Part shown: positions 1 through 64,000 of the stretch, one piece after another
Position numbering within the stretch: the stretch's first letter is position 1
How the letters are laid out: every line of letters begins with the position of its first letter
Source: an uncultured Verrucomicrobiota bacterium
GTDB lineage: Bacteria; Verrucomicrobiota; Kiritimatiellia; CAIQIC01; Lenti-01
Direction of reading: 5' to 3'
NCBI GenBank assembly: GCA_964436715.1
Contig: CAYTEK010000002.1
Location: forward strand, 4,282 to 68,281
Length of the DNA stretch: 64,000 nt
The notes under the pieces: generated by a model
The model's database searches: none
Told to the model about the DNA's origin: nothing
The model's input: only the letters and a program-made list of their open reading frames with translations
Translations under genes and position numbers: made by a program

Positions 1-949
1 TTCGGGCTATCTGGCGCGCGCCGCGTTCATCATGGATCGCCTCATGCACAAGATCGGGCTGCACGGCAAGAGCTTCATTCCGATGCTGACGGGCTTCGGC
101 TGCTCCATCCCCGCCATCATGGCCACCCGCACGCTCGAAAGCCGGCGCGACCGGCTGACGACCATGCTGGTCGTGCCGCTGGTGAGCTGCGGCGCGCGCC
201 TGCCGATCTACGCGCTGATCATCCCGGCGTTCTTCCCGGAAGCCTGGCGCGCGCCGATGCTGTGGCTCATCTATGTCTTTGGCATCGCGCTGGCGATCCT
301 CTGCGCGAAGCTGCTGCGGGCCACGCTGTTCAAGGGCGAGTCCGTGCCCTTCGTGATGGAACTGCCGCCGTACCGACTGCCGACGCTCAAAGGCATCTGG
401 ATCCACATGTGGGACCGCGGCGGCGCCTACCTCAAGAAGGCCGGCACCGTCATCCTCGCCATCTCCGTCGTTCTCTGGGCGCTCACCAGCTTCCCCAAGC
501 TCGGTTCCGTGGATGAATCCCTCCCCGCCGGGGAACAGCAGGCGGCCGAGCTCGCCCACACCGTCGCCGGCCGCATCGGCCACGCCCTGGAACCGGTCAT
601 CCGCCCCCTCGGCTTCGACTGGCGCATCGGCACCGCCATGATCGGGGCGTTTGCCGCCAAGGAAGTGTTCGTGGCGCAACTGGGCATCGTCTATTCCGTC
701 GGGGAAGCCGACGAGGAGTCGGAGCCCCTGCGCGAAAAGCTCCGGCAGAACTACAGCCCCCTCGTGGGCCTCTGCATCATGCTGTTCATGCTGATCTCCG
801 CCCCCTGCATGGCGACCATCGCCGTCACGAAGCGCGAAAGCAATTCCTGGGGCTGGGCCCTCTTCCAGCTGGCCGGGCTCACCGTCCTCGCCTGGCTCGT
901 CACCTTCGCCGTCTACCAACTAGGCACTTGGCTGGGGATCGGCGTCTGA
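1..949 (+). CDS. feoB: Ferrous iron transporter FeoB, C-terminal membrane part (5'-truncated by window edge)
   Basis: Translation 'FIPMLTGFGCSIPAIMATRTLESRRDRLTTMLVVPLVSCGARLP...' matches the FeoB gate/permease region. The frame is open to the window start. Confidence 0.8.
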   Translation, partial: SGYLARAAFIMDRLMHKIGLHGKSFIPMLTGFGCSIPAIMATRTLESRRDRLTTMLVVPLVSCGARLPIYALIIPAFFPEAWRAPMLWLIYVFGIALAILCAKLLRATLFKGESVPFVMELPPYRLPTLKGIWIHMWDRGGAYLKKAGTVILAISVVLWALTSFPKLGSVDESLPAGEQQAAELAHTVAGRIGHALEPVIRPLGFDWRIGTAMIGAFAAKEVFVAQLGIVYSVGEADEESEPLREKLRQNYSPLVGLCIMLFMLISAPCMATIAVTKRESNSWGWALFQLAGLTVLAWLVTFAVYQLGTWLGIGV

Positions 950-995
950 TCCCCGCTGCGAATCTAAACCACCACCAACGCAACCAACGAAAGCA

Positions 996-2009
996 ATGAC
1001 CATGAACAAATCCAATGCGATCCTGCTGGCTTCTCTCCTGATCGGCGCGGGCGCCGCCCGCGCGGACGAATGGGAAGGCCTCCAACTGGCCCCCGGCGTC
1101 GGTCTCGGCGTCCTCGTCGAAGTCGAAGCGGCCTACGAGCAAATCGGCGACGAAGAAAGCACCGACGCCAGCGTGGCGACCTTCGAGGTCGGCCTTGAGG
1201 CCGAACCCATGGAAGGCGTCCGCGGCGAGGCCGCCCTCCTCTGGGAAGAGGGCGACTCCGATTCGCTGGACGTGGATGCCGCGTTCATCGAACTGGGCGG
1301 AACCGAAGCGCTTCCGCTGACCGTGTCCGCGGGCCGCCTGTACCTGCCCTTCGGCGCGTTCAACGGCCTGCTGGTCAGCGATCCGCTCACCTTGGAACTG
1401 GGCGAAACGCGCGAGACGGCCGTCGCCCTCTCCGGCGAGTGGGGCGGCTTCACCGCCTGGGCCGGCGCCTTCGCCGGCGAACGCGAGGACGCCCAAGACC
1501 TCGAAAACGCCGCCGCCGCCTTGGGCTGGACCCCGGTGGAAGGCCTGAGTCTCGGCGTCTCCGCCTTGTCCGACCTGGGCGAAGGCGCGGGCTACGTGGA
1601 CGACCTCAACGAGATTCTCGCCGGCGAAGGCACGGCCGACAAGGCGGCCGGATTCAGCGCGTTTTTCCTCCTCGAACGCGGCGCCTGGTCGCTGGCCGCC
1701 GAATACCTCGGCGCGGCCGAAGACTTGGAATGGTCCGATGCGGAAGGCGAAACCACTTCCGTCCGGCCCCAGGCCTGGCATGTGGATGCGGCCTATGCGT
1801 TCAACGATGCCTGGAGCGCGGCCGTCCGCTACGAAGGCTCCAAGGAATTCAAGGCCGACGAGATGCCCGAGCACCAAGGCGGCGCCGCGGTGTTCTACCA
1901 GCTGAACGCCTTCGCCGTCCTTGGCGCGGAATACCTCTACGGCACCTTCGACGACGAAGAAACCGACGATCGCCACCTCGCCACCCTCCAGCTCGCGCTG
2001 GAATTCTAG
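996..2009 (+). CDS. Secreted acidic outer-membrane beta-barrel-like protein (porin-like), hypothetical
   Basis: Signal peptide 'MTMNKSNAILLASLLIGAGAARA'. Alternating amphipathic strands and a C-terminal '...LALEF' aromatic end typical of OM barrels. Confidence 0.5.
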   Translation: MTMNKSNAILLASLLIGAGAARADEWEGLQLAPGVGLGVLVEVEAAYEQIGDEESTDASVATFEVGLEAEPMEGVRGEAALLWEEGDSDSLDVDAAFIELGGTEALPLTVSAGRLYLPFGAFNGLLVSDPLTLELGETRETAVALSGEWGGFTAWAGAFAGEREDAQDLENAAAALGWTPVEGLSLGVSALSDLGEGAGYVDDLNEILAGEGTADKAAGFSAFFLLERGAWSLAAEYLGAAEDLEWSDAEGETTSVRPQAWHVDAAYAFNDAWSAAVRYEGSKEFKADEMPEHQGGAAVFYQLNAFAVLGAEYLYGTFDDEETDDRHLATLQLALEF

Positions 2010-2019
2010 GAACCCTTCC

Positions 2020-2057
2020 GGGGCGGACCCCGCCGGTCCGCCCCGCCCCCTTTTTTT
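2020..2057 (+). terminator. Rho-independent terminator (perfect 10-bp GC stem GGGGCGGACC/GGTCCGCCCC, loop CCGCC, T7 tract)
   Basis: Read directly: ggggcggacc ccgcc ggtccgcccc gccccc ttttttt, immediately after the stop at 2009. Confidence 0.65.
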
Positions 2058-2210
2058 GCCCTTTTCCGCTCCGGCCCGCCGTCCGGGCCGCCAACACCCC
2101 CCAACCGAGGAAGCGACAAGCACATCGTGATCGCATAAGGATCGCGCCCCGGCAACACCCGGGCCGCGGCCGAAGCCATCCACCGGGCGCTCGGCGGCAA
2201 ACTCATCGAC

Positions 2211-2603
2211 GTGGCTGCGGCGGAGGCCGCCGAAAAACTGCTCGCGGCGGATCTGCTCGTGCTGGGCACCTCCACCTGGGGCGTCGGCGAACTGCAAGAC
2301 GACTGGGCGGCTTTCTTGCCGACGCTGGAGAACCTGGATCTGACCGGCAAGAAAGTCGCCCTCTTCGGCCTGGGCGACCAGGCGAGCTGGGGCGACACCT
2401 TCGTCGACGGCATGGGCATCCTCTACGAAACCGTCGTCGCGCGCGGCGGCACCGTGGTGGGCGCGGTCGCGGCGGAAGGCTACGACTGCGGCGCCTCCCG
2501 GGCGCTCGTCGACGGCCGGTTCGTCGGCCTGCCGCTGGACGAGACCAACCAGCCCGAAAAGACCGCCGAACGGATCGCCGCCTGGACGAAAACGCTGGGC
2601 TGA
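2211..2603 (+). CDS. fldA: Flavodoxin (long-chain FldA-like). Start is the GTG chosen by the ORF track; the upstream FMN-loop codons are cut off by an in-frame TAA.
   Basis: 'LLVLGTSTWGVGELQDDWAAFLPTLENLDLTGKKVALFGLGDQASWGDTFVDGMGILYETVVARGGTVVG...' is a flavodoxin C-terminal fold. Upstream in the same frame, 2118-2210 encodes 'KHIVIA*GSRPGNTRAAAEAIHRALGGKLIDV', which is the phosphate-binding loop with a stop. Confidence 0.7.
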   Translation: MAAAEAAEKLLAADLLVLGTSTWGVGELQDDWAAFLPTLENLDLTGKKVALFGLGDQASWGDTFVDGMGILYETVVARGGTVVGAVAAEGYDCGASRALVDGRFVGLPLDETNQPEKTAERIAAWTKTLG

Positions 2604-2607
2604 GGCC

Positions 2608-2967
2608 ATGAAGGTGTTCCTGCATCACATCTACGAATTCCGCAAAGGCCTGCGGAACCTAGTGCTCTACACCGGGACGGCGGCCGAGCGGACGGCCATC
2701 GAAGCCCGCCTGCGCCGGGAGCGGATCGCCAGCGTGGTGCAGCCGTGCGGCGAAAACCGGATCAACGTCTTCTTCGGCAATCCCGCCTGCGTGGAGATCG
2801 TGCGGCGGTTCGCCGGACGCCCGCTGAACCGGTGGAGTCCCGAAGAGGATTTCATGCTGGGCGTGATGCTCGGCTACGACCGCATCCAGCAATGCCTCCG
2901 TTATGCCCGGCGCGCGCAGTTCCGGACGCCGGCAACGGAACCCGTCCCCGCGGAGGTGGGCGCATGA
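2608..2967 (+). CDS. DUF2023-like small conserved hypothetical protein
   Basis: 'MKVFLHHIYEFRKGLRNLVLYTG...' recalls the DUF2023 family that follows flavodoxin genes in Bacteroidetes. Good codon usage. Confidence 0.5.
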   Translation: MKVFLHHIYEFRKGLRNLVLYTGTAAERTAIEARLRRERIASVVQPCGENRINVFFGNPACVEIVRRFAGRPLNRWSPEEDFMLGVMLGYDRIQQCLRYARRAQFRTPATEPVPAEVGA

Positions 2968-3308
2968 GCGCGACGTGCATCGCGGAATCGCCGCACGGGC
3001 AGGTGCTCTACTGTCCGGGGTGCCGCGTCTTCCATCTGGAGTTCGGCAATCTGCATCTCGCGCTGTGGATCGAGCATCTGTACGAGCTGTGGGAAACATT
3101 GGGGACGCTGGACGCCGCCGAAGCCGAACGGGCCAATGCCCAGGCCCGTTTCCGGCGAAAGGTCCGGATTCCCCTCAAGCACTCCCCGGCCGACCTGCTG
3201 TTCACGGCGGATGAAATGGCCGAACTGCGCGACCTGCTGGGCCGCGCGGTGGACCGGGCGGTCTTGCCGGAAAACGCATGGGTGCATACGGAGGAACCAG
3301 ACGAATGA
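2964..3308 (+). CDS. Hypothetical protein (114 aa)
   Basis: ATG at 2964 is preceded by GGAGGTGGG and overlaps the upstream stop (ATGA). It contains 'CPGCRVFHLEFGN'. Coding-like composition. Confidence 0.45.
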   Translation: MSATCIAESPHGQVLYCPGCRVFHLEFGNLHLALWIEHLYELWETLGTLDAAEAERANAQARFRRKVRIPLKHSPADLLFTADEMAELRDLLGRAVDRAVLPENAWVHTEEPDE

Positions 3309-4129
3309 AAGAACGGGTGCAGTTGGGCGCGGTGCAGGAAACCCTGCTGATCCCCCTGTGGGCGCGGGCGGTGGATTTCCTGAAGCCGCATTCCATCTTG
3401 AAGGACGCGCAGGCGGCTGAACTGGTCAAGCGGATCGACTACGATTTCTCCAAGTTCGCCGGGGCGTGGAAAAGCCAAGTGGGCTGCTGCCTGCGGGGCG
3501 CGATTTTCGACGAGTGGACGCGGGCGGAATTGGCCCAAGATCCCGAAACGCTCGTGGTGGAGATCGGCGCCGGGCTCGACACGCGCTACGAACGCCTCGG
3601 CGGCGCCGCGCGCCGCTGGATCGACCTGGACTTGCCCGACACCATGGCCCTGCGGCGGCGGTTTTTCGCCGAAAACAGCCAAAGGCGATTTGTCGAAGGT
3701 TCCGTGCTGGCGGCGGACTGGGTCAATCCCGTGCGGGAAATGGCAAAAGGACATCCCGTCGCATTCGTGGCGGAAGGGGTGTTGATGTACTTCTCGGAAG
3801 AGGACGTGAAGCGGCTGTTTGGATTGTTGGCCAGGCATTTCCCGGGATCGAGCCTGTTGTTCGACAATCTCGGGCCGGCAATGGTGAAGCACCAGAGCAA
3901 GCACGACAGCGTGACGAAAACCGCGGCGAAATTCGCTTGGGGAATGGCCGACGTCCGAGAAGTGGAGGCGTGGGGCCTTCCCTGCACGCTGGAACAGACG
4001 GCATCGTTTTTCGATGCGCCGCAGGAAGCGCTGCGGAACCTGTTGTGGATGGAACGGGCGATGCTGCTCCTCTCGAAATGGATGAAATATCGGCTGAACC
4101 GGGTGCGCTTCGGCGGATCTCATCCATGA
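3305..4129 (+). CDS. Class I SAM-dependent O-methyltransferase (Ppm1/LCM/TcmP-like family)
   Basis: 'LIPLWARA...VVEIGAGLDTRYERL...AFVAEGVLMYFSEEDVKRLF' matches the leucine carboxyl methyltransferase/TcmP family. ATGA overlap with the upstream gene. Confidence 0.65.
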   Translation: MKERVQLGAVQETLLIPLWARAVDFLKPHSILKDAQAAELVKRIDYDFSKFAGAWKSQVGCCLRGAIFDEWTRAELAQDPETLVVEIGAGLDTRYERLGGAARRWIDLDLPDTMALRRRFFAENSQRRFVEGSVLAADWVNPVREMAKGHPVAFVAEGVLMYFSEEDVKRLFGLLARHFPGSSLLFDNLGPAMVKHQSKHDSVTKTAAKFAWGMADVREVEAWGLPCTLEQTASFFDAPQEALRNLLWMERAMLLLSKWMKYRLNRVRFGGSHP

Positions 4130-4205
4130 GCGCTTGAGCCCTCGATCCCGGTTTTCGAGATGCGGGTTGCAGCCTCTGGCGTGGTCGTGGTATATTTATG
4201 AGCAT

Positions 4206-4544
4206 ATGTCCAAATGGTTGAACAGCTTGGCGGCGGCGCTCTTCGTCTGGGCGCTGGTGTTTGCCCCGGCCATCCACCGGATCGCCGGGCACGCCGGCCA
4301 CGCCTGCACCCATTGCGCCCACGGGCATTCCGAAGACCATTGCCCCGGAGAACCATCGCCGGCGAAACACGACGCGGCGCATTGCCCGATCTGCCAGTTG
4401 GCCGCCACGCCCGCGCTGGCGACCGCTCCGGCCGTCGTCCTGGTTCCGGAGCCCGCGCCCTTGCCGCTGCCCGTCTTTGCGTTCCTTGCGCCCGCGGTTC
4501 CCGCGGCGTGCCGGCTGCCGTTCTCCTGCGGCCCGCCGGCTTGA
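4206..4544 (+). CDS. Small membrane-anchored Cys/His-rich protein, putative metal-binding
   Basis: N-terminal TM 'LAAALFVWALVFAP' followed by 'HRIAGHAGHACTHCAHGHSEDHCPGE...HCPICQ'. Sits at the head of the metal-uptake cluster. Confidence 0.45.
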   Translation: MSKWLNSLAAALFVWALVFAPAIHRIAGHAGHACTHCAHGHSEDHCPGEPSPAKHDAAHCPICQLAATPALATAPAVVLVPEPAPLPLPVFAFLAPAVPAACRLPFSCGPPA

Positions 4545-4632
4545 TCCATCCGGTTCCCGGTTCCCGTCCGCGCCGTCCCGACGACGGCCGGCCGTTCGTT
4601 CATTCCATCCATTCTTACCCCCAGGAGATCCC

Positions 4633-5919
4633 ATGTTTTCCAAGCGTTATTGGCTCGGGCTGCCGCTGGCGGCCGCCCTGTTCGTCGCGCCCGCGCGGGC
4701 GCAAACGGCGGATTCCGCCGCTGCCCCCCCCGATCCGTTCCTCAACCTCAAAGCCTTCAATCCGGACGTCTCGGCCATCGTGGACATGTTCTACTACGAC
4801 GAGAACTCGGACGAGGGCATGGGCCACGTCGCCGGCGAAATCGCCGGTTTCGGCCACGCCCACGCCGAGGGCGAGGGCGAAGAACACCACCACCATGCCG
4901 CGGACAAGGGGTTCAACCTCCGCCACCTCGAACTCCAGTTCTCGGGCACGGTGGATCCGTACTTCAAAGCCACAGCCATCGCCGCCATCGACCTCGACGA
5001 CGCGGAAATGGAAGTGGCCGAGATCGAAACCACGGGCCTGCCCTTCGGCCTGAAGGTCAAAGGCGGCAAGTTCTTCAGCGACTTCGGCTACCTGAACGCC
5101 CAGCATTCCCACGAGTGGGATTTCGTCGACCAGCCGCTGATCTACCAGCTCGCCCTGGGCGCCCACGGCCTCAACGACAAGGGCGTGCAGGTGTCGTGGT
5201 TGGCTCCCGTGCCGTTCTACCTGCTCGCCGGCGTCGAAGCCTTCCAGGGCGACAACGAGCAGGCCTTCGCCTACCACGGCGACGGCGAACTGCCCGAAGA
5301 CGACGGTCCGCGCGTCGGCGTGGGCTGGCTGAAGGTCGGCCCCAACCTGCCCGGCAACCACGGCCTGCAGTTCGGCGCGTTCGCGGCCACCGGCACGCAC
5401 CAGGAGGAACACGACGGCGACGGCGACGGCGAACCGGACCACTGGCTCGACGGCGACACCTCGTTCTGGGGCGCGGACGCGGTCTACAAGTACAATTCGC
5501 CGCAGTCCTACGGCCAAGGCGACTTCGCCCTGCAGGCCGAGTACTTCAGCCGCAAGAAGGACCTCGATCTGGTCGCCCACGACCTGGCCCCGCACCTCGT
5601 CGGCAACTCGCGGATCGACGAGCAGGACGGCTACTACGTGCAGGCGACCTACGGCTTCCTGCCGCGCTGGCGCGCCGGGCTGCGCTGGGAACAGGTCGGC
5701 CTGACCAACGAATCCGAGCTGCCCGACGGCACGACCGAAGACTACGGCACCAGCGACCGCGCCAGCGCCATGCTCGACTTCACCCCGTCGCACTTCTCGC
5801 GCATCCGCCTGCAGGCCAACCAAGGCTCCTACGAGACCGCGAAAGGCACGGAAGACGTGACCGAGGTCTTCGTGCAGTGGATGGTGTCGCTGGGCGCGCA
5901 CGGCGCGCACAACTTCTAA
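4633..5919 (+). CDS. His-rich outer-membrane beta-barrel (porin-like), probably metal-uptake associated
   Basis: AGGAG RBS and signal peptide 'MFSKRYWLGLPLAAALFVAPARAQ'. His clusters 'GHVAGEIAGFGHAHAEGEGEEHHHH'. C-terminal '...GAHGAHNF' aromatic terminus. Directly precedes the znuA genes. Confidence 0.6.
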   Translation: MFSKRYWLGLPLAAALFVAPARAQTADSAAAPPDPFLNLKAFNPDVSAIVDMFYYDENSDEGMGHVAGEIAGFGHAHAEGEGEEHHHHAADKGFNLRHLELQFSGTVDPYFKATAIAAIDLDDAEMEVAEIETTGLPFGLKVKGGKFFSDFGYLNAQHSHEWDFVDQPLIYQLALGAHGLNDKGVQVSWLAPVPFYLLAGVEAFQGDNEQAFAYHGDGELPEDDGPRVGVGWLKVGPNLPGNHGLQFGAFAATGTHQEEHDGDGDGEPDHWLDGDTSFWGADAVYKYNSPQSYGQGDFALQAEYFSRKKDLDLVAHDLAPHLVGNSRIDEQDGYYVQATYGFLPRWRAGLRWEQVGLTNESELPDGTTEDYGTSDRASAMLDFTPSHFSRIRLQANQGSYETAKGTEDVTEVFVQWMVSLGAHGAHNF

Positions 5920-5933
5920 AGGGGGAAGGAAAC

Positions 5934-6929
5934 GTGAAAACTCCCGTGAGCAAGCGTCTCATGGGGGTGTTGACTCTGGCGCTGGCCTTCGCGGCCGGCG
6001 CCGGGGCGACGCCCCTCAACATCGTCGCCACCACCGCCGACATCGCCGACCTGGCGAAGGCCGTGGCGGGCGAGCATGCCGTGGTGTCGAGCATCTGCAC
6101 CGGCACCGAGGATCCGCACTACCTGACCGCCAAGCCCGGGTTCATCGCCCGGGCGCGTGCGGCGGACCTCTGGATCGCGGTCGGCCTCGAACTCGAGTCC
6201 GCCTGGGAACTCCCCGTCCTCAACGGCTCGCGCAACCGCAAGGTCCAGCCGGGCACCGATGGCTATCTGGATCTGTCCAAGAGCGTCGAACTGCTAGACG
6301 TGCCGCAGGGCCCGCTCTCCCGGGCCATGGGCGACGTGCACCCCGGCGGCAATCCGCACTACTGGCTCGATCCGCTCAACGGCCGGCGCATGGCGGAGGC
6401 CATCGCCGAACGGTTGGCGCGCCTGCGTCCCGATCTGGCCGGCGAATTCTACGCCAACCTGGCGCAGTTCCGGAACGCGCTCGATGAGCGCATGTTCGGC
6501 GCGAAAGCGCTGCAGGGCGCCAAGGCAGAAACGCTGTGGAAGCGCCACGCCCGGGGCGAAGCGATCGCCGAACTGGGTGGCTGGGCAGCGCAACTCGCGC
6601 CGCGGCGCGGCCAGGGGCTCGTCACCTACCACAAGAGCTGGATCTATTTCGCCCATCGCTTCGGCCTGCGCGTGGTCGGCGAACTGGAACCCCAGCCGGG
6701 CATTCCGCCGACGGCCGCGCATCTGGCGAAGCTCGTCGCGACGATGAAGGCCGAGCCGGTGGATTTGATCCTGCAAGAGCCCTTCTACAGCACGAAGGCG
6801 GCCGAACGGGTGGCCGCCGCCACCGGCGCCCGCGTCGTCGTGGCCGCCAACTCCGTCGGCGGCCGGCCCGAAGCGACGGATTATCTTGCGTTGCTGGACC
6901 GGATTGTGGCCGAATTGTCGAAGGAGTAA
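5934..6929 (+). CDS. Metal ABC transporter substrate-binding protein (ZnuA/TroA cluster-9 family), paralog 1 without His-rich loop
   Basis: GTG start after the GGGGGAAGGA RBS. Lipoprotein-like signal peptide. 'EDPHY...GNPHYWLDP...YHKSWIYFAHRFGL' are TroA-fold motifs. Confidence 0.75.
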   Translation: MKTPVSKRLMGVLTLALAFAAGAGATPLNIVATTADIADLAKAVAGEHAVVSSICTGTEDPHYLTAKPGFIARARAADLWIAVGLELESAWELPVLNGSRNRKVQPGTDGYLDLSKSVELLDVPQGPLSRAMGDVHPGGNPHYWLDPLNGRRMAEAIAERLARLRPDLAGEFYANLAQFRNALDERMFGAKALQGAKAETLWKRHARGEAIAELGGWAAQLAPRRGQGLVTYHKSWIYFAHRFGLRVVGELEPQPGIPPTAAHLAKLVATMKAEPVDLILQEPFYSTKAAERVAAATGARVVVAANSVGGRPEATDYLALLDRIVAELSKE

Positions 6930-6938
6930 GGCGGAACC

Positions 6939-7901
6939 ATGAAAAACCGTTTGTGGATTTTGTTCGGAGCGCTCGCGCTCGGGGCGACGCTGGCCCGCGC
7001 GGAATTGAACGTGCTGTGCACGACCTTCCCCATCTACCAGATTGCGCGCAACGTCGCGCAGGGCCGCGCGGGCGTGGACCTGCAGCTGATGCTGCCCGCG
7101 GGCATGGGCTGTCCCCACGACTACGCGCTCACGCCGCAGGACATGCGGAAAATCGCCGCGGCGGACGTCCTCGTCGTCAATGGTTTGGGCCTGGAGGAAT
7201 TCCTCGGCGCGCCCGTGGAAACGGCCAACCCCGACGTCGAAACCGTCGATGGTTCGGCCGGCATTCCGGACCTGCTGGAATACGCCCACGAGCATTCCGA
7301 GGCGGAAGAAGAACACGGCCACGAAGCCGAGGCGGACCCCGGCCATGAAGAACACGACCATGGCCATCACCACCACGAGGGCGTGAACCCGCATCTGTTC
7401 GCGAGCCCGCGCCAAGCCGCGCAGATCGCGCTGAACGTCGCGGCCGGCTTGTCCAAGGCCGATCCGGAAGGCGCCGGCGTCTACTTCCGCAACGCCCAGG
7501 CCTATGCCGACCGGCTGAACGCCTTGGCGGACGAGATGGACGCTCTCGGCCGCACGCTGAAGAACAACCGCATCGTCGAGCCTCACGGCGTGTTCGACTA
7601 TCTGGCCCGGGACATGGGCCTGGAAGTTGTCGCCGTCCTGCGCCCGCACGGCCAGGAGCCGTCGGCGGCGGAAATGCTGGAACTGGTGCGCACCCTCCGC
7701 GCCAAGCAGGCGGGCGCCATCTTCACCGAACCGCAGTATCCCGCCAAGGTCGGCGCAGCCCTGGCCCGGGAGACGGGCTTGCCGACGGCCACGCTCGATC
7801 CCGTCGCCACCGGCCCCGACGCGGCGCCGCTGGACTACTACGAAACCGCGATGCGCCAGAACATGGAGGTCCTACGTGCCACCCTCGGCGTCCAACCCTG
7901 A
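6939..7901 (+). CDS. znuA: Zinc ABC transporter substrate-binding protein ZnuA with His/acidic-rich loop
   Basis: Signal peptide. 'CPHDYALTPQD', then the flexible loop 'HEHSEAEEEHGHEAEADPGHEEHDHGHHHHEGVNPH' characteristic of ZnuA. Confidence 0.85.
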   Translation: MKNRLWILFGALALGATLARAELNVLCTTFPIYQIARNVAQGRAGVDLQLMLPAGMGCPHDYALTPQDMRKIAAADVLVVNGLGLEEFLGAPVETANPDVETVDGSAGIPDLLEYAHEHSEAEEEHGHEAEADPGHEEHDHGHHHHEGVNPHLFASPRQAAQIALNVAAGLSKADPEGAGVYFRNAQAYADRLNALADEMDALGRTLKNNRIVEPHGVFDYLARDMGLEVVAVLRPHGQEPSAAEMLELVRTLRAKQAGAIFTEPQYPAKVGAALARETGLPTATLDPVATGPDAAPLDYYETAMRQNMEVLRATLGVQP

Positions 7902-8697
7902 CGCGCCCCGGAATGCGTTCCCGGACGTCGCCGCGGCGTTCGACAACGTCGCGGTGGCGTTCGAGGGCGTGGCGATCCTCGACGCCGTGACCGCTTCGGT
8001 CCCGCGCGGCGGCTGCACCGCCGTCGTTGGCCCGAACGGCGCCGGCAAGACCACGTTGCTGATGGCCCTGCTCGGACAAGTGCCCTTTCAGGGGAACGTC
8101 CGCATCGACCCCTTGCCGGATGGACGGCCGCCGCGCATCGGCTACGTGCCCCAGCGCCTCCAGTTCGATCGCGGCCTGCCCCTGACGGCGGGCGATTTTC
8201 TCGTCATGGGCGCGCAACGCAGCCCCCTCTGGTGGGGCACCCGCGCCTGCCACCGCGACGCGGCGCGGGAACTGCTGCGGGCCGTGAAGGCGGAGCCGCT
8301 CGAACATCGCCGCCTGGGCGCGCTTTCCGGCGGCGAACTCCAGCGCGTGCTGCTGGCGTTGGCGCTCCAGCGCGAACCGGATCTGCTCGTGCTCGACGAA
8401 CCCGCCGCCGGCGTCGACGTGCAGGGCGGCTACCTGTTCTGCGAACTGCTCGAACGCCTGCGCCGGGAACGCGGCTTCACCGAGCTGATGGTCAGCCACG
8501 ATCTGGGCACCGTGGCCCACCACGCCACGCACGTCGTCTTGCTCAACCGCCGCGTCGCGGCGGAAGGCGCTCCCGGCGACGTGCTGACGGGCCCCAACCT
8601 GATGGCCGTGTTCGGCGCCCACATGGGCCTGCTCGACGCGCACGGCCTGGCCCATTCCCGGCTGCCGTGCTGCCAGCCCAAGGGAGGAACAACCTGA
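7876..8697 (+). CDS. znuC: Zinc/metal ABC transporter ATP-binding protein (ZnuC-like)
   Basis: Walker A 'GPNGAGKTTLL', signature 'LSGGELQRVLLA', Walker B 'LLVLDEPAAGVD'. Start is uncertain: GTG 7876 overlaps znuA; GTG 7954 is the alternative. Confidence 0.8.
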   Translation: MPPSASNPDAPRNAFPDVAAAFDNVAVAFEGVAILDAVTASVPRGGCTAVVGPNGAGKTTLLMALLGQVPFQGNVRIDPLPDGRPPRIGYVPQRLQFDRGLPLTAGDFLVMGAQRSPLWWGTRACHRDAARELLRAVKAEPLEHRRLGALSGGELQRVLLALALQREPDLLVLDEPAAGVDVQGGYLFCELLERLRRERGFTELMVSHDLGTVAHHATHVVLLNRRVAAEGAPGDVLTGPNLMAVFGAHMGLLDAHGLAHSRLPCCQPKGGTT

Positions 8698-9560
8698 TGG
8701 ACCCGGCGCCCTTCTATGATCTTCTGGCCCGCCTCCTGCCGTTCGAGGTCCTGCAGGCGCGCTTCATGCAACAGGCCTTGCTCGGCCTGCTGCTCGTCGC
8801 CCCCATGGCCGCCGCCATGGGCGTCCAGGTCATCAATTTCCGGATGGCGTTCTTCGCGGACGCCATCGGCCATTCCGCCTTCGCGGGCGTGGCGCTGGGC
8901 TTGATCTTCGCGGTGAGCCCGTCCTGGACCATGCCGCTCTTCGGCCTGGCCGTGGGGCTCGCCATCATGCTCCTGCAGCGGCGCAGCTCGTTGTCCACCG
9001 ACACGGTGATCGGCGTGGTCTTCGCCGCCGTCATGGCGTTCGGCTTGGCGATGGTGAGCCGCGACCGCGGCGTGGCCCGCGATTTGCAGCGGTTCCTCTA
9101 CGGCGACATCCTGACGATCACGGAGCCCGAATTGCTTGGCCTGGGCTTGCTGTTCCTCGCGGTCATGGCCTTCCAAGCCTGGGGCTACAACCGCCTGCTC
9201 TACGTCAGCCTGAATCCCGTGGTGGCCAGCGTCCACCGGGTGCCGGTCGCCACGTGCCAATATCTGTTCGCCGGCCTGCTGGCGCTGGTGGTCATGTTTT
9301 CGGTATGGGCGGTGGGCGTGCTGCTCGTCACCGCGCTGTTGATCGTGCCCGCGGCGGCGGCGCGCAATTTCGCGCGCTCGGCGGGCAGCATGTTCTGGTG
9401 GAGCCTGCTGATCAGCATCACGGCGGCCATCGCCGGCCTGCTGGTTTCCGCGCAGGATTGGGCCCGCGCCGCCACCGGCCCGACGGTCGTCCTGTGCGGC
9501 TTCGTCTGGTTCCTCGCCAGCCAGGTCGTGGCGACGCTCCGGCGCCGGGGCGCGCGATGA
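8697..9560 (+). CDS. znuB: Zinc/metal ABC transporter permease (ZnuB-like)
   Basis: ATGA overlap with znuC. A multi-TM protein, 'FEVLQARFMQQALLGLLLV...', of the ABC-3 family. Confidence 0.85.
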   Translation: MDPAPFYDLLARLLPFEVLQARFMQQALLGLLLVAPMAAAMGVQVINFRMAFFADAIGHSAFAGVALGLIFAVSPSWTMPLFGLAVGLAIMLLQRRSSLSTDTVIGVVFAAVMAFGLAMVSRDRGVARDLQRFLYGDILTITEPELLGLGLLFLAVMAFQAWGYNRLLYVSLNPVVASVHRVPVATCQYLFAGLLALVVMFSVWAVGVLLVTALLIVPAAAARNFARSAGSMFWWSLLISITAAIAGLLVSAQDWARAATGPTVVLCGFVWFLASQVVATLRRRGAR

Positions 9561-10648
9561 ACGCGTCCGGTCGGCCGATCCTCACCAATGCCTGGGGCGA
9601 CGAGATCCTGCCGCCGGCGCCGGCGCGATCCATTCCGTGGAAAAACGTCCTGATCGCGCTGCTGGTGGCGGCCGGCTGGGCGCTGCCGCTCTTTTGGGGC
9701 GACCAGGCCGGGGTGCGGACGTTCGCGTTGGTGTTCGGCAGCATCGTGCTGGAGGCGCTGCCGTTCATGCTGGTGGGTTCGCTCATCGGCGGGCTCATCG
9801 AAGTCTTCGTCAGCCGCGAGCGCCTGACGCGTCATTTGCCGCGGGGACCGCTGGCGCTGACCTGTGCGGCGGCGCTGCTGGGGCTGGTTCTGCCGGTCTG
9901 CGAATGCGCGGTCGTGCCCGTGGTGCGGCGGCTGACGCGCAAGGGGCTGCCGCTGTCCGCCGCGGTCGCCTACCTGCTCGGCGGCCCCATCGTAAACCCG
10001 ATCGTGGGCGCCTCCACCTTCCTGGCCTACGCGGGCGAATGGCGCATCGTGGCCCTGCGCCTCGGCGCCGGCTACGCCATCGCCGTCGGCGTCGGCTGGC
10101 TCATGGGCCGCCTGTTCGCCCGCCGCCCGGCCTTGCTGGCGGATCGCGCCGGCCACGGCCATGCCGCCGGTTGCGGCTGCGGCTGCGGCCATGACCATGC
10201 GCATGAACAGGGCCACGGCGGCCACGGCCTCGGCGCCCGCCTGGGCGCGGCGCTGCGCCATGCCTCGGACGACTTCACCGCCGTGGCGCACTACCTGATC
10301 CTCGGCGCCGCCATCGCCGCCTTCGCGCAAACCGTGGTCGAGCGCCGCGCCGTGCTGGAACTCGCCGCGATCCCGTTCCTGCCCGCCGCCGCCATGATGG
10401 CGCTGGCCATCCTGCTGAATCTCTGCTCGGAAGCGGATGCGTTCATCGGCGCCTCGTTCCGCGGCCTGGTGCCGCTCCACGCCCAGATGGCGTTCCTGCT
10501 CACGGGGCCCATGTTCGATTTGAAATTGCTGTTGATGTACCGGACGCTCTTCACCCGCCGCGCCATCGCGGCGCTATCGGTCTTGATTCTGCTGGCCGTA
10601 TCCCTGGCGGTCGGCGCAATCGAACTGGCCGGAAAGGCGGGGTTGTGA
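9557..10648 (+). CDS. COG0701/DUF318 family permease with cytoplasmic His/Cys-rich loop
   Basis: ATGA overlap with znuB. Has the family hallmark 'LPVCECAVVPV' and the loop 'GHGHAAGCGCGCGHDHAHEQGHGGHG'. Confidence 0.7.
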   Translation: MNASGRPILTNAWGDEILPPAPARSIPWKNVLIALLVAAGWALPLFWGDQAGVRTFALVFGSIVLEALPFMLVGSLIGGLIEVFVSRERLTRHLPRGPLALTCAAALLGLVLPVCECAVVPVVRRLTRKGLPLSAAVAYLLGGPIVNPIVGASTFLAYAGEWRIVALRLGAGYAIAVGVGWLMGRLFARRPALLADRAGHGHAAGCGCGCGHDHAHEQGHGGHGLGARLGAALRHASDDFTAVAHYLILGAAIAAFAQTVVERRAVLELAAIPFLPAAAMMALAILLNLCSEADAFIGASFRGLVPLHAQMAFLLTGPMFDLKLLLMYRTLFTRRAIAALSVLILLAVSLAVGAIELAGKAGL

Positions 10649-11373
10649 ACGCCATCCGTTTCTATCTCGGGCGCTACGGCCGGCCCCTGCTGTATCTGGC
10701 GTGGTTCATCGCGTTGGCCGGACTGCTGCCCGGCGGCGCCTACGAGGCTTTTCTCCGCCCCGAATTCGGCGTCTTGCTGGGCGCGGCGGTCGTGGTCCTG
10801 CTGGGATTCCTCGCGGTGGACATGGGCCGGCCGCCCACGCCGCCGAAACCCATCTTCGGCGAAACCATCCACATCTTGATCCTGGCGCTGCCTCTCGCCT
10901 ATTTGTCCATCGGGCGCGGCGTCGCGCTGGATTCGGACGCGTTTGCCAAGCGCTGGACGGGGACGACCGCCGGCGGCAACGCCATCGCCGCCGGCGCACC
11001 ACAAGCCGCCCCCGCCGCCTCGGAAACCGCGGCCCGCGAGGCGGACCTGGTGGGCCTGTGCTGGAATTCCGACGCGTACGAAGGCCAGACCGTCGCCGTG
11101 GAAGGCATGCTCCGCCACGAACCGGACGTCGCGGCGCGCTACGGCGGCAACGGCTGGCTGCTCTACCGATTCGTCATTTCCTGCTGCGCCGCAGACGCCC
11201 AGCCCGCGGCGGTCATGCTGACGGGCGAGATGGCGACGAACTGGACCAACGACGCCTGGGTGCGCGCCACGGGTCGGTTCACGCTGCGCCCCGACGAGCC
11301 CCGGCCGGTGCCGATCCTGGAACTGGGCGCGCTCGCGCCCATGAAGAAACCCCGCAACCCTTATCTGTACTAG
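10645..11373 (+). CDS. TIGR03943/DUF1980 family protein (usual partner of the COG0701 permease)
   Basis: GTGA overlap with the upstream gene. Two N-terminal TM helices and a C-terminal soluble domain containing 'RFVISCCAADAQP'. Confidence 0.6.
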   Translation: MNAIRFYLGRYGRPLLYLAWFIALAGLLPGGAYEAFLRPEFGVLLGAAVVVLLGFLAVDMGRPPTPPKPIFGETIHILILALPLAYLSIGRGVALDSDAFAKRWTGTTAGGNAIAAGAPQAAPAASETAAREADLVGLCWNSDAYEGQTVAVEGMLRHEPDVAARYGGNGWLLYRFVISCCAADAQPAAVMLTGEMATNWTNDAWVRATGRFTLRPDEPRPVPILELGALAPMKKPRNPYLY

Positions 11374-11484
11374 CCCGATGCCCATGCGTCTCCATCTCCG
11401 GTTGCGACAGTGCGTGCCGCATGCCGTCTGCATTTTTTGCCTGCTGCGTCCGCTGTGGGGTTGGATGGACCGGGAGGCCGAGGA

Positions 11485-11521
11485 GCCGTCCTCCAACTCG
11501 GCAGCGATGCGGGAGGACGGC
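11485..11521 (+). promoter_or_regulatory. Stable 10-bp GC hairpin in the 236-nt leader of the second ABC transporter (not followed by a U-tract)
   Basis: GCCGTCCTCC (17-nt loop) GGAGGACGGC, read directly. Function unknown. Confidence 0.3.
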
Positions 11522-11609
11522 GAGCCATCGAAGCGGGAGACCAACGTGCTGGGCGACATGCTGTCCCCGAAGGTGTCGCCCGCAGCAGCGCAAGCGCGAG
11601 GAGCGGCCA

Positions 11610-12323
11610 ATGAATGACCCGGTCATCGTGTGCGAGCACGTTGCCGTTTCGTACGGGCGGCAGGAGGTGGTGAGCGACGCCTGCTTGCAGGTGCCGCGCG
11701 GCGCGCTGCTGCCGTTCGTAGGGCCGAACGGCGCGGGCAAGACGACCTTGCTGCGCGCCATCCTCGGCTTGCTCCGGCCCTGCGCCGGCGAGATCCGCAC
11801 GCCGTTCGCGGAAAAACCCGCCGGCTACGTGCCCCAGCAGAAAAACGTCGATCCGCTCTATCCGGTTTCCACGCGCCAGATCGTGGCGATGGGGCTCTAT
11901 CCCGAGTTGGGCGCCTGGAAGCGTCCGAACCCGGAACAACGGCAACGCCTGGAGGCGGCGCTGGTCCGCCTGGACCTGCAAAACCACCAGCGCAAGACGT
12001 TCGGCGAACTGTCCGGCGGCATGAAGCAGAAAGCGCTGCTGGCGCGCGCGCTGGTCAGCGGCGCCGAGGTGTTCGTGCTGGACGAACCCACCTCCGAACT
12101 CGACGAGGAGACCGAACGCGACGTGCTGGGGCAGCTCGTCGCGCTCGCGCGCGACGAGGGCAAGACCGTCCTGCTGGCGCACCACGGCCTCGACCAGGCC
12201 GCCGCCCTGGCCGACCGGGTGTGCGTCGTGCACCACGGCCGCGTCCACCTGGAATCGATCCCCGCGGCCCGCGAACGCCTGGCCGGCACCGGCAGCGCAA
12301 GCGGAGGACGGCGACATGATTGA
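11610..12323 (+). CDS. Metal ABC transporter ATP-binding protein (second ZnuC/MntB-like copy)
   Basis: RBS GAGGAGCGGCC. 'GPNGAGKTTLLRAILG', 'LSGGMKQKALLARAL', 'VFVLDEPTSELD'. Confidence 0.8.
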   Translation: MNDPVIVCEHVAVSYGRQEVVSDACLQVPRGALLPFVGPNGAGKTTLLRAILGLLRPCAGEIRTPFAEKPAGYVPQQKNVDPLYPVSTRQIVAMGLYPELGAWKRPNPEQRQRLEAALVRLDLQNHQRKTFGELSGGMKQKALLARALVSGAEVFVLDEPTSELDEETERDVLGQLVALARDEGKTVLLAHHGLDQAAALADRVCVVHHGRVHLESIPAARERLAGTGSASGGRRHD

Positions 12324-13128
12324 AACGGTCGCGACGCTGGTTTCGACGTTCCCCGAAGCGATCGCGGCGGGCCTGCTGGTCGGCAGCGCCTGCGCGCTGC
12401 TGGGCGTTTTCGTGATCCTCAAGCGCGTCGTGTTCATCGGCATGGCGCTGTCGGAAATCGCCGCGTGCGGCATCGCGGGCGCATTGCTGGCGGGCCTGCC
12501 GCCGCTCCTCGGCGCGATCGCCCTGACGCTGGGCGCGGTGGCCTTGCTGGCCGGCCCCTACGAGAGCCGCCGCCTTCCGCGCGACGCGCTGCTGGGCCTC
12601 CTGTTCGTCGCCGCCGCCAGCCTCAGCGTCCTGCTCGTGGCCGGCAGCGGCCTGGGGCTGGCCGAAATCAAATCCCTGCTCTACGGCGACCTGATCCTCG
12701 CCTCGCGCGCCGATCTGCGGCTGCTGGGCGCGATCCTGGTGCCGACGATCGCCATCCTGCTGGCGTTCCTGCGCCCGCTGCTGTACGCCTTTCTCGACCG
12801 CGAAGCCGCCACCGTGCTCCGCGTGCGGCCCGCGCGCCTGGAAATGCTGTTTTTCCTGCTGCTCGGACTCGTGGTGGCCACGGCTTCGAAAACCGCCGGC
12901 TCGCTGCTCGTCTTCTGCTATCTGATCGTGCCGCCCGCCACCGCGCTGCTGCTGACGAAACGCCTCGGTTTCGCCTTGGTCCTGGCCGCCGCGCTGGCCG
13001 CCGCGGCCACGCTGGTGGGTCTCGCGGTCTCCTTCCTGGCCGACTGGCCGACGAATCCGACGATCTGCGCCGCGGCTTGCGCCCTGCTTCTGCTGGCGCT
13101 GCCGGCGGCGTTGCGGCGCAACCGCTGA
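12316..13128 (+). CDS. Metal ABC transporter permease (ABC-3 family, second copy)
   Basis: Overlaps the ATPase stop. Multi-TM ABC-3 permease: 'LLYGDLILASRADL', 'LLVFCYLIVPPATALLLTKRL'. Confidence 0.8.
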   Translation: MIETVATLVSTFPEAIAAGLLVGSACALLGVFVILKRVVFIGMALSEIAACGIAGALLAGLPPLLGAIALTLGAVALLAGPYESRRLPRDALLGLLFVAAASLSVLLVAGSGLGLAEIKSLLYGDLILASRADLRLLGAILVPTIAILLAFLRPLLYAFLDREAATVLRVRPARLEMLFFLLLGLVVATASKTAGSLLVFCYLIVPPATALLLTKRLGFALVLAAALAAAATLVGLAVSFLADWPTNPTICAAACALLLLALPAALRRNR

Positions 13129-13180
13129 ATCCGGCTCCCCGCGGCTTTCTGCTTTCCAGCCCGGCGCGGGTTCTGCTTAG

Positions 13181-13981
13181 ATGGCGGCCGTGATCATCGA
13201 TTTCCACACCCACGCCTTCGAGGACAGCCTGGCCGCCAAGGCCATTCCGTTCCTCGAAAACGAAGGCAACATCAAGGCCTTCACCGACGGCCGCGCGTCC
13301 GGCCTGTTGGCCTCGATGGACCGCGCCGGCATCGCACGGTCCGTCGTTTGCCCCATCGCGACGAAACCGTCGCATTTCGACGGCATCCGCCGCTGGGCGC
13401 GCGACGTCCGCGCAACCCAGCCGCGGCTTGAAATGCTGCTTTCGATCCATCCCGACGATCCCGACGCGCTCGCGCACGCCGACGAAACCGCGGCCGAAGG
13501 CTTCAAGGGCGTCAAGCTGCACCCCTACTACCAGCGGTTCACGATCGACGACGAACGGATGTTCCCCCTCTACGAGCGCCTCGCCGCGCGCGGGCTGTTC
13601 GCCGTCTTCCATACCGGCTTCGACATGGCCTATCCGTTCGACCGCGTCGCCGATCCCGTCCGCGTGCGGCGCGTCATCGACGTTTTCCCGACGTTGAAAT
13701 TCGTCGCCACGCACCTCGGCGGCTGGCGCGACTGGGAGGAATCCCGGAAACACCTGATCGGCCAGCCCGTTTTCATCGAGACGTCGTATTGCCTGCACGA
13801 AATGCCGGCGGCCGAAGCGCGGGCGATGATCCTCGCGCATCCCGCCGACCGCATCCTGTTCGGCACCGACAGCCCCTGGAGCGACCAGGCCGCCGAGCTC
13901 GCGCGCTGGCGCGCCCTCGGCCTGCCGGAGGATCTCCTCGCCGCCGGGCTCGGCGGCAACGCCGCGCGCCTGCTGGCCTAG
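13181..13981 (+). CDS. Amidohydrolase-2 family TIM-barrel metal-dependent hydrolase
   Basis: 'IIDFHTHAF', 'KGVKLHP', 'FHTG', 'LFGTDSPW' are the usual amidohydrolase_2 motifs. Confidence 0.7.
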   Translation: MAAVIIDFHTHAFEDSLAAKAIPFLENEGNIKAFTDGRASGLLASMDRAGIARSVVCPIATKPSHFDGIRRWARDVRATQPRLEMLLSIHPDDPDALAHADETAAEGFKGVKLHPYYQRFTIDDERMFPLYERLAARGLFAVFHTGFDMAYPFDRVADPVRVRRVIDVFPTLKFVATHLGGWRDWEESRKHLIGQPVFIETSYCLHEMPAAEARAMILAHPADRILFGTDSPWSDQAAELARWRALGLPEDLLAAGLGGNAARLLA

Positions 13982-14055
13982 CGCGTCGCGGCTACGTCAT
14001 GTTCATCTGGATATAACGGCGTTGACATCGTCGTGTCTTTGCATACATTACGGCC

Positions 14056-14892
14056 ATGCGTGGCAGCGTCCATCCGCCCATCGCGCCGACGGCCGCGACA
14101 TCCTCTCCGTCCGCGCAGGCGGACGGAGCCGCCGCGTTTTCCCTGATCGAACTGATCGCCGTCGTCGCGGGCCTGTGCCTGCTGGCGGCCCTCTTGATTC
14201 CCCTGCTCCGCAAGGGCCTCGACCTGGCCCAGGAAGCCGCCTGCAAATCCAACCTGCGCAATTGGGGCGTTGCGGCCCTCGCCTACGCTTCGGAGCACCA
14301 AGGCTATCTGCCTCATCCCGACGGCCCGGAACGCGCGCCCCAAGGCTCCGACAACGGCGAATACGGTTGGATGGACGTGCTGCCGCCCTATCTGGGCCTC
14401 GCGCCGTGGCGGGACATCCCCGAAGGCCACAAGCCGACCGGCGGCGTCTGGCAATGTCCCGCCGCGCGCCTGATCCCCGGCGCCCACTACAGCTATGCGC
14501 CCGAACGCCAAGGCTATTTCAGCTATGCGATGAATTCCTATCTCGCGCACGATTTCAATTTCGGCCTGCCGTGGAACGTCAGCCCCCAGTCCAGTTTTCT
14601 CTTCATGGGCCGCGCCGTCGCGCCGGCCACCACCATCCTCATGTTCGAACAGACGCTCGACCCCGACAAGGGCTACGACCAGGCCGGCGGCCTCGGCACG
14701 GCCGGATGCTACGGCGCCGAAGACGCGCGCGCCGTCACCGAGCGCCACGCCCACACGTTCGGCGGCATGGGCGGCAACGTGGTGTACCTCGACGGCCACG
14801 TCGCCTGGCGCAACGATCTGTGGGACGATCAATTGAAGAATCCACGCATGCCCCAGCGGGGAGACCTGACCTGGTTTCCCTATCCATACTGA
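14056..14892 (+). CDS. Prepilin-type N-terminal cleavage/methylation domain protein with DUF1559-like C-terminus
   Basis: 'AFSLIELIAVVAGLCLLAALLIPLL' is a pilin-like N-terminus. C-terminal '...HTFGGMGGNVVYLDGHVAW' is the H-Xn-DG-type motif common in Verrucomicrobia/Planctomycetes. Confidence 0.7.
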   Translation: MRGSVHPPIAPTAATSSPSAQADGAAAFSLIELIAVVAGLCLLAALLIPLLRKGLDLAQEAACKSNLRNWGVAALAYASEHQGYLPHPDGPERAPQGSDNGEYGWMDVLPPYLGLAPWRDIPEGHKPTGGVWQCPAARLIPGAHYSYAPERQGYFSYAMNSYLAHDFNFGLPWNVSPQSSFLFMGRAVAPATTILMFEQTLDPDKGYDQAGGLGTAGCYGAEDARAVTERHAHTFGGMGGNVVYLDGHVAWRNDLWDDQLKNPRMPQRGDLTWFPYPY

Positions 14893-14906
14893 CCAGGAGT
14901 CCGACC

Positions 14907-16412
14907 ATGAATGCCTTCCCCTTCCGATCCTTCTTCCTGCGCGCGGCGACCGTCGCCGCTTGGCTCGCGCTCGGCGGCGCCGCGCGCGCGGCGGAGGTCG
15001 TGCTGGCCATCGACGCCGACACCTATCTGGACAGCGCCGCCGCCAACGCCGACGCCAACTTCGGCGCCGCCACCTCGGTCAAGACGCTCATCAGCAGCAC
15101 CGACGGCTCCGCTTGCCGCAGCCTGTTTCGCCTGCCGCCGGAACTCGGCCTGTATCCAACGGCCAAACTGGCCAAGGTCGAGGTTTGTTTCTACGTCTTC
15201 AAGGATCAGACCAGCGGGCGCCACGTCACGCTGTATCCCCTGACCCGCCCCTTCGTCGAAGGCACCGGCAACGCCGACGGCGCCACGTGGCACACGGCCG
15301 ACGGCTCCAACGCCTGGACTTCCGCCGGCGGCGATTTCGACACCAATTTCCCCGTCGTCGGCACCTTGGGCGCGGGCAATTTCTTCCGCTGGGACGTCAC
15401 GCCCCTGCTGCTCGACGCCGGGGCGCGCGCAAACCTCCTCGACCACGGCGCGCTGCTGCAAATCGACGAACTGCCCCTGCCGACCAACGGCACGCCGCGC
15501 GCGCCGTTCACCAGCTCGGACGGTGCCGCCGCCGAACGGCCCTGCGTCCGGGTGACCGTCGCCGCGCCGCTGTCCTTCCCCATCGCGACGGACGCCTATC
15601 TGGACAGCCGCAGCGCGAACGTCGATCGCAACTACGGCGGGGCCACCACCGTCAAGGCGCTGATCAACTCCTCCGACGCCTCCGTCTGCCGCGGCCTCTT
15701 CCGGTTGCCGCCGGAACTGGAACTCTACGAACCCGAGGAAATCGCGGCGGCGAACGTCTATTTCTACGTCTGGCAGGACAACACCGCCGACCGCAACGTC
15801 ACGCTCTACCCGCTGACGCGCGATTTCGCCGAAGGTGCGGGCAACGGCGCCACGAACGTCGAAGGCGCGACGTGGCAGACGTGCGACGGCACCAACGCGT
15901 GGACCGCCCCCGGCGGCGATTACGACGCCGCCTTCCCCGTCGTCGGCGTGAAGGAAACCGTTCTCGATCCGGACCTGAACGACCGCTTCTTCCGGTGGGA
16001 CCTCGCGCCGCTGCTGGCCAACGAAACGGCGCGCTCCAACCTGCTGGCCCACGGCGCGCTGCTGATGATCGACGAAGAACCCGTGCCGGCCACCGGCATG
16101 CCGCGCGCGCCGTTCACCAGTTCGGACGACTTGGGTTACGCCCCCGCCTATCGGCCCCACCTCGACCTGCAGGTGATCCTGCGCACGCCGGCGGCCCCGC
16201 AAATCGTCGTCTCCAACGGCGTCGTGACCATGGATCTCGCCGGGTGCACCCCCTACGTCACCAACCGGATCGAGCGCACCTTCGACCTGGCGCAGACCAA
16301 CGGCTGGACGTGGGTCGCCGACCTCGTGACGACCGGCGCCGCCACCAATTGGGCGGAGACGCTGCCGGCGGAAGCGACCAACGCGTTCTACCGCGTGCGG
16401 ATCGCGGAATAG
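14907..16412 (+). CDS. Secreted protein with two ~200-aa tandem internal repeats (DNRLRE-like domain?), hypothetical
   Basis: Signal peptide 'MNAFPFRSFFLRAATVAAWLALGGAARAAE'. Repeat 1 '...DADTYLDSAAANADANFGAATSVKTLISSTDGSACRSLFRLPPELGLY...VTLYPLTRPFVEGTGN' recurs as '...TDAYLDSRSANVDRNYGGATTVKALINSSDASVCRGLFRLPPELELY...VTLYPLTRDFAEGAGN'. Confidence 0.6.
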   Translation: MNAFPFRSFFLRAATVAAWLALGGAARAAEVVLAIDADTYLDSAAANADANFGAATSVKTLISSTDGSACRSLFRLPPELGLYPTAKLAKVEVCFYVFKDQTSGRHVTLYPLTRPFVEGTGNADGATWHTADGSNAWTSAGGDFDTNFPVVGTLGAGNFFRWDVTPLLLDAGARANLLDHGALLQIDELPLPTNGTPRAPFTSSDGAAAERPCVRVTVAAPLSFPIATDAYLDSRSANVDRNYGGATTVKALINSSDASVCRGLFRLPPELELYEPEEIAAANVYFYVWQDNTADRNVTLYPLTRDFAEGAGNGATNVEGATWQTCDGTNAWTAPGGDYDAAFPVVGVKETVLDPDLNDRFFRWDLAPLLANETARSNLLAHGALLMIDEEPVPATGMPRAPFTSSDDLGYAPAYRPHLDLQVILRTPAAPQIVVSNGVVTMDLAGCTPYVTNRIERTFDLAQTNGWTWVADLVTTGAATNWAETLPAEATNAFYRVRIAE

Positions 16413-16413
16413 C

Positions 16414-16785
16414 CTACTTCAGCAGGCCGTGCAGGCGGCGCAATTCCTTGGCGCTGGCGGCCAAGCTCTGGGCATAGATGGCGCCGTACAGCGCCAAGAC
16501 CTGCTGGCCGGTCTTCGTCAGGTGCGAGCCGCCGCCTTGGCGGCCGCCCGTGCTGGATGCCACCAGCGGTTCGCGAAAGCAGGCGTTCAGCGCTTCGATG
16601 AGCTGCCAGGCGCGCTTGTAGCTCATCTTCATCTGCCGCGCGGCTTCGGTGATGGAATGCTTGTCGGCGATCAGTTCGAGCAGATGCGCCTTGCCGGGGC
16701 CGAGCGTCGCGCAGATGACGCGCAGATGCGCCTTCTTTTCCGGGGTGCCGAACTTCTTCTTCAACGTCTGTCGGGTCGTGCCCAT
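16414..16785 (-). CDS. Winged-helix transcriptional regulator, ModE N-terminal-domain-like
   Basis: 'ITEAARQMKMSYKRAWQLIEALNACFREPLVASSTGGRQGGGSHLTKTGQQVL' resembles the ModE/LysR-type HTH. ATG at 16785 chosen so the CDS does not overlap the tRNA; the ORF-track N-terminus would. Confidence 0.6.
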   Translation of the reverse strand: MGTTRQTLKKKFGTPEKKAHLRVICATLGPGKAHLLELIADKHSITEAARQMKMSYKRAWQLIEALNACFREPLVASSTGGRQGGGSHLTKTGQQVLALYGAIYAQSLAASAKELRRLHGLLK

Positions 16786-16824
16786 GCGCGCCAGTTCCTC
16801 GATCCTTGGGTTCCAAGAAAAAAG

Positions 16825-16901
16825 TGGTCGGGGCGACGAGATTTGAACTCGTGACCTTTTGCACCCCAAGCAAACGCGCTACCAGTCTGCGCTACGCCCC
16901 G
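16825..16901 (-). tRNA. tRNA-Pro (anticodon GGG)
   Basis: Minus-strand sequence CGGGGCG-TA-GCGC-AGACTGGTA-GCGC-G-TTTGC-TTGGGGT-GCAAA-AGGTC-ACGAG-TTCAAAT-CTCGT-CGCCCCG-A-CCA folds as a canonical cloverleaf. Confidence 0.85.
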
Positions 16902-16950
16902 ACCTGAGGCGATCAGCCTCGTCGGATGTATCATGGGGACGGCGGCGCCG

Positions 16951-17397
16951 TCAACGGCGGTTTTCCAGCGCGGCCGCCGCCGAACGCTTGTTGAGGGCGC
17001 GGATGTCCCGCAACCGCACGATGGTTTCCTTGCGGCGCACGGGAACCGCGCCCTTGGCGGATTCCCAATGAACCACCGTCGGCACGCTCACGTCGGCCAA
17101 CTTGCCGAATTCGGCCTGGGTCAGGCCCAAGCGCTTCCGCAGGGAACGCACGCCCTTGCCCGTGATCCAAAAACGCGAATTTTGCTCCGCGCCTTCCGCG
17201 GCGGCCGCGGGAGCGGCGAACCGGCCCTGGCTCAAGGCCTTCGTTTCCTTCTGCAAGGCCGCGATTTGGCGCCGCAGGTCGGCGATGAGCCCGCGATGGG
17301 CCGCGTTGATCCGCTGGACCGGCGCCAAGGCCTTCTTGACTTCCTTGCGGGCCAGACGGGAAATTTCCGCCTTCAGTTCTTTCATCACGTTGGACAT
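16951..17397 (-). CDS. XRE-family (Cro/C1-type HTH) transcriptional regulator with N-terminal coiled coil
   Basis: 'LRKRLGLTQAEFGKLADVSVPTVVHWESAKG' is an HTH_XRE motif. The N-terminus 'MSNVMKELKAEISRLARKE...' is heptad-rich. Confidence 0.6.
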   Translation of the reverse strand: MSNVMKELKAEISRLARKEVKKALAPVQRINAAHRGLIADLRRQIAALQKETKALSQGRFAAPAAAAEGAEQNSRFWITGKGVRSLRKRLGLTQAEFGKLADVSVPTVVHWESAKGAVPVRRKETIVRLRDIRALNKRSAAAALENRR

Positions 17398-17599
17398 GTC
17401 GCTACCTCGCTCGCTTCGGCGGCCGACCGGGGAAAACGCATCGTCCCGGCCTGATTTCCGCCGATTTCGATGCAATTTATTGAAAACGCGGGGGGCTGTC
17501 TAACGGAAAACTCGATTTTCTCGCGATTTCGGCGGCGGCCAGCGCCGGACCGGGTTGACAGTCCGCCCGGCCCCCGCTATCTTTTCCCCCGACTTGAAT

Positions 17600-17674
17600 G
17601 GCGCGGTAGCCAAGTGGTAAGGCAAGGGTCTGCAAAATCCTTATGCATCGGTTCGATCCCGATCCGCGCCTCCA
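17600..17674 (+). tRNA. tRNA-Cys (anticodon GCA)
   Basis: GGCGCGG-TA-GCC-AAGTGGTAA-GGC-A-AGGGT-CTGCAAA-ATCCT-TATGC-ATCGG-TTCGATC-CCGAT-CCGCGCC-T-CCA cloverleaf. Confidence 0.85.
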
Positions 17675-17732
17675 ATTTTCCGTTCAACGTCCTGCGCCGC
17701 AAGGCGCATTTTTCGCATAGGGAAGGTATCGC

Positions 17733-20435
17733 ATGAACGCTCCGCACGCGCAGAAGGCCGAAGACGTCCTCGCCGCGCTCCGCTCTGGACCGAACGGGCT
17801 CTCCGCCGCCGAAGCCGCCGCGCGGCTGGCCACCCATGGCCCCAACGAGCTGCGGGAGACCATATCCCGACCGGCCTGGAAGATGCTGGTTGCCCAGTTC
17901 GTCGAGCCCATGATCCTCATTCTCGTCGCGGCGGCCGTGCTTTCCTTCGTCCTCGGCGACGTCACCGAGGGCGTCGCCATTCTCGCCATCGTCCTGCTGT
18001 TCGGCGTCCTGGGGTTCATCCAGGAATACCGCGCCGAAAAAGCCATGGCCGCCCTCAAGCAGCTGGCGAGCCCGGTCGTCCGAGTCCGCCGCGCCGGCGC
18101 CCTGCTGGAAATTCCCGCGCGGGAACTCGTGCCCGGCGACGTCGTCCAGCTCGAAACCGGCAACGTCGTGCCGGCCGACCTGCGGCTCATCCACGTCGTC
18201 CGCCTCGGCGTCATGGAAGCCGCCCTCACCGGCGAGTCGGAAGCCGTCCAAAAGCAAACCGGCGCGTTGGCCGACGACAAGCTGCCGTTGGGCGACCGCA
18301 GGAATCTCGCGTTCATGGGCACCGTCGTCGCCCACGGACGCGGCGAAGGCGTCGTGGTTGAAACCGGCATGCGCACCGAGCTCGGCAAGATCGCCGGCCT
18401 GATCCAGGAGATCGACGAAGGCCGCACGCCGCTGCAGCGCAAGCTCGCGCAGGTGGGCAAGCACCTGTCCATCGCGGGCCTCGGCGCGGCCCTCGCCCTG
18501 CTGACCATCGGCTTGCTGCGCGGCGAGAAATTCGGCGAAATGCTCCTGACCGCCGTCAGCCTGCTCGTCGCCGTGGTGCCGGAAGGCCTGCCGGCCGTCA
18601 TCACCGCCACGCTCGCCTTGGGCGGCCGGCGCATGCTGAAGCGCCACGCGCTCATCCGCAAGCTGCCCGCCGTCGAGACCCTCGGCGCCGTCACCGTCAT
18701 CTGCACCGACAAGACCGGCACCCTGACCGAAAACCGCATGACCGTCGCCCGGCTCCACACTCTCCATCGCGACGTGTTCCTGTCCGGCGAACGGGCCGAA
18801 CCGGCCCTGCCGAGCGCCGAAGACGAACCCGAACTCCTGCCCTTGCTGCTCGCCGCCGCGCTGTGCAACGACGGCCATCTCGTCCCCGAGGAAGCCGGCC
18901 GGCCGCCGCGCGCGATCGGCGACCCCACCGAAACCGCCCTGCTCGTCGCCGCCGAGCGCTTCGGCATCGCCACGCCGTCGCTCGGCGAAGAACTGCCGCG
19001 CCTCGCCGAATTTCCGTTCGATTCCGACCGCAAGCGCATGGCCACGCTCCACCGCGGCGACGCCGGGGACTATCCGTTGCCCGACGCCATGACCGCTCCC
19101 GTCCTGGCCGCCGTCAAGGGTTCGCCCGACGGCATGGCCCGGTTGGCCACGCACGTGCTGGATCAAGGTCGCATCGTGCCGCTCACCGACGAGATCCGCC
19201 GCAAATTCCACGTCGACAACGAACGCATGGCCAACGACGGCATCCGCGTGCTCGGCATCGCGTTCCGCCGCTTCGACGCGCCGCCGCCGAGCCAAGCCCA
19301 GGCCCGCGACGTCGAAACCGACCTCGTGTTCTGCGGGCTCGTCGGCATGCTGGATCCGCCGCGCGCCGCCGTCCGCGCCGCCGTGGCCGGCAGCCATGCC
19401 GCCGGCATCCGCACGATCATGATCACCGGCGACCATCCCCTCACCGCCGCCGCCATCGCCCGCAACCTGCGCCTCGCGCCGGCGGGCGCGGAACCGCGCG
19501 TCCTGACCGGCGCCGAGCTCGCCGCCCTTTCCGACGCCGACCTCGCGGCGCGGGTCGAGGAAATTTCCGTCTATGCCCGCGTTTCGCCGGAAGACAAGCT
19601 GCGCATCGTCGCCGCCCTGCAGAAGCGCGGGCACGTCGTCGCCATGACCGGCGACGGCGTGAACGATTCGCCGGCCCTCAAGCGCGCGGAAATCGGCGTG
19701 GCCATGGGCATCACCGGCACCGACGTCGCCAAGGAAGCCTCCAAGATGGTGCTGCTCGACGACAATTTCGCCACCATCGTCGCCGCCATCGAGGAAGGCC
19801 GCGTCATCTACGACAACCTCGTGCGCTTCATCAAGTATTCCTTCGGCGGCAATCTCGGCAAGGTGCTCGTCATGATGCTCGCGCCTCTCGCGGGCATCGG
19901 CGCGATGGCGCTGCGCCCGCTGCATCTGCTGTGGCTGAACCTGCTCACCGACGGCCTGATGGGTCTCGCCCTCGGCCTCGAATCCGCCGAACCCGACGTC
20001 ATGAACCGGCCGCCGCGCAAGCCCGCCGCTCCCATCCTCGACGGCGCCACCATCGCGCACGTGTCTTGGATGGGCGCGTTCATCTGCGGCGCGAGCCTGT
20101 TGCTGGCCGGCGCCTGGCATCGCTTCGGCTGGGGCGACGGCGAATGGCAGACGGTGCTGTTTTCGGCGATCGGCTTCGCGCAGATCGGCCAAGCCTGGGG
20201 TCTGCGCGCGCTCGCCGAAAAGCCGTTCCGCTTCGGCCGCAACCCCGCGCTGGCGGGCCTGACGCTCGTCACGCTCGTTTTGCAGCTTGGCGTCATCTAC
20301 GTGCCATCCCTGGCGCTGGCGTTCAAGCTGCAGCCGCTTTCCCCCGCCGGACTGGGCGCCACCGCGGGCCTCGGCCTGTTCACCTTCGTTCTCGTGCATC
20401 TCGAGCGCCGCCGGCATGGCCGCCGCCCGGTCTGA
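17733..20435 (+). CDS. Cation-transporting P-type ATPase (type II, Ca2+/Mg2+-ATPase-like)
   Basis: 'ICTDKTGTLTEN' phosphorylation motif, 'MTGDGVNDSPALKRAEIGVAMGITGTD' hinge, N-terminal Cation_ATPase_N, and C-terminal 10-TM domain. Confidence 0.9.
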   Translation: MNAPHAQKAEDVLAALRSGPNGLSAAEAAARLATHGPNELRETISRPAWKMLVAQFVEPMILILVAAAVLSFVLGDVTEGVAILAIVLLFGVLGFIQEYRAEKAMAALKQLASPVVRVRRAGALLEIPARELVPGDVVQLETGNVVPADLRLIHVVRLGVMEAALTGESEAVQKQTGALADDKLPLGDRRNLAFMGTVVAHGRGEGVVVETGMRTELGKIAGLIQEIDEGRTPLQRKLAQVGKHLSIAGLGAALALLTIGLLRGEKFGEMLLTAVSLLVAVVPEGLPAVITATLALGGRRMLKRHALIRKLPAVETLGAVTVICTDKTGTLTENRMTVARLHTLHRDVFLSGERAEPALPSAEDEPELLPLLLAAALCNDGHLVPEEAGRPPRAIGDPTETALLVAAERFGIATPSLGEELPRLAEFPFDSDRKRMATLHRGDAGDYPLPDAMTAPVLAAVKGSPDGMARLATHVLDQGRIVPLTDEIRRKFHVDNERMANDGIRVLGIAFRRFDAPPPSQAQARDVETDLVFCGLVGMLDPPRAAVRAAVAGSHAAGIRTIMITGDHPLTAAAIARNLRLAPAGAEPRVLTGAELAALSDADLAARVEEISVYARVSPEDKLRIVAALQKRGHVVAMTGDGVNDSPALKRAEIGVAMGITGTDVAKEASKMVLLDDNFATIVAAIEEGRVIYDNLVRFIKYSFGGNLGKVLVMMLAPLAGIGAMALRPLHLLWLNLLTDGLMGLALGLESAEPDVMNRPPRKPAAPILDGATIAHVSWMGAFICGASLLLAGAWHRFGWGDGEWQTVLFSAIGFAQIGQAWGLRALAEKPFRFGRNPALAGLTLVTLVLQLGVIYVPSLALAFKLQPLSPAGLGATAGLGLFTFVLVHLERRRHGRRPV

Positions 20436-20490
20436 CCGCGGATGCGGTTAGGCGCCGCTTGCGCGCGCATCCGTTTGGCGGCGTTTTGAA

Positions 20491-21639
20491 TTGACGCCGC
20501 GCCCCGCGGAGTTCAAAAGACCCGCCATGGTCTCCCTCGTGCCATTCTGCCGACAAGCGTTTCGTCGCTTGCACGGCTTGGCGCCAACCGCCGAAACGCC
20601 GCCGCTGTCGCCCGCGGACCGCGAAGTCCTCGCGGCCCAAGCGCGCCGCCATCGGCTGACCGGCCTGCTGCAAGCGGGCCTGTCGGCGGAAGCCGGCTTC
20701 GCGATGCCGACCGCCGCTTTCGGACAAGCCCAGCGCGCCGCGCGCTTCGCGCAGGAGGCCGAACGCCTGTTTGCGCTCCTGGCTCCGCGGCTCCGGCGCC
20801 TGGCGCTGCTGAAAGGCCCCGCGTTGGCCGCGCAGGCCTGGCCCCAGCTTGGTCTGCGCAGCTGCGACGATCTCGATTTTCTCTGCGACCCCGGCGATTT
20901 TGCGGCGCTCGTGGCCGGACTCGCCGCCGCCGGCTATGCGCCCGAAACCGACCATCCGCGCCATCTGGCCCATTTGTGGCACTACGGCTGGGGCGCGGCG
21001 TTCCGGCATCCCGACGGCTTTCTGGTGGAAGCGAACCGGCGCTTCTTTCCGCCGCAATATCCGTGGCCCGGCCGGTGCAACGGCCGCTGGAAAACGGCCT
21101 TCGCGCCCGTGCGGCTGGAAGAAGCCGAAGTCCGCGCGCCCACGCCGGCGCTGCACCTCTTGCTGAGTTGCCTGCACGCCGTCTGGCACGGCTGGGCGCG
21201 CCTGGCCTGGCTGGTCGACGTCGCCGGACTCCTCGTGCGGCATCCGGCGATCTTCCCGCAGGCGCTGGCGCTGGCCCGGCGCAGTTCCTTCGCGGAACAA
21301 GCGTTGATCGCCGGCTGCGGCGTGGCCGATGCGCTTTTCGGACCAAATCTTGCCGCGCCGCCGTTGCCCGCGGCGCCGGCGGCGGCGGTCGCCGAAGCCG
21401 TCGCCTTGCTGGACGGCGCCGCGCGCCCGCTGGGCGGCCGCGAATTGCGCCGCCTGCATGAACGCTTCATGACGCCGGCGGAAATCGCGTTCTATCGCTT
21501 GCGCCGCACGTTCACGCCCGGCGACGGCGATTTCCGTTGGATCGCCCTGCCAATCCCCTTGCGCGGCTTGTATTGGCTCCTGCGCCCCCTGCGCGGTGCG
21601 CTCTACGACACCCATTTCCTCAAGCCGGGCGCGCGATAA
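20491..21639 (+). CDS. Nucleotidyltransferase-family protein (NTP_transf_5/PF14907-like), hypothetical
   Basis: 'CDDLDFLCDPGDFAALVAGLAAAGY' is a minimal NTase-fold motif. Start is uncertain (ATG 20491 or 20527). Confidence 0.5.
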   Translation: MTPRPAEFKRPAMVSLVPFCRQAFRRLHGLAPTAETPPLSPADREVLAAQARRHRLTGLLQAGLSAEAGFAMPTAAFGQAQRAARFAQEAERLFALLAPRLRRLALLKGPALAAQAWPQLGLRSCDDLDFLCDPGDFAALVAGLAAAGYAPETDHPRHLAHLWHYGWGAAFRHPDGFLVEANRRFFPPQYPWPGRCNGRWKTAFAPVRLEEAEVRAPTPALHLLLSCLHAVWHGWARLAWLVDVAGLLVRHPAIFPQALALARRSSFAEQALIAGCGVADALFGPNLAAPPLPAAPAAAVAEAVALLDGAARPLGGRELRRLHERFMTPAEIAFYRLRRTFTPGDGDFRWIALPIPLRGLYWLLRPLRGALYDTHFLKPGAR

Positions 21640-22595
21640 AGCGCCGCGCACGTCGCCCAGCTGGCGCCGAAAGCCAGCCCGATGACGGCCACCGCGGCGA
21701 ACGCCGAATCCAACGGCCAGCCGGCCGCGCCGGCGATCGTCTGCAATCCCTCCACGAAAAAGCCGTGGACGAAGAAAATGCCGTAGCTGAGGATCGAAAT
21801 CCGCCGCACCCATTCCGGCATGGGCCCGCCGTCCCGATAGATCGCCCACACCGTCAGGGCTAGCGCCAACGGCGCCGGGCACCACGCGGACGGCAGCGGT
21901 CCAAACGCCACCGCCGCCGCCACGACCGCCGCCGCCGCGGACAGCGCGCGCCGCCGCGGCGCATCGAGCGGCCACCGCCAGCGCCCCAGCGCCAGCGCGA
22001 GGCCCAACGGCACGAAGCCCGTCAGCCCCAACGCGTGGACGAACAGGCTGTGGGCCGGCGCCAACTCCAGGTCCGCGGAAATCCGCTGGCCCGCCCACAG
22101 CAGCGCCACGCCCGCCGCGGCCAACGCCCAAGCGGCCCATCCGCGCCCGCGCGCGCAACGACCGCACCACAGGATCGCCGGCAAAAACAACCCGCTCCAA
22201 TACATCAAGGCAGCGATGAAATACAGCTGGTAGGAGGCGCCGCCCAGCAGGACGACCGCCGGCCAATCGACGTCCAGCGGCGCCGCGCCGGCGACGACGG
22301 CGTGTTTGGCGGCGCGCACGACGACGTAGGCCGCGCTCCAGAACAGATACGGCGGCAGCAGGCGCGCCAGCCGTTTCCGCAGCACGGCCCCCGCCCGCTC
22401 TTCCGGATGTCGCAGCGCGGCGTGCTGCATCAGGAAAAAGCTGGCGAGCACGAATAGCGGCACCGCCGCGCCCGCCAGGCCGGAAGCGCGCAGCGCCCAA
22501 ACGCTGGTGTCGCAGCCATGGATCCACACGACGCCGAAAATGGCCGCCGCGCGCAGCAAGTCGAACCCTTCGATGCGTTCGGCGCCGGCGGTCAT
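21603..22595 (-). CDS. Acyltransferase family 3 (OafA/YrhL-like membrane O-acyltransferase)
   Basis: 'FDLLRAAAIFGVVWIHG' and a ~10-TM profile. ATGA overlap with the upstream GT4. The ORF-track N-terminal extension was rejected as low complexity. Confidence 0.7.
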   Translation of the reverse strand: MTAGAERIEGFDLLRAAAIFGVVWIHGCDTSVWALRASGLAGAAVPLFVLASFFLMQHAALRHPEERAGAVLRKRLARLLPPYLFWSAAYVVVRAAKHAVVAGAAPLDVDWPAVVLLGGASYQLYFIAALMYWSGLFLPAILWCGRCARGRGWAAWALAAAGVALLWAGQRISADLELAPAHSLFVHALGLTGFVPLGLALALGRWRWPLDAPRRRALSAAAAVVAAAVAFGPLPSAWCPAPLALALTVWAIYRDGGPMPEWVRRISILSYGIFFVHGFFVEGLQTIAGAAGWPLDSAFAAVAVIGLAFGASWATCAALYRAPGLRKWVS

Positions 22596-23713
22596 GCGCC
22601 TGCCAGCTCCGCGACGAGCGCGACGAGCGGCCGCGAACATTCGTCCCAGGAAAACCGCGCCGCGTTGGCCCGCGCCGCCGCCGACAACCGCGCCCATTCC
22701 GCCTCGTCTTCCAGCAGCGTCCGCAGCGCCGCGGCGACGCCGGGCACGTCGTCGGGATCGCGGAACAGGCCGCCCGCGCCGCAGATCTCGGGCACGGCGC
22801 AGACCGTCGAGCTCACGACCGGCGTGCCGAACAGCTGCGCTTCGATGGCGGGAATGCCGAACGATTCGCACCGGCTCATCAGGCAGAACGCCCGCGCCCG
22901 CGCGCAGAGGGCATCGAGCCGCTCGCGCGGCACGAAGCCGGCGAATTCCACGGCCGCGGCCACGCCGAGCGCGGCGGCCAGCGCGCGCATTTCGCGTTCG
23001 TAGGCGGGATCGGGCCAGGATCCGGCGAACACCAGCCGGGCCTGCGGGCAGCGGTCGCGCACGTCGCGCAGCGCGCGCAGCAGCGTCTCCGCGTTCTTGT
23101 GCCGGCCCATGACGGACGTGCACAGGATCAATCCCGGTTCGCGCGGGATGCCCGCGGCCGCGGCGGCGCGCGCCCGGGTGGCGTCTTCCGCCGCCTGGTA
23201 CGCCACGAGGCCGCGCTTTTCCGCGAAGCCGGCGTGGGCGCGATAGGCCTCCTGCATGTAGCGGGAATTGAACACTAACGCGTCCGCCGCGCGCAGCGCG
23301 CGGCGATAGGCGCGGCGCTGCAGCCACGCCTTGGCGAAATCGCGCCGCCGCCGCGCGGCCGACACCAGCGCCCACGGATTCTGGCAGAAAACGATCTGTG
23401 GCACGTCCAGCCCGCGGGCGGCGATGCCGTTGGGCGCGAAATAGGCGGCGACGTCCAGCCGCCGCGCGAGCCGCGCCAGGTGCAGCCGTTCCCACGCCGC
23501 GCGGCACGGCCAGCGGCGCGTGGCGGCCGGCGCGAATTCCCAATCCGCGCCGGCGCCCAGTCCGGCGCGCAGCGCGGCCATGTCGGCGCGGCCCAGCATG
23601 ACCAAACGCACGCGCCCGCGCAGATTCCGTTCGATCTGTCCCAAATGCCCCAGCAGCACGTGCACGCCGCTCGGGTTGGTCGCCGACAACGCGTTGACCA
23701 GCAGCCTACGCAT
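22592..23713 (-). CDS. Glycosyltransferase family 4
   Basis: C-terminal 'ESFGIPAIEAQLFGTPVV' GT4 motif (the Glu-X7-Glu region). Confidence 0.75.
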   Translation of the reverse strand: MRRLLVNALSATNPSGVHVLLGHLGQIERNLRGRVRLVMLGRADMAALRAGLGAGADWEFAPAATRRWPCRAAWERLHLARLARRLDVAAYFAPNGIAARGLDVPQIVFCQNPWALVSAARRRRDFAKAWLQRRAYRRALRAADALVFNSRYMQEAYRAHAGFAEKRGLVAYQAAEDATRARAAAAAGIPREPGLILCTSVMGRHKNAETLLRALRDVRDRCPQARLVFAGSWPDPAYEREMRALAAALGVAAAVEFAGFVPRERLDALCARARAFCLMSRCESFGIPAIEAQLFGTPVVSSTVCAVPEICGAGGLFRDPDDVPGVAAALRTLLEDEAEWARLSAAARANAARFSWDECSRPLVALVAELAGA

Positions 23714-25601
23714 GGAGCGCCACGTCCGTCTCGACGATGTCCCAGCGCACCAGCCGCACGGGCACGCCCTGCAGCATCTGCCGCAGGCCCGCGAGCGCGG
23801 CGGCATCGACGGCCTCGACGAGATAGACGACGGCGATGCGATGCTGGACGATCAGCGCCGGCAATTCGCGCCAGGTGCCGACGACGCGGATGCCGTGGAC
23901 GAAATGCCCCGTGATGGCGGCATCCTCGCTGACCAGCCCGACGACTTCGAGCGGCTCGCGCGCGGGGGCGCGGAAGGAAATCTGCCGGAGGAACAGCGTG
24001 GTGCGATAGCCCGCGCCGCAGACGAGCGCGCGCACCGGCGCGAAACCGTCGGCCCGGGGACCGCGCATCCGCCATTGCATGAGGTCCTGCACCACGCGCA
24101 GGGCGGCGCGGGTCAGCACCACCGCCGGTGCGGCCAGGCCCGCCAGCAGCAGGTAATAGAGCGCCAGCGACAGGACCTCGCTGCGGCCGCGCGCGACGAG
24201 CAGCTGCAAGCCGCAGGCGATGGCGTAGCCCAGCGTCACGGCCAGGCCCGTCGCGGCGTATTCCGACACCCGCGCCAGATACCAGACGCGCGAGTAGGAA
24301 CGGAACAGCAGCAGCACCACGAACGGCACGAACAGATCCATGGGCGCGGCCTGCAACCACGCGGTCTTCAGCGCCACGTCCAGCGTGCCGTCCTGCAGGT
24401 CCAGCAAGGCGCGGCCGATCAGCAGGACGACGTTCAGGATGAGCACGTCGCCCGCGATGTAGAACAGAAGCGTTTGGTTGCGCCGCACCGGCCGCGCCAA
24501 GCCCTGCAGCGCGACGCGGCCGCTTTCCTGCAGTTCGATGCCCGCCAGATGCCGCACGACCGTGTAGGCCGCCAGCAGGAACGCCAGCACCAGGATGCCC
24601 AGCGCCCGGTCGTGGAACACGGTCGCGAGAATGCCCACCGCCACCAGCGCCGCCGTGGCGACGTAGAGCAGGCCCGCCACCTGCCCCTGGCCATGGCCTT
24701 TTCGCAGCAGGCGATGGTGCAAATGGTCCGCGTCCGCCTCGTCCAAACCCGGCCCGGGCCCTTGCCCGGCGCCGCGGCTAAGCATCCGGCGCATGGCGCG
24801 GCGCCAAACGGCCAGCACCACGTCGAACAGCGGCACGCCCACCGCCAGCAGCGGCATGCCGAGACCCGCCATGAACGGCCCCTTCGAATTCGTCGAAATC
24901 GACAGCGCCGCCAACGTGAAGCCCAGGAACATGCTGCCGGCATCGCCCAAAAACACGCTGGCCGGATGGAAATTGTAGCGCAGGAACCCGAGGCACGCGC
25001 CCGCCAACCCCAAGAACAGCAGCACGTCGCCCGGCGACCCGCGGAACACCAGCGACAGGCCGATGCCCGCCGCCGCGATCGACGCGATGCCGGCCGCCAG
25101 TCCATCCACGCCGTCGATGAGGTTGAAGGCGTTCATCAGCGCGACGAACCAGAAGATCGTCGCCACGGCATCCACCCATTCCGGAAACGCGAAGCCGAGG
25201 ATGTTCTGGAGGTGGATTCCCGACTCGAAGGCCGCCGCGGCCAAGACCACCTGCCCCGCCAGCTTCACCAGCGGCTTGAGCTCCCACCGATCGTCCAGCA
25301 GGCCCAGCAGCACCACGCCCGCGCTCAACGGCAAAAAGCGATACCACCAGTCGATGGACACCTGGCCCACGAACGGTTTCCAGGGAAACAGGAACACGGC
25401 CGCGCAAGCCACGTGGAACCCGACGAACACCGCCAGTCCGCCGCCGCGCGGAACCGGCTGGCGATGCACCTTGCGCTCGGTCGGGCGATCCATGAAGCCC
25501 CACCCCGGCGCCAGCCGCCGCCACAACGGCGTCAGCGCCAGCGCCGCCAGCAAGCCGACCAGGAAGACGGTCGGATATTTCAAAATGGCTTCGAGGCTCA
25601 T
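23706..25601 (-). CDS. WecA/MraY-family polyprenyl-phosphate HexNAc-1-phosphate transferase fused to a C-terminal TM + CoA-binding-like (WbaP N-terminus-like) domain
   Basis: 'MDRPTERKVHRQPVPRGGGLA', 'LLDDRWEL', 'NAFNLIDGVDGLAAG' identify the MraY/WecA family. An extra ~280 aa carries TM helices and 'VGLVSEDAAITGHFVHGIRVVGTWRELPALI'. Confidence 0.75.
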   Translation of the reverse strand: MSLEAILKYPTVFLVGLLAALALTPLWRRLAPGWGFMDRPTERKVHRQPVPRGGGLAVFVGFHVACAAVFLFPWKPFVGQVSIDWWYRFLPLSAGVVLLGLLDDRWELKPLVKLAGQVVLAAAAFESGIHLQNILGFAFPEWVDAVATIFWFVALMNAFNLIDGVDGLAAGIASIAAAGIGLSLVFRGSPGDVLLFLGLAGACLGFLRYNFHPASVFLGDAGSMFLGFTLAALSISTNSKGPFMAGLGMPLLAVGVPLFDVVLAVWRRAMRRMLSRGAGQGPGPGLDEADADHLHHRLLRKGHGQGQVAGLLYVATAALVAVGILATVFHDRALGILVLAFLLAAYTVVRHLAGIELQESGRVALQGLARPVRRNQTLLFYIAGDVLILNVVLLIGRALLDLQDGTLDVALKTAWLQAAPMDLFVPFVVLLLFRSYSRVWYLARVSEYAATGLAVTLGYAIACGLQLLVARGRSEVLSLALYYLLLAGLAAPAVVLTRAALRVVQDLMQWRMRGPRADGFAPVRALVCGAGYRTTLFLRQISFRAPAREPLEVVGLVSEDAAITGHFVHGIRVVGTWRELPALIVQHRIAVVYLVEAVDAAALAGLRQMLQGVPVRLVRWDIVETDVALHA

Positions 25602-26797
25602 GCTCGTTCCTTCGCGGCCCGTTCCACCAATTCGGCCATTTTAGCGCAATTTGCCTTTTGCGCAAAGCGTTGTTCGCCGATCCGGGCGGCGCCGGCGCCT
25701 TTTTCCGCGCGCCGCCGCGCATCGCCGATTTCATCCGCGACCGCCGCGAGCGCGGCGGCATCGCCCGGCGGCAACATCCAACCGGCGTTCGCCGCCGCCA
25801 GCCAGCGGCCGACGGCGCTTTCCGGTGGTCCCGCGAAAACGACCGGCCGACCCAGTGCGCAGGCAGCCTGGAATTTGCTTGGCACCACTACGCCCGTCCA
25901 TTCCGGCCGTTGGGAAACCAAGTGGACGTCGGCGGCCAACAGGTGGGCCGCCGCCGTTTCAGCCGGCGCCGGCGGCAGGAATTCGAACCGGTCGCCCCAG
26001 CGCCGTTCCCATTCCGCGCGCGACGGTCCGGCGCCGGCGAACACGAAACGGCTGCGCGGCGCTTGGGCTTTCATGGCTTCCGCCAGCGCGGCGAATTCGT
26101 CCGCGCGATGGGCGCGGCCCATGTTGCCGCTGTAGAGCAGGACGATCTCGTCGGCGGTCCAGCCGCGCGCGCGGCGGAGGTCGCGCGCGGCGGCGCGGGT
26201 CGCATCGTCGGCGGCGAGTCCGCTCCAGACGGGTATTTCCTCGACGCGGGCGGCGCCGCTCGCGCGCAGGAGTTCCGCCATGTCGGGACCCAAGGCGACG
26301 GCGGCGAACGCCCGACGGCGTTCCTCGCGCGCCGCGGCGGCCAAGAGCGGTTTCAGCGGATTCCAGGGCCGCAGCCAGCCGTGCGCCGCCAAGGCCTCGG
26401 GATAGAGATCCATGCACCACAGCACGAACGGCGTGCCGTGCGTTTTGCGTTCGTGCGCGCCGAGCAAGCCGATGAACGGCGGCGTGGTCAGGCACACGAC
26501 GGCGTCCAGGCGGGGCAACCGCGCCAGTGCCCGCCGCGCACCGCGAAAGAAGGCCAGATAGTCGGCGAATTTCGCGCCGGCGCCGTGCCGATGGACGTCG
26601 CTCCGGCCCACGCGCACCACCTGCGCGCCGGCGAGCGCGGCCGGCGCCGCGGCGGCTTCCGCGCCATAGCCCGCGGCGGAGGCCAGCACCGTCGCGGCAT
26701 GGCCGCGCCGCACCAGTTCCGCGGCCAAATCGGCCAGCAGGCGGCCCGTAGGCGCCTGAGCCGGCGGAAAGAACTGGTTGATCAGCGCGACGTTCAT
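25598..26797 (-). CDS. Glycosyltransferase family 4
   Basis: 'MNVALINQFFPPAQAPTGR', 'GTPFVLWCMDLYPE', and 'VVPSKFQAACALGRPVV' GT4 C-terminal domain. Confidence 0.75.
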   Translation of the reverse strand: MNVALINQFFPPAQAPTGRLLADLAAELVRRGHAATVLASAAGYGAEAAAAPAALAGAQVVRVGRSDVHRHGAGAKFADYLAFFRGARRALARLPRLDAVVCLTTPPFIGLLGAHERKTHGTPFVLWCMDLYPEALAAHGWLRPWNPLKPLLAAAAREERRRAFAAVALGPDMAELLRASGAARVEEIPVWSGLAADDATRAAARDLRRARGWTADEIVLLYSGNMGRAHRADEFAALAEAMKAQAPRSRFVFAGAGPSRAEWERRWGDRFEFLPPAPAETAAAHLLAADVHLVSQRPEWTGVVVPSKFQAACALGRPVVFAGPPESAVGRWLAAANAGWMLPPGDAAALAAVADEIGDARRRAEKGAGAARIGEQRFAQKANCAKMAELVERAAKERA

Positions 26798-27633
26798 TTT
26801 CCGTCCGGCGGCGGTTTGCGCAATTCGGCGTCGATCATGCGTTCGTAGCCGGCCATTTCGCGGCAATAGCGCCAACCGGCTGCGCCGTCGAGAAAGCCCA
26901 GGCGCAGGACGTAGGCGTAGAGAAAACGCAGCAGGGGCCGGCCCGGCAGGCGATAGGACAGCGCGCGCGCCGCGGCGCGGCGGGCGGCGCGATCGCGACT
27001 GCCCAGCGCCCGCAGGGACCCGCCGGCGCCGCCGGCGCGGATGCGCGCGGCCTCGGCGACCGCGTAGCGCAGATGCCGGGCGCGCCATTCGGCCCAGCCC
27101 TTGGAAAAATTGTAGTGTCGCAGCGGCGCGTCGAAATAGACGGCGGCGGCCGGCGCGGCCGCCAGCGTTTCCCCATGCCCGCGCATGGCGTAGCGCGCGC
27201 CCCGACGATGCACCAGGCGCGGCACGTACACCGGATAGTCCGCGCTGAAGCGCAGCCACTTTTCCCCCAGCATCACCTGGCGGGCGAGATAGCCGACGGC
27301 GCCGGTCGCCAGCGCCGGCAGGCGCCGGCGGATTTCGGCCAGCAGTTCCGGCGTTGCGACCTCGTCGGCGTCCAGATGCAGGACCCAATCGTTTTGCAGA
27401 CCGGCTTCGTCCAGCGCCCAGTTGCGCTGGTCGGCGAACGAAACGAACGGATGGACGACGACGCGCGCCCCGCATGCGGCGGCGACGCGCGGACTGTCGT
27501 CGGCGCTGCCGTCGTCCACCACGACGACCTCGGCGCAGTCCCGCAGCGCGCGCAGGCAGCGCGGCAGATTGGCCGCTTCGTCGTGGGAGAGCACGACCGC
27601 CGAGATGGGAATAACTTCGTTCAAACCGTTCAT
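26794..27633 (-). CDS. Glycosyltransferase family 2
   Basis: 'ISAVVLSHDEAANLPRCL...VVVVDDGSADDS' and the 'LHLDADE' DXD motif. ATG 27633 chosen; the N-terminal asparagine-rich repeat was excluded. Confidence 0.7.
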   Translation of the reverse strand: MNGLNEVIPISAVVLSHDEAANLPRCLRALRDCAEVVVVDDGSADDSPRVAAACGARVVVHPFVSFADQRNWALDEAGLQNDWVLHLDADEVATPELLAEIRRRLPALATGAVGYLARQVMLGEKWLRFSADYPVYVPRLVHRRGARYAMRGHGETLAAAPAAAVYFDAPLRHYNFSKGWAEWRARHLRYAVAEAARIRAGGAGGSLRALGSRDRAARRAAARALSYRLPGRPLLRFLYAYVLRLGFLDGAAGWRYCREMAGYERMIDAELRKPPPDGK

Positions 27634-27647
27634 GCCGTTGAAATCGT

Positions 27648-28067
27648 TCAACTCGTTGAGACCGCTGCAATTGCACAAGACGGCACGCCGCCCGTTTTCC
27701 AATCGCCGTGTTTCTGAAGGTGCTTGATCATGCCCCAGCACAATTGGGCGGACCGCACGACCAAGGCCAAGGCCTCGATGAATTGCTCCTCCGACAGATA
27801 TTTCAGATCTTTGGCAAGGTACAGCATGCTGCGTACCTCACCGGCGGAACCGCGGGCAATGAAAAGAAACTTCGCAAAATCCTTGTTGGACCCCCGCTCG
27901 AATCCTTCGGCGATGTTGTTCATAACCGATACCGCAGCCCGGCGAATCTGATCCACGAGACTGATGTCTTTCCGAAACGCATCTTGCTTCGTCAGCTCGT
28001 AAACCATATTCGCCAAGGTCCGAGCAACCTGCCAGGACTCCAATTCCTCAAATCTCCGAATCGCCAT
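27648..28067 (-). CDS. Four-helix-bundle protein (TIGR02436, '23S rRNA intervening-sequence protein' family)
   Basis: 'FEELESWQVARTLANMVYELTK...FLFIARGSAGEVRSMLYLAKDL'. GC looks noticeably lower (~50-55% by eye) than the flanks. Confidence 0.65.
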   Translation of the reverse strand: MAIRRFEELESWQVARTLANMVYELTKQDAFRKDISLVDQIRRAAVSVMNNIAEGFERGSNKDFAKFLFIARGSAGEVRSMLYLAKDLKYLSEEQFIEALALVVRSAQLCWGMIKHLQKHGDWKTGGVPSCAIAAVSTS

Positions 28068-28121
28068 TCCCAACTCCACTCGATTTCCACGATTCAAACG
28101 ATTTCAACGCCTTCAACGATT

Positions 28122-28694
28122 TCATGCGCTTTCCACTTTCCGCATCCGCAGGAATTTCGCCGGATTCCCGCCCACGATCTGTCCGGGGGGCACGTCGTGC
28201 AGCACGACGGCGCGCACGCCGGCGACGGCGTCGGTCCCGATTTCCACGCCGGGATGGACGTAGGCCTCGGCGCAAACCCAGGCCCCGGCGCCGATCTTCA
28301 CGGGCGCCACGACCAGCGGCATGTTCGGATGGTCCACGTCGTGCGTGGCCGTGCACAGGAACGCGCGCTGGCTGACGGTGGCATGGGCGCCGATTTCGAT
28401 GCGCCCGACGGAATACACGTCCACGCCGGCGCCGAGGGTCGCGCAATCGCCCAGCGCGAGATTCCACGGCGCCCAGATTTTCGCGGACGGCATGATCTGC
28501 GCCCCGCGTCCCACCTGCGCGCCGAACAGCCGCAGCAGCGCGCGGCGCGGCGCGTGCCAAAACCAGGGCGACGGCCGGAACAGCAGGAGCCAAGCCGCCT
28601 GCCACAGCAGACGCGCCGCCTTGTTGGCGGACGAGTGCGGACTGGGGCAGGCCGCGCGATCCACCCGAATTCGAGACGATGCCGTGTCAGCCAT
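28122..28694 (-). CDS. Hexapeptide-repeat acetyltransferase (WcaF-like, colanic-acid-type)
   Basis: Left-handed beta-helix repeats 'IGAHATVSQRAFLCTATHDVDH...VKIGAGAWVCAEAYVHPGVEIG' with a 'GNPAKFLRMR' ending. Confidence 0.7.
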   Translation of the reverse strand: MADTASSRIRVDRAACPSPHSSANKAARLLWQAAWLLLFRPSPWFWHAPRRALLRLFGAQVGRGAQIMPSAKIWAPWNLALGDCATLGAGVDVYSVGRIEIGAHATVSQRAFLCTATHDVDHPNMPLVVAPVKIGAGAWVCAEAYVHPGVEIGTDAVAGVRAVVLHDVPPGQIVGGNPAKFLRMRKVESA

Positions 28695-29766
28695 GGGAAT
28701 CCTTCCGCTCCAGCGTTTGTTCGTACCATTCCAGCAGGGATCGCCCCAGCGAAGCAACGTCAAAAGCAGCGGCGCGGGCCTGGCCCGCCGCGATCAGGCG
28801 CTGCCGCCGGACCTCGTCCGCCAACAGCGTCCGGCACTGCGCCGCCAGCGCGGCCGGATCGGACGCCGGCGCGGCGAGCGCGGCCGCGCCCGCCACTTCG
28901 ACCAGCGCCGGCGCCGTCGAGCACACGACCGGACAACCGGCCGCCATGGCTTCGATCACGGGCATGCCGTAGCCTTCGTCCAAGCTGGGAACCAGGAACA
29001 GCGTCGCCCGGCGATAGAGACCGTGCAGCGCCGCGTCGGCCACGGGGCCGACGAAATGCACGCGGGCCAGGCGCGCGGCCGCCGCGCGCCATTCCGGAGG
29101 GGGCGGCGGACCGACCATGACCAGATGCAGGTCGCGCCGCTCGCCCAGGCGGGCGAACACCTCCAAAACGCCCGCGCGGTTCTTGTAGGCCGCGTTGTTG
29201 CCGACGTGGAGCATGAAACGCGCCGGCGGCTCCAGCCCCGGAATCGCGACCGGCGCCGGCGGCGGCAGAGGCCGCGGCGGATGCGGCGCGACGATCACGC
29301 CGGCCGTTCTGCCCGCCAGGCGTTCCAGGTCTCGCCGCGTCGCCTGGGACACGGCGCACAAGCCGGCGCAATCCTCCAGCGCGCGCACGCCGCGGCGGAT
29401 CAGCCAAGCGGCCGCCGCGCTGGGGCGCCCCGGCAATTCCCCGCGCAGCTGCAACAGCGGAATCAGGTCGTGGACCGTGACGAGGCTGCGGCGCCGCGAC
29501 GCCGGGGGAATGAACGCGGCCATCGAACCGTCCAGCCAGTGGTGGAGATCGGCGGACTGCGCCGCAAGGACCCGCCGCGCGTTGCGCAGGCGCCAGAAGT
29601 GGTGCCGCCACATGGAAGCGCCGCCGCGCGGATCGAACAGATCGCAGGTCGCGAACTCCCAGCCGTCCGCCAGCGGTTCGACGGCCTGCCGCACCAAATC
29701 GGCATAGGCCGCCATGCTGCCCGGCACGTTCGGCGGCGCCGTGCGGATCCATGCGAGGCGCTTCAC
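28687..29766 (-). CDS. Glycosyltransferase family 4
   Basis: 'SLDEGYGMPVIEAMAAGCPVVCS' GT4 motif. GTG start at 29766 forms a GTGA overlap with the upstream Wzy-like gene stop. Confidence 0.7.
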   Translation of the reverse strand: MKRLAWIRTAPPNVPGSMAAYADLVRQAVEPLADGWEFATCDLFDPRGGASMWRHHFWRLRNARRVLAAQSADLHHWLDGSMAAFIPPASRRRSLVTVHDLIPLLQLRGELPGRPSAAAAWLIRRGVRALEDCAGLCAVSQATRRDLERLAGRTAGVIVAPHPPRPLPPPAPVAIPGLEPPARFMLHVGNNAAYKNRAGVLEVFARLGERRDLHLVMVGPPPPPEWRAAAARLARVHFVGPVADAALHGLYRRATLFLVPSLDEGYGMPVIEAMAAGCPVVCSTAPALVEVAGAAALAAPASDPAALAAQCRTLLADEVRRQRLIAAGQARAAAFDVASLGRSLLEWYEQTLERKDSHG

Positions 29767-31127
29767 GGAAACCGCTCCGTTTTCGCCGGCGGCGCAGCAA
29801 CCCCGCGCGCGTCGGACAACAACAAACCGGTCAGGAACGCCAGCAGGAACGCGACCAAGGGATCGCCGAAAATCTGGGCGGACACCACCGACGACGCCAC
29901 GTTGGCCACCAAGATCGAAAAGATGCCTGCCGTCAGGAAGAACGAATCCCGTCCCTGCCCCAGGCGCACCACGTGGTAGGCCGTGATGAACATCACCACG
30001 CCCAAGATCAGGTAAAGCACGTTGCCCGGCACGCCGACCTCCGCGACGATCTTGCTGGGGCCGCTCTCCTGCCACAGTCGCGGCGTTTCCACGTTGGGGA
30101 TGTTGTGCACCCCCTGCTGGGACATGCCCAGTCCGTAGCCCCAGAAGCCGGCTTGGTTGATCGTGGTGACGACGGAATGGAACCCGTGGGCCTCGACGCG
30201 TTCCTCCACGTCGGCGAACGTGCTGACGTAGAAGCGTTCGAGCGCTTCGTTGTGGACCATCGACGAAATCAGATACCACCCCAGGCCGACGATCATCGCC
30301 GTCATGCCGCAGACGGACAGGATGCGCTGGACGTTCTTGAAACGGAACACGAGCAGCGCGTAGCCGCCCAGGAAAATCGGAATCATCGACAGCATCTTGC
30401 GACGGCCGCACAGCCAGATGTTCAGGATGCCCCAGATCGCCACCGCGATCCACAGCCAGCGCGCCGGCCCCTTGGCGCGCAGCGCCAGCACGACCGCCAC
30501 CATGAACAGCAGCGCGGCGTGCCAGCCCATCACGTCGGGACCGCGGAAAAATCCGGACAACATGTGCACGGCTTCGCCCGTCCGGTGCGTGACCCAGACC
30601 GCGCCCATCATTTCCGTGCCGACGATCGGCCGGCAAAACGGCAAGTCGAACGCCTCCAGCGGGCCGCCGATCAGCATCAGGGACGCGGCGACGGCATAGA
30701 AGACCAGGAAGGCGCCGATGCCGCCGGACCGGTCCGGATACCGCCAGCCGGCCACCAACACGCAGAACATGGTGGCGTAGACGAACGCCCCCAGCAGCGT
30801 GATCATCCACGAATTGCGGCCGTAGGTGGCGGAAATGGCCGCCGGAATGACCAAGTAGGCGGCGAAGATTTTCGCCCACAACCCGAACCGGGGAAAACAG
30901 GCGAAGAAACGATCGAACCGCAGTTGTCCGGAAAACGCGGCCGAGCCCATGGCGCACAGCCAGATGGGCGCCGAGGCCATGACCAGATAGGCCGGCGCGC
31001 CAGGAATGACCTTTCGCAGCGGATCCTGCAACAAACCCACCGCGATGGCCGCCAGCACGCCCCAGCGCCAGTTGAACAGCGCGACCAAGCAGCCGGCGAT
31101 CACCAACGCGATCATTCCGTTCAGCAT
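29763..31127 (-). CDS. O-antigen ligase/polymerase family membrane protein (Wzy-like), copy 1
   Basis: Ten or more TM helices and a periplasmic loop 'HNEALERFYVSTFADVEERVEAHGFHSVVTTINQAGFWGYGLG' typical of the Wzy_C domain. Confidence 0.7.
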   Translation of the reverse strand: MLNGMIALVIAGCLVALFNWRWGVLAAIAVGLLQDPLRKVIPGAPAYLVMASAPIWLCAMGSAAFSGQLRFDRFFACFPRFGLWAKIFAAYLVIPAAISATYGRNSWMITLLGAFVYATMFCVLVAGWRYPDRSGGIGAFLVFYAVAASLMLIGGPLEAFDLPFCRPIVGTEMMGAVWVTHRTGEAVHMLSGFFRGPDVMGWHAALLFMVAVVLALRAKGPARWLWIAVAIWGILNIWLCGRRKMLSMIPIFLGGYALLVFRFKNVQRILSVCGMTAMIVGLGWYLISSMVHNEALERFYVSTFADVEERVEAHGFHSVVTTINQAGFWGYGLGMSQQGVHNIPNVETPRLWQESGPSKIVAEVGVPGNVLYLILGVVMFITAYHVVRLGQGRDSFFLTAGIFSILVANVASSVVSAQIFGDPLVAFLLAFLTGLLLSDARGVAAPPAKTERFP

Positions 31128-32305
31128 GCGCGCCCCCCTTCGGCGACCTGCTGGACCGCCGCCACGATGCCTGCGGCCGCCGCCTCGAGTCCGAACGCGC
31201 CCACGCGCGCCGCGGCCGCCCGCCCTTCCCGCGCCGCGCGGCCGGGATCCCCCGCGTAGCCGTCCAGGATTTCCGCCAGCGCGACGACGTCCCCGCCTTC
31301 GAACGCGCGGCCCGTCTCGTTTTCGACGACGAGATCCGCGCAACAGCCCGCCGCGCGCGAAACGACGGCGGGCCGGCCGGAGGCCATGGCTTCGTTCACG
31401 ACCAAGCCCCAGGTTTCGCCGGCGTCGGACGGCAGCACGAGCGCATCGGCGGCGGCATAGGCGTCGGGCAGGCGCGATTGATTGAGAAATCCCGCGAACG
31501 AAACCGGCAGGTTCCGTTCGCGCGCCAGGCGCTCGCACGCGCCGCGCAGCGGCCCCTCCCCCGCCACCAGCACGTGGACGCGCGCGCGACGATCCGCCGG
31601 CAGGCGCGCAAGGGCTTCCAGCAAATCGGCCGGGCGCTTCTTCGCTTCCAATTTGCCGGCAAACAGGAAAACGACGGCCTCCGCGGGCAAGCCGAATCCC
31701 GCGCGCAAATCGGCGCGCCGCCCGGCGCGCGCCGCGGCCTGCGCGGCGAAGAAATCGTTGTCCACCGCATACGGCGACCAAAAGATGCGGTTTTCGGGAC
31801 GGCGATGGAAGCGGTAGAAGTCGCGATTGGCCGACCCGATGGCGAGGAAGGCGTCGTATTGCCGCAGCAGCAGTCCGTGCAACGCATGCTTCCACGCGGC
31901 GCGCGGCCGCAGCAAGTTCGCCTCGCCCCGCACCAGGCACGGAATGCCGAGCCGCCGGCAGGCCCAGAGCGCCTGCAGGCAGGTTTTCGCGACCCAGCCG
32001 TTCACCAGCACGGCGTCCGGTCGCAGTTCCCGCAGGCGCCGCGCGAGGCCCGGCGTGTCGCAGCCGCCAAACGTCGTCGCGGACGGCCGGCGGGCCCGGT
32101 TTTCCAGCACTTCGCTGCGGTAGCCCTCGCGCAAGGGCACGTCCCACGCGAACGGCACGCCGAAGCCGGCGCCCTGCTGCGCGGGGTCGGGTTCCAGCGC
32201 ATAGAGCACCGTCAGGTCGAGGCGTGGATCCGCCGCCAGTTTCCGGAACAAGGGCGCCTTGTACTGGATCGGATGCGTTTCGACGATGACGAGGCGGTGC
32301 GGCAT
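31121..32305 (-). CDS. Glycosyltransferase family 4
   Basis: 'VLPSDAGETWGLVVNEAMASGRPAVVS' GT4 motif. Alternative start at 32317. Confidence 0.75.
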   Translation of the reverse strand: MPHRLVIVETHPIQYKAPLFRKLAADPRLDLTVLYALEPDPAQQGAGFGVPFAWDVPLREGYRSEVLENRARRPSATTFGGCDTPGLARRLRELRPDAVLVNGWVAKTCLQALWACRRLGIPCLVRGEANLLRPRAAWKHALHGLLLRQYDAFLAIGSANRDFYRFHRRPENRIFWSPYAVDNDFFAAQAAARAGRRADLRAGFGLPAEAVVFLFAGKLEAKKRPADLLEALARLPADRRARVHVLVAGEGPLRGACERLARERNLPVSFAGFLNQSRLPDAYAAADALVLPSDAGETWGLVVNEAMASGRPAVVSRAAGCCADLVVENETGRAFEGGDVVALAEILDGYAGDPGRAAREGRAAAARVGAFGLEAAAAGIVAAVQQVAEGGRAC

Positions 32306-32310
32306 GGGTC

Positions 32311-33174
32311 CTACCATAGGTTCAACAGGCGCCGGATGCCAGTCGCGATCATGCGCCGGCGCGCGCGGGAATCCGGCACGTTGCGCAGCGTGCCGGGCTC
32401 GATGAATCGGCCCGCGAGCAGGCGCGCCGCGCCCAGCAGCTTGGCGCGGAGCCGATATCCCCCATAGCGCAACCGGCTGCCGCGGGCATATGGCGGCAGG
32501 AAATGCAAGGGACCCCACAGCACGTCGGCCTGGTGGGAACCCTTCATCCCCATGCCGGCCAAGGCGTGTTCCGGATTGGGAATTCCGCCGTGTTCGCCGT
32601 ATTGGCGCGCGGGAAAGAACGAAAGCATTCCTTTTTTCCGAAGCTCGAATTGCAGATAGGTGTCCCAAGGCGCAAGCATTTCGGGGCCATGCCGCGCCAA
32701 TTCCGCATCCGCGAATGCGACCAGCGCCTGGGCGATCTCGGGCCCCATGACGCCCGCCACCATCGTGCAGGCGTGGCCTCGCAGATAGCCGCCGGGCCAC
32801 CCCTCGTACAACCGCGGACCGCCGGCGTACAGCCACGCCCAAGCTCGATTCCGCAGTTCCGGCGGAAACGGCAGCGGCAACGAGCCGAGGCCCCGGCACG
32901 GCACAAAGTCCGCTTCCACCACCATCCACAAGCCATCTTGCGCGGCGCAACGCGCCCAAGCCCCGCGGTGATTCAACAGGCAGCGCGCCACCCGGCTGAA
33001 ACCCATTTCCCGGTCGGTGTAGGTCGGCCGCAGCACCTCGACGCAAAAGCCCTCCTCCGCCAAGGCGCGCTCGAGCGCCGACGTGTCCTCGCGCCACGCC
33101 AAGATGCACGCGCGGACGACGCAATCCCGCAAAGCGGGCGGCGCTGCGGGCGACGCTGGAACCGGCGACGTCAT
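32311..33174 (-). CDS. Hypothetical protein (possible GT25-like glycosyltransferase)
   Basis: Coding-like frame with an ATGA overlap to the upstream GT2. No confident motif match. Confidence 0.4.
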   Translation of the reverse strand: MTSPVPASPAAPPALRDCVVRACILAWREDTSALERALAEEGFCVEVLRPTYTDREMGFSRVARCLLNHRGAWARCAAQDGLWMVVEADFVPCRGLGSLPLPFPPELRNRAWAWLYAGGPRLYEGWPGGYLRGHACTMVAGVMGPEIAQALVAFADAELARHGPEMLAPWDTYLQFELRKKGMLSFFPARQYGEHGGIPNPEHALAGMGMKGSHQADVLWGPLHFLPPYARGSRLRYGGYRLRAKLLGAARLLAGRFIEPGTLRNVPDSRARRRMIATGIRRLLNLW

Positions 33175-34106
33175 GCGCCGGCGCTCTCCAGCAAGCGCGG
33201 GCCGCGGCGATGCAGGCGCAGGGCCAAGGCCAAGGCGCGCAGTTCGCCGACGAACTTAACCGGAATCCACCACGGATGCAGCAAATGGAACCGGGTCCGC
33301 ACCTCCCGGAAGGGACGCCGCAGCAGGTAGCGCATCCGCAGCCAGCCCCGCCCGCAGCGGAGCGCGAAATAATAATCCCCTACGCCGTGGGCCGGCGAAG
33401 CCGACGTCAGATGGCTGCCCGTCGTGCGGGTGCCGCCGCGCGCCGCGCGCAGATGATGGACCGTCGCCGCCGGCTCGAAGCGCAGGCGGCCGCCGGCGCG
33501 GCACAGCCGCGCGCAGAATTCGGCGTCGAAGCGATAGGAAACGGGCGGCAGGAAATTTTCGTCGAAGCCGCCGACCGCCAGCGCCGCGGCGCGACGGAAC
33601 GACAGGTTGCCGGACATGCCGTTTTGCACCCAGGCGGCCGCGGCGGAGCTGAAATCGAAATCCTGCGCGGCGAGCGGATCGCCGGAATCCACGTGGACGT
33701 AGCCGATCCGCGGAGCCTGCCCCGGCTGCAGGACTTGGCCGGCCACGCCGACGACGGCCGCGTCGGCGTAGCACCGGGCGTGCGCGCCGACGAACGCCGG
33801 CTCCACCTCGACGTCGTCGTCCAGGCAGAGCACGATTTCCTGCGTGGCGCAGCGGAGGCCGCGGTTCAGCGCCTGTGGCTGCGACGGTTCGGCGATCCGG
33901 ATCCAGCGGATGCGGCCGGCGGCGTGCCAGTCCCGCAGGCGCGCGTCCGTGGCGGGCTCGTGGACGCTCGTCTGGTCGAGCACGAGGATTTCCGCGGCGG
34001 CCGGCCGTTGAGCCAGCAGTTGTTCGACCGTCCGCACCAGCACGGCCTCGCGCCCGTACGTGGGAATCGCCACGCTGACCGGAACGACTCGGGGGGCTGC
34101 GTCCAT
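33171..34106 (-). CDS. Glycosyltransferase family 2
   Basis: 'VSVAIPTYGREAVL...ILVLDQTS' and the 'LCLDDDVEV' DXD motif. Confidence 0.7.
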   Translation of the reverse strand: MDAAPRVVPVSVAIPTYGREAVLVRTVEQLLAQRPAAAEILVLDQTSVHEPATDARLRDWHAAGRIRWIRIAEPSQPQALNRGLRCATQEIVLCLDDDVEVEPAFVGAHARCYADAAVVGVAGQVLQPGQAPRIGYVHVDSGDPLAAQDFDFSSAAAAWVQNGMSGNLSFRRAAALAVGGFDENFLPPVSYRFDAEFCARLCRAGGRLRFEPAATVHHLRAARGGTRTTGSHLTSASPAHGVGDYYFALRCGRGWLRMRYLLRRPFREVRTRFHLLHPWWIPVKFVGELRALALALRLHRRGPRLLESAGA

Positions 34107-34111
34107 CGTCG

Positions 34112-34993
34112 TCACCCGCGCCGGGCCACGGCCCAAAAGGTGCAAACCGGCGGCCGTTCGCCCAAAGCTGCCAGGAACGCGGCCGGATCCGCGATCCGCC
34201 GCACGGGATCGCGACCCAGATACCGCACGGCGAACTTGCCGAACGGCGACAGACGGGCTTCGGCGTTTTCATAGAGTTCGACCGCTTTGTAATCGGCCCG
34301 CAGCCGCTCCACGACGCCCCGCGCCGTATCGCCATACGCCCCCAGCATGTGCGGGTGGACCTCCATGAAAATGGTCGGCCGCCCGCGGCGCAGCACCTCG
34401 CGGCTGCCCGCCAAAACGCGCCCTTCATAACCCTCGACGTCGATCTTGAGGAAATCAACGCGGCGCGCGCCGATGATTTCGTCCAGCGGCAGAAGCGGCA
34501 CTTGGTAGACGGAGGAGGCCGCGTTGCCGATGCCGCCGTTGATTCCCGCCCGGAACCCGACGGTGCCCGCGCCGGCGCCGACCGCCACTTCGCGCAATTC
34601 GACGTTGCGAAATCCGTTTTCCGCGATATTTCGCTTCAGCTCCGGGAGGTTTTCCGCGGAAGGCTCGATGGCCACCACGCTGCCGGTCGGACCCGTCAGC
34701 TTCTCGAAGAGCAGGAGATAATAGCCAATGTTCGCGCCCACGTCGACGACCGCGCCGCCCGGCGGCACGAGGCGCGACAGCAGAAAACGTTCGCCGATGA
34801 ACCGTTCGCCTTCAAGATACAGCAACCGCTGAGCCGACGACCGGGAAACGTCGATCGCCAGGCGGGATCCGAACAGCGGCCGGCGCAAGATGCAAGGCGA
34901 CGGCACGCCGGCGAACGCGCGCTCGGCCCGCGGCAGGGCGCGGAACCGCTGGATCCAGAACGCAAACCGCAATCCCGCGAATCGCGCCGCCAT
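34112..34993 (-). CDS. FkbM-family SAM-dependent methyltransferase
   Basis: 'VVDVGANIGYYLL...VVAIEPSAENLPEL...VDFLKIDVEGYE' are the FkbM/TIGR01444 motifs. Confidence 0.75.
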   Translation of the reverse strand: MAARFAGLRFAFWIQRFRALPRAERAFAGVPSPCILRRPLFGSRLAIDVSRSSAQRLLYLEGERFIGERFLLSRLVPPGGAVVDVGANIGYYLLLFEKLTGPTGSVVAIEPSAENLPELKRNIAENGFRNVELREVAVGAGAGTVGFRAGINGGIGNAASSVYQVPLLPLDEIIGARRVDFLKIDVEGYEGRVLAGSREVLRRGRPTIFMEVHPHMLGAYGDTARGVVERLRADYKAVELYENAEARLSPFGKFAVRYLGRDPVRRIADPAAFLAALGERPPVCTFWAVARRG

Positions 34994-34996
34994 CGC

Positions 34997-35551
34997 TCAC
35001 GCCCTCCGCCCAATGGGCTTGGCGGGCACGCCGCCCACGATCGCGTAGGGCTCCACGTCGCGATTGACCACGGCCCCGGCGGCGACGACGGCGCCTGCGC
35101 CGATCGTCACGCCGCACAGCACGACCGCGTTGGCGCCGATCCACACGTCGTCGCCGATGACCACTTCCGCCGCCTCGCAGGGTTGCCGGAAGATGGGCAA
35201 ACCCCGCGCCAGCGCGTGGGAGTGGTCGGTGATGAACACGCCGGGCGCGATCAGCGCACCTTTGCCGATCGTCACCCGGCGGCTGACTTCGATCTCCGTG
35301 CCGCGGCCGATGAAGGTGTACTCGCCGATCCGCAGGCACGCGTCGGGATCGCCCACGTTCAGCCACACGTCCGACTGGAGCATGCAGCGCGCACCGAGAT
35401 GCACCGTCCACGGATGCTCGAGGCGCGTGCCGCGGCCCAGCAGGCATTTGGGATGCACATCCGCGCCTTGCCAGCGGTACAGATGCGCGCGCAGGCGGGC
35501 GAACGCGATGCGGAGCGTTTCCCGCACCCGATAGATGAACCGAGCGATCAT
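34997..35551 (-). CDS. Hexapeptide-repeat (LbH) O-acetyltransferase (WbbJ/maltose acetyltransferase-like)
   Basis: 'IGDDVWIGANAVVLCGVTIGAGAVVAAGAVVNRDVEPYAIVGGVPAKPI'. GGAGA RBS. ATGA overlap with the upstream GT4. Confidence 0.75.
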   Translation of the reverse strand: MIARFIYRVRETLRIAFARLRAHLYRWQGADVHPKCLLGRGTRLEHPWTVHLGARCMLQSDVWLNVGDPDACLRIGEYTFIGRGTEIEVSRRVTIGKGALIAPGVFITDHSHALARGLPIFRQPCEAAEVVIGDDVWIGANAVVLCGVTIGAGAVVAAGAVVNRDVEPYAIVGGVPAKPIGRRA

Positions 35552-36732
35552 GGCGTTCTCCTTCCGGATGGTTGGGACAGCAGTTTCTCGTAGAACGACT
35601 CGGTTTCGGCCGCCACGCGTTCCCAGGAATGCGCCGCGGCGGTTTGCGCCGCTGCCGCCGAAACTCGGGCGGCCTGTTCGGGATGGCGCCACCAATTCCG
35701 CACGGCCGCCACGACGTCCGCGGCGGAATTGAAAGGCACCAAGGCGCCGTTTTCGCCCGGGCGCAACACGTCGCGCATGCCGCCCGTCGGCGTGCCGACC
35801 ACGCACAGCCCGCGCGCCATGGCTTCCAGAAACACCTTGCCGAATCCTTCGAACAGCGACGGAAACAGGAACACGCCATGCCGGTCGTAGATTTTCGCAA
35901 GTTCCTCTTGGGCGACCCAGCCGACCAGCCGAACGCGGGAGCGAACGCGCGCATCCAGCATCGCGGCGGCGCGCGCATGGTCGGCGGACGGCACGACCCA
36001 GGTGAAAGTCGCGTCGGCATCGGCCAACAGCAAATCCGAAGCCGCGCGCGCCAAGGCATGAATGCCTTTGGCGAACGTGAATCCGCCAACGTGCAGCAGC
36101 CGTTTCACTCGCGCCGGAGACCAGGGCACCGGGGGCGCCTGCCGGAACGCAGGTGCCGGCGCTTGCGGAATGCAAGCCACTCGATCCGGCGGCACCTGCC
36201 ATTTTTCCACCAGATACTCCGCGTCGCTGGAACTGCTGACGATGGTGCCGGCGGCATATCGCGCCGCCCACCGTCCGTGTTGCGCCAGGCGCCGGTCGAT
36301 GAACCAGCCCGGCACGGCGTTCAGCGGAGCGCGGCTGCGCACGCCCAGGCTGCGCCGCCAGTTTCGGAGGACTTCTTCCATGTGGTCGTCCAGACCGTGG
36401 CTGCGATGAACCAAGACGCCCGGCCGGCGTTGGCGGAGCTGTTCCCGCGCGGCAAGCCAGCAATGGGCTTGGTTGACATGGACGACGTCGTACGCTTGTT
36501 CGCGATATTTCGCGGCGATGGCCGCCTCGTAGGCCCGCGGCAATTCGAAGACGTAGTGGAGATTCCAATGCTTGATCCGGTGCGGCAGGCCGTCCGCCCA
36601 GATTTCGTCGATGCGATGGCCGCGCCGGCGCAGCGCGTCCAGCGTCTGCCATTCCGTGCCGGCGGCGCCCGAATTCGGGTTTCGGTCGAGATCGGCCACG
36701 AACAGGATGCGCAATGCGGAGGAACTAGGCAT
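35548..36732 (-). CDS. Glycosyltransferase family 4
   Basis: 'LFPSLFEGFGKVFLEAMARGLCVVGT' GT4 motif. Confidence 0.75.
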   Translation of the reverse strand: MPSSSALRILFVADLDRNPNSGAAGTEWQTLDALRRRGHRIDEIWADGLPHRIKHWNLHYVFELPRAYEAAIAAKYREQAYDVVHVNQAHCWLAAREQLRQRRPGVLVHRSHGLDDHMEEVLRNWRRSLGVRSRAPLNAVPGWFIDRRLAQHGRWAARYAAGTIVSSSSDAEYLVEKWQVPPDRVACIPQAPAPAFRQAPPVPWSPARVKRLLHVGGFTFAKGIHALARAASDLLLADADATFTWVVPSADHARAAAMLDARVRSRVRLVGWVAQEELAKIYDRHGVFLFPSLFEGFGKVFLEAMARGLCVVGTPTGGMRDVLRPGENGALVPFNSAADVVAAVRNWWRHPEQAARVSAAAAQTAAAHSWERVAAETESFYEKLLSQPSGRRTP

Positions 36733-37735
36733 GGCGTTCCTCCTGCGGCGCCGGACGCCTCGCCAGCCGGGCGCATTGCAGCAGGCGCAGCCAATTTTTC
36801 GCGTTCCAAGGCTGGCGGCGGCAGGCCTCCCGAAAGTATTTCGCGGCCCGCGGATCGCCGTTGCGGCGCAGGGCTTCGCCGACGAAATACCAGCCGTCCG
36901 CCCGCGGGCGCGGGCGGGCCGGTTTCGCGCCCGGCGCGCGCGGCGCCGGTCGAATTGCGGCCGCGGCCTGCAAATGCGGCTCTTCGCTCGCGCCCGCGCG
37001 ACGCGCCTGGATCGCGCCGAACAGGCATTGGTGCAGCCGGCGCTGGCGTTTTCCGTTGCGCATGGAAAGACCTTCCGGAAACACGCGGCAGTGATACAGC
37101 GCGGCCGGCACGCCGGCGAATTTGCCGCGCTCGGCGAGGCGGCACCACAGGTCGCCGTCCTGACCGTAGTAGAATTGCCAACGATAGCCTCCCGCCGCCC
37201 GGTAGGCGTCCAGGCGGAACATGACCGACGGATGCGAAGTCGGCCCGTTCACGAGGTAGCCTTCGGCCGCGGTGACGGACGCCGGCGCGATCCAGACATC
37301 CGGTCCGGCGGCCACGTCTGCGGCGCCGCGCTCCACGTACAGCGGTTCCCAGGCAGGCCCGCAAAACTCGGTCCAGCAGGTGACCAGCACGACGTCCGGA
37401 TGGGCGTCGAGCACCGCCTTCTGCCGCGCCAGGCGGTCGGGCGCCATGACGTCGCCCGCGTCGATGCGGGCGACGTACGCCCCGCGCGCGGCTGCACAGC
37501 CGTCGATCAAGGCGCGGGTCAGCCCGGCGTTGGCTTTGGAAATCACGCGCAGGCGCGCCTCCCGGCGCGCGCAATCCGCCAGGATTTCGCCGACGCGCGG
37601 ATCGGTCGAACCATCGTCGACGACGATGAATTCAAAATCGCGTTCGGTCTGCGCCCAAACGCTGGCGAGCGTTTCGGGCAGGACGTCCACGTCGTTGCGG
37701 ACGCCCATGACGACGGAGATGGCCGGCGCGTTCAT
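36725..37735 (-). CDS. Glycosyltransferase family 2
   Basis: 'ISVVMGVRNDVDVL...FEFIVVDDGSTD' and the 'ARIDAGD' DXD motif. Confidence 0.7.
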   Translation of the reverse strand: MNAPAISVVMGVRNDVDVLPETLASVWAQTERDFEFIVVDDGSTDPRVGEILADCARREARLRVISKANAGLTRALIDGCAAARGAYVARIDAGDVMAPDRLARQKAVLDAHPDVVLVTCWTEFCGPAWEPLYVERGAADVAAGPDVWIAPASVTAAEGYLVNGPTSHPSVMFRLDAYRAAGGYRWQFYYGQDGDLWCRLAERGKFAGVPAALYHCRVFPEGLSMRNGKRQRRLHQCLFGAIQARRAGASEEPHLQAAAAIRPAPRAPGAKPARPRPRADGWYFVGEALRRNGDPRAAKYFREACRRQPWNAKNWLRLLQCARLARRPAPQEERHA

Positions 37736-38754
37736 GGTTCCAGCACCCGTTTCCAATCGGCCAAGGCGCGTTCCAGCTGTTCCCGCTGCAACTCGGCGGC
37801 GGCGCGCGCCGGCGGCTGCGCCAAACAAGCGACCGCGCGCCGGACATCGTCCGCCGACGCGGGATCCACAGGCATGGCCAGCGCCCGTTCGGCGGACGGC
37901 AGGCGGGCGTGCTGGCGCGGATGGACCAGCACGTGGCAGCCGGCGGCCAGCGCATCGGTCGCCGTGGTCTTGCTGCCGTAGCCCAACGGCGACAGCACGG
38001 CCGCCGCCTTGGCTCCGCACAGCAGCGCCCACGGCTCGGCCACGCGCCCCAGGCGCTCCACGTTTTCCGGCCAGGCGTCCGGCGGCGCATCCAGCAACCC
38101 GGCGCTCGCCGCCAAGCGCCGGCCGGCCCATTCGGGCCGGCGCGCCAGCGCGGCAAAGCCGGCGACGTGGCCGCGACCGATGGCATCGCGCGTGCCGGCG
38201 AGGCAGACCACGTCGAATTCGCGCTGCGCCCACAACCGGGGACGCACGTCCGGCCGCAGCGCCGGCCACGGACAGAAATAGGGCGCGGAATGGCGGCGCG
38301 CGGCGCCCGCCAAGCGCGCCCAGTAATGGTCGTCGTCCCACGGGCTGATGCCCGCGAGCGCATCCGCGGCTTGGCAGCAACGCCGGTCGCGGCCCAGCAG
38401 CCGGAAGAAGCCATAGACGTCGCGCGGCAGGCCGCGCAGCCGGCGCCAATCCTTTTGCGCGCGAGCCCAATGCTGGTACGCCTCCGCGTTGACGGTGCGC
38501 AATACGATCCGCGCTTGCGGGCAGCGCCGCTTCAGTTTCTCCATGGCTTCGGGCCAGAACGTGTAATACCAGATCGCGACGTCCGCCGCGGAACCGATCA
38601 GCGCGGCGAGTTCGCCGACGTTGCCGCCGTCGAACCGGAACTCCCGCCACGCGACGTCGAGCCACGCGAGCACGAGGCGGATGCCCTGCAGATCCTTCCA
38701 TTGGCCGGCGCCGGGCCGGCCTTCCCACGTCGTGGGCACCACCAGCCAGATCAT
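37732..38754 (-). CDS. Hypothetical protein, possibly a GT-B-fold glycosyltransferase-like protein
   Basis: Coding-like. C-terminal 'LSPLGYGSKTTATDALAAGCHVLV'. ATGA overlaps on both sides. Confidence 0.45.
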   Translation of the reverse strand: MIWLVVPTTWEGRPGAGQWKDLQGIRLVLAWLDVAWREFRFDGGNVGELAALIGSAADVAIWYYTFWPEAMEKLKRRCPQARIVLRTVNAEAYQHWARAQKDWRRLRGLPRDVYGFFRLLGRDRRCCQAADALAGISPWDDDHYWARLAGAARRHSAPYFCPWPALRPDVRPRLWAQREFDVVCLAGTRDAIGRGHVAGFAALARRPEWAGRRLAASAGLLDAPPDAWPENVERLGRVAEPWALLCGAKAAAVLSPLGYGSKTTATDALAAGCHVLVHPRQHARLPSAERALAMPVDPASADDVRRAVACLAQPPARAAAELQREQLERALADWKRVLEP

Positions 38755-39761
38755 GGCGCCGCGCCCTCCGCGAGTTGCCGCCGGTCGCGGACCACGCGGC
38801 TTTCCGTCGGCTCCGCCAGGATGCGGCGCAACAGTTCGCTGTTGCGATGGCCGCTTTGCTTCTGCGGCGCCGGCGGATGCCACAAATGGATCGCCGGCAG
38901 GAACGACCCGGGATACAGCTTGCGCGTCCGCAAGCGATCGAGAAATTCCACGTCCTCCCCGCCCCAGCCTTCGAACCGTTCGTCGTGGCCGCCGATTTCG
39001 AAGTAGGTTTCGCGGCGGATCACCGCGACGAGCCCGGGATTGTTCTGGTGCACGAACGCCACTTCGCGAACCGCCGCCGGAGATCCCTGTCGCATGAATT
39101 CCCGGCTGTCGGGGGCATCCAGCAAGAAGAGGAAGCGCAGCGGACGCACGGCTTCCCAGCCGCGGTCCAAGCATTCGACGGAACGCGCGAGAAAATCGGG
39201 CGACGGCACGACGTCGGCGTCGAGCAGGATCAAGATCGGATTTCGCGCGGCCCGGGCGCCGGCGTTCATGGCTTTGCTTTTGTTGAACGCTTCGTCCGCC
39301 GCCGCCGGCACGAACAGGTGCCGAATCCCGCGCGGCCAATCGCGGGCATAGCGCGGCGCGACGTCGTGCTCGCAAAGCAGCACTTCCGATTCCGCTCCGA
39401 TCATGCGGCGCAGGGTCTCGGCGACGAACGCGACGGCGGCAAACCGCGCTTCGCCCCGCACGGGCAAAATCACCGAAACGGGAGACGCGAAAGCGACCTG
39501 CCGTTCGCACCAGACGTGGCGCAACAGCCGCGCACCCGTGGTCGGAAACGTTCGGCAAGCCGTCAAAAACGAAGAATCGGACCACCGGCAAATTCGCCCG
39601 GCGCCATCGGGGGTCTTTTCCAATCGCTCGTTCCGGTTGTGCAAATCCACCCACTCCAGGCCCAGGCGGCGAGCCAAGCCGGGCGCGCGCAAAACCAGTT
39701 CCAGGCGCCAACGTTCGTGCAGCCAGCACCCCAGTTTCTGCTTGGGCGTGGGCGCGTTCAT
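38751..39761 (-). CDS. Glycosyltransferase family 2-like (galactosyltransferase-type C-terminal 'FEGWGGEDVEF' motif)
   Basis: 'ILILLDADVVP' DXD motif and 'ERFEGWGGEDVEFLDRL'. Confidence 0.6.
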   Translation of the reverse strand: MNAPTPKQKLGCWLHERWRLELVLRAPGLARRLGLEWVDLHNRNERLEKTPDGAGRICRWSDSSFLTACRTFPTTGARLLRHVWCERQVAFASPVSVILPVRGEARFAAVAFVAETLRRMIGAESEVLLCEHDVAPRYARDWPRGIRHLFVPAAADEAFNKSKAMNAGARAARNPILILLDADVVPSPDFLARSVECLDRGWEAVRPLRFLFLLDAPDSREFMRQGSPAAVREVAFVHQNNPGLVAVIRRETYFEIGGHDERFEGWGGEDVEFLDRLRTRKLYPGSFLPAIHLWHPPAPQKQSGHRNSELLRRILAEPTESRVVRDRRQLAEGAAP

Positions 39762-40699
39762 GGTTTCCTGCCCAGCCATTTCCGGCGCAGCCGGGTCAAT
39801 GCGAAATAGCCCGGCACCAGGCGATGCTTGGGCAACAGGGGCGAAAACAACAGCGTCGGCCGGCGCACCAGCGCCTGCCATGCCGCGCGCGTCAGTTCGG
39901 CGTCGCTCCACGGCCCGCCGTAGCGGAACTTGAGCAGCGCGGCGCCCGCGGCCGCCGCGCGACGCAGCGCCCGCGGCGCGGCCGCGAGTTCGCGGGAATC
40001 CGCCAGCATCTTCAAGTACTCGCGGTAGATGGCGGCGAGATGCCGGTCGCGCTGCTCGGGATGCGATCGATAGGCCGCTCGCACCTGCCGGGACTGGACC
40101 ACCTCCGCATGGAACGCCAGGCGGATCCACAGATCCGTGTCCGGCACGTGCGGGATGGCGGGATTCCACCCGCCGAGTTCCAGCGCGAGCTCGCGGCGGA
40201 AGAACGCCGCGGGCTGATAGACGAACAGTTCGCGCGCCAGCAGCCGGGCGAGCGAATACGCGGGCTGCCGCGGCGAAAACAGGAGGCGGCCCGCCGCATC
40301 CACGCGTTCGACGTCGCCGAACACCAGTCCCGCCGCCGGATGGGATTGAAATTCCCGCACCGCGGCGGCGAAGGCGCCGGGCAGATAATAATCGTCCGAA
40401 CTCTGGATGGCGGCGAGGGCGCCGCGCGCGCGGCGCAGGCCCTTGTTCGCGGCATCCACCACGCCTTGGTCCGGTTCCGACGTCCAGCGCAACTCGGGCA
40501 AGGCGCCGAAGGACTTGAGGACGTCCACGGTGTCGTCGGTGGAGGCGCCATCCACCACGACGATCTCGATGGGCCGGTACTCCTGCTCCAGGCACGATTC
40601 GATCGTGCGCCGAATGAACGCGCCTTGGTTGTAGCTGGGCACGACGACGGACAGCAACGGCTGTTCCGGCAGCGGCGGGAGCGAAAGTGGCGCGTTCAT
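39758..40699 (-). CDS. Glycosyltransferase family 2
   Basis: 'LSVVVPSYNQGAFI...IEIVVVDGASTDDT' and the 'SSDDYY' DXD-like motif. Confidence 0.7.
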   Translation of the reverse strand: MNAPLSLPPLPEQPLLSVVVPSYNQGAFIRRTIESCLEQEYRPIEIVVVDGASTDDTVDVLKSFGALPELRWTSEPDQGVVDAANKGLRRARGALAAIQSSDDYYLPGAFAAAVREFQSHPAAGLVFGDVERVDAAGRLLFSPRQPAYSLARLLARELFVYQPAAFFRRELALELGGWNPAIPHVPDTDLWIRLAFHAEVVQSRQVRAAYRSHPEQRDRHLAAIYREYLKMLADSRELAAAPRALRRAAAAGAALLKFRYGGPWSDAELTRAAWQALVRRPTLLFSPLLPKHRLVPGYFALTRLRRKWLGRKP

Positions 40700-41715
40700 G
40701 GCTTCGGCATCCGGCGCAGGTCGTCCAGCCACGCCGCGACCAGCGGCAGTTCCTCCGGCGGAAAGATGCCCTGCCCTACCAGCGCGGCATAGCACGCGCG
40801 CAGGTTGTCCGCCACGCGCTCCGCGCCGGCCGGCAGCGCAAGCGCGGACAGGATTTCCGCGATGCGTTCATTGCGGAGGTAGCCCGGCACTTCGTCCTCG
40901 AAATCGCGCAGATAATCGTGGGGATTGCGGTCCTGCACGACTTCCGGCGCATGGAAGGCCACGCCCGCGCCCAAGGCCCACAGGCAGCGCTGGGCTACGA
41001 AGCTCTTCCAGATGTCGCACATGCGGAACGCGCAGTGGCTGGGCACGTACAGCAGCGGAAAGGCGATGGGCCACCACCACGTGCTCTGCGTGTTGAACGG
41101 GCACCACTGGCCCGCGCCGAGCCAGACGGACGGCCGCGCATCGAAATCGAACGGCCGATCCTGCACGAGGCGCCACACCGCATCGACGTCGGGCGAGCCG
41201 TTGACGAGTCCCTGCTGGATCGGCGCACGGACGGCCGGCCCCGGCGCGCCGCAGGGCGCCGCGGGCGCGGACGCGCGCGCGAGCGGAAAACCTCGCGGCC
41301 AAATCCGCGAATCGTCCGTGAAATGGCGGTAGACGTTCACCCAGCCGGCGCCCTCCACGCGGCGCGGCGCCGCCACGGTCTCGGCGCGCGGCGCCCAGGT
41401 CGCCAGCGGCGCGTTGTCGTCGTCGGTTTCGTAGATGCACGTGGCGCCGGCGCGGATGGCGTGGAGATAGCCGACGTTCTTGCGCGCGTAGTGGCCCGTC
41501 GGCAGCGCCCGCGCGAGGGCGAAGCCGCTGGCGCGCTGGGCGGCCAGGTCCAGGAAATCGCACTCCGGCAAATCGAACGCGGCGGGGCCCTTCTGGTCCC
41601 CCGCCACGACGAGGCGCCCGCCGACCTGCGCCAGCCGGCGCTGCAGTTCGCGCACCGCCGGCGTCGGCGGCTGGATCGTGGTGACGACGGCGAACAGTTC
41701 CGGCCGCGCGCTCAC
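40696..41715 (-). CDS. DUF288/STELLO-like putative glycosyltransferase
   Basis: 'LFAVVTTIQPPT...ARKNVGYLHAIRAGATCIYETDDDN'. GTG start forms a GTGA overlap with the wzt stop. Confidence 0.45.
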   Translation of the reverse strand: MSARPELFAVVTTIQPPTPAVRELQRRLAQVGGRLVVAGDQKGPAAFDLPECDFLDLAAQRASGFALARALPTGHYARKNVGYLHAIRAGATCIYETDDDNAPLATWAPRAETVAAPRRVEGAGWVNVYRHFTDDSRIWPRGFPLARASAPAAPCGAPGPAVRAPIQQGLVNGSPDVDAVWRLVQDRPFDFDARPSVWLGAGQWCPFNTQSTWWWPIAFPLLYVPSHCAFRMCDIWKSFVAQRCLWALGAGVAFHAPEVVQDRNPHDYLRDFEDEVPGYLRNERIAEILSALALPAGAERVADNLRACYAALVGQGIFPPEELPLVAAWLDDLRRMPKP

Positions 41716-42974
41716 GGGCCCTCCTCCGCGCCGGCGAGGGCGCATTCGCCGCGCACGACGATCAGGCCCTCGCGCGCCTCGCCGCGATAGCCGTTGCCGT
41801 AGAGGTCGGACTCGATGACGTCGAAATGCAGCGCGCCGTCCACGCGGTCGATCAGGCGCACGCCGGGTTCGAACACGAGCAGATCCAGCGAATAGGCGCC
41901 GGCCATCAGCGGCAGCTCGGGAATTTCCAGGCGCGCCAATTCGCGCGGATGCCGCGGCGCGGCGCCGAAGCCGCCGGACATCGCGGAATTGAAGTGGCAG
42001 ATCTTCTGGTCGAACACGGAACGCACCGTGAGGCCGACGACGGCGGACGGATAGCGGTCGAAGCCCTCGAGCCGGACGTCCACCCGCAGGCTGTCGCCCG
42101 TCCGCGCGGACGACACGGGGCACCCTTGCGCGTCCACCATGCGCGCGGCCTGCAGCAGCAGCGGCGCCTGCGGCAGCACCGGCTGGCGGGGATGGAACGA
42201 AACGTAGCCCCGGGCATCCTGCGCCTGGCTGTCTTCCGTGCTGTGGATGTAGGTCTGGATCACTTCGTCCGCCGGACCGATGCCCGCCACCCGGCCCTGG
42301 CGCAGCATCAGCGCGCGATGGCACAGGCTGCTCACGGCCGCCATGTTGTGGCTGACGAACAGCACGGTGCGCCCGCCGCTCGCCACGTCCTGCATGGCGC
42401 CGAGGCACTTGCGCTGGAAGGCGACGTCGCCCACGGCGAGCACTTCGTCGATCAGGAGAATCTCCGGCCGCAGATGGGCGGCCACGGCGAACGCGAGCCG
42501 CACCTGCATGCCCGAACTGTAGCGCTTGACGGGCGTGTCCATGAACTTTTCCAGGCCGGCGAAATCCACGATGCGTTCATATTCTTCGACGATCTCCCGC
42601 CGGCGCAGGCCAAGGATCGTGCCGTTGAGAAACACGTTTTCGCGGCCGGTCAATTCGGGATGGAAGCCGGTGCCCACCTCCAGCAGCGACGCGATGCGGC
42701 CGCGCAGCGTGGCTGCGCCGGTCGTGGGATCGGTGATGCCCGCCAGGATTTTCAGCAGCGTGCTCTTGCCGGCGCCGTTGGAGCCGATGATGCCGAACAC
42801 TTCGCCTTCGTTCACGGCGAAATCGACGTCGGCGAGCGCATGCAGGACCGGCGCCGGCGCGCCGCGCCGCCCCCGCAGCCGGTCGGCCAGTTTCGCCGTC
42901 CAATCGCGATGGATTTCCCCGAGCCGGAACGTCTTGCCCAGCCGGGCGACTTCGATGATGGGCGGCGCGCTCAT
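41712..42974 (-). CDS. wzt: Polysaccharide ABC exporter ATP-binding protein Wzt/TagH-like with ~170-aa C-terminal extension (putative carbohydrate-binding domain)
   Basis: 'GIIGSNGAGKSTLLK', 'YSSGMQVRLAFAVA', 'ILLIDEVLAVGD', then an extra C-terminal beta-rich region. ATGA overlap with wzm. Confidence 0.85.
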   Translation of the reverse strand: MSAPPIIEVARLGKTFRLGEIHRDWTAKLADRLRGRRGAPAPVLHALADVDFAVNEGEVFGIIGSNGAGKSTLLKILAGITDPTTGAATLRGRIASLLEVGTGFHPELTGRENVFLNGTILGLRRREIVEEYERIVDFAGLEKFMDTPVKRYSSGMQVRLAFAVAAHLRPEILLIDEVLAVGDVAFQRKCLGAMQDVASGGRTVLFVSHNMAAVSSLCHRALMLRQGRVAGIGPADEVIQTYIHSTEDSQAQDARGYVSFHPRQPVLPQAPLLLQAARMVDAQGCPVSSARTGDSLRVDVRLEGFDRYPSAVVGLTVRSVFDQKICHFNSAMSGGFGAAPRHPRELARLEIPELPLMAGAYSLDLLVFEPGVRLIDRVDGALHFDVIESDLYGNGYRGEAREGLIVVRGECALAGAEEGP

Positions 42975-43807
42975 ATGACGTCCGCCACCGTGCGTTCGAC
43001 GCGTCGGAAAAACACCATCCCCGACACCAGCAACAGGATGGAAAGCAGGAAGCCCGCGCCCATCACGGGCCAGCCGACGACGGACTTGCCGAGCAGCGCC
43101 CACCGAAACCCTTCGACGACGCCGGTCATGGGATTGAGCTGCAGCAGCCATTGGAAGCGTTCGGGCAGGAGCTTCACGGCATAGACCACCGGCGTGACGA
43201 ACATGCCCAGCTGGATCAGGTACGGCACCAGGTGCTGGACGTCGCGGTAGCGCACCGCCGCGGCGCTGAGCCACAGCGAAAGTCCGCCGGCGAAAACGAT
43301 GGCCGGCAGCAGGAACGCGGGAAACAGCAGCATTTGCGGGCCGAACGCCACGTCGGCGCGGTACCACGCCATCAGGCCGAACAAGACGATCAGCGACAGC
43401 GCCAGATCGATCAGGCTGGTGAACAGATACGAGAACGGCAGGATCATGCGCGGAAAATAGACCTTGTTGATCATGTTGCCGCCGGCGATCAGGCTGCCGG
43501 TGGCGCTGGTGATCGTCGTGGCGAAATAGGTCCACGGCAGCAGGCCGGCATACAGGAAGACCGGATAGGGAATGCCGTCGGACGGCAAGTCGGCCAACCG
43601 GCCGAACACGACGCTGAACACGAGCATTTGCATCACCGGCTTGAGAATGGCCCACGCGATGCCGATCACGCTCTGCTTGTAGCGCACCGTCAGGTTGCGC
43701 CAAACCAGCGTGCCCAGCAAATCGCGGTAATCCCACAATTCGCCCAGCGCCAGGTCGAACCAGCCGGTCCGCGGGCGGCGCACGTATTCCGTTCGCGCTG
43801 CGGCCAT
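42971..43807 (-). CDS. wzm: ABC-2 type polysaccharide exporter permease Wzm-like
   Basis: Six-TM ABC-2 permease: 'LLGTLVWRNLTVRYKQSVIGIAWAILKPV...'. Confidence 0.8.
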   Translation of the reverse strand: MAAARTEYVRRPRTGWFDLALGELWDYRDLLGTLVWRNLTVRYKQSVIGIAWAILKPVMQMLVFSVVFGRLADLPSDGIPYPVFLYAGLLPWTYFATTITSATGSLIAGGNMINKVYFPRMILPFSYLFTSLIDLALSLIVLFGLMAWYRADVAFGPQMLLFPAFLLPAIVFAGGLSLWLSAAAVRYRDVQHLVPYLIQLGMFVTPVVYAVKLLPERFQWLLQLNPMTGVVEGFRWALLGKSVVGWPVMGAGFLLSILLLVSGMVFFRRVERTVADVI

Positions 43808-43810
43808 GGG

Positions 43811-45124
43811 TCACCCGCTCCCCAACGGTTCGGCGCCGGACGTCGCCGGCCGGGCGCCGAGCCAAATGCCGGCCCAGGCGGCGGCGATCAGCGCAAGCAA
43901 CGGAATGCGCAGGGGAAAATCGACGACGCCATGGAGCGCGCACGCGACCAACCCCAGGCCGAAGGCGCGGCGTTCGAAATCCGCGAAGGACGGAATTTCG
44001 TCCGGCTCGGCGCGAACGGGTTTGCGGGCGGACAGCGCCAGCGCCGCGATCGCCGCCAGCGCCAGCAATCCCGCCCCGCCGTATTCGACGCCGAACTGAA
44101 CCGGCTCGCAGTGGGCATGCCGGATGGCCAGCCCCGCATAGGCATCGGATTGGTAATACGGGAAAACGGCGGGAAACGCGCCCGGACCGATGCCCCAGAC
44201 GGGCCGCGCCTGCCATGCGGCCAACGCGTCCTTCAAGATGCCGGAACGAAACGCCCATTCCTTGCCGATGGTTCCCAGATGCCGCCATTCGTTCCAGAAC
44301 GCGCGCACGGCGAAGCCCGCCGCCGCCACCACGGCGGCGGCGGCCGCGACCTTGAGCCCCCGCGAAGCGGGGATGCCGGCGAACGGATAGTCTCGGACCG
44401 TCCGACGATGCCATGCGACGCAGGCCGCCACCAGCAGGGCCATGACGGCCACGCCGGCGCGGGAACCGCACGCCACCGTCGCCGCCGCCGCCAGGCCCGC
44501 GGCCAGCAGATACAGCCCGGCGGGACTGGACGGACGTCCGGCCTGCACGGCGCGGAAACGCGCGCGCGCCGCCGCCGCCAGCACCACCGGCAACAGCAGG
44601 TTGGCATACACGGCATAATGGTTTTCGTTGACGAAAATGCCGGTGTAGGCGCGGATGCGCGGCGCGTTCGGCTCCAGCCGCTGCGCCAAGACCACCAGCG
44701 CCATCGCCGCCGCCGCCACGGCCACGAAGCCCTCCAGCCGGCGAATCTGCCGCCGCGAAAGCACGAAGCCGGAAGCAAACGCGGCGAACGCAGCCACGCC
44801 CAGGCACAGCGTCGCCCACGTGCCGGCGGAATCGGCGGAAGCCGGCCAGCCGCGCCAATGCGCCCGCGGCATCAGGCCGCGCCCGGCGCTCCATTCGTGG
44901 GACGGATTCCACGCGTAGAGGAAAATCAAGCCCAGCAGGCAACCGCCGGCCACCCAGATCCGTCCGGGCAGGGAACCGGCGAGCAGGCAACCGCCCAAGG
45001 CCAGCAGCGCGCAACCCGGCAGCCACGCGAGGTTCCACGGCGCGGGCAACGGAACGTTCACGGCGGAGGCCCCCAGCAGCAGCAGGAGCAACGGCAGCGC
45101 GAATGGAGAATCGGCGGACTTCAT
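43811..45124 (-). CDS. O-antigen ligase family (Wzy-like) membrane protein, copy 2
   Basis: Multi-TM with the loop 'IFVNENHYAVYANLLLPV' and 'HAHCEPVQFGVEYGGAGLLAL'. ATGA overlap with the wzc stop. Confidence 0.65.
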   Translation of the reverse strand: MKSADSPFALPLLLLLLGASAVNVPLPAPWNLAWLPGCALLALGGCLLAGSLPGRIWVAGGCLLGLIFLYAWNPSHEWSAGRGLMPRAHWRGWPASADSAGTWATLCLGVAAFAAFASGFVLSRRQIRRLEGFVAVAAAAMALVVLAQRLEPNAPRIRAYTGIFVNENHYAVYANLLLPVVLAAAARARFRAVQAGRPSSPAGLYLLAAGLAAAATVACGSRAGVAVMALLVAACVAWHRRTVRDYPFAGIPASRGLKVAAAAAVVAAAGFAVRAFWNEWRHLGTIGKEWAFRSGILKDALAAWQARPVWGIGPGAFPAVFPYYQSDAYAGLAIRHAHCEPVQFGVEYGGAGLLALAAIAALALSARKPVRAEPDEIPSFADFERRAFGLGLVACALHGVVDFPLRIPLLALIAAAWAGIWLGARPATSGAEPLGSG

Positions 45125-47268
45125 CCCTGGGTCGGCGGCGGCGTTTCGGCCGGCTGGCTTTGGTAATACCGATAGGCATAGCCGCCGTAGCGCCGGTAAT
45201 AATAATAGTTGGCCATGGAATTGAGATTGACCCCGTTCAGGATGCTGCCGAGGCAAGGCGTGCCGCTTTCCCGCAGCTTGAGCGCCGCGTGGCTCGCGCC
45301 CAGGCTGTGCGTGACGCCGTAGCGCACCACGAACAGCACGCCGTCCACGTCCGGCAGCAGGACGAGCGAATCGCTGACGCCGAGCACCGGCGGCGCATCG
45401 ACGATGACGTGCTCGTAGACTTCCTTCGCTTCCCGCAGGAAATCGGACAACGCGCGCCGCCCCAGCAGTTCGGCCGGATGCGACGGAATCCGGCCCGACA
45501 ACAGCACGTCGAGATTCGGCACGTCGTTCTTGAACAGCGCCGCCTGCCACCGGACTTTTTCCTGCAGCACGTCGGCCAACCCCGCGCCTTCGCGATCGCC
45601 GCCGAAGATCTTGGTCAAGGCGGGCCGCCGCAGATCGGCGCCGACCAGCAGCGTGCGCCGGCCGTCCTGCGCGAGGCTGACGGCCAGATTGGCGGACACG
45701 AGGGATTTGCCCTCGCCCGGCCCCGCGCTGGTGACCATCAGGACGGGCGCGTTGCGCACGTCCTCCCGCAAGAGCAGGCTGGCGCGCAGGGTGCGGAACG
45801 CCTCGGCCGTTTCGCCGGTCCGCTTGAGATGGGCGACCAAGCCGCGCTCGCGATCGGTCTTGTCGTAGATCAGCGGAATCGTGGCCAGCACGGGCAGGCC
45901 CAGCAGGCGTTCGACTTCCTCGTTGCGGCGGAAGCGATGATCGGCGTAGTAGAACAGGAAGATCGCGCCCAATCCGAGGATCAGGCCGAAGGCGGCGCCA
46001 CGCACCGCGGCCTGGCCGAGCCGCGGGCGGAACGGCGCCTTCGCGGGCCGGGCCTCTTCGGCCAGCCGGATGACGTCGGTCGGCATCGACTCGGAGATGC
46101 TGGCCTCCTTCATGCGCGCGATGACGGCCTGGTGGATTTCCTGGTCGGCCTCGATGTTGCGCTTGAGTTCGTTGTAGCGCACGAGCTTGCGATCCAGTTC
46201 GAACGCCGCCCGTTCCTGTTCCTGCAGCGCGGTCTGGAGCCCCTTCTCCCGTTCGACCAGCATCTCGTAGCGGCTTTTCAGCGCATAGAGGGCGTCGGTG
46301 CAAGCGTCTTCGAACTGCTTCTTGAACTTCTCTTCCAACTCAACCGCCTGCTGCAGGTCGGGATGCCGATCGCGATAGCGCTGCTGCAAGCCGGCGACCT
46401 CGCGCTGCTGTTCCTGCAGCTTCTGGAGCGCCGTTTGGACGGCCAGGTCGTTCAGCACCGCCGCGATCTGGGTCAACGGCGTCCGCGCGTCGATCTGCGC
46501 CTGCACGGATTTCCACATGGTTTCGGCCTGGATGCGATCCGTCTGCGCCGACGTCAACGCGCCGTTCAAGGCCTTGAGCTTCTCGATGACGATGTTTTGG
46601 TCTTCCTCGAGGGAAACCGACCCGGTCTGCTCGCGATATTCCTGGAGTTCGAGCAGGCCCTTTTCCAGCTTCTCGCGGTATTCCTCCGAACGCTCGCGAA
46701 GCCAATCGACGGCCTGCATGGAAGCGCCCATGCGGTTGTCGAGATCCTGCTGGATGTAGGACTGCGCCAAGGCGTTGGCCAGGTTGGCGGCCAGTTGCGG
46801 ATCCGAATGCTCGACGACGATGTTGATCATCCGGCTCTTCTCGACGGCGGTGAGGGTGACGAACCCCTGCGCGATCTCGATTTTTTCGTCCGCCGTCTTG
46901 CCGGGCAGGAAGCGCGGATCCTGCGCCAGCCCGCTGCGCTCCAGCGCCTGGGCCATCATGTTGCGGCTGTGCAGGGCGTTGAGGTGGGTGTTGAAATATT
47001 CCAGGTTGCGCGTGTTGTAGGCCAGCACGTCCTGGTAATTGAGGATCTTGGGAATCTGCGCCTCGACCAGCAGCGTGGCGGTGCTGCGATAGCAGGGCGT
47101 CTGGCGCCGGGCCTGGAAGAAGAACGCCAGGAAGACGAGGGACGCGATCAACACGCCCAGCCAGGCGCGCTCCATGAGAATGGCGACGCCTTCCCGCCAA
47201 TCGGGGAATTTCGAAAGCGGGCCGTCCGCGCTTTCCGCTTCGCCGGCGACGTATGGAGTTTTGCTCAT
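45121..47268 (-). CDS. wzc: Polysaccharide co-polymerase with C-terminal BY-kinase (Wzc/GumC/EpsB-like tyrosine autokinase)
   Basis: N-terminal TM, long coiled coil and second TM, then 'VTSAGPGEGKSLVSANLA' Walker A, 'VIVDAPPV' Walker B, and a C-terminal Tyr cluster 'YYYYRRYGGYAYRYYQ'. Confidence 0.85.
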   Translation of the reverse strand: MSKTPYVAGEAESADGPLSKFPDWREGVAILMERAWLGVLIASLVFLAFFFQARRQTPCYRSTATLLVEAQIPKILNYQDVLAYNTRNLEYFNTHLNALHSRNMMAQALERSGLAQDPRFLPGKTADEKIEIAQGFVTLTAVEKSRMINIVVEHSDPQLAANLANALAQSYIQQDLDNRMGASMQAVDWLRERSEEYREKLEKGLLELQEYREQTGSVSLEEDQNIVIEKLKALNGALTSAQTDRIQAETMWKSVQAQIDARTPLTQIAAVLNDLAVQTALQKLQEQQREVAGLQQRYRDRHPDLQQAVELEEKFKKQFEDACTDALYALKSRYEMLVEREKGLQTALQEQERAAFELDRKLVRYNELKRNIEADQEIHQAVIARMKEASISESMPTDVIRLAEEARPAKAPFRPRLGQAAVRGAAFGLILGLGAIFLFYYADHRFRRNEEVERLLGLPVLATIPLIYDKTDRERGLVAHLKRTGETAEAFRTLRASLLLREDVRNAPVLMVTSAGPGEGKSLVSANLAVSLAQDGRRTLLVGADLRRPALTKIFGGDREGAGLADVLQEKVRWQAALFKNDVPNLDVLLSGRIPSHPAELLGRRALSDFLREAKEVYEHVIVDAPPVLGVSDSLVLLPDVDGVLFVVRYGVTHSLGASHAALKLRESGTPCLGSILNGVNLNSMANYYYYRRYGGYAYRYYQSQPAETPPPTQG

Positions 47269-47284
47269 CGTTCGCTCCCGTCCG

Positions 47285-48079
47285 TCAGAAAAACACTTCC
47301 GGCACCATGACGACGTCGTTGGGCTCCAGCGGCACGTCCTGTTGCTTGCCTTTGCCGTCCAGCAGGTCCGACACGCGAATCTTCAGCGTGGTTTGGCGGC
47401 CATTCGGCAATTTCCGGACGATGCGGACGCGATCGGGGCTGGCGAGATCGGTGAAGCCCCCCGCCCCGGCGATCGCCTGCAGCAAGGTCGTCGTGCCGCC
47501 GAAGGGCAGCGGATAGACGCCGGGCGCCTTGACCTCGCCCAACACGGTGATTTGCGAACTCTGCGTGGTCAGCAGCTTGACGATGACGCGCGGATTGACC
47601 AGGTAGTCCTGATCCAGTTTTTCGGCGATGAACGTCTCGGCCTCCGCGACCGTCTTGCCGGCCAAGGGGATCGCGCCCGCCAGCGAATGGCGGACGTCGC
47701 CCGCGGGATCGAGCTTGAACGTGCCGGACAGATCCGGCTCGCGATAGATCTGGAGATCGATTTCGTCGCCGGCTTGCAGCCGATATTCGACGGGCGCGGC
47801 CGCGGCCGCGGCGGGCGGCGCATCCTCCAGGTTGGCGGGCTTCGCGCGGGCGGCCTTCTTGGGGGTCGCATCGTTTTTCGCGGCGGCTCCGGCGACGCCT
47901 TGTGCGTCGCGCGCCGGCGCGGAAGTTTCCGCCGGCATCCCGGACGCAGGCGCGGCGCCCAAGAACCCGTCCGGCGGCCGCGGCCGCGTCTCGCCGGCGC
48001 ACCCCGTCAACCAAGCCAAGACCAGAACCGTCCCCCAGAGCGTGCGCCCATGGCCCAATCTGTTCAAGCGATGCGGCAT
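47285..48079 (-). CDS. wza: Polysaccharide export outer-membrane lipoprotein (Wza/OPX family: Poly_export + SLBB)
   Basis: Lipobox 'LAWLTGC'. 'YRLQAGDEIDLQIYREPDLSG' is the Poly_export motif; 'LGEVKAPGVYPLP...TLLQAIAGAGG' is SLBB. Confidence 0.8.
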   Translation of the reverse strand: MPHRLNRLGHGRTLWGTVLVLAWLTGCAGETRPRPPDGFLGAAPASGMPAETSAPARDAQGVAGAAAKNDATPKKAARAKPANLEDAPPAAAAAAPVEYRLQAGDEIDLQIYREPDLSGTFKLDPAGDVRHSLAGAIPLAGKTVAEAETFIAEKLDQDYLVNPRVIVKLLTTQSSQITVLGEVKAPGVYPLPFGGTTTLLQAIAGAGGFTDLASPDRVRIVRKLPNGRQTTLKIRVSDLLDGKGKQQDVPLEPNDVVMVPEVFF

Positions 48080-48135
48080 GCGGTTTTCTATAGCACGATC
48101 GTTCCGAAAAGAAAACGCCGGAATGCGGCCGGCTT

Positions 48136-49413
48136 TCAATAATTCCAGCTGGCGCGCAGCGACCAGCGGCCTTGTTCGTAGGAATTCGCTTCCTGCGACT
48201 CCTCGTCGCCGTCCACGTCGCCGTCGCGGCGCATGTAGGAATAGGCCGCACCGACGGAGAAGCGGTCCTTGCTCCACCAATCCACGCCGAGCGAGAAGCC
48301 CCAGTAGCGATCGGTCCGGCCATCCCAATCTTCATCCGCGGCCGCGTCGCCGCCGGAATAATCGATTTGCCCGAACGTGGCCGACGCGGTCCCGCGCAAG
48401 CGTTCGGTGAACAGGCGGCGCGTGGCGCCGAACACCGCGCCTTGGTCCACCACGTCGGTGGCATCCGCATCGACGGCCGGCCGGACGTCCGCATGGAGCT
48501 CGCCGGTGAACGTGGTCAGACCGAACGGCGAACTCTCGGCCCGCAGCGAGGCGATCCAGTGCGCATAGTCGCCGCGTTCCTCCGCGTCGTAGGCGCGCCA
48601 CATGTAGCCCAGCCGCCCCGTGGCGTTGAACTTGGGCGACTGCTTGCCGCGCAGGCCCAGCGACAGGTCGCAGAAATCGGCGGCGGCGGCCGAATCCGCG
48701 CGCCGCGGATCGTCGCGGCCGGCGCCGGCTTGGGCGAACAGCTGGCTCTTGCCCGACACGCGGTGATACAGCCGGCCCGCGCCATAGTAGCGGTTGTAGT
48801 CCAGATAGCTGTCCGCGTCGAATTCGTGGATTTCCACATTGCCCTGCAGCCCGACGCTGGACTTGCCCGAAATCCGATGCTCCGCGGACAGGTCGCCGAT
48901 CCAGTCCCGCTTGGACACTCGTGCGCCCACCACGGTGTCCACGTCTTCCAGCCGGCGGTAGCCCAGCTGGGCCTGGAGCTGGCTCTTGCCGGTGCGGAAG
49001 ACGCTGCCCAGCCGCAGCAGGTGGCTGGGATCGTCGCTCGCGTCGTCTTCGCTGTCGTAGATCGGCAGGATCAGGCCGTAGTCGGCGTAGACGTGGTTGC
49101 CCGCCGGCCGGCCCCAGATCGCCAGCAGTCCCGGCACCAGCGCCGCGGTCGTGCGTTCCGTGCCGTTGGACGGATCGAGAAACACGTTGTCGTCGCGCTC
49201 GAACACCACGCTCGCGCGCGGCAGCAGCGCGCCGGTCCGCGCCGGCACGTAGAACGGCTCGGCCACCGGGCCGCCCTGGTCGATGGCGGCCGCGGCATCG
49301 ACGCCGCGCGTGTAGAAGCCGGAGGCGTAGCTGTCGTCCGCGGCCCGGGCGGCGCCGGCCGCCCAAACCGCGGCGAGCGCCGCCAGCCTTCCGATGGCAC
49401 CCGCGCACCGCAT
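48136..49413 (-). CDS. Outer-membrane beta-barrel protein (EPS-locus associated, EpsL-like?)
   Basis: Signal peptide 'MRCAGAIGRLAALAAVWAAGAARAADDS'. Alternating beta-strand pattern and a C-terminal '...SLRASWNY' aromatic terminus. Confidence 0.55.
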   Translation of the reverse strand: MRCAGAIGRLAALAAVWAAGAARAADDSYASGFYTRGVDAAAAIDQGGPVAEPFYVPARTGALLPRASVVFERDDNVFLDPSNGTERTTAALVPGLLAIWGRPAGNHVYADYGLILPIYDSEDDASDDPSHLLRLGSVFRTGKSQLQAQLGYRRLEDVDTVVGARVSKRDWIGDLSAEHRISGKSSVGLQGNVEIHEFDADSYLDYNRYYGAGRLYHRVSGKSQLFAQAGAGRDDPRRADSAAAADFCDLSLGLRGKQSPKFNATGRLGYMWRAYDAEERGDYAHWIASLRAESSPFGLTTFTGELHADVRPAVDADATDVVDQGAVFGATRRLFTERLRGTASATFGQIDYSGGDAAADEDWDGRTDRYWGFSLGVDWWSKDRFSVGAAYSYMRRDGDVDGDEESQEANSYEQGRWSLRASWNY

Positions 49414-49415
49414 CG

Positions 49416-51305
49416 TCAGGGAGCTTCCTCGAAGCGGAAGGCCTGGATCAGCTCCACTTCCCCTTCATCGTAGGGGATGCCATCGTCCTTCAGCACGTTC
49501 TGCTGCCACCGATCGGGATGCGTCGCCGACCGGAACGCCTTCTGCTGCACTTGCAGCTGCGTCTTGCCGGCCACGAGGCCGCAGTTGAACCAGCCCACCT
49601 GGCGGGCGGCGAACACGGGCAGCACCTGCGCGAAATCGCTGCCCGTCTGCCGCATCAGCCAATCGGAACAAACGATGGGCCGGCGATAGCGCTGCAACAG
49701 CTCGATCCGCGCCTCGAGGCCTTCGGCGCCTTCGAAGCTGTGGAAGGTGACGAGGTCGGACCGCTCGAGCTTGCGGGCGGCCATCGCGCTGCCGAATTCC
49801 TTCCAGGCGGGCACGGCCAGCGGCTGGGCGGGATCGACGTCGCGGGCCCAGTTGAAGACCTGGTCCAGCAGCGGCAGGCTTTGCTCCCACAGGCCGCCGT
49901 TGCCGGCCGTGTTGTAGAGATCCCAATACAAGACGCGTTCGTCGCGCTTGAACGCGCCCACCACGTCCCGGAGATATTTTTCCAGTTGGGGCCAGGCGGC
50001 GCGATCCTTCACCGCGTCCGGCGCCGGACTGGGCACCCAGCGGGCGTTGTATTCGCCGGCGACCGGTTCGGGCTGCGGGCCGACCTGCGGCCCCTGCCCC
50101 GCCAGATTCAAATCGTCGAACAGCACGGGCACGACGCGCAGGTCGTGCTTCGCGGCCAATTCGAGCAGGCGCTCCACCCGCCGGAGAAAACCGTCCGGAT
50201 CGGCCTGCCAAACGGCATATTGAAGCTGGACGCGAATGGCGGTGTAGCCGACGTCCTGCGCCCAGCCGAGTTCCTGGTCGATCGTGTCGGGATCGAAGGT
50301 GTCGGCCATCCACATTTCGACCGAATTCACCGCGGTGCGCGGAACGTAATTGACGCCTTTGACCGGGCCGAGCTTCTCGTACCAGGCCCAAATGCGCGGC
50401 TCGTCCCAGCGTCCGCCGGGTTCGCCCGCCTGGGCGCGCGGCCTCCGCGCGGGCCGGGTCGCCGCCACGGAAGGCCGAATCGTGGGGCTGGCGTCCGTCA
50501 CCAGCGCGCCGTCGTCCAGCGCGACGAAATCCGACGCCAGGCCCAGATATTCGCCCAAACCCTCCCGGTCGAACGACCGATCGCGGTGCAGGAACGGCTC
50601 CAGATCGGCGAAGAAGGCGTTGCAAAGCTCGAACTGGAACCACGCGGCGTTCGCGGCGTCGTTTTCGGCCTGCGTTTCGACCTGCGGGCCTTCGACGACG
50701 AACCGGATCGCCTCGCCGGATTTCAGTTCGACGCGTTCGCCGCCGCGCGGCGCAACGGAGAGTTCGTAGGCCTCGCTCGCGACGTGCCAGCCTTGGCGGT
50801 CGTCCTGCGCCACGGCAAACGTGCCGCCCTGGGCCGCGATCGCGCCGTCCGCCGTCTCGACGCGGACGTCCAGCGAAGGCGTCGGCGCCCCCGCATGCAC
50901 GCGCAGGCCGCCGCGGAGCAACCGCACGTGGATGCGGCGCACCAAATCGTCCTCGCTCTCCGGCAGCCCGTCGGCCGTGTGGCGCAATTCGTCGATGGCC
51001 AGTTCGGAGTTCGGCGCCACGCAGAGAATCGCGCCCGGCGAGCAGACCAGGCACAGGCGACCGTCCTTGCCCGTGGTCACGCGGACGTTTTCGCCCATGG
51101 CCGCGCCTTCGAACAGATCCCGCAGCTCGGAGCGACCTTCGTGCATGGGCGCGGTGAACACGCGCACCTGCGCCGTCCCGGTCATGGCCGCGACGATGGC
51201 CTCGCCCGCGTTCTCGGCTGCCGCGGCCGACCCAACGCCGAACCCCGCGGCAAACGCGACCGCCACCAGCCGTCCTGCCCGAAAAACGATGCTTGTGTTG
51301 TTCAT
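49416..51305 (-). CDS. Secreted glycoside hydrolase (GH5/cellulase-superfamily TIM barrel) with N-terminal beta-rich domain
   Basis: Signal peptide. 'GVNYVPRTAVNSVEMWMADTFDPDTIDQELGWAQDVGYTAIRVQL' and '...LYWDLYNTAGN' match GH5-type (beta/alpha)8 hydrolases. Confidence 0.6.
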   Translation of the reverse strand: MNNTSIVFRAGRLVAVAFAAGFGVGSAAAAENAGEAIVAAMTGTAQVRVFTAPMHEGRSELRDLFEGAAMGENVRVTTGKDGRLCLVCSPGAILCVAPNSELAIDELRHTADGLPESEDDLVRRIHVRLLRGGLRVHAGAPTPSLDVRVETADGAIAAQGGTFAVAQDDRQGWHVASEAYELSVAPRGGERVELKSGEAIRFVVEGPQVETQAENDAANAAWFQFELCNAFFADLEPFLHRDRSFDREGLGEYLGLASDFVALDDGALVTDASPTIRPSVAATRPARRPRAQAGEPGGRWDEPRIWAWYEKLGPVKGVNYVPRTAVNSVEMWMADTFDPDTIDQELGWAQDVGYTAIRVQLQYAVWQADPDGFLRRVERLLELAAKHDLRVVPVLFDDLNLAGQGPQVGPQPEPVAGEYNARWVPSPAPDAVKDRAAWPQLEKYLRDVVGAFKRDERVLYWDLYNTAGNGGLWEQSLPLLDQVFNWARDVDPAQPLAVPAWKEFGSAMAARKLERSDLVTFHSFEGAEGLEARIELLQRYRRPIVCSDWLMRQTGSDFAQVLPVFAARQVGWFNCGLVAGKTQLQVQQKAFRSATHPDRWQQNVLKDDGIPYDEGEVELIQAFRFEEAP

Positions 51306-51332
51306 GGCCTGCTATACCTTTTCGCTTGGAAC

Positions 51333-51797
51333 ATGTCGTTGCCCGCACCCGAATCCCGCGAAATCGTCGAGGCGCTCCTGCGCCAGCGCACGCGCGTTGC
51401 CTTCCGCGCCCAGGGTCCCAGCATGAATCCGACCATTCGCGACGGAGAGACCGTTTTCGTCCGCCCCGCGGACGCGAACGCCTTCCACATTGGAAGCGTT
51501 GTACTGTATCGAACGTCCGGCCGTTTGGCACTTCACAGAATCGCTTTTAACGATAAACGAACAAAACGGCTGTTTCTGGTCGGAGACGCTGCCGTCGCCG
51601 GCGGCGAATGGATTCCGGCCGCCGACGTGATCGGCCTCGCGGAAGGACTGCGCCGCAACGACGCCGTCCGCCGGCTGGACGCCTTCGGCCGCCGCTTGGC
51701 GGGCCGCCTGCGCTTCGCCTTGCGCCCGCTGCGCCGCGCGCTCTGGAATTTCCGCCAGACGCATCATGCGCAAACTCCGGCCCGCGGGGATTCCTGA
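51333..51797 (+). CDS. S24/S26-type (LexA/signal-peptidase-like) serine peptidase
   Basis: 'RAQGPSMNPTIRDGETVFVRP' nucleophile motif and a downstream Lys. The 3' end overlaps the convergent kinase gene by 34 nt. Confidence 0.5.
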   Translation: MSLPAPESREIVEALLRQRTRVAFRAQGPSMNPTIRDGETVFVRPADANAFHIGSVVLYRTSGRLALHRIAFNDKRTKRLFLVGDAAVAGGEWIPAADVIGLAEGLRRNDAVRRLDAFGRRLAGRLRFALRPLRRALWNFRQTHHAQTPARGDS

Positions 51798-52663
51798 AGT
51801 TCCGCCGCCGCCCGCACCGCGTCCGGCGTTTTCGTGAAATGCAGCCGGGCGACGGCGACCTCGCGCACCAGGCGATCCAGCCCGTCCAGAATTCCCTGCG
51901 ACCACTCTTCCTCGAACCACGGCACCGCCGCCACGTCCAGCAGAGCCAGGCGCGATTGGGCGGCGGTCATCGGTTCCGCGCGATCCTGCGCGTCCTGTTT
52001 CAGGAACGCGATCCCGCCCAGCGGCACTTCCGCCGCTTCGGCGAAGCGTCCCGATCCCGGCCACGGCGTGCCGGCCACCCGCCAAGCGGCGCCGCGGCGG
52101 AACACCGCGACGCGATCGTCGTTGAGAATCCGCCAGCCGGCATCCCGCAGCAACGCCGACATCGTGGATTTGCCCGCGCCGCTGCGGCCCGCGAACACCC
52201 AGCCCATCCCGTCTTTCACGGCCACCGCCGCATGCAGCAAGGCGCCGCCCATCTGCGACAGCAGGCCCCACGTCCAAATCTGGTCCACCGGATAGCGCAA
52301 CGGCGCCTCGCAAACGCCGGCACGCCACGCGGAAGCCGGCAGCGCCAGTTCCGCGCGCGTCAAGTCGCGCGCCACGCGGCCGATCATGCGCCGTTCCTCC
52401 GGCGCCCCCAAGCCGACGTGGACGACCAGATCCGCGCCGTCTTTCCAAGCCGCCCAATGGCGCCCCGCGCGCCAGAGCGGCGCGTCCGCGGGCGGCGCCG
52501 CGGTGCCGCAAACGATCTCCACCGGCAATTCGCGCAGCGGCGCGCCGCCGCCGGTGGAATAAAAAGCCGCATGGGGCGGCGCGCCATAGCGCACCGTCCC
52601 CGCGCACGCGGTCCGCAGCGCAAAGCGCAGCGGCCCGACGTCCAAATGCCCGGCGCCGGTCAC
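51764..52663 (-). CDS. HPr-kinase-related P-loop kinase (HprK C-terminal-domain-like)
   Basis: 'HAAVAVKDGMGWVFAGRSGAGKSTMSALL' is the HprK-type Walker A. The GTG start makes a GTGA overlap with the small ORF stop. Confidence 0.65.
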   Translation of the reverse strand: MTGAGHLDVGPLRFALRTACAGTVRYGAPPHAAFYSTGGGAPLRELPVEIVCGTAAPPADAPLWRAGRHWAAWKDGADLVVHVGLGAPEERRMIGRVARDLTRAELALPASAWRAGVCEAPLRYPVDQIWTWGLLSQMGGALLHAAVAVKDGMGWVFAGRSGAGKSTMSALLRDAGWRILNDDRVAVFRRGAAWRVAGTPWPGSGRFAEAAEVPLGGIAFLKQDAQDRAEPMTAAQSRLALLDVAAVPWFEEEWSQGILDGLDRLVREVAVARLHFTKTPDAVRAAAELQESPRAGVCA

Positions 52664-52845
52664 GAACCTCCCTCGTAGGCCACCACGGGCGGCCCCACGC
52701 AGCGGTAGTCGGCATCCAGCTTGCAGCCTTCGGACAACGTCTCCGCCAACGCCAGATCCACCCGTTGGATTTCCGGCTTTTCGTAGCGGGGGCGCGGGGC
52801 CGGACTCTCGTCGGGGGTGGAAATTCGTTCGCAATCCGGTTTCAT
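52660..52845 (-). CDS. Small ORF (61 aa), candidate precursor or partner peptide of the rSAM/PqqD/kinase cassette
   Basis: Strong RBS GGAGGAACGCC-ATG. The ATG overlaps the rSAM stop (ATGA) and the stop overlaps the kinase GTG (GTGA). Peptide: MKPDCERISTPDESPAPRPRYEKPEIQRVDLALAETLSEGCKLDADYRCVGPPVVAYEGGS. Confidence 0.4.
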   Translation of the reverse strand: MKPDCERISTPDESPAPRPRYEKPEIQRVDLALAETLSEGCKLDADYRCVGPPVVAYEGGS

Positions 52846-53936
52846 GGCGTTCCTCCGTTCCGGCGGCCCAGCGCCGCCGCATATCGCAATTCCGTCGTTT
52901 GCCGCATGTAATCCGACTCCCGTTCTTCGTCGCCCGTTTCCAGGCGGTTGAACGCGGGACAATGGACGCAGGCGCCGCGGCGTTCGCCGAACAGGCTGCC
53001 GTCCGTTTGCGTGCGCGTCCGGCGGCGGATGTCCGCCAAATCGCCGGCCCAGACTTCGCGGAACGGCCGACCGGCGGCGGCGCAGGCATAGGCCGTCGCC
53101 AGCAAACACGGCGTCAGGTTGCCGAACGGGTCGCAATGAAAGGACGTCCGGCCGGCCGCGCAGGCATACAATTGGTCGCCGGCGGGATGCGCGGCGGTTT
53201 TCTCGATCTTCTCGCGCCACATCCGGCGCCGCTCGGGCGTCGCCAGGTCCGCCCGCACCACTTCCTCCGGCGACACGCGCAGCGCCAGCGGCGCGCGCGA
53301 ACCGTCTTCCAGGCACGGAAAAATCGCCGCATCGTGCCGGAAAGTCGCGCCGCTGGCCGCGGCCTGCCGCTCCATTTCGGCGCGCTCGCCGCAATTGCCT
53401 TTCATCAAGACGGTTTTCAGCGCGACGCGCACGCCGGCCGCCTGCAGCCGGCGGATGCCCGCCCAGGCCCGCGCGTGCGAACCCGGCGCGCCGGTGATCG
53501 CGTCGTGGGTGGCCGCCGTCGCGCCGTAGAGGCTGATTTCCACCTTGCGCGGCGCCCATTCGCGGAACAGCCCCGCGATCTCGTCCGTGACGAGCGTCCC
53601 GTTGGTGAAGACGGTCACGACCAGGCCCAATTCGCGGGCCTGGCGATGGATCTCCGCGAAATCCGGCCGCAGCAAAGGTTCGCCGCCGGTGAGCGTGAGA
53701 TAGAGGCACCCCGCCTCGGCCCATTCGGCCAGCGCCGCCCGCACGGCGGCGGTGTCGAGTTCGCGCGGCTGGCGGCGACGTTGCTCCGCCTGGTCGCCCA
53801 GATAGCAGTGGACGCAGCGCAAGTTGCAGCGCCGCGTCAGTTCCAGCGTCGCGGCGATCGGTCGCCGCGCCGCGGCGGCGCGCAGGCGGAACGCTTCGGT
53901 CCAATCCCGGGGCCGGGAGTCGCTGGCGCGGTTCAT
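52842..53936 (-). CDS. Radical SAM enzyme with C-terminal SPASM domain (peptide-modifying maturase type)
   Basis: 'CNLRCVHC' CX3CX2C cluster, 'LTGGEPLL', and the SPASM cysteines 'CAAGRTSFHCDPFGNLTPC...GACVHCPAF'. Confidence 0.85.
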   Translation of the reverse strand: MNRASDSRPRDWTEAFRLRAAAARRPIAATLELTRRCNLRCVHCYLGDQAEQRRRQPRELDTAAVRAALAEWAEAGCLYLTLTGGEPLLRPDFAEIHRQARELGLVVTVFTNGTLVTDEIAGLFREWAPRKVEISLYGATAATHDAITGAPGSHARAWAGIRRLQAAGVRVALKTVLMKGNCGERAEMERQAAASGATFRHDAAIFPCLEDGSRAPLALRVSPEEVVRADLATPERRRMWREKIEKTAAHPAGDQLYACAAGRTSFHCDPFGNLTPCLLATAYACAAAGRPFREVWAGDLADIRRRTRTQTDGSLFGERRGACVHCPAFNRLETGDEERESDYMRQTTELRYAAALGRRNGGTP

Positions 53937-54226
53937 GCGCGCACCTCCTCCAGCAGCCGCTGAACCAGCAATTCGCCGGCGAATTCCCGGCAATCGGCCA
54001 GCGCCGCTTCCGGCGCGACGGCGAATTCGGCCGCCAGCGCCGCCGCCGTGGCGGCCAAGGTGCGGCCACCGGCCAAGGCATTCCAAATGAATTCGCCCGT
54101 CGCGTTGATCGGAAACACGCAGCCTTCCCGGGCGACGGCGCCCGACACCGGCACGAGCAGGCGGTCGGCGCCGATCCGGCGCACCACCACCTTGCCTGCC
54201 ACCTCGAATGTCGCCGCGTCGTTCAT
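53933..54226 (-). CDS. PqqD-family protein (RiPP recognition element/peptide chaperone)
   Basis: A ~97-aa protein, 'AGKVVVRRIGADRLLVPVSGAVAREGCVFPINATGEFIWNAL', with the PqqD fold pattern. ATGA overlap with the rSAM gene. Confidence 0.7.
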   Translation of the reverse strand: MNDAATFEVAGKVVVRRIGADRLLVPVSGAVAREGCVFPINATGEFIWNALAGGRTLAATAAALAAEFAVAPEAALADCREFAGELLVQRLLEEVRA

Positions 54227-54233
54227 TCCCGGT

Positions 54234-57200
54234 TTACTTCTTCTTGGCCTTGACGCCGATGAACACGCGCTCTGCCCACGGGCGGTTCACCCGCGTGCGC
54301 ACGGTTTCCATGACACCGTCGGCGTCCGGTTCCACGCCCAGCGTCTGGACGTCGTCCGGTTCCAGCGCCCATTCCTGCAGGTTTTCCGACACGAACAGCC
54401 GATAATCGACGTCGTTGCGCTGGACGCGCCGCTTCCAGCGCAAAACGAAGCCGGACTCGTCCGCTCCGCTGCCGTCCGCAGCCGACGGCGCGAATCCGAA
54501 CTCCGGCAACTCGGCTTCGACGGGGTTCTCGCCGTCGAGCGCGTAGTCGGCGAAATTCGCCGTCGTCGCGCCGCTGACGGCGGCGTTGGTCAGGTCGGCG
54601 GGCGCGAAGCGATCCCAGCGCCACTGGGCGAAATTGTCGGCGCCGGGCCGTTCGTCCACGTTGTCTGCGATCCGCAGCGCGGGATCGCCCAGCAGGTTGT
54701 AGACGGCGTAGGTGTCGTCGGCCAGCGTCTCCGGAGCCATGCGGCGCCGCGCCAGGAGAATCGCCCGGCCCAGCGTGCCCGCGCCTTCTTCCGTCACGGC
54801 GCGATAGAAGGCCGCGCCCAATTCCGCCGCGAATTCGTTGCGCGAGAGTCCGGCGGGCCCCCAGACCGCGACGGCTCCCCCGCCGGCCTTCCGCAGCAGG
54901 AGTTCGCCCAGGCTGTTCACGCCGGGCGCCTCGTACCGCCCGACCAGGCAGCTCAGCGCCACGACGATCGGCGGCCGATTGGGATTGTTCAGGCCGGCGA
55001 CGTCCGCCGCCTTGAGCAGGTTCAGCTTGCTCCAGTTCGCGACGCCGCCGTGGCCCGTGTAGTGGATGAAGCCCGCGCCGCTGTTGAAATAGGCCAGCAG
55101 CTTGTTGCGCGCGGGCGTGATGGCCGTGGCGTTGAGATCGACGACGTCCGCCAGCGGATGCTTGGCGTCGGCCAACGCGGCGAGGCGCTCGTTGGCGGCC
55201 TTGAAGTCGCCCGCGGCGGCGTCGTTGACGTCGTTGGCGAGCACGATCTGGTTCTGCCAGTTCTGGCCGAAGCCGGCTTCGTAGGCCTTGATCTTCGCGA
55301 TCATCGCCGCGAGGTCGTTCGTCGTCAGCGCCGGCAAGCGGCCGATGGCGACGTCCGGCAATTCGTCGCCGCCGACGTCCGCCAGCCGTTCGTCGGCGGC
55401 GAAGAGGCCGTCGCTGCCCGCGAACAGCAGCGGCGGCAGGTGATTCACTTCGTTGCTGAGCGCGTTCAAATAGTCGTAGTGGCCGTTGCCCGCCAGCAGG
55501 ACCATCCACGGCGCCTCCGCCCAGCTGCCCGCGGCGTAGGCCAGCAGCTCCGGAATCGCTTCGGGCGTGCGCAGGCCGCCGGCCAGCAGGTCGCACACGT
55601 CTTCGAACGCCGCCACGCCGACGCGCAGGCCTTGCGCGGCGCGGTAGTCCGTCAGTTCCCGCACCGCGTTGGTGAAGGCGCGCGGCGCCACGACGAGATA
55701 GTCGATCCGGTTCGTTTCGGACAGGAACCACGCCTCCGCCGCCGCGGCGACCGGCGCCAGCGACGGAATGCCGTCTGCTTCGGCCAAGGCGAAGCGCGCG
55801 TCGTCGGCCGTCGCCGCCCAGGCCTTCGCCGGCAGTTCGCCGTTTTCGTCGGCGATCCACGTCGCCCCGCCGTCCCGGTCCAGCGCGACCGCCAGCGGTT
55901 CCGCGTACGCCGCCGCCGAAATCGCGGTGCCGGCCGGCGCCGCGAAATGCGCCGTGCCGGGGCTCGCAACGAGCGTCCGGTCGTAGGTCGCCGTGAAGCC
56001 GTCCACGACGAAGTAGTTCAGGTTGGTGGGCTCCCGGCAGCTCACCGCCAGCACGTTCGTCCCGTCGAACGCGACGCCCGCGGGCACGTCCAGCTCGGCC
56101 GCGAACGTTTCCTGGCCTTCGAATTCGGCCGTGCCCACCGGCACGCCGTTCAGGGCGAACGCCACGAGATGGTCCGGGTTCCGCGCCGCGACCTGCAGCC
56201 AGCCGATCAGGTCCACCGCCAGCGTCAGCGCGCCGCCGCCGTTGCCGGTCAGGACGAACGGAAATTCCGCCTGGTTCGCAGCCGCGTTGGTCGAATTCAT
56301 CACGAACTTCCAATAGTAGAAGTCGTCCGGTTTCGCCGTCACGGCGGTGTTGCCCGGATAGCGGTCCTCCTCGAAACGGATGGACGTCGCGAAGACGGCG
56401 GCGCCGCCGCCCGCGCCCGGGGCGCGCCGCGGCATGGCCAGTCCGCGGCCTTCGTAGATCAGGTAGGCGTTGTCGCGCGCGTACCAGTTGGCCGCCGGCC
56501 CGCCGTGGAAGACCAGCCGGTCGCGCGCCGCGTCGAAGAGCGTCGGCACCAGCCGGCCGGCGCCGAACACGCACAGCGCGTTCGACGCCGCCAGGGCGCG
56601 GATCTCGTCCGCCGGCCGGCCCATGCCGGCCGCGACGTCCGCCAGCGCCACGCCGTAGAGGCCTTCTGCGCCCACGGTCGTCTTCAGGACGGACGAAGGC
56701 CCGCGGTCTTCCTCCGTGCCCAGCCAGAGCGAAGCCGCCGCGTTCTTCGGCGCCGGCCGCGGCGCGCCGAACGTCGCCGCATGGACGCCCAGATCCAGGC
56801 GCGTGCCCGACAGTTCCAGTTCTTCGAGGCGATACGTGCCCGTGCCGCGCGCGCAGGCGGCCGGATCCTTCTGCCGATACGTCGCGCCCGTTTCGTTGAA
56901 CGCGGCCGGCACCGGCTGTTCGTTCAGCAACGTCTCCGCGCCGGTTTCCGGATCGATCCGGTAGACGAAGAAGCCCGCCGTGTTCCACTCCGAACTCGTG
57001 CGCCACACCACCTGGCCGCCGGTTTCCGTCCACTCGCCCCAGACCTCGGCGACTTCCGCGCGGGTGGAATTCAGGCTGGCGAAACCGAAATCCACCGTCC
57101 GATTGGTCGTGCCGGCCGACACGGCGAACGGCGCCGTTTCGAAGTGGCCGGCCGTCGCGCCGTTGGTCGCATCGCTGTCCTGGGCGTCGTCGCCGCCCGC

Positions 57201-60200
57201 ATTGGCCGTCGTCGCAACGACATTCGACGAAATGTCCGTCATGTCGAAGCGCACCCGGTAGGTGCCGCTGGCCAAACCCGCGAACAGGTAGGTGCCCGTG
57301 CTGTCGGTGTTGGTCGTGCGCAGCACGTTGCCGGCGGCGTCGAGCAGCGCCACGGGCAGGTTGGCGATGAAATGGGCCTCGGCCGCGTCCTGGATCCCGT
57401 TGCCGTTGTCGTCGAACCAAACCCGGTCGCCGATGGCCGCCCCGCCCTTCGGCACGATGACCACCGCGCTGCTGTCGTTGCTGGCCACGGGATCGTACAG
57501 GTCGCGGCCCGAGATCGCGGCCACGTTGGTGATCGACATCCCCGAGGTGTTTTCGCGCACGGTGACGTTGATGTAGAGCGTCGTCGCGGCGTTCGCGGCC
57601 AACGTGCCGATCGTCCACGCGCCGGTGCCCGCGTTGTAATTTCCGTTCGAATGGCCGTTGTACTGGAGCTGCGCCGGCAGGACGTCGGCGATCTGCACGC
57701 CCGTCGCCGCGTTCGGCCCGCGGTTGGTCGCCACCAGCACGTATTCGATGATCTGCACCGGATCGGGCGCGTTGGTCGTGACGTACTTGCTCACGCCCAC
57801 GTCGGCGAATTGCACGCAATTCGTGACGGCAGCGTAGATCGCCGGCTGGACCGCGCTGAAGGCCGAAGCCTCATTCAGCAGCTGCGTCGTCGTCGCGGGC
57901 GAACTCACGACCGCCTGCACGGTGACGGTCGCGGATTGGCTGTTGGTCAGCCGCAGATTGACCAGCAGGTTCGGCGGCGGACCCGCCGTCGCCAGCGTGC
58001 CGCCCGCCCACGTCACGCTGCCGGTCACGTAGGCCAAGCCGCTCGGCAGCGGATCGTAGAGCGCGATGCCCGTTTGCGTCACCGTGCCGGTGTTCTGGAC
58101 GACCAGCGTGTAGGTGATCGCGTTGCCGACGGTCAAGCAGGAGCCGGCGCTGGACGTCTTGGTCAGCCGCAGCCCGCGGACGATCGCGGCGAACCCCGCA
58201 TCCCGGCTCGCGTCGGTCGTGCCCGGCGGCAGATAGAACGCCGCCGTGGAGCCGGTGGCCGGCGAAACGTCGCTGTCCGCCGCGTCGCTGCCGCCCTGGT
58301 CTTGCAGGGTGTAGGTGTAGTTGCTGGGCGCGGCGAACTGCAGGAAATAGGTGCCGACCGTCAGGTTCGAGAAGGCATAGGCGCCGGTCGCCGACGACGT
58401 GGTCACGCCCACCGCGTTCGAAGCCGCGTCGTAGAGCGTCACCACCACGCCCGGCATTCCCGTTTCGCTGCCGCCGTCCTGGAGGCCGTCGCCGTCCACG
58501 TCGCGCCAGACGAAATCGCCGATCGCGGAAGACGGCTGGTAGAAGCCCGCGTCGCGGGTCGCGTCGTTCGTTCCGCCGCTCAAGGCAAAGACCGCCGTGC
58601 GCCCCGTGTTGGTGCTGATGTCGCTGTCCAGCGCGTCGTCCCCGCCCTGGTCCTGCGCCGTGGCCAGATAGTTCGACGGCGTGGCGAATTCGAGAAAATA
58701 GGAACCGCTTGGCAGATTCGTGAAGGCGTAGGCGCCGTCCACGCCGGACGTTGCGGTCAGCAGCAGGTTCGAAACGGCGTCGTACAGCCGCACCGTCGCG
58801 CCGGCGATGCCGGGTTCCACGCCGCTTTGCAGGCCGTTGCCGTCCACGTCGTGCCAGACGACGTCCCCCACCCGATTGGCCGCGGAATAATTGGTGGCCG
58901 CGGCGGTCGCCGGCGCGGTCTGGGCATTGGTCGCCGTGGCGACGTTGACGAGCTGGGTGGCCGCCAGCGGCACGCCCAGCGTGCCGCGCACGCGCACGGT
59001 GACGCTCGAACCCGGCGGCAGCGAACAATCGACCAGCAGGTTCGTCAAGTCCGCCGTCAGGTTCGACACGACGACGATCTGCGACGCGTTGCTGTATTGG
59101 GCCACGACGTTGGTGACCACGTCGAAGCCCCGGTTGGTGAACGTGACGAAGTCGAAATTGATCCGATCGCCGGTGTTGAAATTGCCCCCCGCCCTCAGCC
59201 GCAGGCCCATGTTGGCGGACATCCACGTGGTGACGTTGGTGGTGACCGCGACGTAGCCGGCATCGGTGCCGTCGGTCGTCGGCACGGCGAAGACCTGGGT
59301 TTGCGCGGCGAAGTTGTTGGTCGAGAGGTAGACGGTCAGCGTATCGCCGGCGTCCCAGTTCTCGCGGCGGTAGGCCAAGCTCAGGGTCACGTTGGTGTAG
59401 GTGCGGCCGGCCCGCGTCGTGGCCAACTGGTTGCTGCGCGTGACCGAATCGTTGTCGGCATTGGTGTTTTCGAACACCAGGGCGTTGGTGCCGCCGACCG
59501 TGCGAATCAATTCGCTGCCGGTGGTCGCGTTGCCGTTGTCGCCCGTTTCGATCCAGTTGCCGAACCAGTTGGTCGTGCCGTCGTTGTTGTTGTAGGCCGC
59601 CGTGGAAAAAGCGTCGGACACCGTCTCCGCGAAGGCATTGGTCGTCACCGTCTCGAACTGGACGAGCGCGGCGCCGTTGGGCGCGAAATTCACGCCGGCG
59701 GGCAAGGCGTCGGTCAGCTGGATGCCCACCAAGGTGACCGTGCCCGTGTTTTCGATCGTGAGGTAGTAATCGTTGGTGGCGCCGTAGTTCCAGTTCGTGG
59801 CCAGCGCCGAAACCTTGGTCAGCCGCATGCCGATGTTGCCCGAGGCGGCATTCGTCACGCGCGCCGTGATCCACGTCGTCTGCTGGTCGCTCAGCAGCCG
59901 CGCCGCGTTGACGAATTCCGTCGCCGTGATCGGATCGTCCACCGTCGCCGTCAGATAGACGGTCATGTTCGTGCCCGGCGGCAGCGCGTAGTCGTCCAGC
60001 AGGAGCGGCGGATCCGGCAGCGCGTTGGTGGCGTTGGCCGCCGACGCCGCGATGCGCACGTTGTCCAGCCAGACGACGTCGTTCGCGTCGCGCGAGGCGT
60101 TGCCGCCGAACCGGATCACCGTGCCCGTCGAGGCATAGGCCGAAACGTCGAACGTGGCCGTGAAATAGGAACCGTCGTTCGTGGCCCCGCCGATCTGGCC

Positions 60201-63200
60201 CACTTGGACGAACGTGCCGCCGCCGTTGGAGGAGACGTTGACGTTGACGTAGTCGCCCGCCTCGAGGCCCGCGCGGCGATAGCTGAATTGCAGCGTGGCG
60301 CTCGTGTAGCCCGCCAAGTTCGCCGCGCGCTGGAAGAGCGAAGTCGAGACCGTGCGCACCGCGTAGGTCTGGCCCGGGATGGACGTGCCGTCCACCGCCA
60401 TCCGCACGTTGCCGTTGGTGGCCACGGCGTCGTCGTAGACCTCCGTCCAGGGTCCGGCCCAGGCCACGTTGCCGTCGCTGTTGGCGAACGTCTGGAGATC
60501 GAACAGGTCCAGGAACACGTTGGTGTGGGCGAAAGGCCGGTAGAGCCGGGCGGTGCCGTTCGAATACGTCGTGCCGAACGGCAGGACGTCTTCAAGCCGG
60601 ATGCCGGTCTGCGCCACCGTGCCGGTGTTGGAAATCTGGATCGCATAGACCACGCTCGTGCCGGCCGTCAGCAGGTTGGTCGTGCTCGACGTCTTCTGCA
60701 GCCGGACGCCTTCCGTCGCGTTGATCCGGTTGGTCACCGGGTTCGAATCGAGCGGCGTCCGGCTCTGGTCGGCGCGGACCTGCGCCGAATTGACGGTTTG
60801 CGTGGCCACCGGCGGGTTGTCCACCATGACGGCGAACGTCACCGTGGCCGTGCTCCCCGGCAGCAGCGTCACGTCTTCCGCCAGGATCGGCGGCGCCGCG
60901 CCCGCCACCGTCGCGTTGGTTCCGACCAGGACGAACTTCACGTCGTCGAAACGCACGTAATCGGTGGTGCCCAGCGAGGTGGTGCTCAGAAACCGGATCG
61001 CCGTGTTGGTGGACAGGTAGGCGCTGACGTCGACGTTCGTGGAAGCGTAGGCGGTGTCGGTCCCCGCGCCCTGGATCCGCACCAGCAGGTTCGACGACGT
61101 CCAATTGTTGGTGGAAATGAACACGCTGACCGCGTCGTTCGCGTTGTCCAGGGCATCCCGCAAATAGCGGAAGCTCAACGTGGCGCCCCCTTGTCCGGAC
61201 AGGTCGGCGGAACGGGTGGCGGAACGGCTGGCGCCCGCGATTTCCAACACGAAAGCTTCCGCCGAATTGGTCAGGACGTCGGCCAACACCCGGACGTAGC
61301 CGGCCGCCACGCCGTCCGCTTCGCCGCCTTCCGCCCACGGCGTCAGCCAGGGCACCGTGCCGTCGTCGTTCGTGAAAGCCCGTTCGTCGAACCGGTCGTG
61401 CACGACGTTCGTCTGCACGCCGGAAAGCGCGATCCGCGTGCTGTTGGACACGTACGTCAGCCCCAGCGGCAGGTCGTCGTCGATCCGCATCCCCGTGTAG
61501 GTCACCGCGCCCGTGTTGACCACCGTGACGGTGTAGGTGAAATTCGTGCCCGGCTCCAACAGGTTCGTCGTGCTGACCGCCTTGGAGATCGCCAAGCCGC
61601 CGACCATCACGTTCGTGCTGGAACCCGTGGTCCAATTGCCGTTGGTGCCGCCCACTGTCGCGTTGTTGTGGATGTAGCCGGTGAAATCGACGGGCAGGTT
61701 GGTCACGATCTGCGTCACGTAGCGCACCGTGGTGGTCTGCCCCAGTCCGATGGTGCCGAGGTCGCAGCCGCCTTCGTCGAACGGGAACCGCGTCAGTTTC
61801 GGCGGCAAGCTGTCGGGCACGTCGTTGGTGGCGCCGGCGGCGGCCAACATCGCGCTGTTGGTGACGTACGTCGTCAAATCGGTCGGCGGGTTGTCCTCGA
61901 AAATCACGTGGCTGGCCGTGGCGAAACCCACGTTGACCACGTCCACCAGATACTCCAAGGTGTCCCCGGCGTCCGGATAGCCGTTCTCGTTGACGTCGTT
62001 CAGCAAGGTCGCGAATTTCTTCGAAATCACGGTGGGGAACGCCGGAATGGCGTAGCCCATGTCGAGATAGGGATTGCCCGTGCCGGCCAGGGCGGAATCC
62101 TCGCCCCAGGCGCCCAGCAGCACCGTGCCGTCCGTCGTGTAGTAGCGCAGGCCCGATTGATCGTCGTCGCCGGCGTCGAGCAGGCGAATCGTCTGCAGCG
62201 CCGCGACGTTGGTGGCCAAGTCGCACAGATTGCCTTGCGGATCCGTCACGGACCCGGTCGTCGGATCGGCGTCGTAATCCACGTAGAGCGTCGTGTTGCT
62301 GAGCGCCGACACCCACACGGGGTTGCCGTTCGCGCCCGTGCCGGTCGTGCCGTAGCCCGGGCCCCAGCCGACCAGGCCGGCGGTGGACATCATCTTTTCC
62401 GGAACCAGGCTGATGCCCCAGTCGTAGTCCTGGCAGGAGCCGGCCGTGTCGAACAGGCTCACGCCGATGAACGGACTGCCGGCGGCGGCGACGAAACGGG
62501 CGCCGCCGTTCAGCGGCATCTGGAAGGGCGCGCCCACGGCGTTGGCCGCGATGGCGATGCTGCCCGTGCTGGTGGCCGTCGTCACGGTCACCGTGATGGC
62601 CGCGGCGTTGGGATTGAACAGGTACACGTGCGCGGCATAGGTCGTTCCCGCGGAATTGGTCCGCGAACACACCGGCGTGAAATAGTCGGAATCCCACTGG
62701 GTTTCCGGCCACAGTTCGAACCAGCGCGTCTCGTAGTTGGAACCGACGTCGCCCGTGATCAGGCTGCATTGGAACGGCTGGCTGCCGCGCACCGTCGCGC
62801 CGGCCTTCACCCCGCCGTTCACGAAATAGGGCTCGCCTTGGTCCAGATAAATCGTCGTTTCGTAAACGCCGTCGGCGTTGGCGTCGATCTCGACCCGGGT
62901 GAAATCGTAGTCGCCCATGACGTAGAGGGACGACGTGCTGAACATCTCGTTGGTGTTGGCGCCGCTGCCGGTGCCCTCGCCCACCGGCGCGCGATAGACC
63001 ATTCCGTGCGAACCGATGTCCCGCACGCCGATCGCCTCCGCGATCACTTCGCCGGGATCGACCGGGTACATGGCGCGCGTCATGGCGATCGGCTGGGTCA
63101 CGGACACCTTGTCGCGGCCGTCGTATTCGATCGTCACGCTGTTGCGCGTCACGTCGATCTGGTCTTCCAGCCGCACCACCGCGCCGGCATCCAGCACGTC

Positions 63201-63548
63201 GCTCGGAACGTCCGGCGGATACCCGTTGTCCGGATTCGCATCGCCCCACACCTGGCTGGTCATTTGCGTGGGCGACGTGATGTCCGCTTCGTAGCCGTCT
63301 TCCCAATGATCGTAGTAGATGATCGTCTGATCCGTTCCGACGGCCATGCCGATCACGGATTCCATCACGACGCCGATGTTGCCGGCGAAGGCATCGACTG
63401 CGTTCAGCGAAATCTGCATGTCGTCTTCCGGCAGCGGCACGAAGAACGTCTGCAGCACGTTGGCGCCGGACGCCGCGCCCGGCAGCAACCCCGCGGCCAG
63501 CATCGCCGCGCCCAACCAATGCTTCCACCCATTCATAAATATGTTCAT
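54234..63548 (-). CDS. Giant (~3100 aa) secreted surface protein: DUF11/SdrD-B/Cna-B-like repeats plus a C-terminal gingipain-like (peptidase C25/clan CD) domain
   Basis: Signal peptide 'MNIFMNGWKHWLGAAMLAAGLLPGAASGA'. Repeated 'GDVVWHDVDGNGLQ...GSYFLEFATPSNY' (SdrD B-like) and 'TYTVTVVNTGAVTYTG...DDLPLGLTYV' (DUF11). C-terminal 'IHYTGHGGVANWS...IVVALSCLVGRYE' is a His/Cys dyad as in C25. Confidence 0.8.
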   Translation of the reverse strand: MNIFMNGWKHWLGAAMLAAGLLPGAASGANVLQTFFVPLPEDDMQISLNAVDAFAGNIGVVMESVIGMAVGTDQTIIYYDHWEDGYEADITSPTQMTSQVWGDANPDNGYPPDVPSDVLDAGAVVRLEDQIDVTRNSVTIEYDGRDKVSVTQPIAMTRAMYPVDPGEVIAEAIGVRDIGSHGMVYRAPVGEGTGSGANTNEMFSTSSLYVMGDYDFTRVEIDANADGVYETTIYLDQGEPYFVNGGVKAGATVRGSQPFQCSLITGDVGSNYETRWFELWPETQWDSDYFTPVCSRTNSAGTTYAAHVYLFNPNAAAITVTVTTATSTGSIAIAANAVGAPFQMPLNGGARFVAAAGSPFIGVSLFDTAGSCQDYDWGISLVPEKMMSTAGLVGWGPGYGTTGTGANGNPVWVSALSNTTLYVDYDADPTTGSVTDPQGNLCDLATNVAALQTIRLLDAGDDDQSGLRYYTTDGTVLLGAWGEDSALAGTGNPYLDMGYAIPAFPTVISKKFATLLNDVNENGYPDAGDTLEYLVDVVNVGFATASHVIFEDNPPTDLTTYVTNSAMLAAAGATNDVPDSLPPKLTRFPFDEGGCDLGTIGLGQTTTVRYVTQIVTNLPVDFTGYIHNNATVGGTNGNWTTGSSTNVMVGGLAISKAVSTTNLLEPGTNFTYTVTVVNTGAVTYTGMRIDDDLPLGLTYVSNSTRIALSGVQTNVVHDRFDERAFTNDDGTVPWLTPWAEGGEADGVAAGYVRVLADVLTNSAEAFVLEIAGASRSATRSADLSGQGGATLSFRYLRDALDNANDAVSVFISTNNWTSSNLLVRIQGAGTDTAYASTNVDVSAYLSTNTAIRFLSTTSLGTTDYVRFDDVKFVLVGTNATVAGAAPPILAEDVTLLPGSTATVTFAVMVDNPPVATQTVNSAQVRADQSRTPLDSNPVTNRINATEGVRLQKTSSTTNLLTAGTSVVYAIQISNTGTVAQTGIRLEDVLPFGTTYSNGTARLYRPFAHTNVFLDLFDLQTFANSDGNVAWAGPWTEVYDDAVATNGNVRMAVDGTSIPGQTYAVRTVSTSLFQRAANLAGYTSATLQFSYRRAGLEAGDYVNVNVSSNGGGTFVQVGQIGGATNDGSYFTATFDVSAYASTGTVIRFGGNASRDANDVVWLDNVRIAASAANATNALPDPPLLLDDYALPPGTNMTVYLTATVDDPITATEFVNAARLLSDQQTTWITARVTNAASGNIGMRLTKVSALATNWNYGATNDYYLTIENTGTVTLVGIQLTDALPAGVNFAPNGAALVQFETVTTNAFAETVSDAFSTAAYNNNDGTTNWFGNWIETGDNGNATTGSELIRTVGGTNALVFENTNADNDSVTRSNQLATTRAGRTYTNVTLSLAYRRENWDAGDTLTVYLSTNNFAAQTQVFAVPTTDGTDAGYVAVTTNVTTWMSANMGLRLRAGGNFNTGDRINFDFVTFTNRGFDVVTNVVAQYSNASQIVVVSNLTADLTNLLVDCSLPPGSSVTVRVRGTLGVPLAATQLVNVATATNAQTAPATAAATNYSAANRVGDVVWHDVDGNGLQSGVEPGIAGATVRLYDAVSNLLLTATSGVDGAYAFTNLPSGSYFLEFATPSNYLATAQDQGGDDALDSDISTNTGRTAVFALSGGTNDATRDAGFYQPSSAIGDFVWRDVDGDGLQDGGSETGMPGVVVTLYDAASNAVGVTTSSATGAYAFSNLTVGTYFLQFAAPSNYTYTLQDQGGSDAADSDVSPATGSTAAFYLPPGTTDASRDAGFAAIVRGLRLTKTSSAGSCLTVGNAITYTLVVQNTGTVTQTGIALYDPLPSGLAYVTGSVTWAGGTLATAGPPPNLLVNLRLTNSQSATVTVQAVVSSPATTTQLLNEASAFSAVQPAIYAAVTNCVQFADVGVSKYVTTNAPDPVQIIEYVLVATNRGPNAATGVQIADVLPAQLQYNGHSNGNYNAGTGAWTIGTLAANAATTLYINVTVRENTSGMSITNVAAISGRDLYDPVASNDSSAVVIVPKGGAAIGDRVWFDDNGNGIQDAAEAHFIANLPVALLDAAGNVLRTTNTDSTGTYLFAGLASGTYRVRFDMTDISSNVVATTANAGGDDAQDSDATNGATAGHFETAPFAVSAGTTNRTVDFGFASLNSTRAEVAEVWGEWTETGGQVVWRTSSEWNTAGFFVYRIDPETGAETLLNEQPVPAAFNETGATYRQKDPAACARGTGTYRLEELELSGTRLDLGVHAATFGAPRPAPKNAAASLWLGTEEDRGPSSVLKTTVGAEGLYGVALADVAAGMGRPADEIRALAASNALCVFGAGRLVPTLFDAARDRLVFHGGPAANWYARDNAYLIYEGRGLAMPRRAPGAGGGAAVFATSIRFEEDRYPGNTAVTAKPDDFYYWKFVMNSTNAAANQAEFPFVLTGNGGGALTLAVDLIGWLQVAARNPDHLVAFALNGVPVGTAEFEGQETFAAELDVPAGVAFDGTNVLAVSCREPTNLNYFVVDGFTATYDRTLVASPGTAHFAAPAGTAISAAAYAEPLAVALDRDGGATWIADENGELPAKAWAATADDARFALAEADGIPSLAPVAAAAEAWFLSETNRIDYLVVAPRAFTNAVRELTDYRAAQGLRVGVAAFEDVCDLLAGGLRTPEAIPELLAYAAGSWAEAPWMVLLAGNGHYDYLNALSNEVNHLPPLLFAGSDGLFAADERLADVGGDELPDVAIGRLPALTTNDLAAMIAKIKAYEAGFGQNWQNQIVLANDVNDAAAGDFKAANERLAALADAKHPLADVVDLNATAITPARNKLLAYFNSGAGFIHYTGHGGVANWSKLNLLKAADVAGLNNPNRPPIVVALSCLVGRYEAPGVNSLGELLLRKAGGGAVAVWGPAGLSRNEFAAELGAAFYRAVTEEGAGTLGRAILLARRRMAPETLADDTYAVYNLLGDPALRIADNVDERPGADNFAQWRWDRFAPADLTNAAVSGATTANFADYALDGENPVEAELPEFGFAPSAADGSGADESGFVLRWKRRVQRNDVDYRLFVSENLQEWALEPDDVQTLGVEPDADGVMETVRTRVNRPWAERVFIGVKAKKK

Positions 63549-63660
63549 GCGTTTTCCTGTGGCCGATTCCGAACCGTCGAAACATTCCACGTGCAAAATA
63601 TTGTCAATAAACTAGAACAGATCTGTTTGAATCGTGTTAGGAGCGGCGGAAAGCCGGCAA
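63549..63660 (-). promoter_or_regulatory. AT-rich promoter/leader region of the giant surface-protein gene
   Basis: The window's lowest-GC stretch by eye, 'tcaataaactagaacagatctgtttgaatcgtgtt', lies just upstream of the start. Confidence 0.35.
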
Positions 63661-63802
63661 AAAACTTCCCAAAAGGCCGATTTTGCTTCCGAAATCGAGC
63701 GATTTGCGGCGATTTTCGCCTTCCATCCCCCATTTTCGAAGTTGGGGTCCGGATTTTTTGGGGGCTCGGCGCAACGGGCCGACGCCGGTCGGCGCGGTGC
63801 GG

Positions 63803-64000
63803 CTACGGGGTCAACCCGCGCAGCGTTTTCATGGCGACGTCGCCCAATTCCAACGTGTGCCGGCTGTCGCGAAAAACGATCCGATGGCCGGCGTCGCGGC
63901 CGCCATCCTGCGCGATTTGAACTTCGCGCAGGTTGACGATCGTCGAGCGATCCAGCGCCTTGAATTCGTCCGGCAGGATCTCGCGCCATTCGCGCAGCGG
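63803..64000 (-). CDS. C-terminal fragment of a LytTR-family DNA-binding regulator (5' end beyond window)
   Basis: Minus-strand translation '...FKALDRSTIVNLREVQIAQDGGRDAGHRIVFRDSRHTLELGDVAMKTLRGLTP*' resembles the LytTR C-terminus (RSxIVNL...). Confidence 0.45.
   Translation of the reverse strand, partial: PLREWREILPDEFKALDRSTIVNLREVQIAQDGGRDAGHRIVFRDSRHTLELGDVAMKTLRGLTP

What the first reader, a model, noticed from the sequence alone, without database searches (positions are those of the whole stretch)
54234..63548. 9.3-kb gene for a repeat-rich surface protein with C-terminal gingipain-like (C25) domain, ending 8 bp before the PqqD/rSAM cassette
The giant protein has a signal peptide, DUF11/SdrD-B/Cna-B-type repeats and a C-terminal clan-CD cysteine-peptidase-like domain (GHGG ... 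SC dyad). Its stop at 54234 is only 7 nt from the PqqD start at 54226 on the same strand. Co-transcription is therefore likely, and the adhesin/protease could be a substrate or functional partner of the modification cassette. C25 domains fused to giant adhesin-like proteins outside Bacteroidetes are poorly described.
Basis: partly seen in the sequence, partly recalled or inferred. Interest (0 to 1): 0.6.

Follow-up and report, generated by a model that had tools for sequence, protein, structure and literature searches.

The report
Giant surface protease beside peptide-maturation genes
A 3,104-residue secreted protein of a Kiritimatiellia-type bacterium, built as a binding tip and a long stalk ending in a PorU-like cysteine protease, is the first gene of a six-gene unit that makes a small modified peptide; the unit recurs in at least three bacterial phyla, which points to an undescribed partnership between a surface protease and a ribosomal peptide.

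Summary
Window 54234-63548 (-) is one real gene of 3,104 aa. It has a signal peptide, a ~490-aa beta-rich tip, a CLIPPER(DUF11)/SdrD_B stalk and a full-length Peptidase_C25 domain with conserved His2833/Cys2867. PqqD starts 7 nt after its stop.

The interpretation needs revision:
- The C25 region belongs to a 945-aa module that resembles the T9SS sortase PorU more than gingipains, but scores below PorU family cut-offs.
It carries a YxxPxI leader, an ET junction, two Cys and an invariant C-terminal Gly-Ser.
- Together with PqqD, an rSAM/SPASM enzyme, a ScmC HprK-like kinase and an opposite-strand S24/SpI-like peptidase, this is a radical-SAM variant of the recently described LPP phosphopeptide clusters. 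The giant is therefore unlikely to be the rSAM substrate.

Partnership is strongly supported. All 17 Kiritimatiellia/Lentisphaerae species loci have a C25 gene upstream of the cassette. Of 59 distant C25 homologues (26-43% identity), 25 are followed directly by PqqD/rSAM, including in Nitrospirota and Anaerolineae, often with the same giant architecture.

The biochemical link is inferred, not shown. This is a new variant of known kinds, with moderately high interest.

The parts
54234..63548 (-). Gene for the 3,104-aa giant surface protein (stop codon included)
   Evidence: ORF and translation; shadow ORF on the + strand rejected; identical gene on independent contigs; Pfam domains.
63462..63548 (-). 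Signal peptide, residues 1-29 (MNIFMNGWKHWLGAAMLAAGLLPGAASG|A)
   Evidence: Read from the sequence: basic n-region, hydrophobic core, small residues at -3/-1. No predictor was run.
61989..63461 (-). N-terminal beta-rich 'tip' domain (residues 30-520, motif YYDHWEDGYE); no Pfam match
   Evidence: No Pfam hit. 89 homologues in Verrucomicrobia, Caldilineae, Actinomycetota, cyanobacteria and others, some carrying PF17517 IgGFc_binding. AF2 model pLDDT 88, all-beta, with only generic fold matches. The same tip is found in the Thermodesulfovibrionales giant L069.
58914..61967 (-). CLIPPER(DUF11)-type stalk region, residues 528-1545, including three ~295-aa repeats, each a CLIPPER domain split by a ~200-aa insert (motif F-x-N-x-DG-x3-W-x3-W-x-E)
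   Evidence: Internal repeats by fragment BLASTP; DUF11/DUF7507 hits; inserts have no Pfam match; the same insert motif occurs in distant locus L056.
57078..58883 (-). Stalk: SdrD_B x2 (residues 1556-1786), CLIPPER x2 (1790-2030), SdrD_B (2037-2157)
   Evidence: Pfam; repeats; sequence match to solved SdrD B domains, E 1.7e-29.
54237..57071 (-). Conserved 945-aa PorU-like module (residues 2160-3104): small beta domain, linker, beta domains, C25 catalytic domain, C-terminal beta domain
   Evidence: 47 homologues, 23 of them at 100% coverage (48-60% identity). AF2 pLDDT 85, pTM 0.79. Best PDB fold match is PorU 6za2, E 5e-24, about 1,000 aligned columns.
54669..55700 (-). Peptidase_C25 catalytic domain (residues 2617-2960); His2833 codon 55050-55052, Cys2867 codon 54948-54950
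   Evidence: Pfam E 3.9e-68, full-length profile; dyad conserved in 37/38 aligned sequences; aligned to RgpB H211/C244; coordinates.
54237..54668 (-). C-terminal 144-aa tail after the C25 domain (residues 2961-3104), predicted beta-sandwich; absent from many distant homologues
   Evidence: Model strands at module positions 875-944; no Pfam or T9SS-CTD match; distant homologues match only query residues up to about 801; in L069 the C25 domain ends the protein.
54227..54233 (-). 7-nt junction ACCGGGA between the giant's stop and the PqqD start
   Evidence: Sequence; no terminator-like site at the junction.
53933..54226 (-). PqqD-family protein, 97 aa (discrete RiPP recognition element)
   Evidence: Pfam PqqD E 2.4e-12; NCBIfam lasso PqqD and ScmD hits below cut-off; its stop overlaps the rSAM start (ATGA).
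52842..53936 (-). Radical SAM/SPASM-type enzyme, 364 aa
   Evidence: Radical_SAM E 1.3e-25; best NCBIfam match is mycofactocin maturase, 116 bits, below cut-off; CxxxCxxC at C37/C41/C44 plus six C-terminal Cys.
52660..52845 (-). 61-aa probable precursor peptide: ...RPRYEKPEIQRVDLALAETLSEGCKLDADYRCVGPPVVAYEGGS*
   Evidence: Conserved in every related locus, with invariant C-terminal Gly-Ser and two Cys. Distant versions keep YxxPxL, GCK and a C-terminal GS/GT/SS. 25 representative clusters, almost all 45-65 aa. The motif spacing matches the LPP leader consensus (PMC13381572).
51764..52663 (-). ScmC-family HprK-like kinase, 299 aa (Walker A GRSGAGKST)
   Evidence: PF27840 ScmC precomputed; NCBIfam HprK_rel_A and ScmC hits below cut-off; 202 homologues; sequence.
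51333..51797 (+). S24/S26 (archaeal-type signal peptidase I-like) peptidase, 154 aa, motif GPSMNPT; convergent with ScmC and overlapping it by 34 nt. The 151-aa minus-strand ORF (51312-51767) called on some contigs is its shadow.
   Evidence: Pfam S24 30.3 bits against a cut-off of 23.3; TIGR02228 34.6 bits, below cut-off; the + frame is 38-70% conserved across loci against 27-52% for the minus frame.
49416..51305 (-). FecR-domain protein, 629 aa; first gene of the following minus-strand unit
   Evidence: Pfam FecR E 1.6e-6; conserved after the cassette in Kiritimatiellia-type loci but not in L069.
32311..49413 (-). Surface-polysaccharide locus: EpsL-like OM protein, Poly_export (47285-48079), tyrosine autokinase (45121-47268), Wzy_C (43811-45124), ABC-2 Wzm, Wzt with Wzt_C, GT2/GT4 glycosyltransferases, FkbM methyltransferase. 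Context, not part of the conserved unit.
   Evidence: Pfam and NCBIfam; gene calls on L001.
63803..64000 (-). 3' end of a LytTR response-regulator gene upstream (cut by the window end); the 254-nt spacer 63549-63802 has GC 0.54 against about 0.69 overall
   Evidence: Translation; Response_reg + LytTR on L001; 7TMR-DISM kinase + LytTR regulator upstream of the orthologous giant in L007.

Best explanation
What the gene encodes. The gene is real and encodes a secreted, fibrillar, adhesin-like protein of a Kiritimatiellia-type (PVC) bacterium from wastewater. In order, the protein has a Sec signal peptide, a ~490-aa beta-rich tip, and a stalk of CLIPPER/SdrD_B Ig-like domains. Three of the stalk domains carry ~200-aa inserts. 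It ends in a 945-aa module that is a PorU-like clan-CD (C25) cysteine peptidase with an intact His/Cys dyad.

The conserved unit. It is the first gene of a conserved six-gene unit:
1. the giant C25 protein;
2. PqqD (a peptide-binding RRE);
3. a radical SAM/SPASM enzyme;
4. a ~60-aa precursor;
5. a ScmC HprK-like kinase;
6. an S24/SpI-like peptidase.

How the cassette probably works. The five small genes form a radical-SAM variant of the LPP/paeninodin-type phosphopeptide systems. PqqD binds the YxxPxI leader. The rSAM enzyme cross-links the Cys-containing core. ScmC phosphorylates a Ser; the invariant C-terminal Ser is the best candidate. The S24 peptidase removes the leader after the conserved Glu-Thr.

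Relation to the giant. The giant is not the cassette's substrate. Because the C25 gene stays next to the cassette across phyla and in different surroundings, the two most likely work together at the cell surface. My preferred mechanism is that the exported modified peptide is a substrate or acceptor of the PorU-like peptidase/transpeptidase. In this genome the unit heads a polysaccharide locus and follows a LytTR regulator, so it probably serves surface or matrix building.

Shown: the gene, domains, dyad, fold similarity, precursor family and synteny. Inferred: every enzymatic step, co-transcription, and the peptide-protease link.
For: Gene and architecture:
-.
- The stalk domains are isopeptide-type fibrillar-adhesin domains (bioRxiv 10.1101/2025.04.25.650565).

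PorU-like module:
- Family profile hits PorU at 1.9e-19 against gingipains at about 5e-9.
- Foldseek best match is PorU 6za2, E 5e-24.
- The dyad is conserved in 37/38 aligned sequences.

Cassette has its own substrate:
- The 61-aa peptide is conserved in all loci and in distant ones.
- 25 clusters of 45-65-aa peptides were found among 1.84 billion representatives.
- The Y1/P4/I6/E15/T16 spacing equals the LPP leader YxxPxVLxHQxIxFET, which is cut after Thr(-1) by an SpI-like peptidase presented by the RRE (PMC13381572).
- HprK-like kinases phosphorylate a conserved C-terminal Ser in paeninodin-type precursors (PMC9266682).

Synteny:
- 17 of 17 species-level loci with enough upstream DNA have a C25 gene upstream of PqqD on the same strand. 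The gap is <=325 nt in 15 of them.
- Of 59 C25 homologues at <44% identity with downstream DNA, 25 have PqqD/rSAM directly downstream and 34 have at least one cassette gene in the locus.
- The median gap is about 19 nt.

The unit in other settings:
- Thermodesulfovibrionales L069 has a 2,762-aa giant with the same tip, SdrD_B stalk and C25, then the cassette, then unrelated housekeeping genes.
- An Anaerolineae locus, L081.
- A rearranged cluster, L041: ScmC-C25-S24-PqqD-x-C25, with components at about 30% identity.

Junction in the window: 7 nt, no terminator. PqqD/rSAM/precursor/ScmC overlap by 4 nt each.
Against: - There is no expression or biochemical data.
- About 40% of distant C25 homologues with downstream DNA show no cassette gene within 10 kb, and some Kiritimatiellia paralogues lie elsewhere (L040). 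The C25 module can therefore work without the cassette.
- ScmC/S24/PqqD systems exist without C25 in Myxococcota, Comamonas and Elusimicrobiota and in Bacillota LPP clusters.
- No exporter for the peptide was found inside the unit.
- rSAM, ScmC, PqqD and S24 all score below NCBIfam equivalog cut-offs, so their exact chemistry is unknown.
- The Ser after Glu-Thr is not universal.
- In several relatives, terminator-like palindrome arrays separate the C25 gene from PqqD.
- PorU-like fold similarity is moderate (TM 0.40-0.45) for a flexible multidomain model.
Confidence: 0.6

Rival explanations
1. Neighbours only. The giant is an autonomous surface adhesin-protease, comparable to gingipain-adhesin polyproteins that bind and degrade substrates. 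The cassette makes an unrelated peptide, such as a signal, an antimicrobial or a matrix component. The synteny reflects co-regulation or co-inheritance of surface and biofilm genes rather than a direct biochemical link.
For: - The locus follows a LytTR response regulator and heads a polysaccharide locus.
- LPP clusters in Bacilli also sit in capsule loci with no C25, and their role is unknown (PMC13381572).
- About 40% of distant C25 homologues lack a nearby cassette.
- Cassettes without C25 exist.
- Palindrome or terminator arrays separate the genes in some relatives.
Against: - The pairing survives across at least three phyla, with GC content from 0.38 to 0.72, and where the flanking genes are unrelated housekeeping genes (L069).
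- It also reappears in a different gene order, with C25 genes inside the cassette (L041).
- Typical gaps are about 20 nt.
- Co-regulation alone rarely preserves adjacency at this depth.
Confidence: 0.25
2. C25 as maturation protease. The C25 module is simply an extracytoplasmic processing protease for the exported peptide, for example trimming or activating it by hydrolysis with no ligation. The stalk and tip only position it on the surface.
For: - The His/Cys dyad is conserved.
- All examined C25 partners have signal or lipoprotein-like N-termini.
- Short C25 partners of about 740 aa exist without a stalk (L081, L087).
- The conserved C-terminal Gly-Ser could be a cleavage mark.
Against: - The cassette already has a dedicated leader peptidase of the type shown to do this job in LPP systems.
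- The module is closer to the transpeptidase PorU than to hydrolytic gingipains.
- A 2,000-aa tip-and-stalk fused to a mere trimming enzyme, conserved in two phyla, is hard to explain.
Confidence: 0.12
3. One reading: the giant protein itself is the substrate of the PqqD/radical-SAM enzymes.
For: - The giant's stop lies 7 nt before PqqD, the position a precursor gene often occupies.
- Synteny is conserved.
Against: - A dedicated, conserved 61-aa precursor with a YxxPxI RRE-binding-type leader lies inside the cassette.
- The giant has a Sec signal peptide, whereas rSAM and kinase chemistry is cytoplasmic.
- The giant contains only two chance-level Y..P.[LIVF] matches, neither in a leader-like context.
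- The C-terminal tail next to PqqD is absent from many cassette-linked homologues.
Confidence: 0.03

Closest known systems
PorU, the type IX secretion system C-terminal signal peptidase/sortase of Porphyromonas gingivalis (PDB 6za2; MEROPS family C25; PMC8545088, PMC4560394)
   Same: - C25 catalytic domain with the His/Cys dyad.
- Best sequence and fold match for the whole 945-aa module, including the beta domains before the catalytic domain.
- Extracytoplasmic location.
- The genomic neighbourhood here includes a surface polysaccharide locus, and PorU attaches cargo to anionic LPS.
   Different: - Scores 139 bits against the NF033707 cut-off of 420.
- No recognisable T9SS C-terminal domain.
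- Found in Kiritimatiellia, Nitrospirota and Anaerolineae, where no T9SS context was seen.
- Fused to a 2,100-aa tip-and-stalk.
- Linked to a RiPP-like cassette rather than to PorV/PorZ.
- Transpeptidase activity was not tested.
Gingipains RgpA/RgpB/Kgp (C25 cysteine proteases with adhesin domains)
   Same: - C25 fold and dyad aligned to RgpB His211/Cys244.
- The general idea of a large secreted polyprotein combining a protease with adhesin domains.
   Different: - Weaker match than PorU.
- No Propeptide_C25 or Peptidase_C25_C domains.
- Adhesin-like parts are N-terminal and of CLIPPER/SdrD_B type.
- RgpB's S1 Asp163 aligns with Phe of a conserved GDF, so Arg/Lys specificity is not expected.
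LPP (linear polyphosphorylated peptide) RiPP clusters of Bacillota (Nat Commun 2026;17:6633, PMC13381572) and paeninodin-type lasso tailoring kinases (PMC9266682)
   Same: - Discrete PqqD-like RRE, HprK-like kinase and archaeal-type signal-peptidase-I-like leader peptidase.
- Precursor leader YxxPx[V/I]...ET with identical spacing.
- Conserved Ser acceptor candidates.
- Location beside polysaccharide loci.
   Different: - Has a radical SAM/SPASM enzyme and a Cys-containing core.
- No NTP transferase or MsbA-like exporter in the window (an NTP_transf_5 gene is present in L041).
- Found in diderm phyla.
- Conserved partner is a C25 protein. The LPP paper mentions neither C25 nor radical SAM.
SynChlorMet (SCM) cassette of NCBIfam/TIGRFAMs (ScmC TIGR04249, ScmD TIGR04248, ScmE/F TIGR04250/04251)
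   Same: The same protein types appear together: ScmC-family HprK-like protein (PF27840), PqqD-like protein, and radical SAM/SPASM enzyme.
   Different: - All scores are far below the equivalog cut-offs.
- One rSAM gene instead of two.
- Has an S24 peptidase and a C25 partner.
Fibrillar adhesins with CLIPPER (DUF11)/SdrD_B stalks (bioRxiv 10.1101/2025.04.25.650565)
   Same: Signal peptide, terminal non-repeat domain, tandem Ig-like stalk domains of families predicted to hold intramolecular isopeptide bonds.
   Different: The usual anchoring or sorting domain is replaced by a protease module. Isopeptide-forming residues were not checked here. Three CLIPPER domains carry large inserts with no family assignment.

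Membership tests
Peptidase family C25 (Pfam PF01364) | Full-length match to the family profile above the gathering score | tested here: met
   230.8 bits against a cut-off of 23, profile positions 1-374 of 374, residues 2617-2960.
Peptidase family C25 (Pfam PF01364) | Catalytic His and Cys in register with RgpB His211/Cys244 | tested here: met
   His2833 and Cys2867 align with H211/C244 and are kept in 37/38 aligned sequences.
PorU, T9SS sortase (NCBIfam NF033707 / NF052324) | Score at or above the curated family cut-off | tested here: not met
   138.8 bits against 420, and 99.5 against 450.
PorU, T9SS sortase | Overall multidomain fold like PDB 6za2 | tested here: met
   Foldseek best hit, E 4.9e-24, 981-1,000 aligned columns, TM 0.40-0.45, using a model with pLDDT 85. 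The TM-score is moderate.
PorU, T9SS sortase | T9SS C-terminal sorting domain | tested here: not met
   No Por_Secre_tail match at the C-terminus. The only match (24.9 bits) lies in an SdrD_B-like domain at residues 2062-2101. The tail has no Pfam match.
PorU, T9SS sortase | Other T9SS components (PorV, PorZ, SprA and so on) in the genome, and transpeptidase activity | not testable with these tools
   Only a 64-kb window and MAG fragments are available. None of the genes annotated here is a T9SS component.
Gingipains | Propeptide_C25 and Peptidase_C25_C (Ig-like) domains flanking the catalytic domain | tested here: not met
   Neither family appears among the Pfam hits at E <= 0.01.
Gingipains | Acidic S1 residue (RgpB Asp163) giving Arg/Lys specificity | tested here: not met
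   In the profile alignment, Asp163 aligns with Phe of the conserved GDF (residues counted by hand).
Fibrillar adhesin | Signal peptide, tandem stalk domains, terminal non-repeat domain | tested here: met
   definition from the paper read.
Fibrillar adhesin | Intramolecular isopeptide bonds in the stalk domains; adhesive function | not tested
   The Lys/Asn/Asp triads were not examined. Binding cannot be tested here.
LPP-type RiPP cluster (PMC13381572) | Discrete RRE, HprK-like kinase and SpI-like peptidase encoded together | tested here: met
   PqqD E 2.4e-12; ScmC PF27840; S24 30.3 bits against 23.3, with archaeal SPase I as best NCBIfam match at 34.6 bits, below its cut-off.
LPP-type RiPP cluster (PMC13381572) | Precursor with leader motif YxxPxVLxHQxIxFET|xxS | tested here: met
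   Y-E-K-P-E-I-x8-E-T-L-S with the same Y/P/[VI]/E/T spacing (one search compared). The Ser position is shifted by one and is not universal.
LPP-type RiPP cluster (PMC13381572) | NTP transferase and MsbA-like exporter in the core cluster | tested here: not met
   Neither was found between 51.3 and 54.2 kb. The ABC-2/Wzt pair further downstream is of the polysaccharide type. NTP_transf_5 is present in the rearranged cluster L041.
LPP-type RiPP cluster (PMC13381572) | Polyphosphorylation of a core Ser and RRE-dependent leader cleavage | not testable with these tools
   Requires expression and mass spectrometry.
Radical SAM/SPASM peptide maturase | CxxxCxxC motif, Radical_SAM domain, C-terminal auxiliary-cluster cysteines | tested here: met
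   Radical_SAM 91 bits; C37/C41/C44 and six C-terminal Cys; the MftC model aligned over positions 10-309 of 339. No named equivalog cut-off was reached.
SynChlorMet cassette (TIGR04248-04251) | Scores above the equivalog cut-offs for ScmC/ScmD/ScmE/ScmF | tested here: not met
   35.3 against 125, 23.9 against 100, 79.6 against 400, and 90.3 against 400.

The most novel reading that the evidence does not exclude
The PorU-like module is a sortase that works without a type IX secretion system. After export it forms an acyl-enzyme, either on the giant's own stalk-module linker or on another surface protein. It then resolves this onto an amine of the exported, Cys-cross-linked, Ser-phosphorylated (and possibly glycan-bearing) peptide. 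Alternatively it ligates or cyclises the peptide itself at the invariant C-terminal Gly-Ser. On this reading the ribosomal peptide would be a covalent anchor or linker for a giant adhesin. That would be a new protein-sorting or anchoring system shared by Kiritimatiellia, Nitrospirota and Chloroflexota.
Probability: 0.15. Interest if true: 0.9.

Novelty: new variant of a known kind. Interest (0 to 1): 0.7.

Why it matters
- C25 peptidases are known almost entirely from Bacteroidota, as gingipains (virulence proteases) and PorU (the T9SS sortase). This finding shows a PorU-like module fused to giant fibrillar stalks in PVC bacteria, Nitrospirota and Anaerolineae.
- The module is tied to a radical-SAM variant of the phosphopeptide (LPP/paeninodin-type) RiPP machinery. 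The biological role of that machinery is still unknown, and it was described only in Bacillota without any C25 partner.
- A conserved protease-peptide pairing gives a concrete, testable hypothesis for what such peptides are for: surface anchoring, matrix building, or control of a protease.
- It may also reveal a sortase-like pathway outside the T9SS.
- It corrects the annotation of the locus. The 61-aa precursor and the antisense S24 peptidase are easily missed, and a shadow ORF was called in public data.

Tried and rejected
- The + strand 3,290-aa ORF (54048-63920) was rejected as an Arg-rich shadow frame.
- The 151-aa minus-strand ORF between ScmC and the FecR gene, called on several public contigs, was rejected. 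The opposite frame encodes the S24 peptidase and is better conserved.
- My first test of this used a mis-framed S24 query and was redone.
- Self-BLASTP of the whole protein returned only the identity hit. Fragment BLASTP was needed.
- The alignment A2 included three Bacteroidia PorU sequences, which inflated the PorU profile hit to E 5e-86. The comparison was repeated with Kiritimatiellia-only sequences.
- Pfam at E <= 5 found nothing for the tip, the three inserts, the first small beta domain, the C-terminal tail or the precursor.
- The fold search of the tip and first stalk model gave only generic beta-sandwich hits such as integrins, reelin and alpha-2-macroglobulin.
- The promoter scan found no sigma-70-like site in 46-64 kb. 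This is not informative for this phylum.
- Literature searches for Kiritimatiellia + C25, SynChlorMet/ScmC, HPr kinase + RiPP + radical SAM + PqqD, and C25 + RiPP + SPASM found nothing relevant.
- Two long repetitive hits in the precursor search (one inspected: P0315) are low-complexity noise.
- Rfam and tRNA scans showed nothing near the finding.
- An NJ tree of C25 modules did not separate cassette-linked copies from other copies. The other copies are mostly tandem neighbours in the same extended locus.

Full report

Yes. The minus strand carries an open frame from 63596 to 54234. The ATG at 63548 gives 3,104 residues starting MNIFMNGWKHWLGAAMLAAGLLPGAASG|AN, which reads as a Sec signal peptide. 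This is read from the sequence; no predictor was run.

The longer + strand ORF over the same DNA translates to Arg-rich nonsense and is a shadow frame of a 69% GC genome. The minus frame has GC3 0.90. The same 3,104-aa gene was called on two independent 55-kb JGI contigs. A 3,100-aa variant occurs on a sewage contig.

Pfam finds the following:
- SdrD_B x3 (E 2e-87)
- DUF11 x5 (E 3e-51)
- DUF7507, SpaA and CarboxypepD_reg
- a full-length Peptidase_C25 match at residues 2617-2960 (E 3.9e-68)

Both align with RgpB His211/Cys244. They are kept in 37 of 38 aligned sequences; one paralogue has Tyr/Ser instead.

The stop codon is at 54236-54234. It is followed by ACCGGGA and the PqqD ATG at 54226. 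PqqD and Radical_SAM are confirmed. No terminator-like hairpin lies at the junction.

**2. Anatomy of the protein**

Fragment-against-whole BLASTP, Pfam and two AlphaFold models give this order.

| Residues | Part |
|---|---|
| 1-29 | signal peptide |
| 30-520 | beta-rich tip |
| ~528-650 | CLIPPER domain |
| 650-1545 | three ~295-aa repeats, each a CLIPPER domain split by a ~200-aa insert |
| 1556-1786 | two SdrD_B domains |
| 1790-2030 | two CLIPPER domains |
| 2037-2157 | one SdrD_B domain |
| 2160-3104 | 945-aa C-terminal module |

- DUF11 has been renamed CLIPPER. Like SdrD_B, it belongs to the isopeptide-type stalk domains of fibrillar adhesins (bioRxiv 10.1101/2025.04.25.650565).
- The tip has no Pfam match. 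It does have homologues in many phyla at the N-terminus of DUF11 proteins, some annotated PF17517 IgGFc_binding. Its model finds only generic beta-sandwich folds.
- The inserts share the motif F-x-N-x-DG-x3-W-x3-W-x-E and also have no Pfam match.

**3. The C-terminal module is PorU-like**

The 945-aa module is the constant part of a family. There are 47 homologues, 23 of them at 100% coverage (48-60% identity), several named Kiritimatiellia. Their other parts vary:
- SdrD_B, CLIPPER, MBG, discoidin, Ice_binding and GEVED domains occur in different members.
- Some proteins are the module alone, at 962-978 aa.
- In a few the module is N-terminal (L008).

Evidence on which known protein it resembles:
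- A profile built only from Kiritimatiellia members hits P. gingivalis PorU at E 1.9e-19 and gingipains at about 5e-9.
- An earlier profile that contained Bacteroidia PorU sequences gave 5e-86 and is discounted.
- The AF2 model (pLDDT 85, pTM 0.79) has PorU 6za2 as its best PDB match. That match has E 5e-24 and about 1,000 aligned columns, against about 520 columns for RgpB and Kgp.

Evidence against membership in either family:
- The protein scores 139 bits against NCBI's PorU cut-off of 420.
- It has no recognisable T9SS C-terminal domain.
- It has no gingipain propeptide or Ig domain.
- Phe sits where RgpB has its S1 Asp163.

I therefore call it a PorU-like C25 peptidase, not a PorU orthologue and not a gingipain.

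**4. The cassette has its own substrate**

Gene calls on identical contigs and my own checks give this order on the minus strand:
- PqqD, 53933-54226
- radical SAM, 52842-53936, with CxxxCxxC plus six C-terminal Cys
- a 61-aa ORF, 52660-52845
- a ScmC-family HprK-like protein, 51764-52663, with Walker A GRSGAGKST

Each of these overlaps the next by 4 nt.

The next minus-strand ORF of 151 aa is a shadow. The + strand encodes a 154-aa S24/S26-type peptidase (51333-51797, motif GPSMNPT). It scores 30 bits on Pfam S24, and its best NCBIfam match is archaeal-type signal peptidase I. Its frame is much better conserved across loci.

The 61-aa ORF is conserved in every related locus. It has a variable N-terminus followed by RRPYEKPEIKRVDLALAETLSEGCKLExDxxCVGPPxTAxEGGS. 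Two Cys and the C-terminal Gly-Ser are invariant. A search of 1.84 billion representatives finds 25 clusters, almost all of 45-65 aa.

A 2026 paper defines LPP clusters in Bacillota (PMC13381572):
- The core genes are an SpI-like leader peptidase, a discrete RRE and an HprK-like kinase.
- The leader motif is YxxPxVLxHQxIxFET, cut after Thr(-1).
- Ser3 of the core is polyphosphorylated.
- The clusters are embedded in capsule loci, and their role is unknown.

The peptide here has Tyr, Pro, Ile, Glu and Thr at the same spacing. In paeninodin-type systems the homologous kinase phosphorylates a conserved C-terminal Ser (PMC9266682). That residue is the invariant one here.

The cassette is therefore best read as a radical-SAM variant of these phosphopeptide systems. 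It is also related to the SynChlorMet cassette, though below all equivalog cut-offs. This makes the giant an unlikely rSAM substrate.

**5. Is the giant linked to the cassette?**

*Starting from the cassette.* An alignment of ScmC homologues recovered 27 loci from species-representative genomes.
- All 17 Kiritimatiellia/Lentisphaerae-type loci with enough upstream DNA have a C25-module gene upstream of PqqD on the same strand.
- The gap is <=325 nt in 15 of them and 2.7-3.0 kb in two. In most, the ORF runs beyond 2,700 codons.
- The 'unlinked' paralogues are mostly tandem neighbours in the same extended locus. For example, in L007/L018 the order is a 1,429-aa C25 protein, a 7TMR-DISM kinase, a LytTR regulator, a 3,893-aa giant and then PqqD. 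They intermix with linked copies in a tree.

*Starting from the protease.* A metagenome scan with the C25 alignment gave 80 loci. I searched them with HMMs of the cassette proteins.
- Among homologues at only 26-43% identity with at least 600 nt of downstream DNA, 25 of 59 have PqqD/rSAM directly downstream. 34 of 59 have at least one cassette gene in the locus.
- Gaps are typically about 20 nt (approximate).
- These loci span GC 0.38-0.72.
- Exact look-ups place L069 in Thermodesulfovibrionales, L081 in Anaerolineae and L072 in another Kiritimatiellia lineage.
- Their precursors keep YxxPxL, GCK, further Cys, and a C-terminal Gly-Ser, Gly-Thr or Ser-Ser.

*L069 is the clearest case.* It encodes a 2,762-aa protein with a signal peptide, the same YYDHWEDGY tip, five SdrD_B domains and C25 at the very end. 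PqqD follows after 29 nt. Then come rSAM, a 59-aa precursor, ScmC, S24 and a 129-aa ORF. After that come unrelated genes on the other strand: M48 protease, RpoD, FKBP and NMO.

*A rearranged cluster, L041 (GC 0.72).* Two C25 genes lie inside an NTP_transf_5/precursor/ScmC/S24/PqqD cluster, with all components at about 30% identity to those of the window.

The conserved unit is thus the C25 protein plus the five cassette genes. The polysaccharide locus that follows in the window is a lineage-specific setting. It encodes a FecR-domain protein, an EpsL-like OM protein, Poly_export, a tyrosine kinase, Wzy_C, Wzm/Wzt, glycosyltransferases and a methyltransferase.

**6. How it most likely works**

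Shown:
- a secreted tip-stalk-protease protein with an intact clan-CD dyad;
- a five-gene peptide-maturation set with a conserved precursor;
- adjacency of the two across phyla.

Inferred for the peptide:
- PqqD binds the leader.
- The rSAM enzyme cross-links the Cys-containing core.
- ScmC phosphorylates Ser. The C-terminal Ser is favoured, because the Ser after Glu-Thr is replaced by Gly in three loci.
- S24 removes the leader after Thr.

Inferred for the link: the exported peptide meets the PorU-like module outside the cell as substrate, acceptor or regulator.

My estimates:

| Reading | Probability |
|---|---|
| Direct functional link of some kind | ~0.6 |
| Co-regulated neighbours only | ~0.25 |
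| Module is a purely hydrolytic maturation protease (a simple form of direct link) | ~0.12 |
| Giant is the rSAM substrate | ~0.03 |

The most novel reading that remains possible is a T9SS-independent sortase that ligates protein and peptide. I put it at about 0.15.

Points against a strict link:
- About 40% of distant C25 homologues lack a nearby cassette.
- Cassettes without C25 exist in Myxococcota, Comamonas, Elusimicrobiota and Bacillota.
- No peptide exporter was found in the unit.

**7. Co-transcription**

In the window, three things favour one transcript from the giant through ScmC. The gap is only 7 nt, there is no hairpin at the junction, and the following genes overlap by 4 nt.

The convergent S24 gene overlaps the end of ScmC by 34 nt. 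It separates this unit from the FecR and polysaccharide genes.

In several relatives the C25-PqqD spacer is 160-330 nt. There it is filled with 2-10 copies of the palindrome TTTTCCAC-N3-GTGGAAAA, often followed by T-runs. The same palindromes follow other C25 genes. None occurs in the window. Tight coupling is therefore common but not obligatory.

**8. Novelty and verdict**

Each part belongs to a known kind:
- C25/PorU-like peptidase
- CLIPPER/SdrD_B stalk
- RRE, rSAM, HprK-like kinase and SpI-like peptidase

The combination is not described in the library I could search. The LPP paper mentions neither C25 nor radical SAM.

I rate the finding a new variant of known kinds.
- 'Partner' is supported.
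- 'Substrate' is unlikely.
- 'PorU-like' is more accurate than 'gingipain-like'.

Interest is about 0.7. A conserved protease-peptide pairing in three phyla is unexpected. It also turns the open question of what phosphorylated linear RiPPs are for into something testable.

Noticed in passing
window 51333-51797 (+) against 51312-51767 (-): Public gene calls disagree here. Most contigs call a 151-aa minus-strand ORF. The real gene is an S24/SpI-like peptidase on the + strand, convergent with ScmC and overlapping it by 34 nt. Its start lies only about 27 nt from the divergent FecR-gene start at 51305.
   Followed up: yes
L018 8295-8397; L019 8366-8384 and 3984-4002; L025 4188-4416; L026 2601-2828; L027 8295-8386; L007 14308-14348; L008 13901-14025: Tandem arrays of 2-10 copies of an AT-rich 19-nt perfect palindrome, TTTTCCAC-N3-GTGGAAAA, sit immediately after C25 genes in Kiritimatiellia MAGs. 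They are often followed by T-runs, so they look REP-like or terminator-like. None occurs in the 64-kb window. L015 has a different repeat (TTCAATATTCAAT...) at the same place.
   Followed up: partly
L003 425-2002 against L001 679-2268: Strain-level variation is concentrated in the tip. The N-terminal 530 aa are only 89% identical between two contigs whose C25 module is 99% identical and whose PqqD, rSAM, precursor and ScmC are 100% identical. This is what one would expect of a surface-exposed binding tip under diversifying pressure.
   Followed up: no
L039 3057-9980 and 10001-12889: A split version of the giant. A 2,307-aa SdrD_B/CLIPPER protein is followed 20 nt later by a 962-aa protein that is the C25 module alone (P0007). 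This could be either a real two-gene arrangement or a frameshift in the assembly.
   Followed up: no
L040 10001-18424: A C25 paralogue (P0026, 1,282 aa) follows a 3,523-aa TIG/CLIPPER giant. It lies about 3 kb upstream of an exosortase EpsH/EpsI gene and near another radical SAM gene, with no ScmC cassette. This is a different sorting-system neighbourhood for the same protease family.
   Followed up: no
L069 3703-4254: In the Thermodesulfovibrionales locus, a type II secretion pseudopilin-G-like gene (N_methyl + T2SSG) lies 64 nt upstream of the giant. It may be a hint about how such proteins cross the outer membrane.
   Followed up: no
window 63803-64000 (-) and L007 14814-17928: A LytTR response regulator lies directly upstream of the giant. 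In the orthologous locus it is paired with a 7TMR-DISM sensor kinase. LytTR regulators often control exopolysaccharide or peptide-signalling regulons. The 254-nt spacer before the giant has GC 0.54, against 0.69 for the window.
   Followed up: partly
window residues 2160-2260 of the giant (56769-57071); L041 13903-15003; L042 1967-2854: The first small beta domain of the module (motif W-x-T-x2-E-x4-GF-x-V-x-R ... Y-x-L-E) also occurs as part of separate secreted proteins (366 aa and 295 aa) inside or beside the distant C25/ScmC clusters. It has no Pfam match.
   Followed up: no
P0022: One family member has Tyr and Ser in place of the catalytic His and Cys. It is probably a non-catalytic paralogue.
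   Followed up: no
window 32311-48079 (-): A large surface-polysaccharide locus combines Wza/Wzc/Wzy_C-type genes with ABC-2 Wzm/Wzt (Wzt_C) genes, several GT2/GT4 glycosyltransferases and an FkbM methyltransferase. Its best NCBIfam matches are to PEP-CTERM/XrtA-associated families, all below cut-off. No exosortase gene was seen in the part examined.
   Followed up: partly
window 16825-16901 (-) and 17600-17674 (+): tRNA-Pro(GGG) and tRNA-Cys(GCA) are the only Rfam or ARAGORN hits in the window.
   Followed up: no
L033-L038 (Myxococcus, Corallococcus, Pyxidicoccus, Comamonas, Elusimicrobiota): Distant ScmC homologues (29-39% identity) occur without any C25 gene. In two myxobacterial loci, weak matches in the frame-check queries fall right after ScmC. 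The Elusimicrobiota locus has three rSAM genes plus PqqD, like the SynChlorMet cassette.
   Followed up: partly
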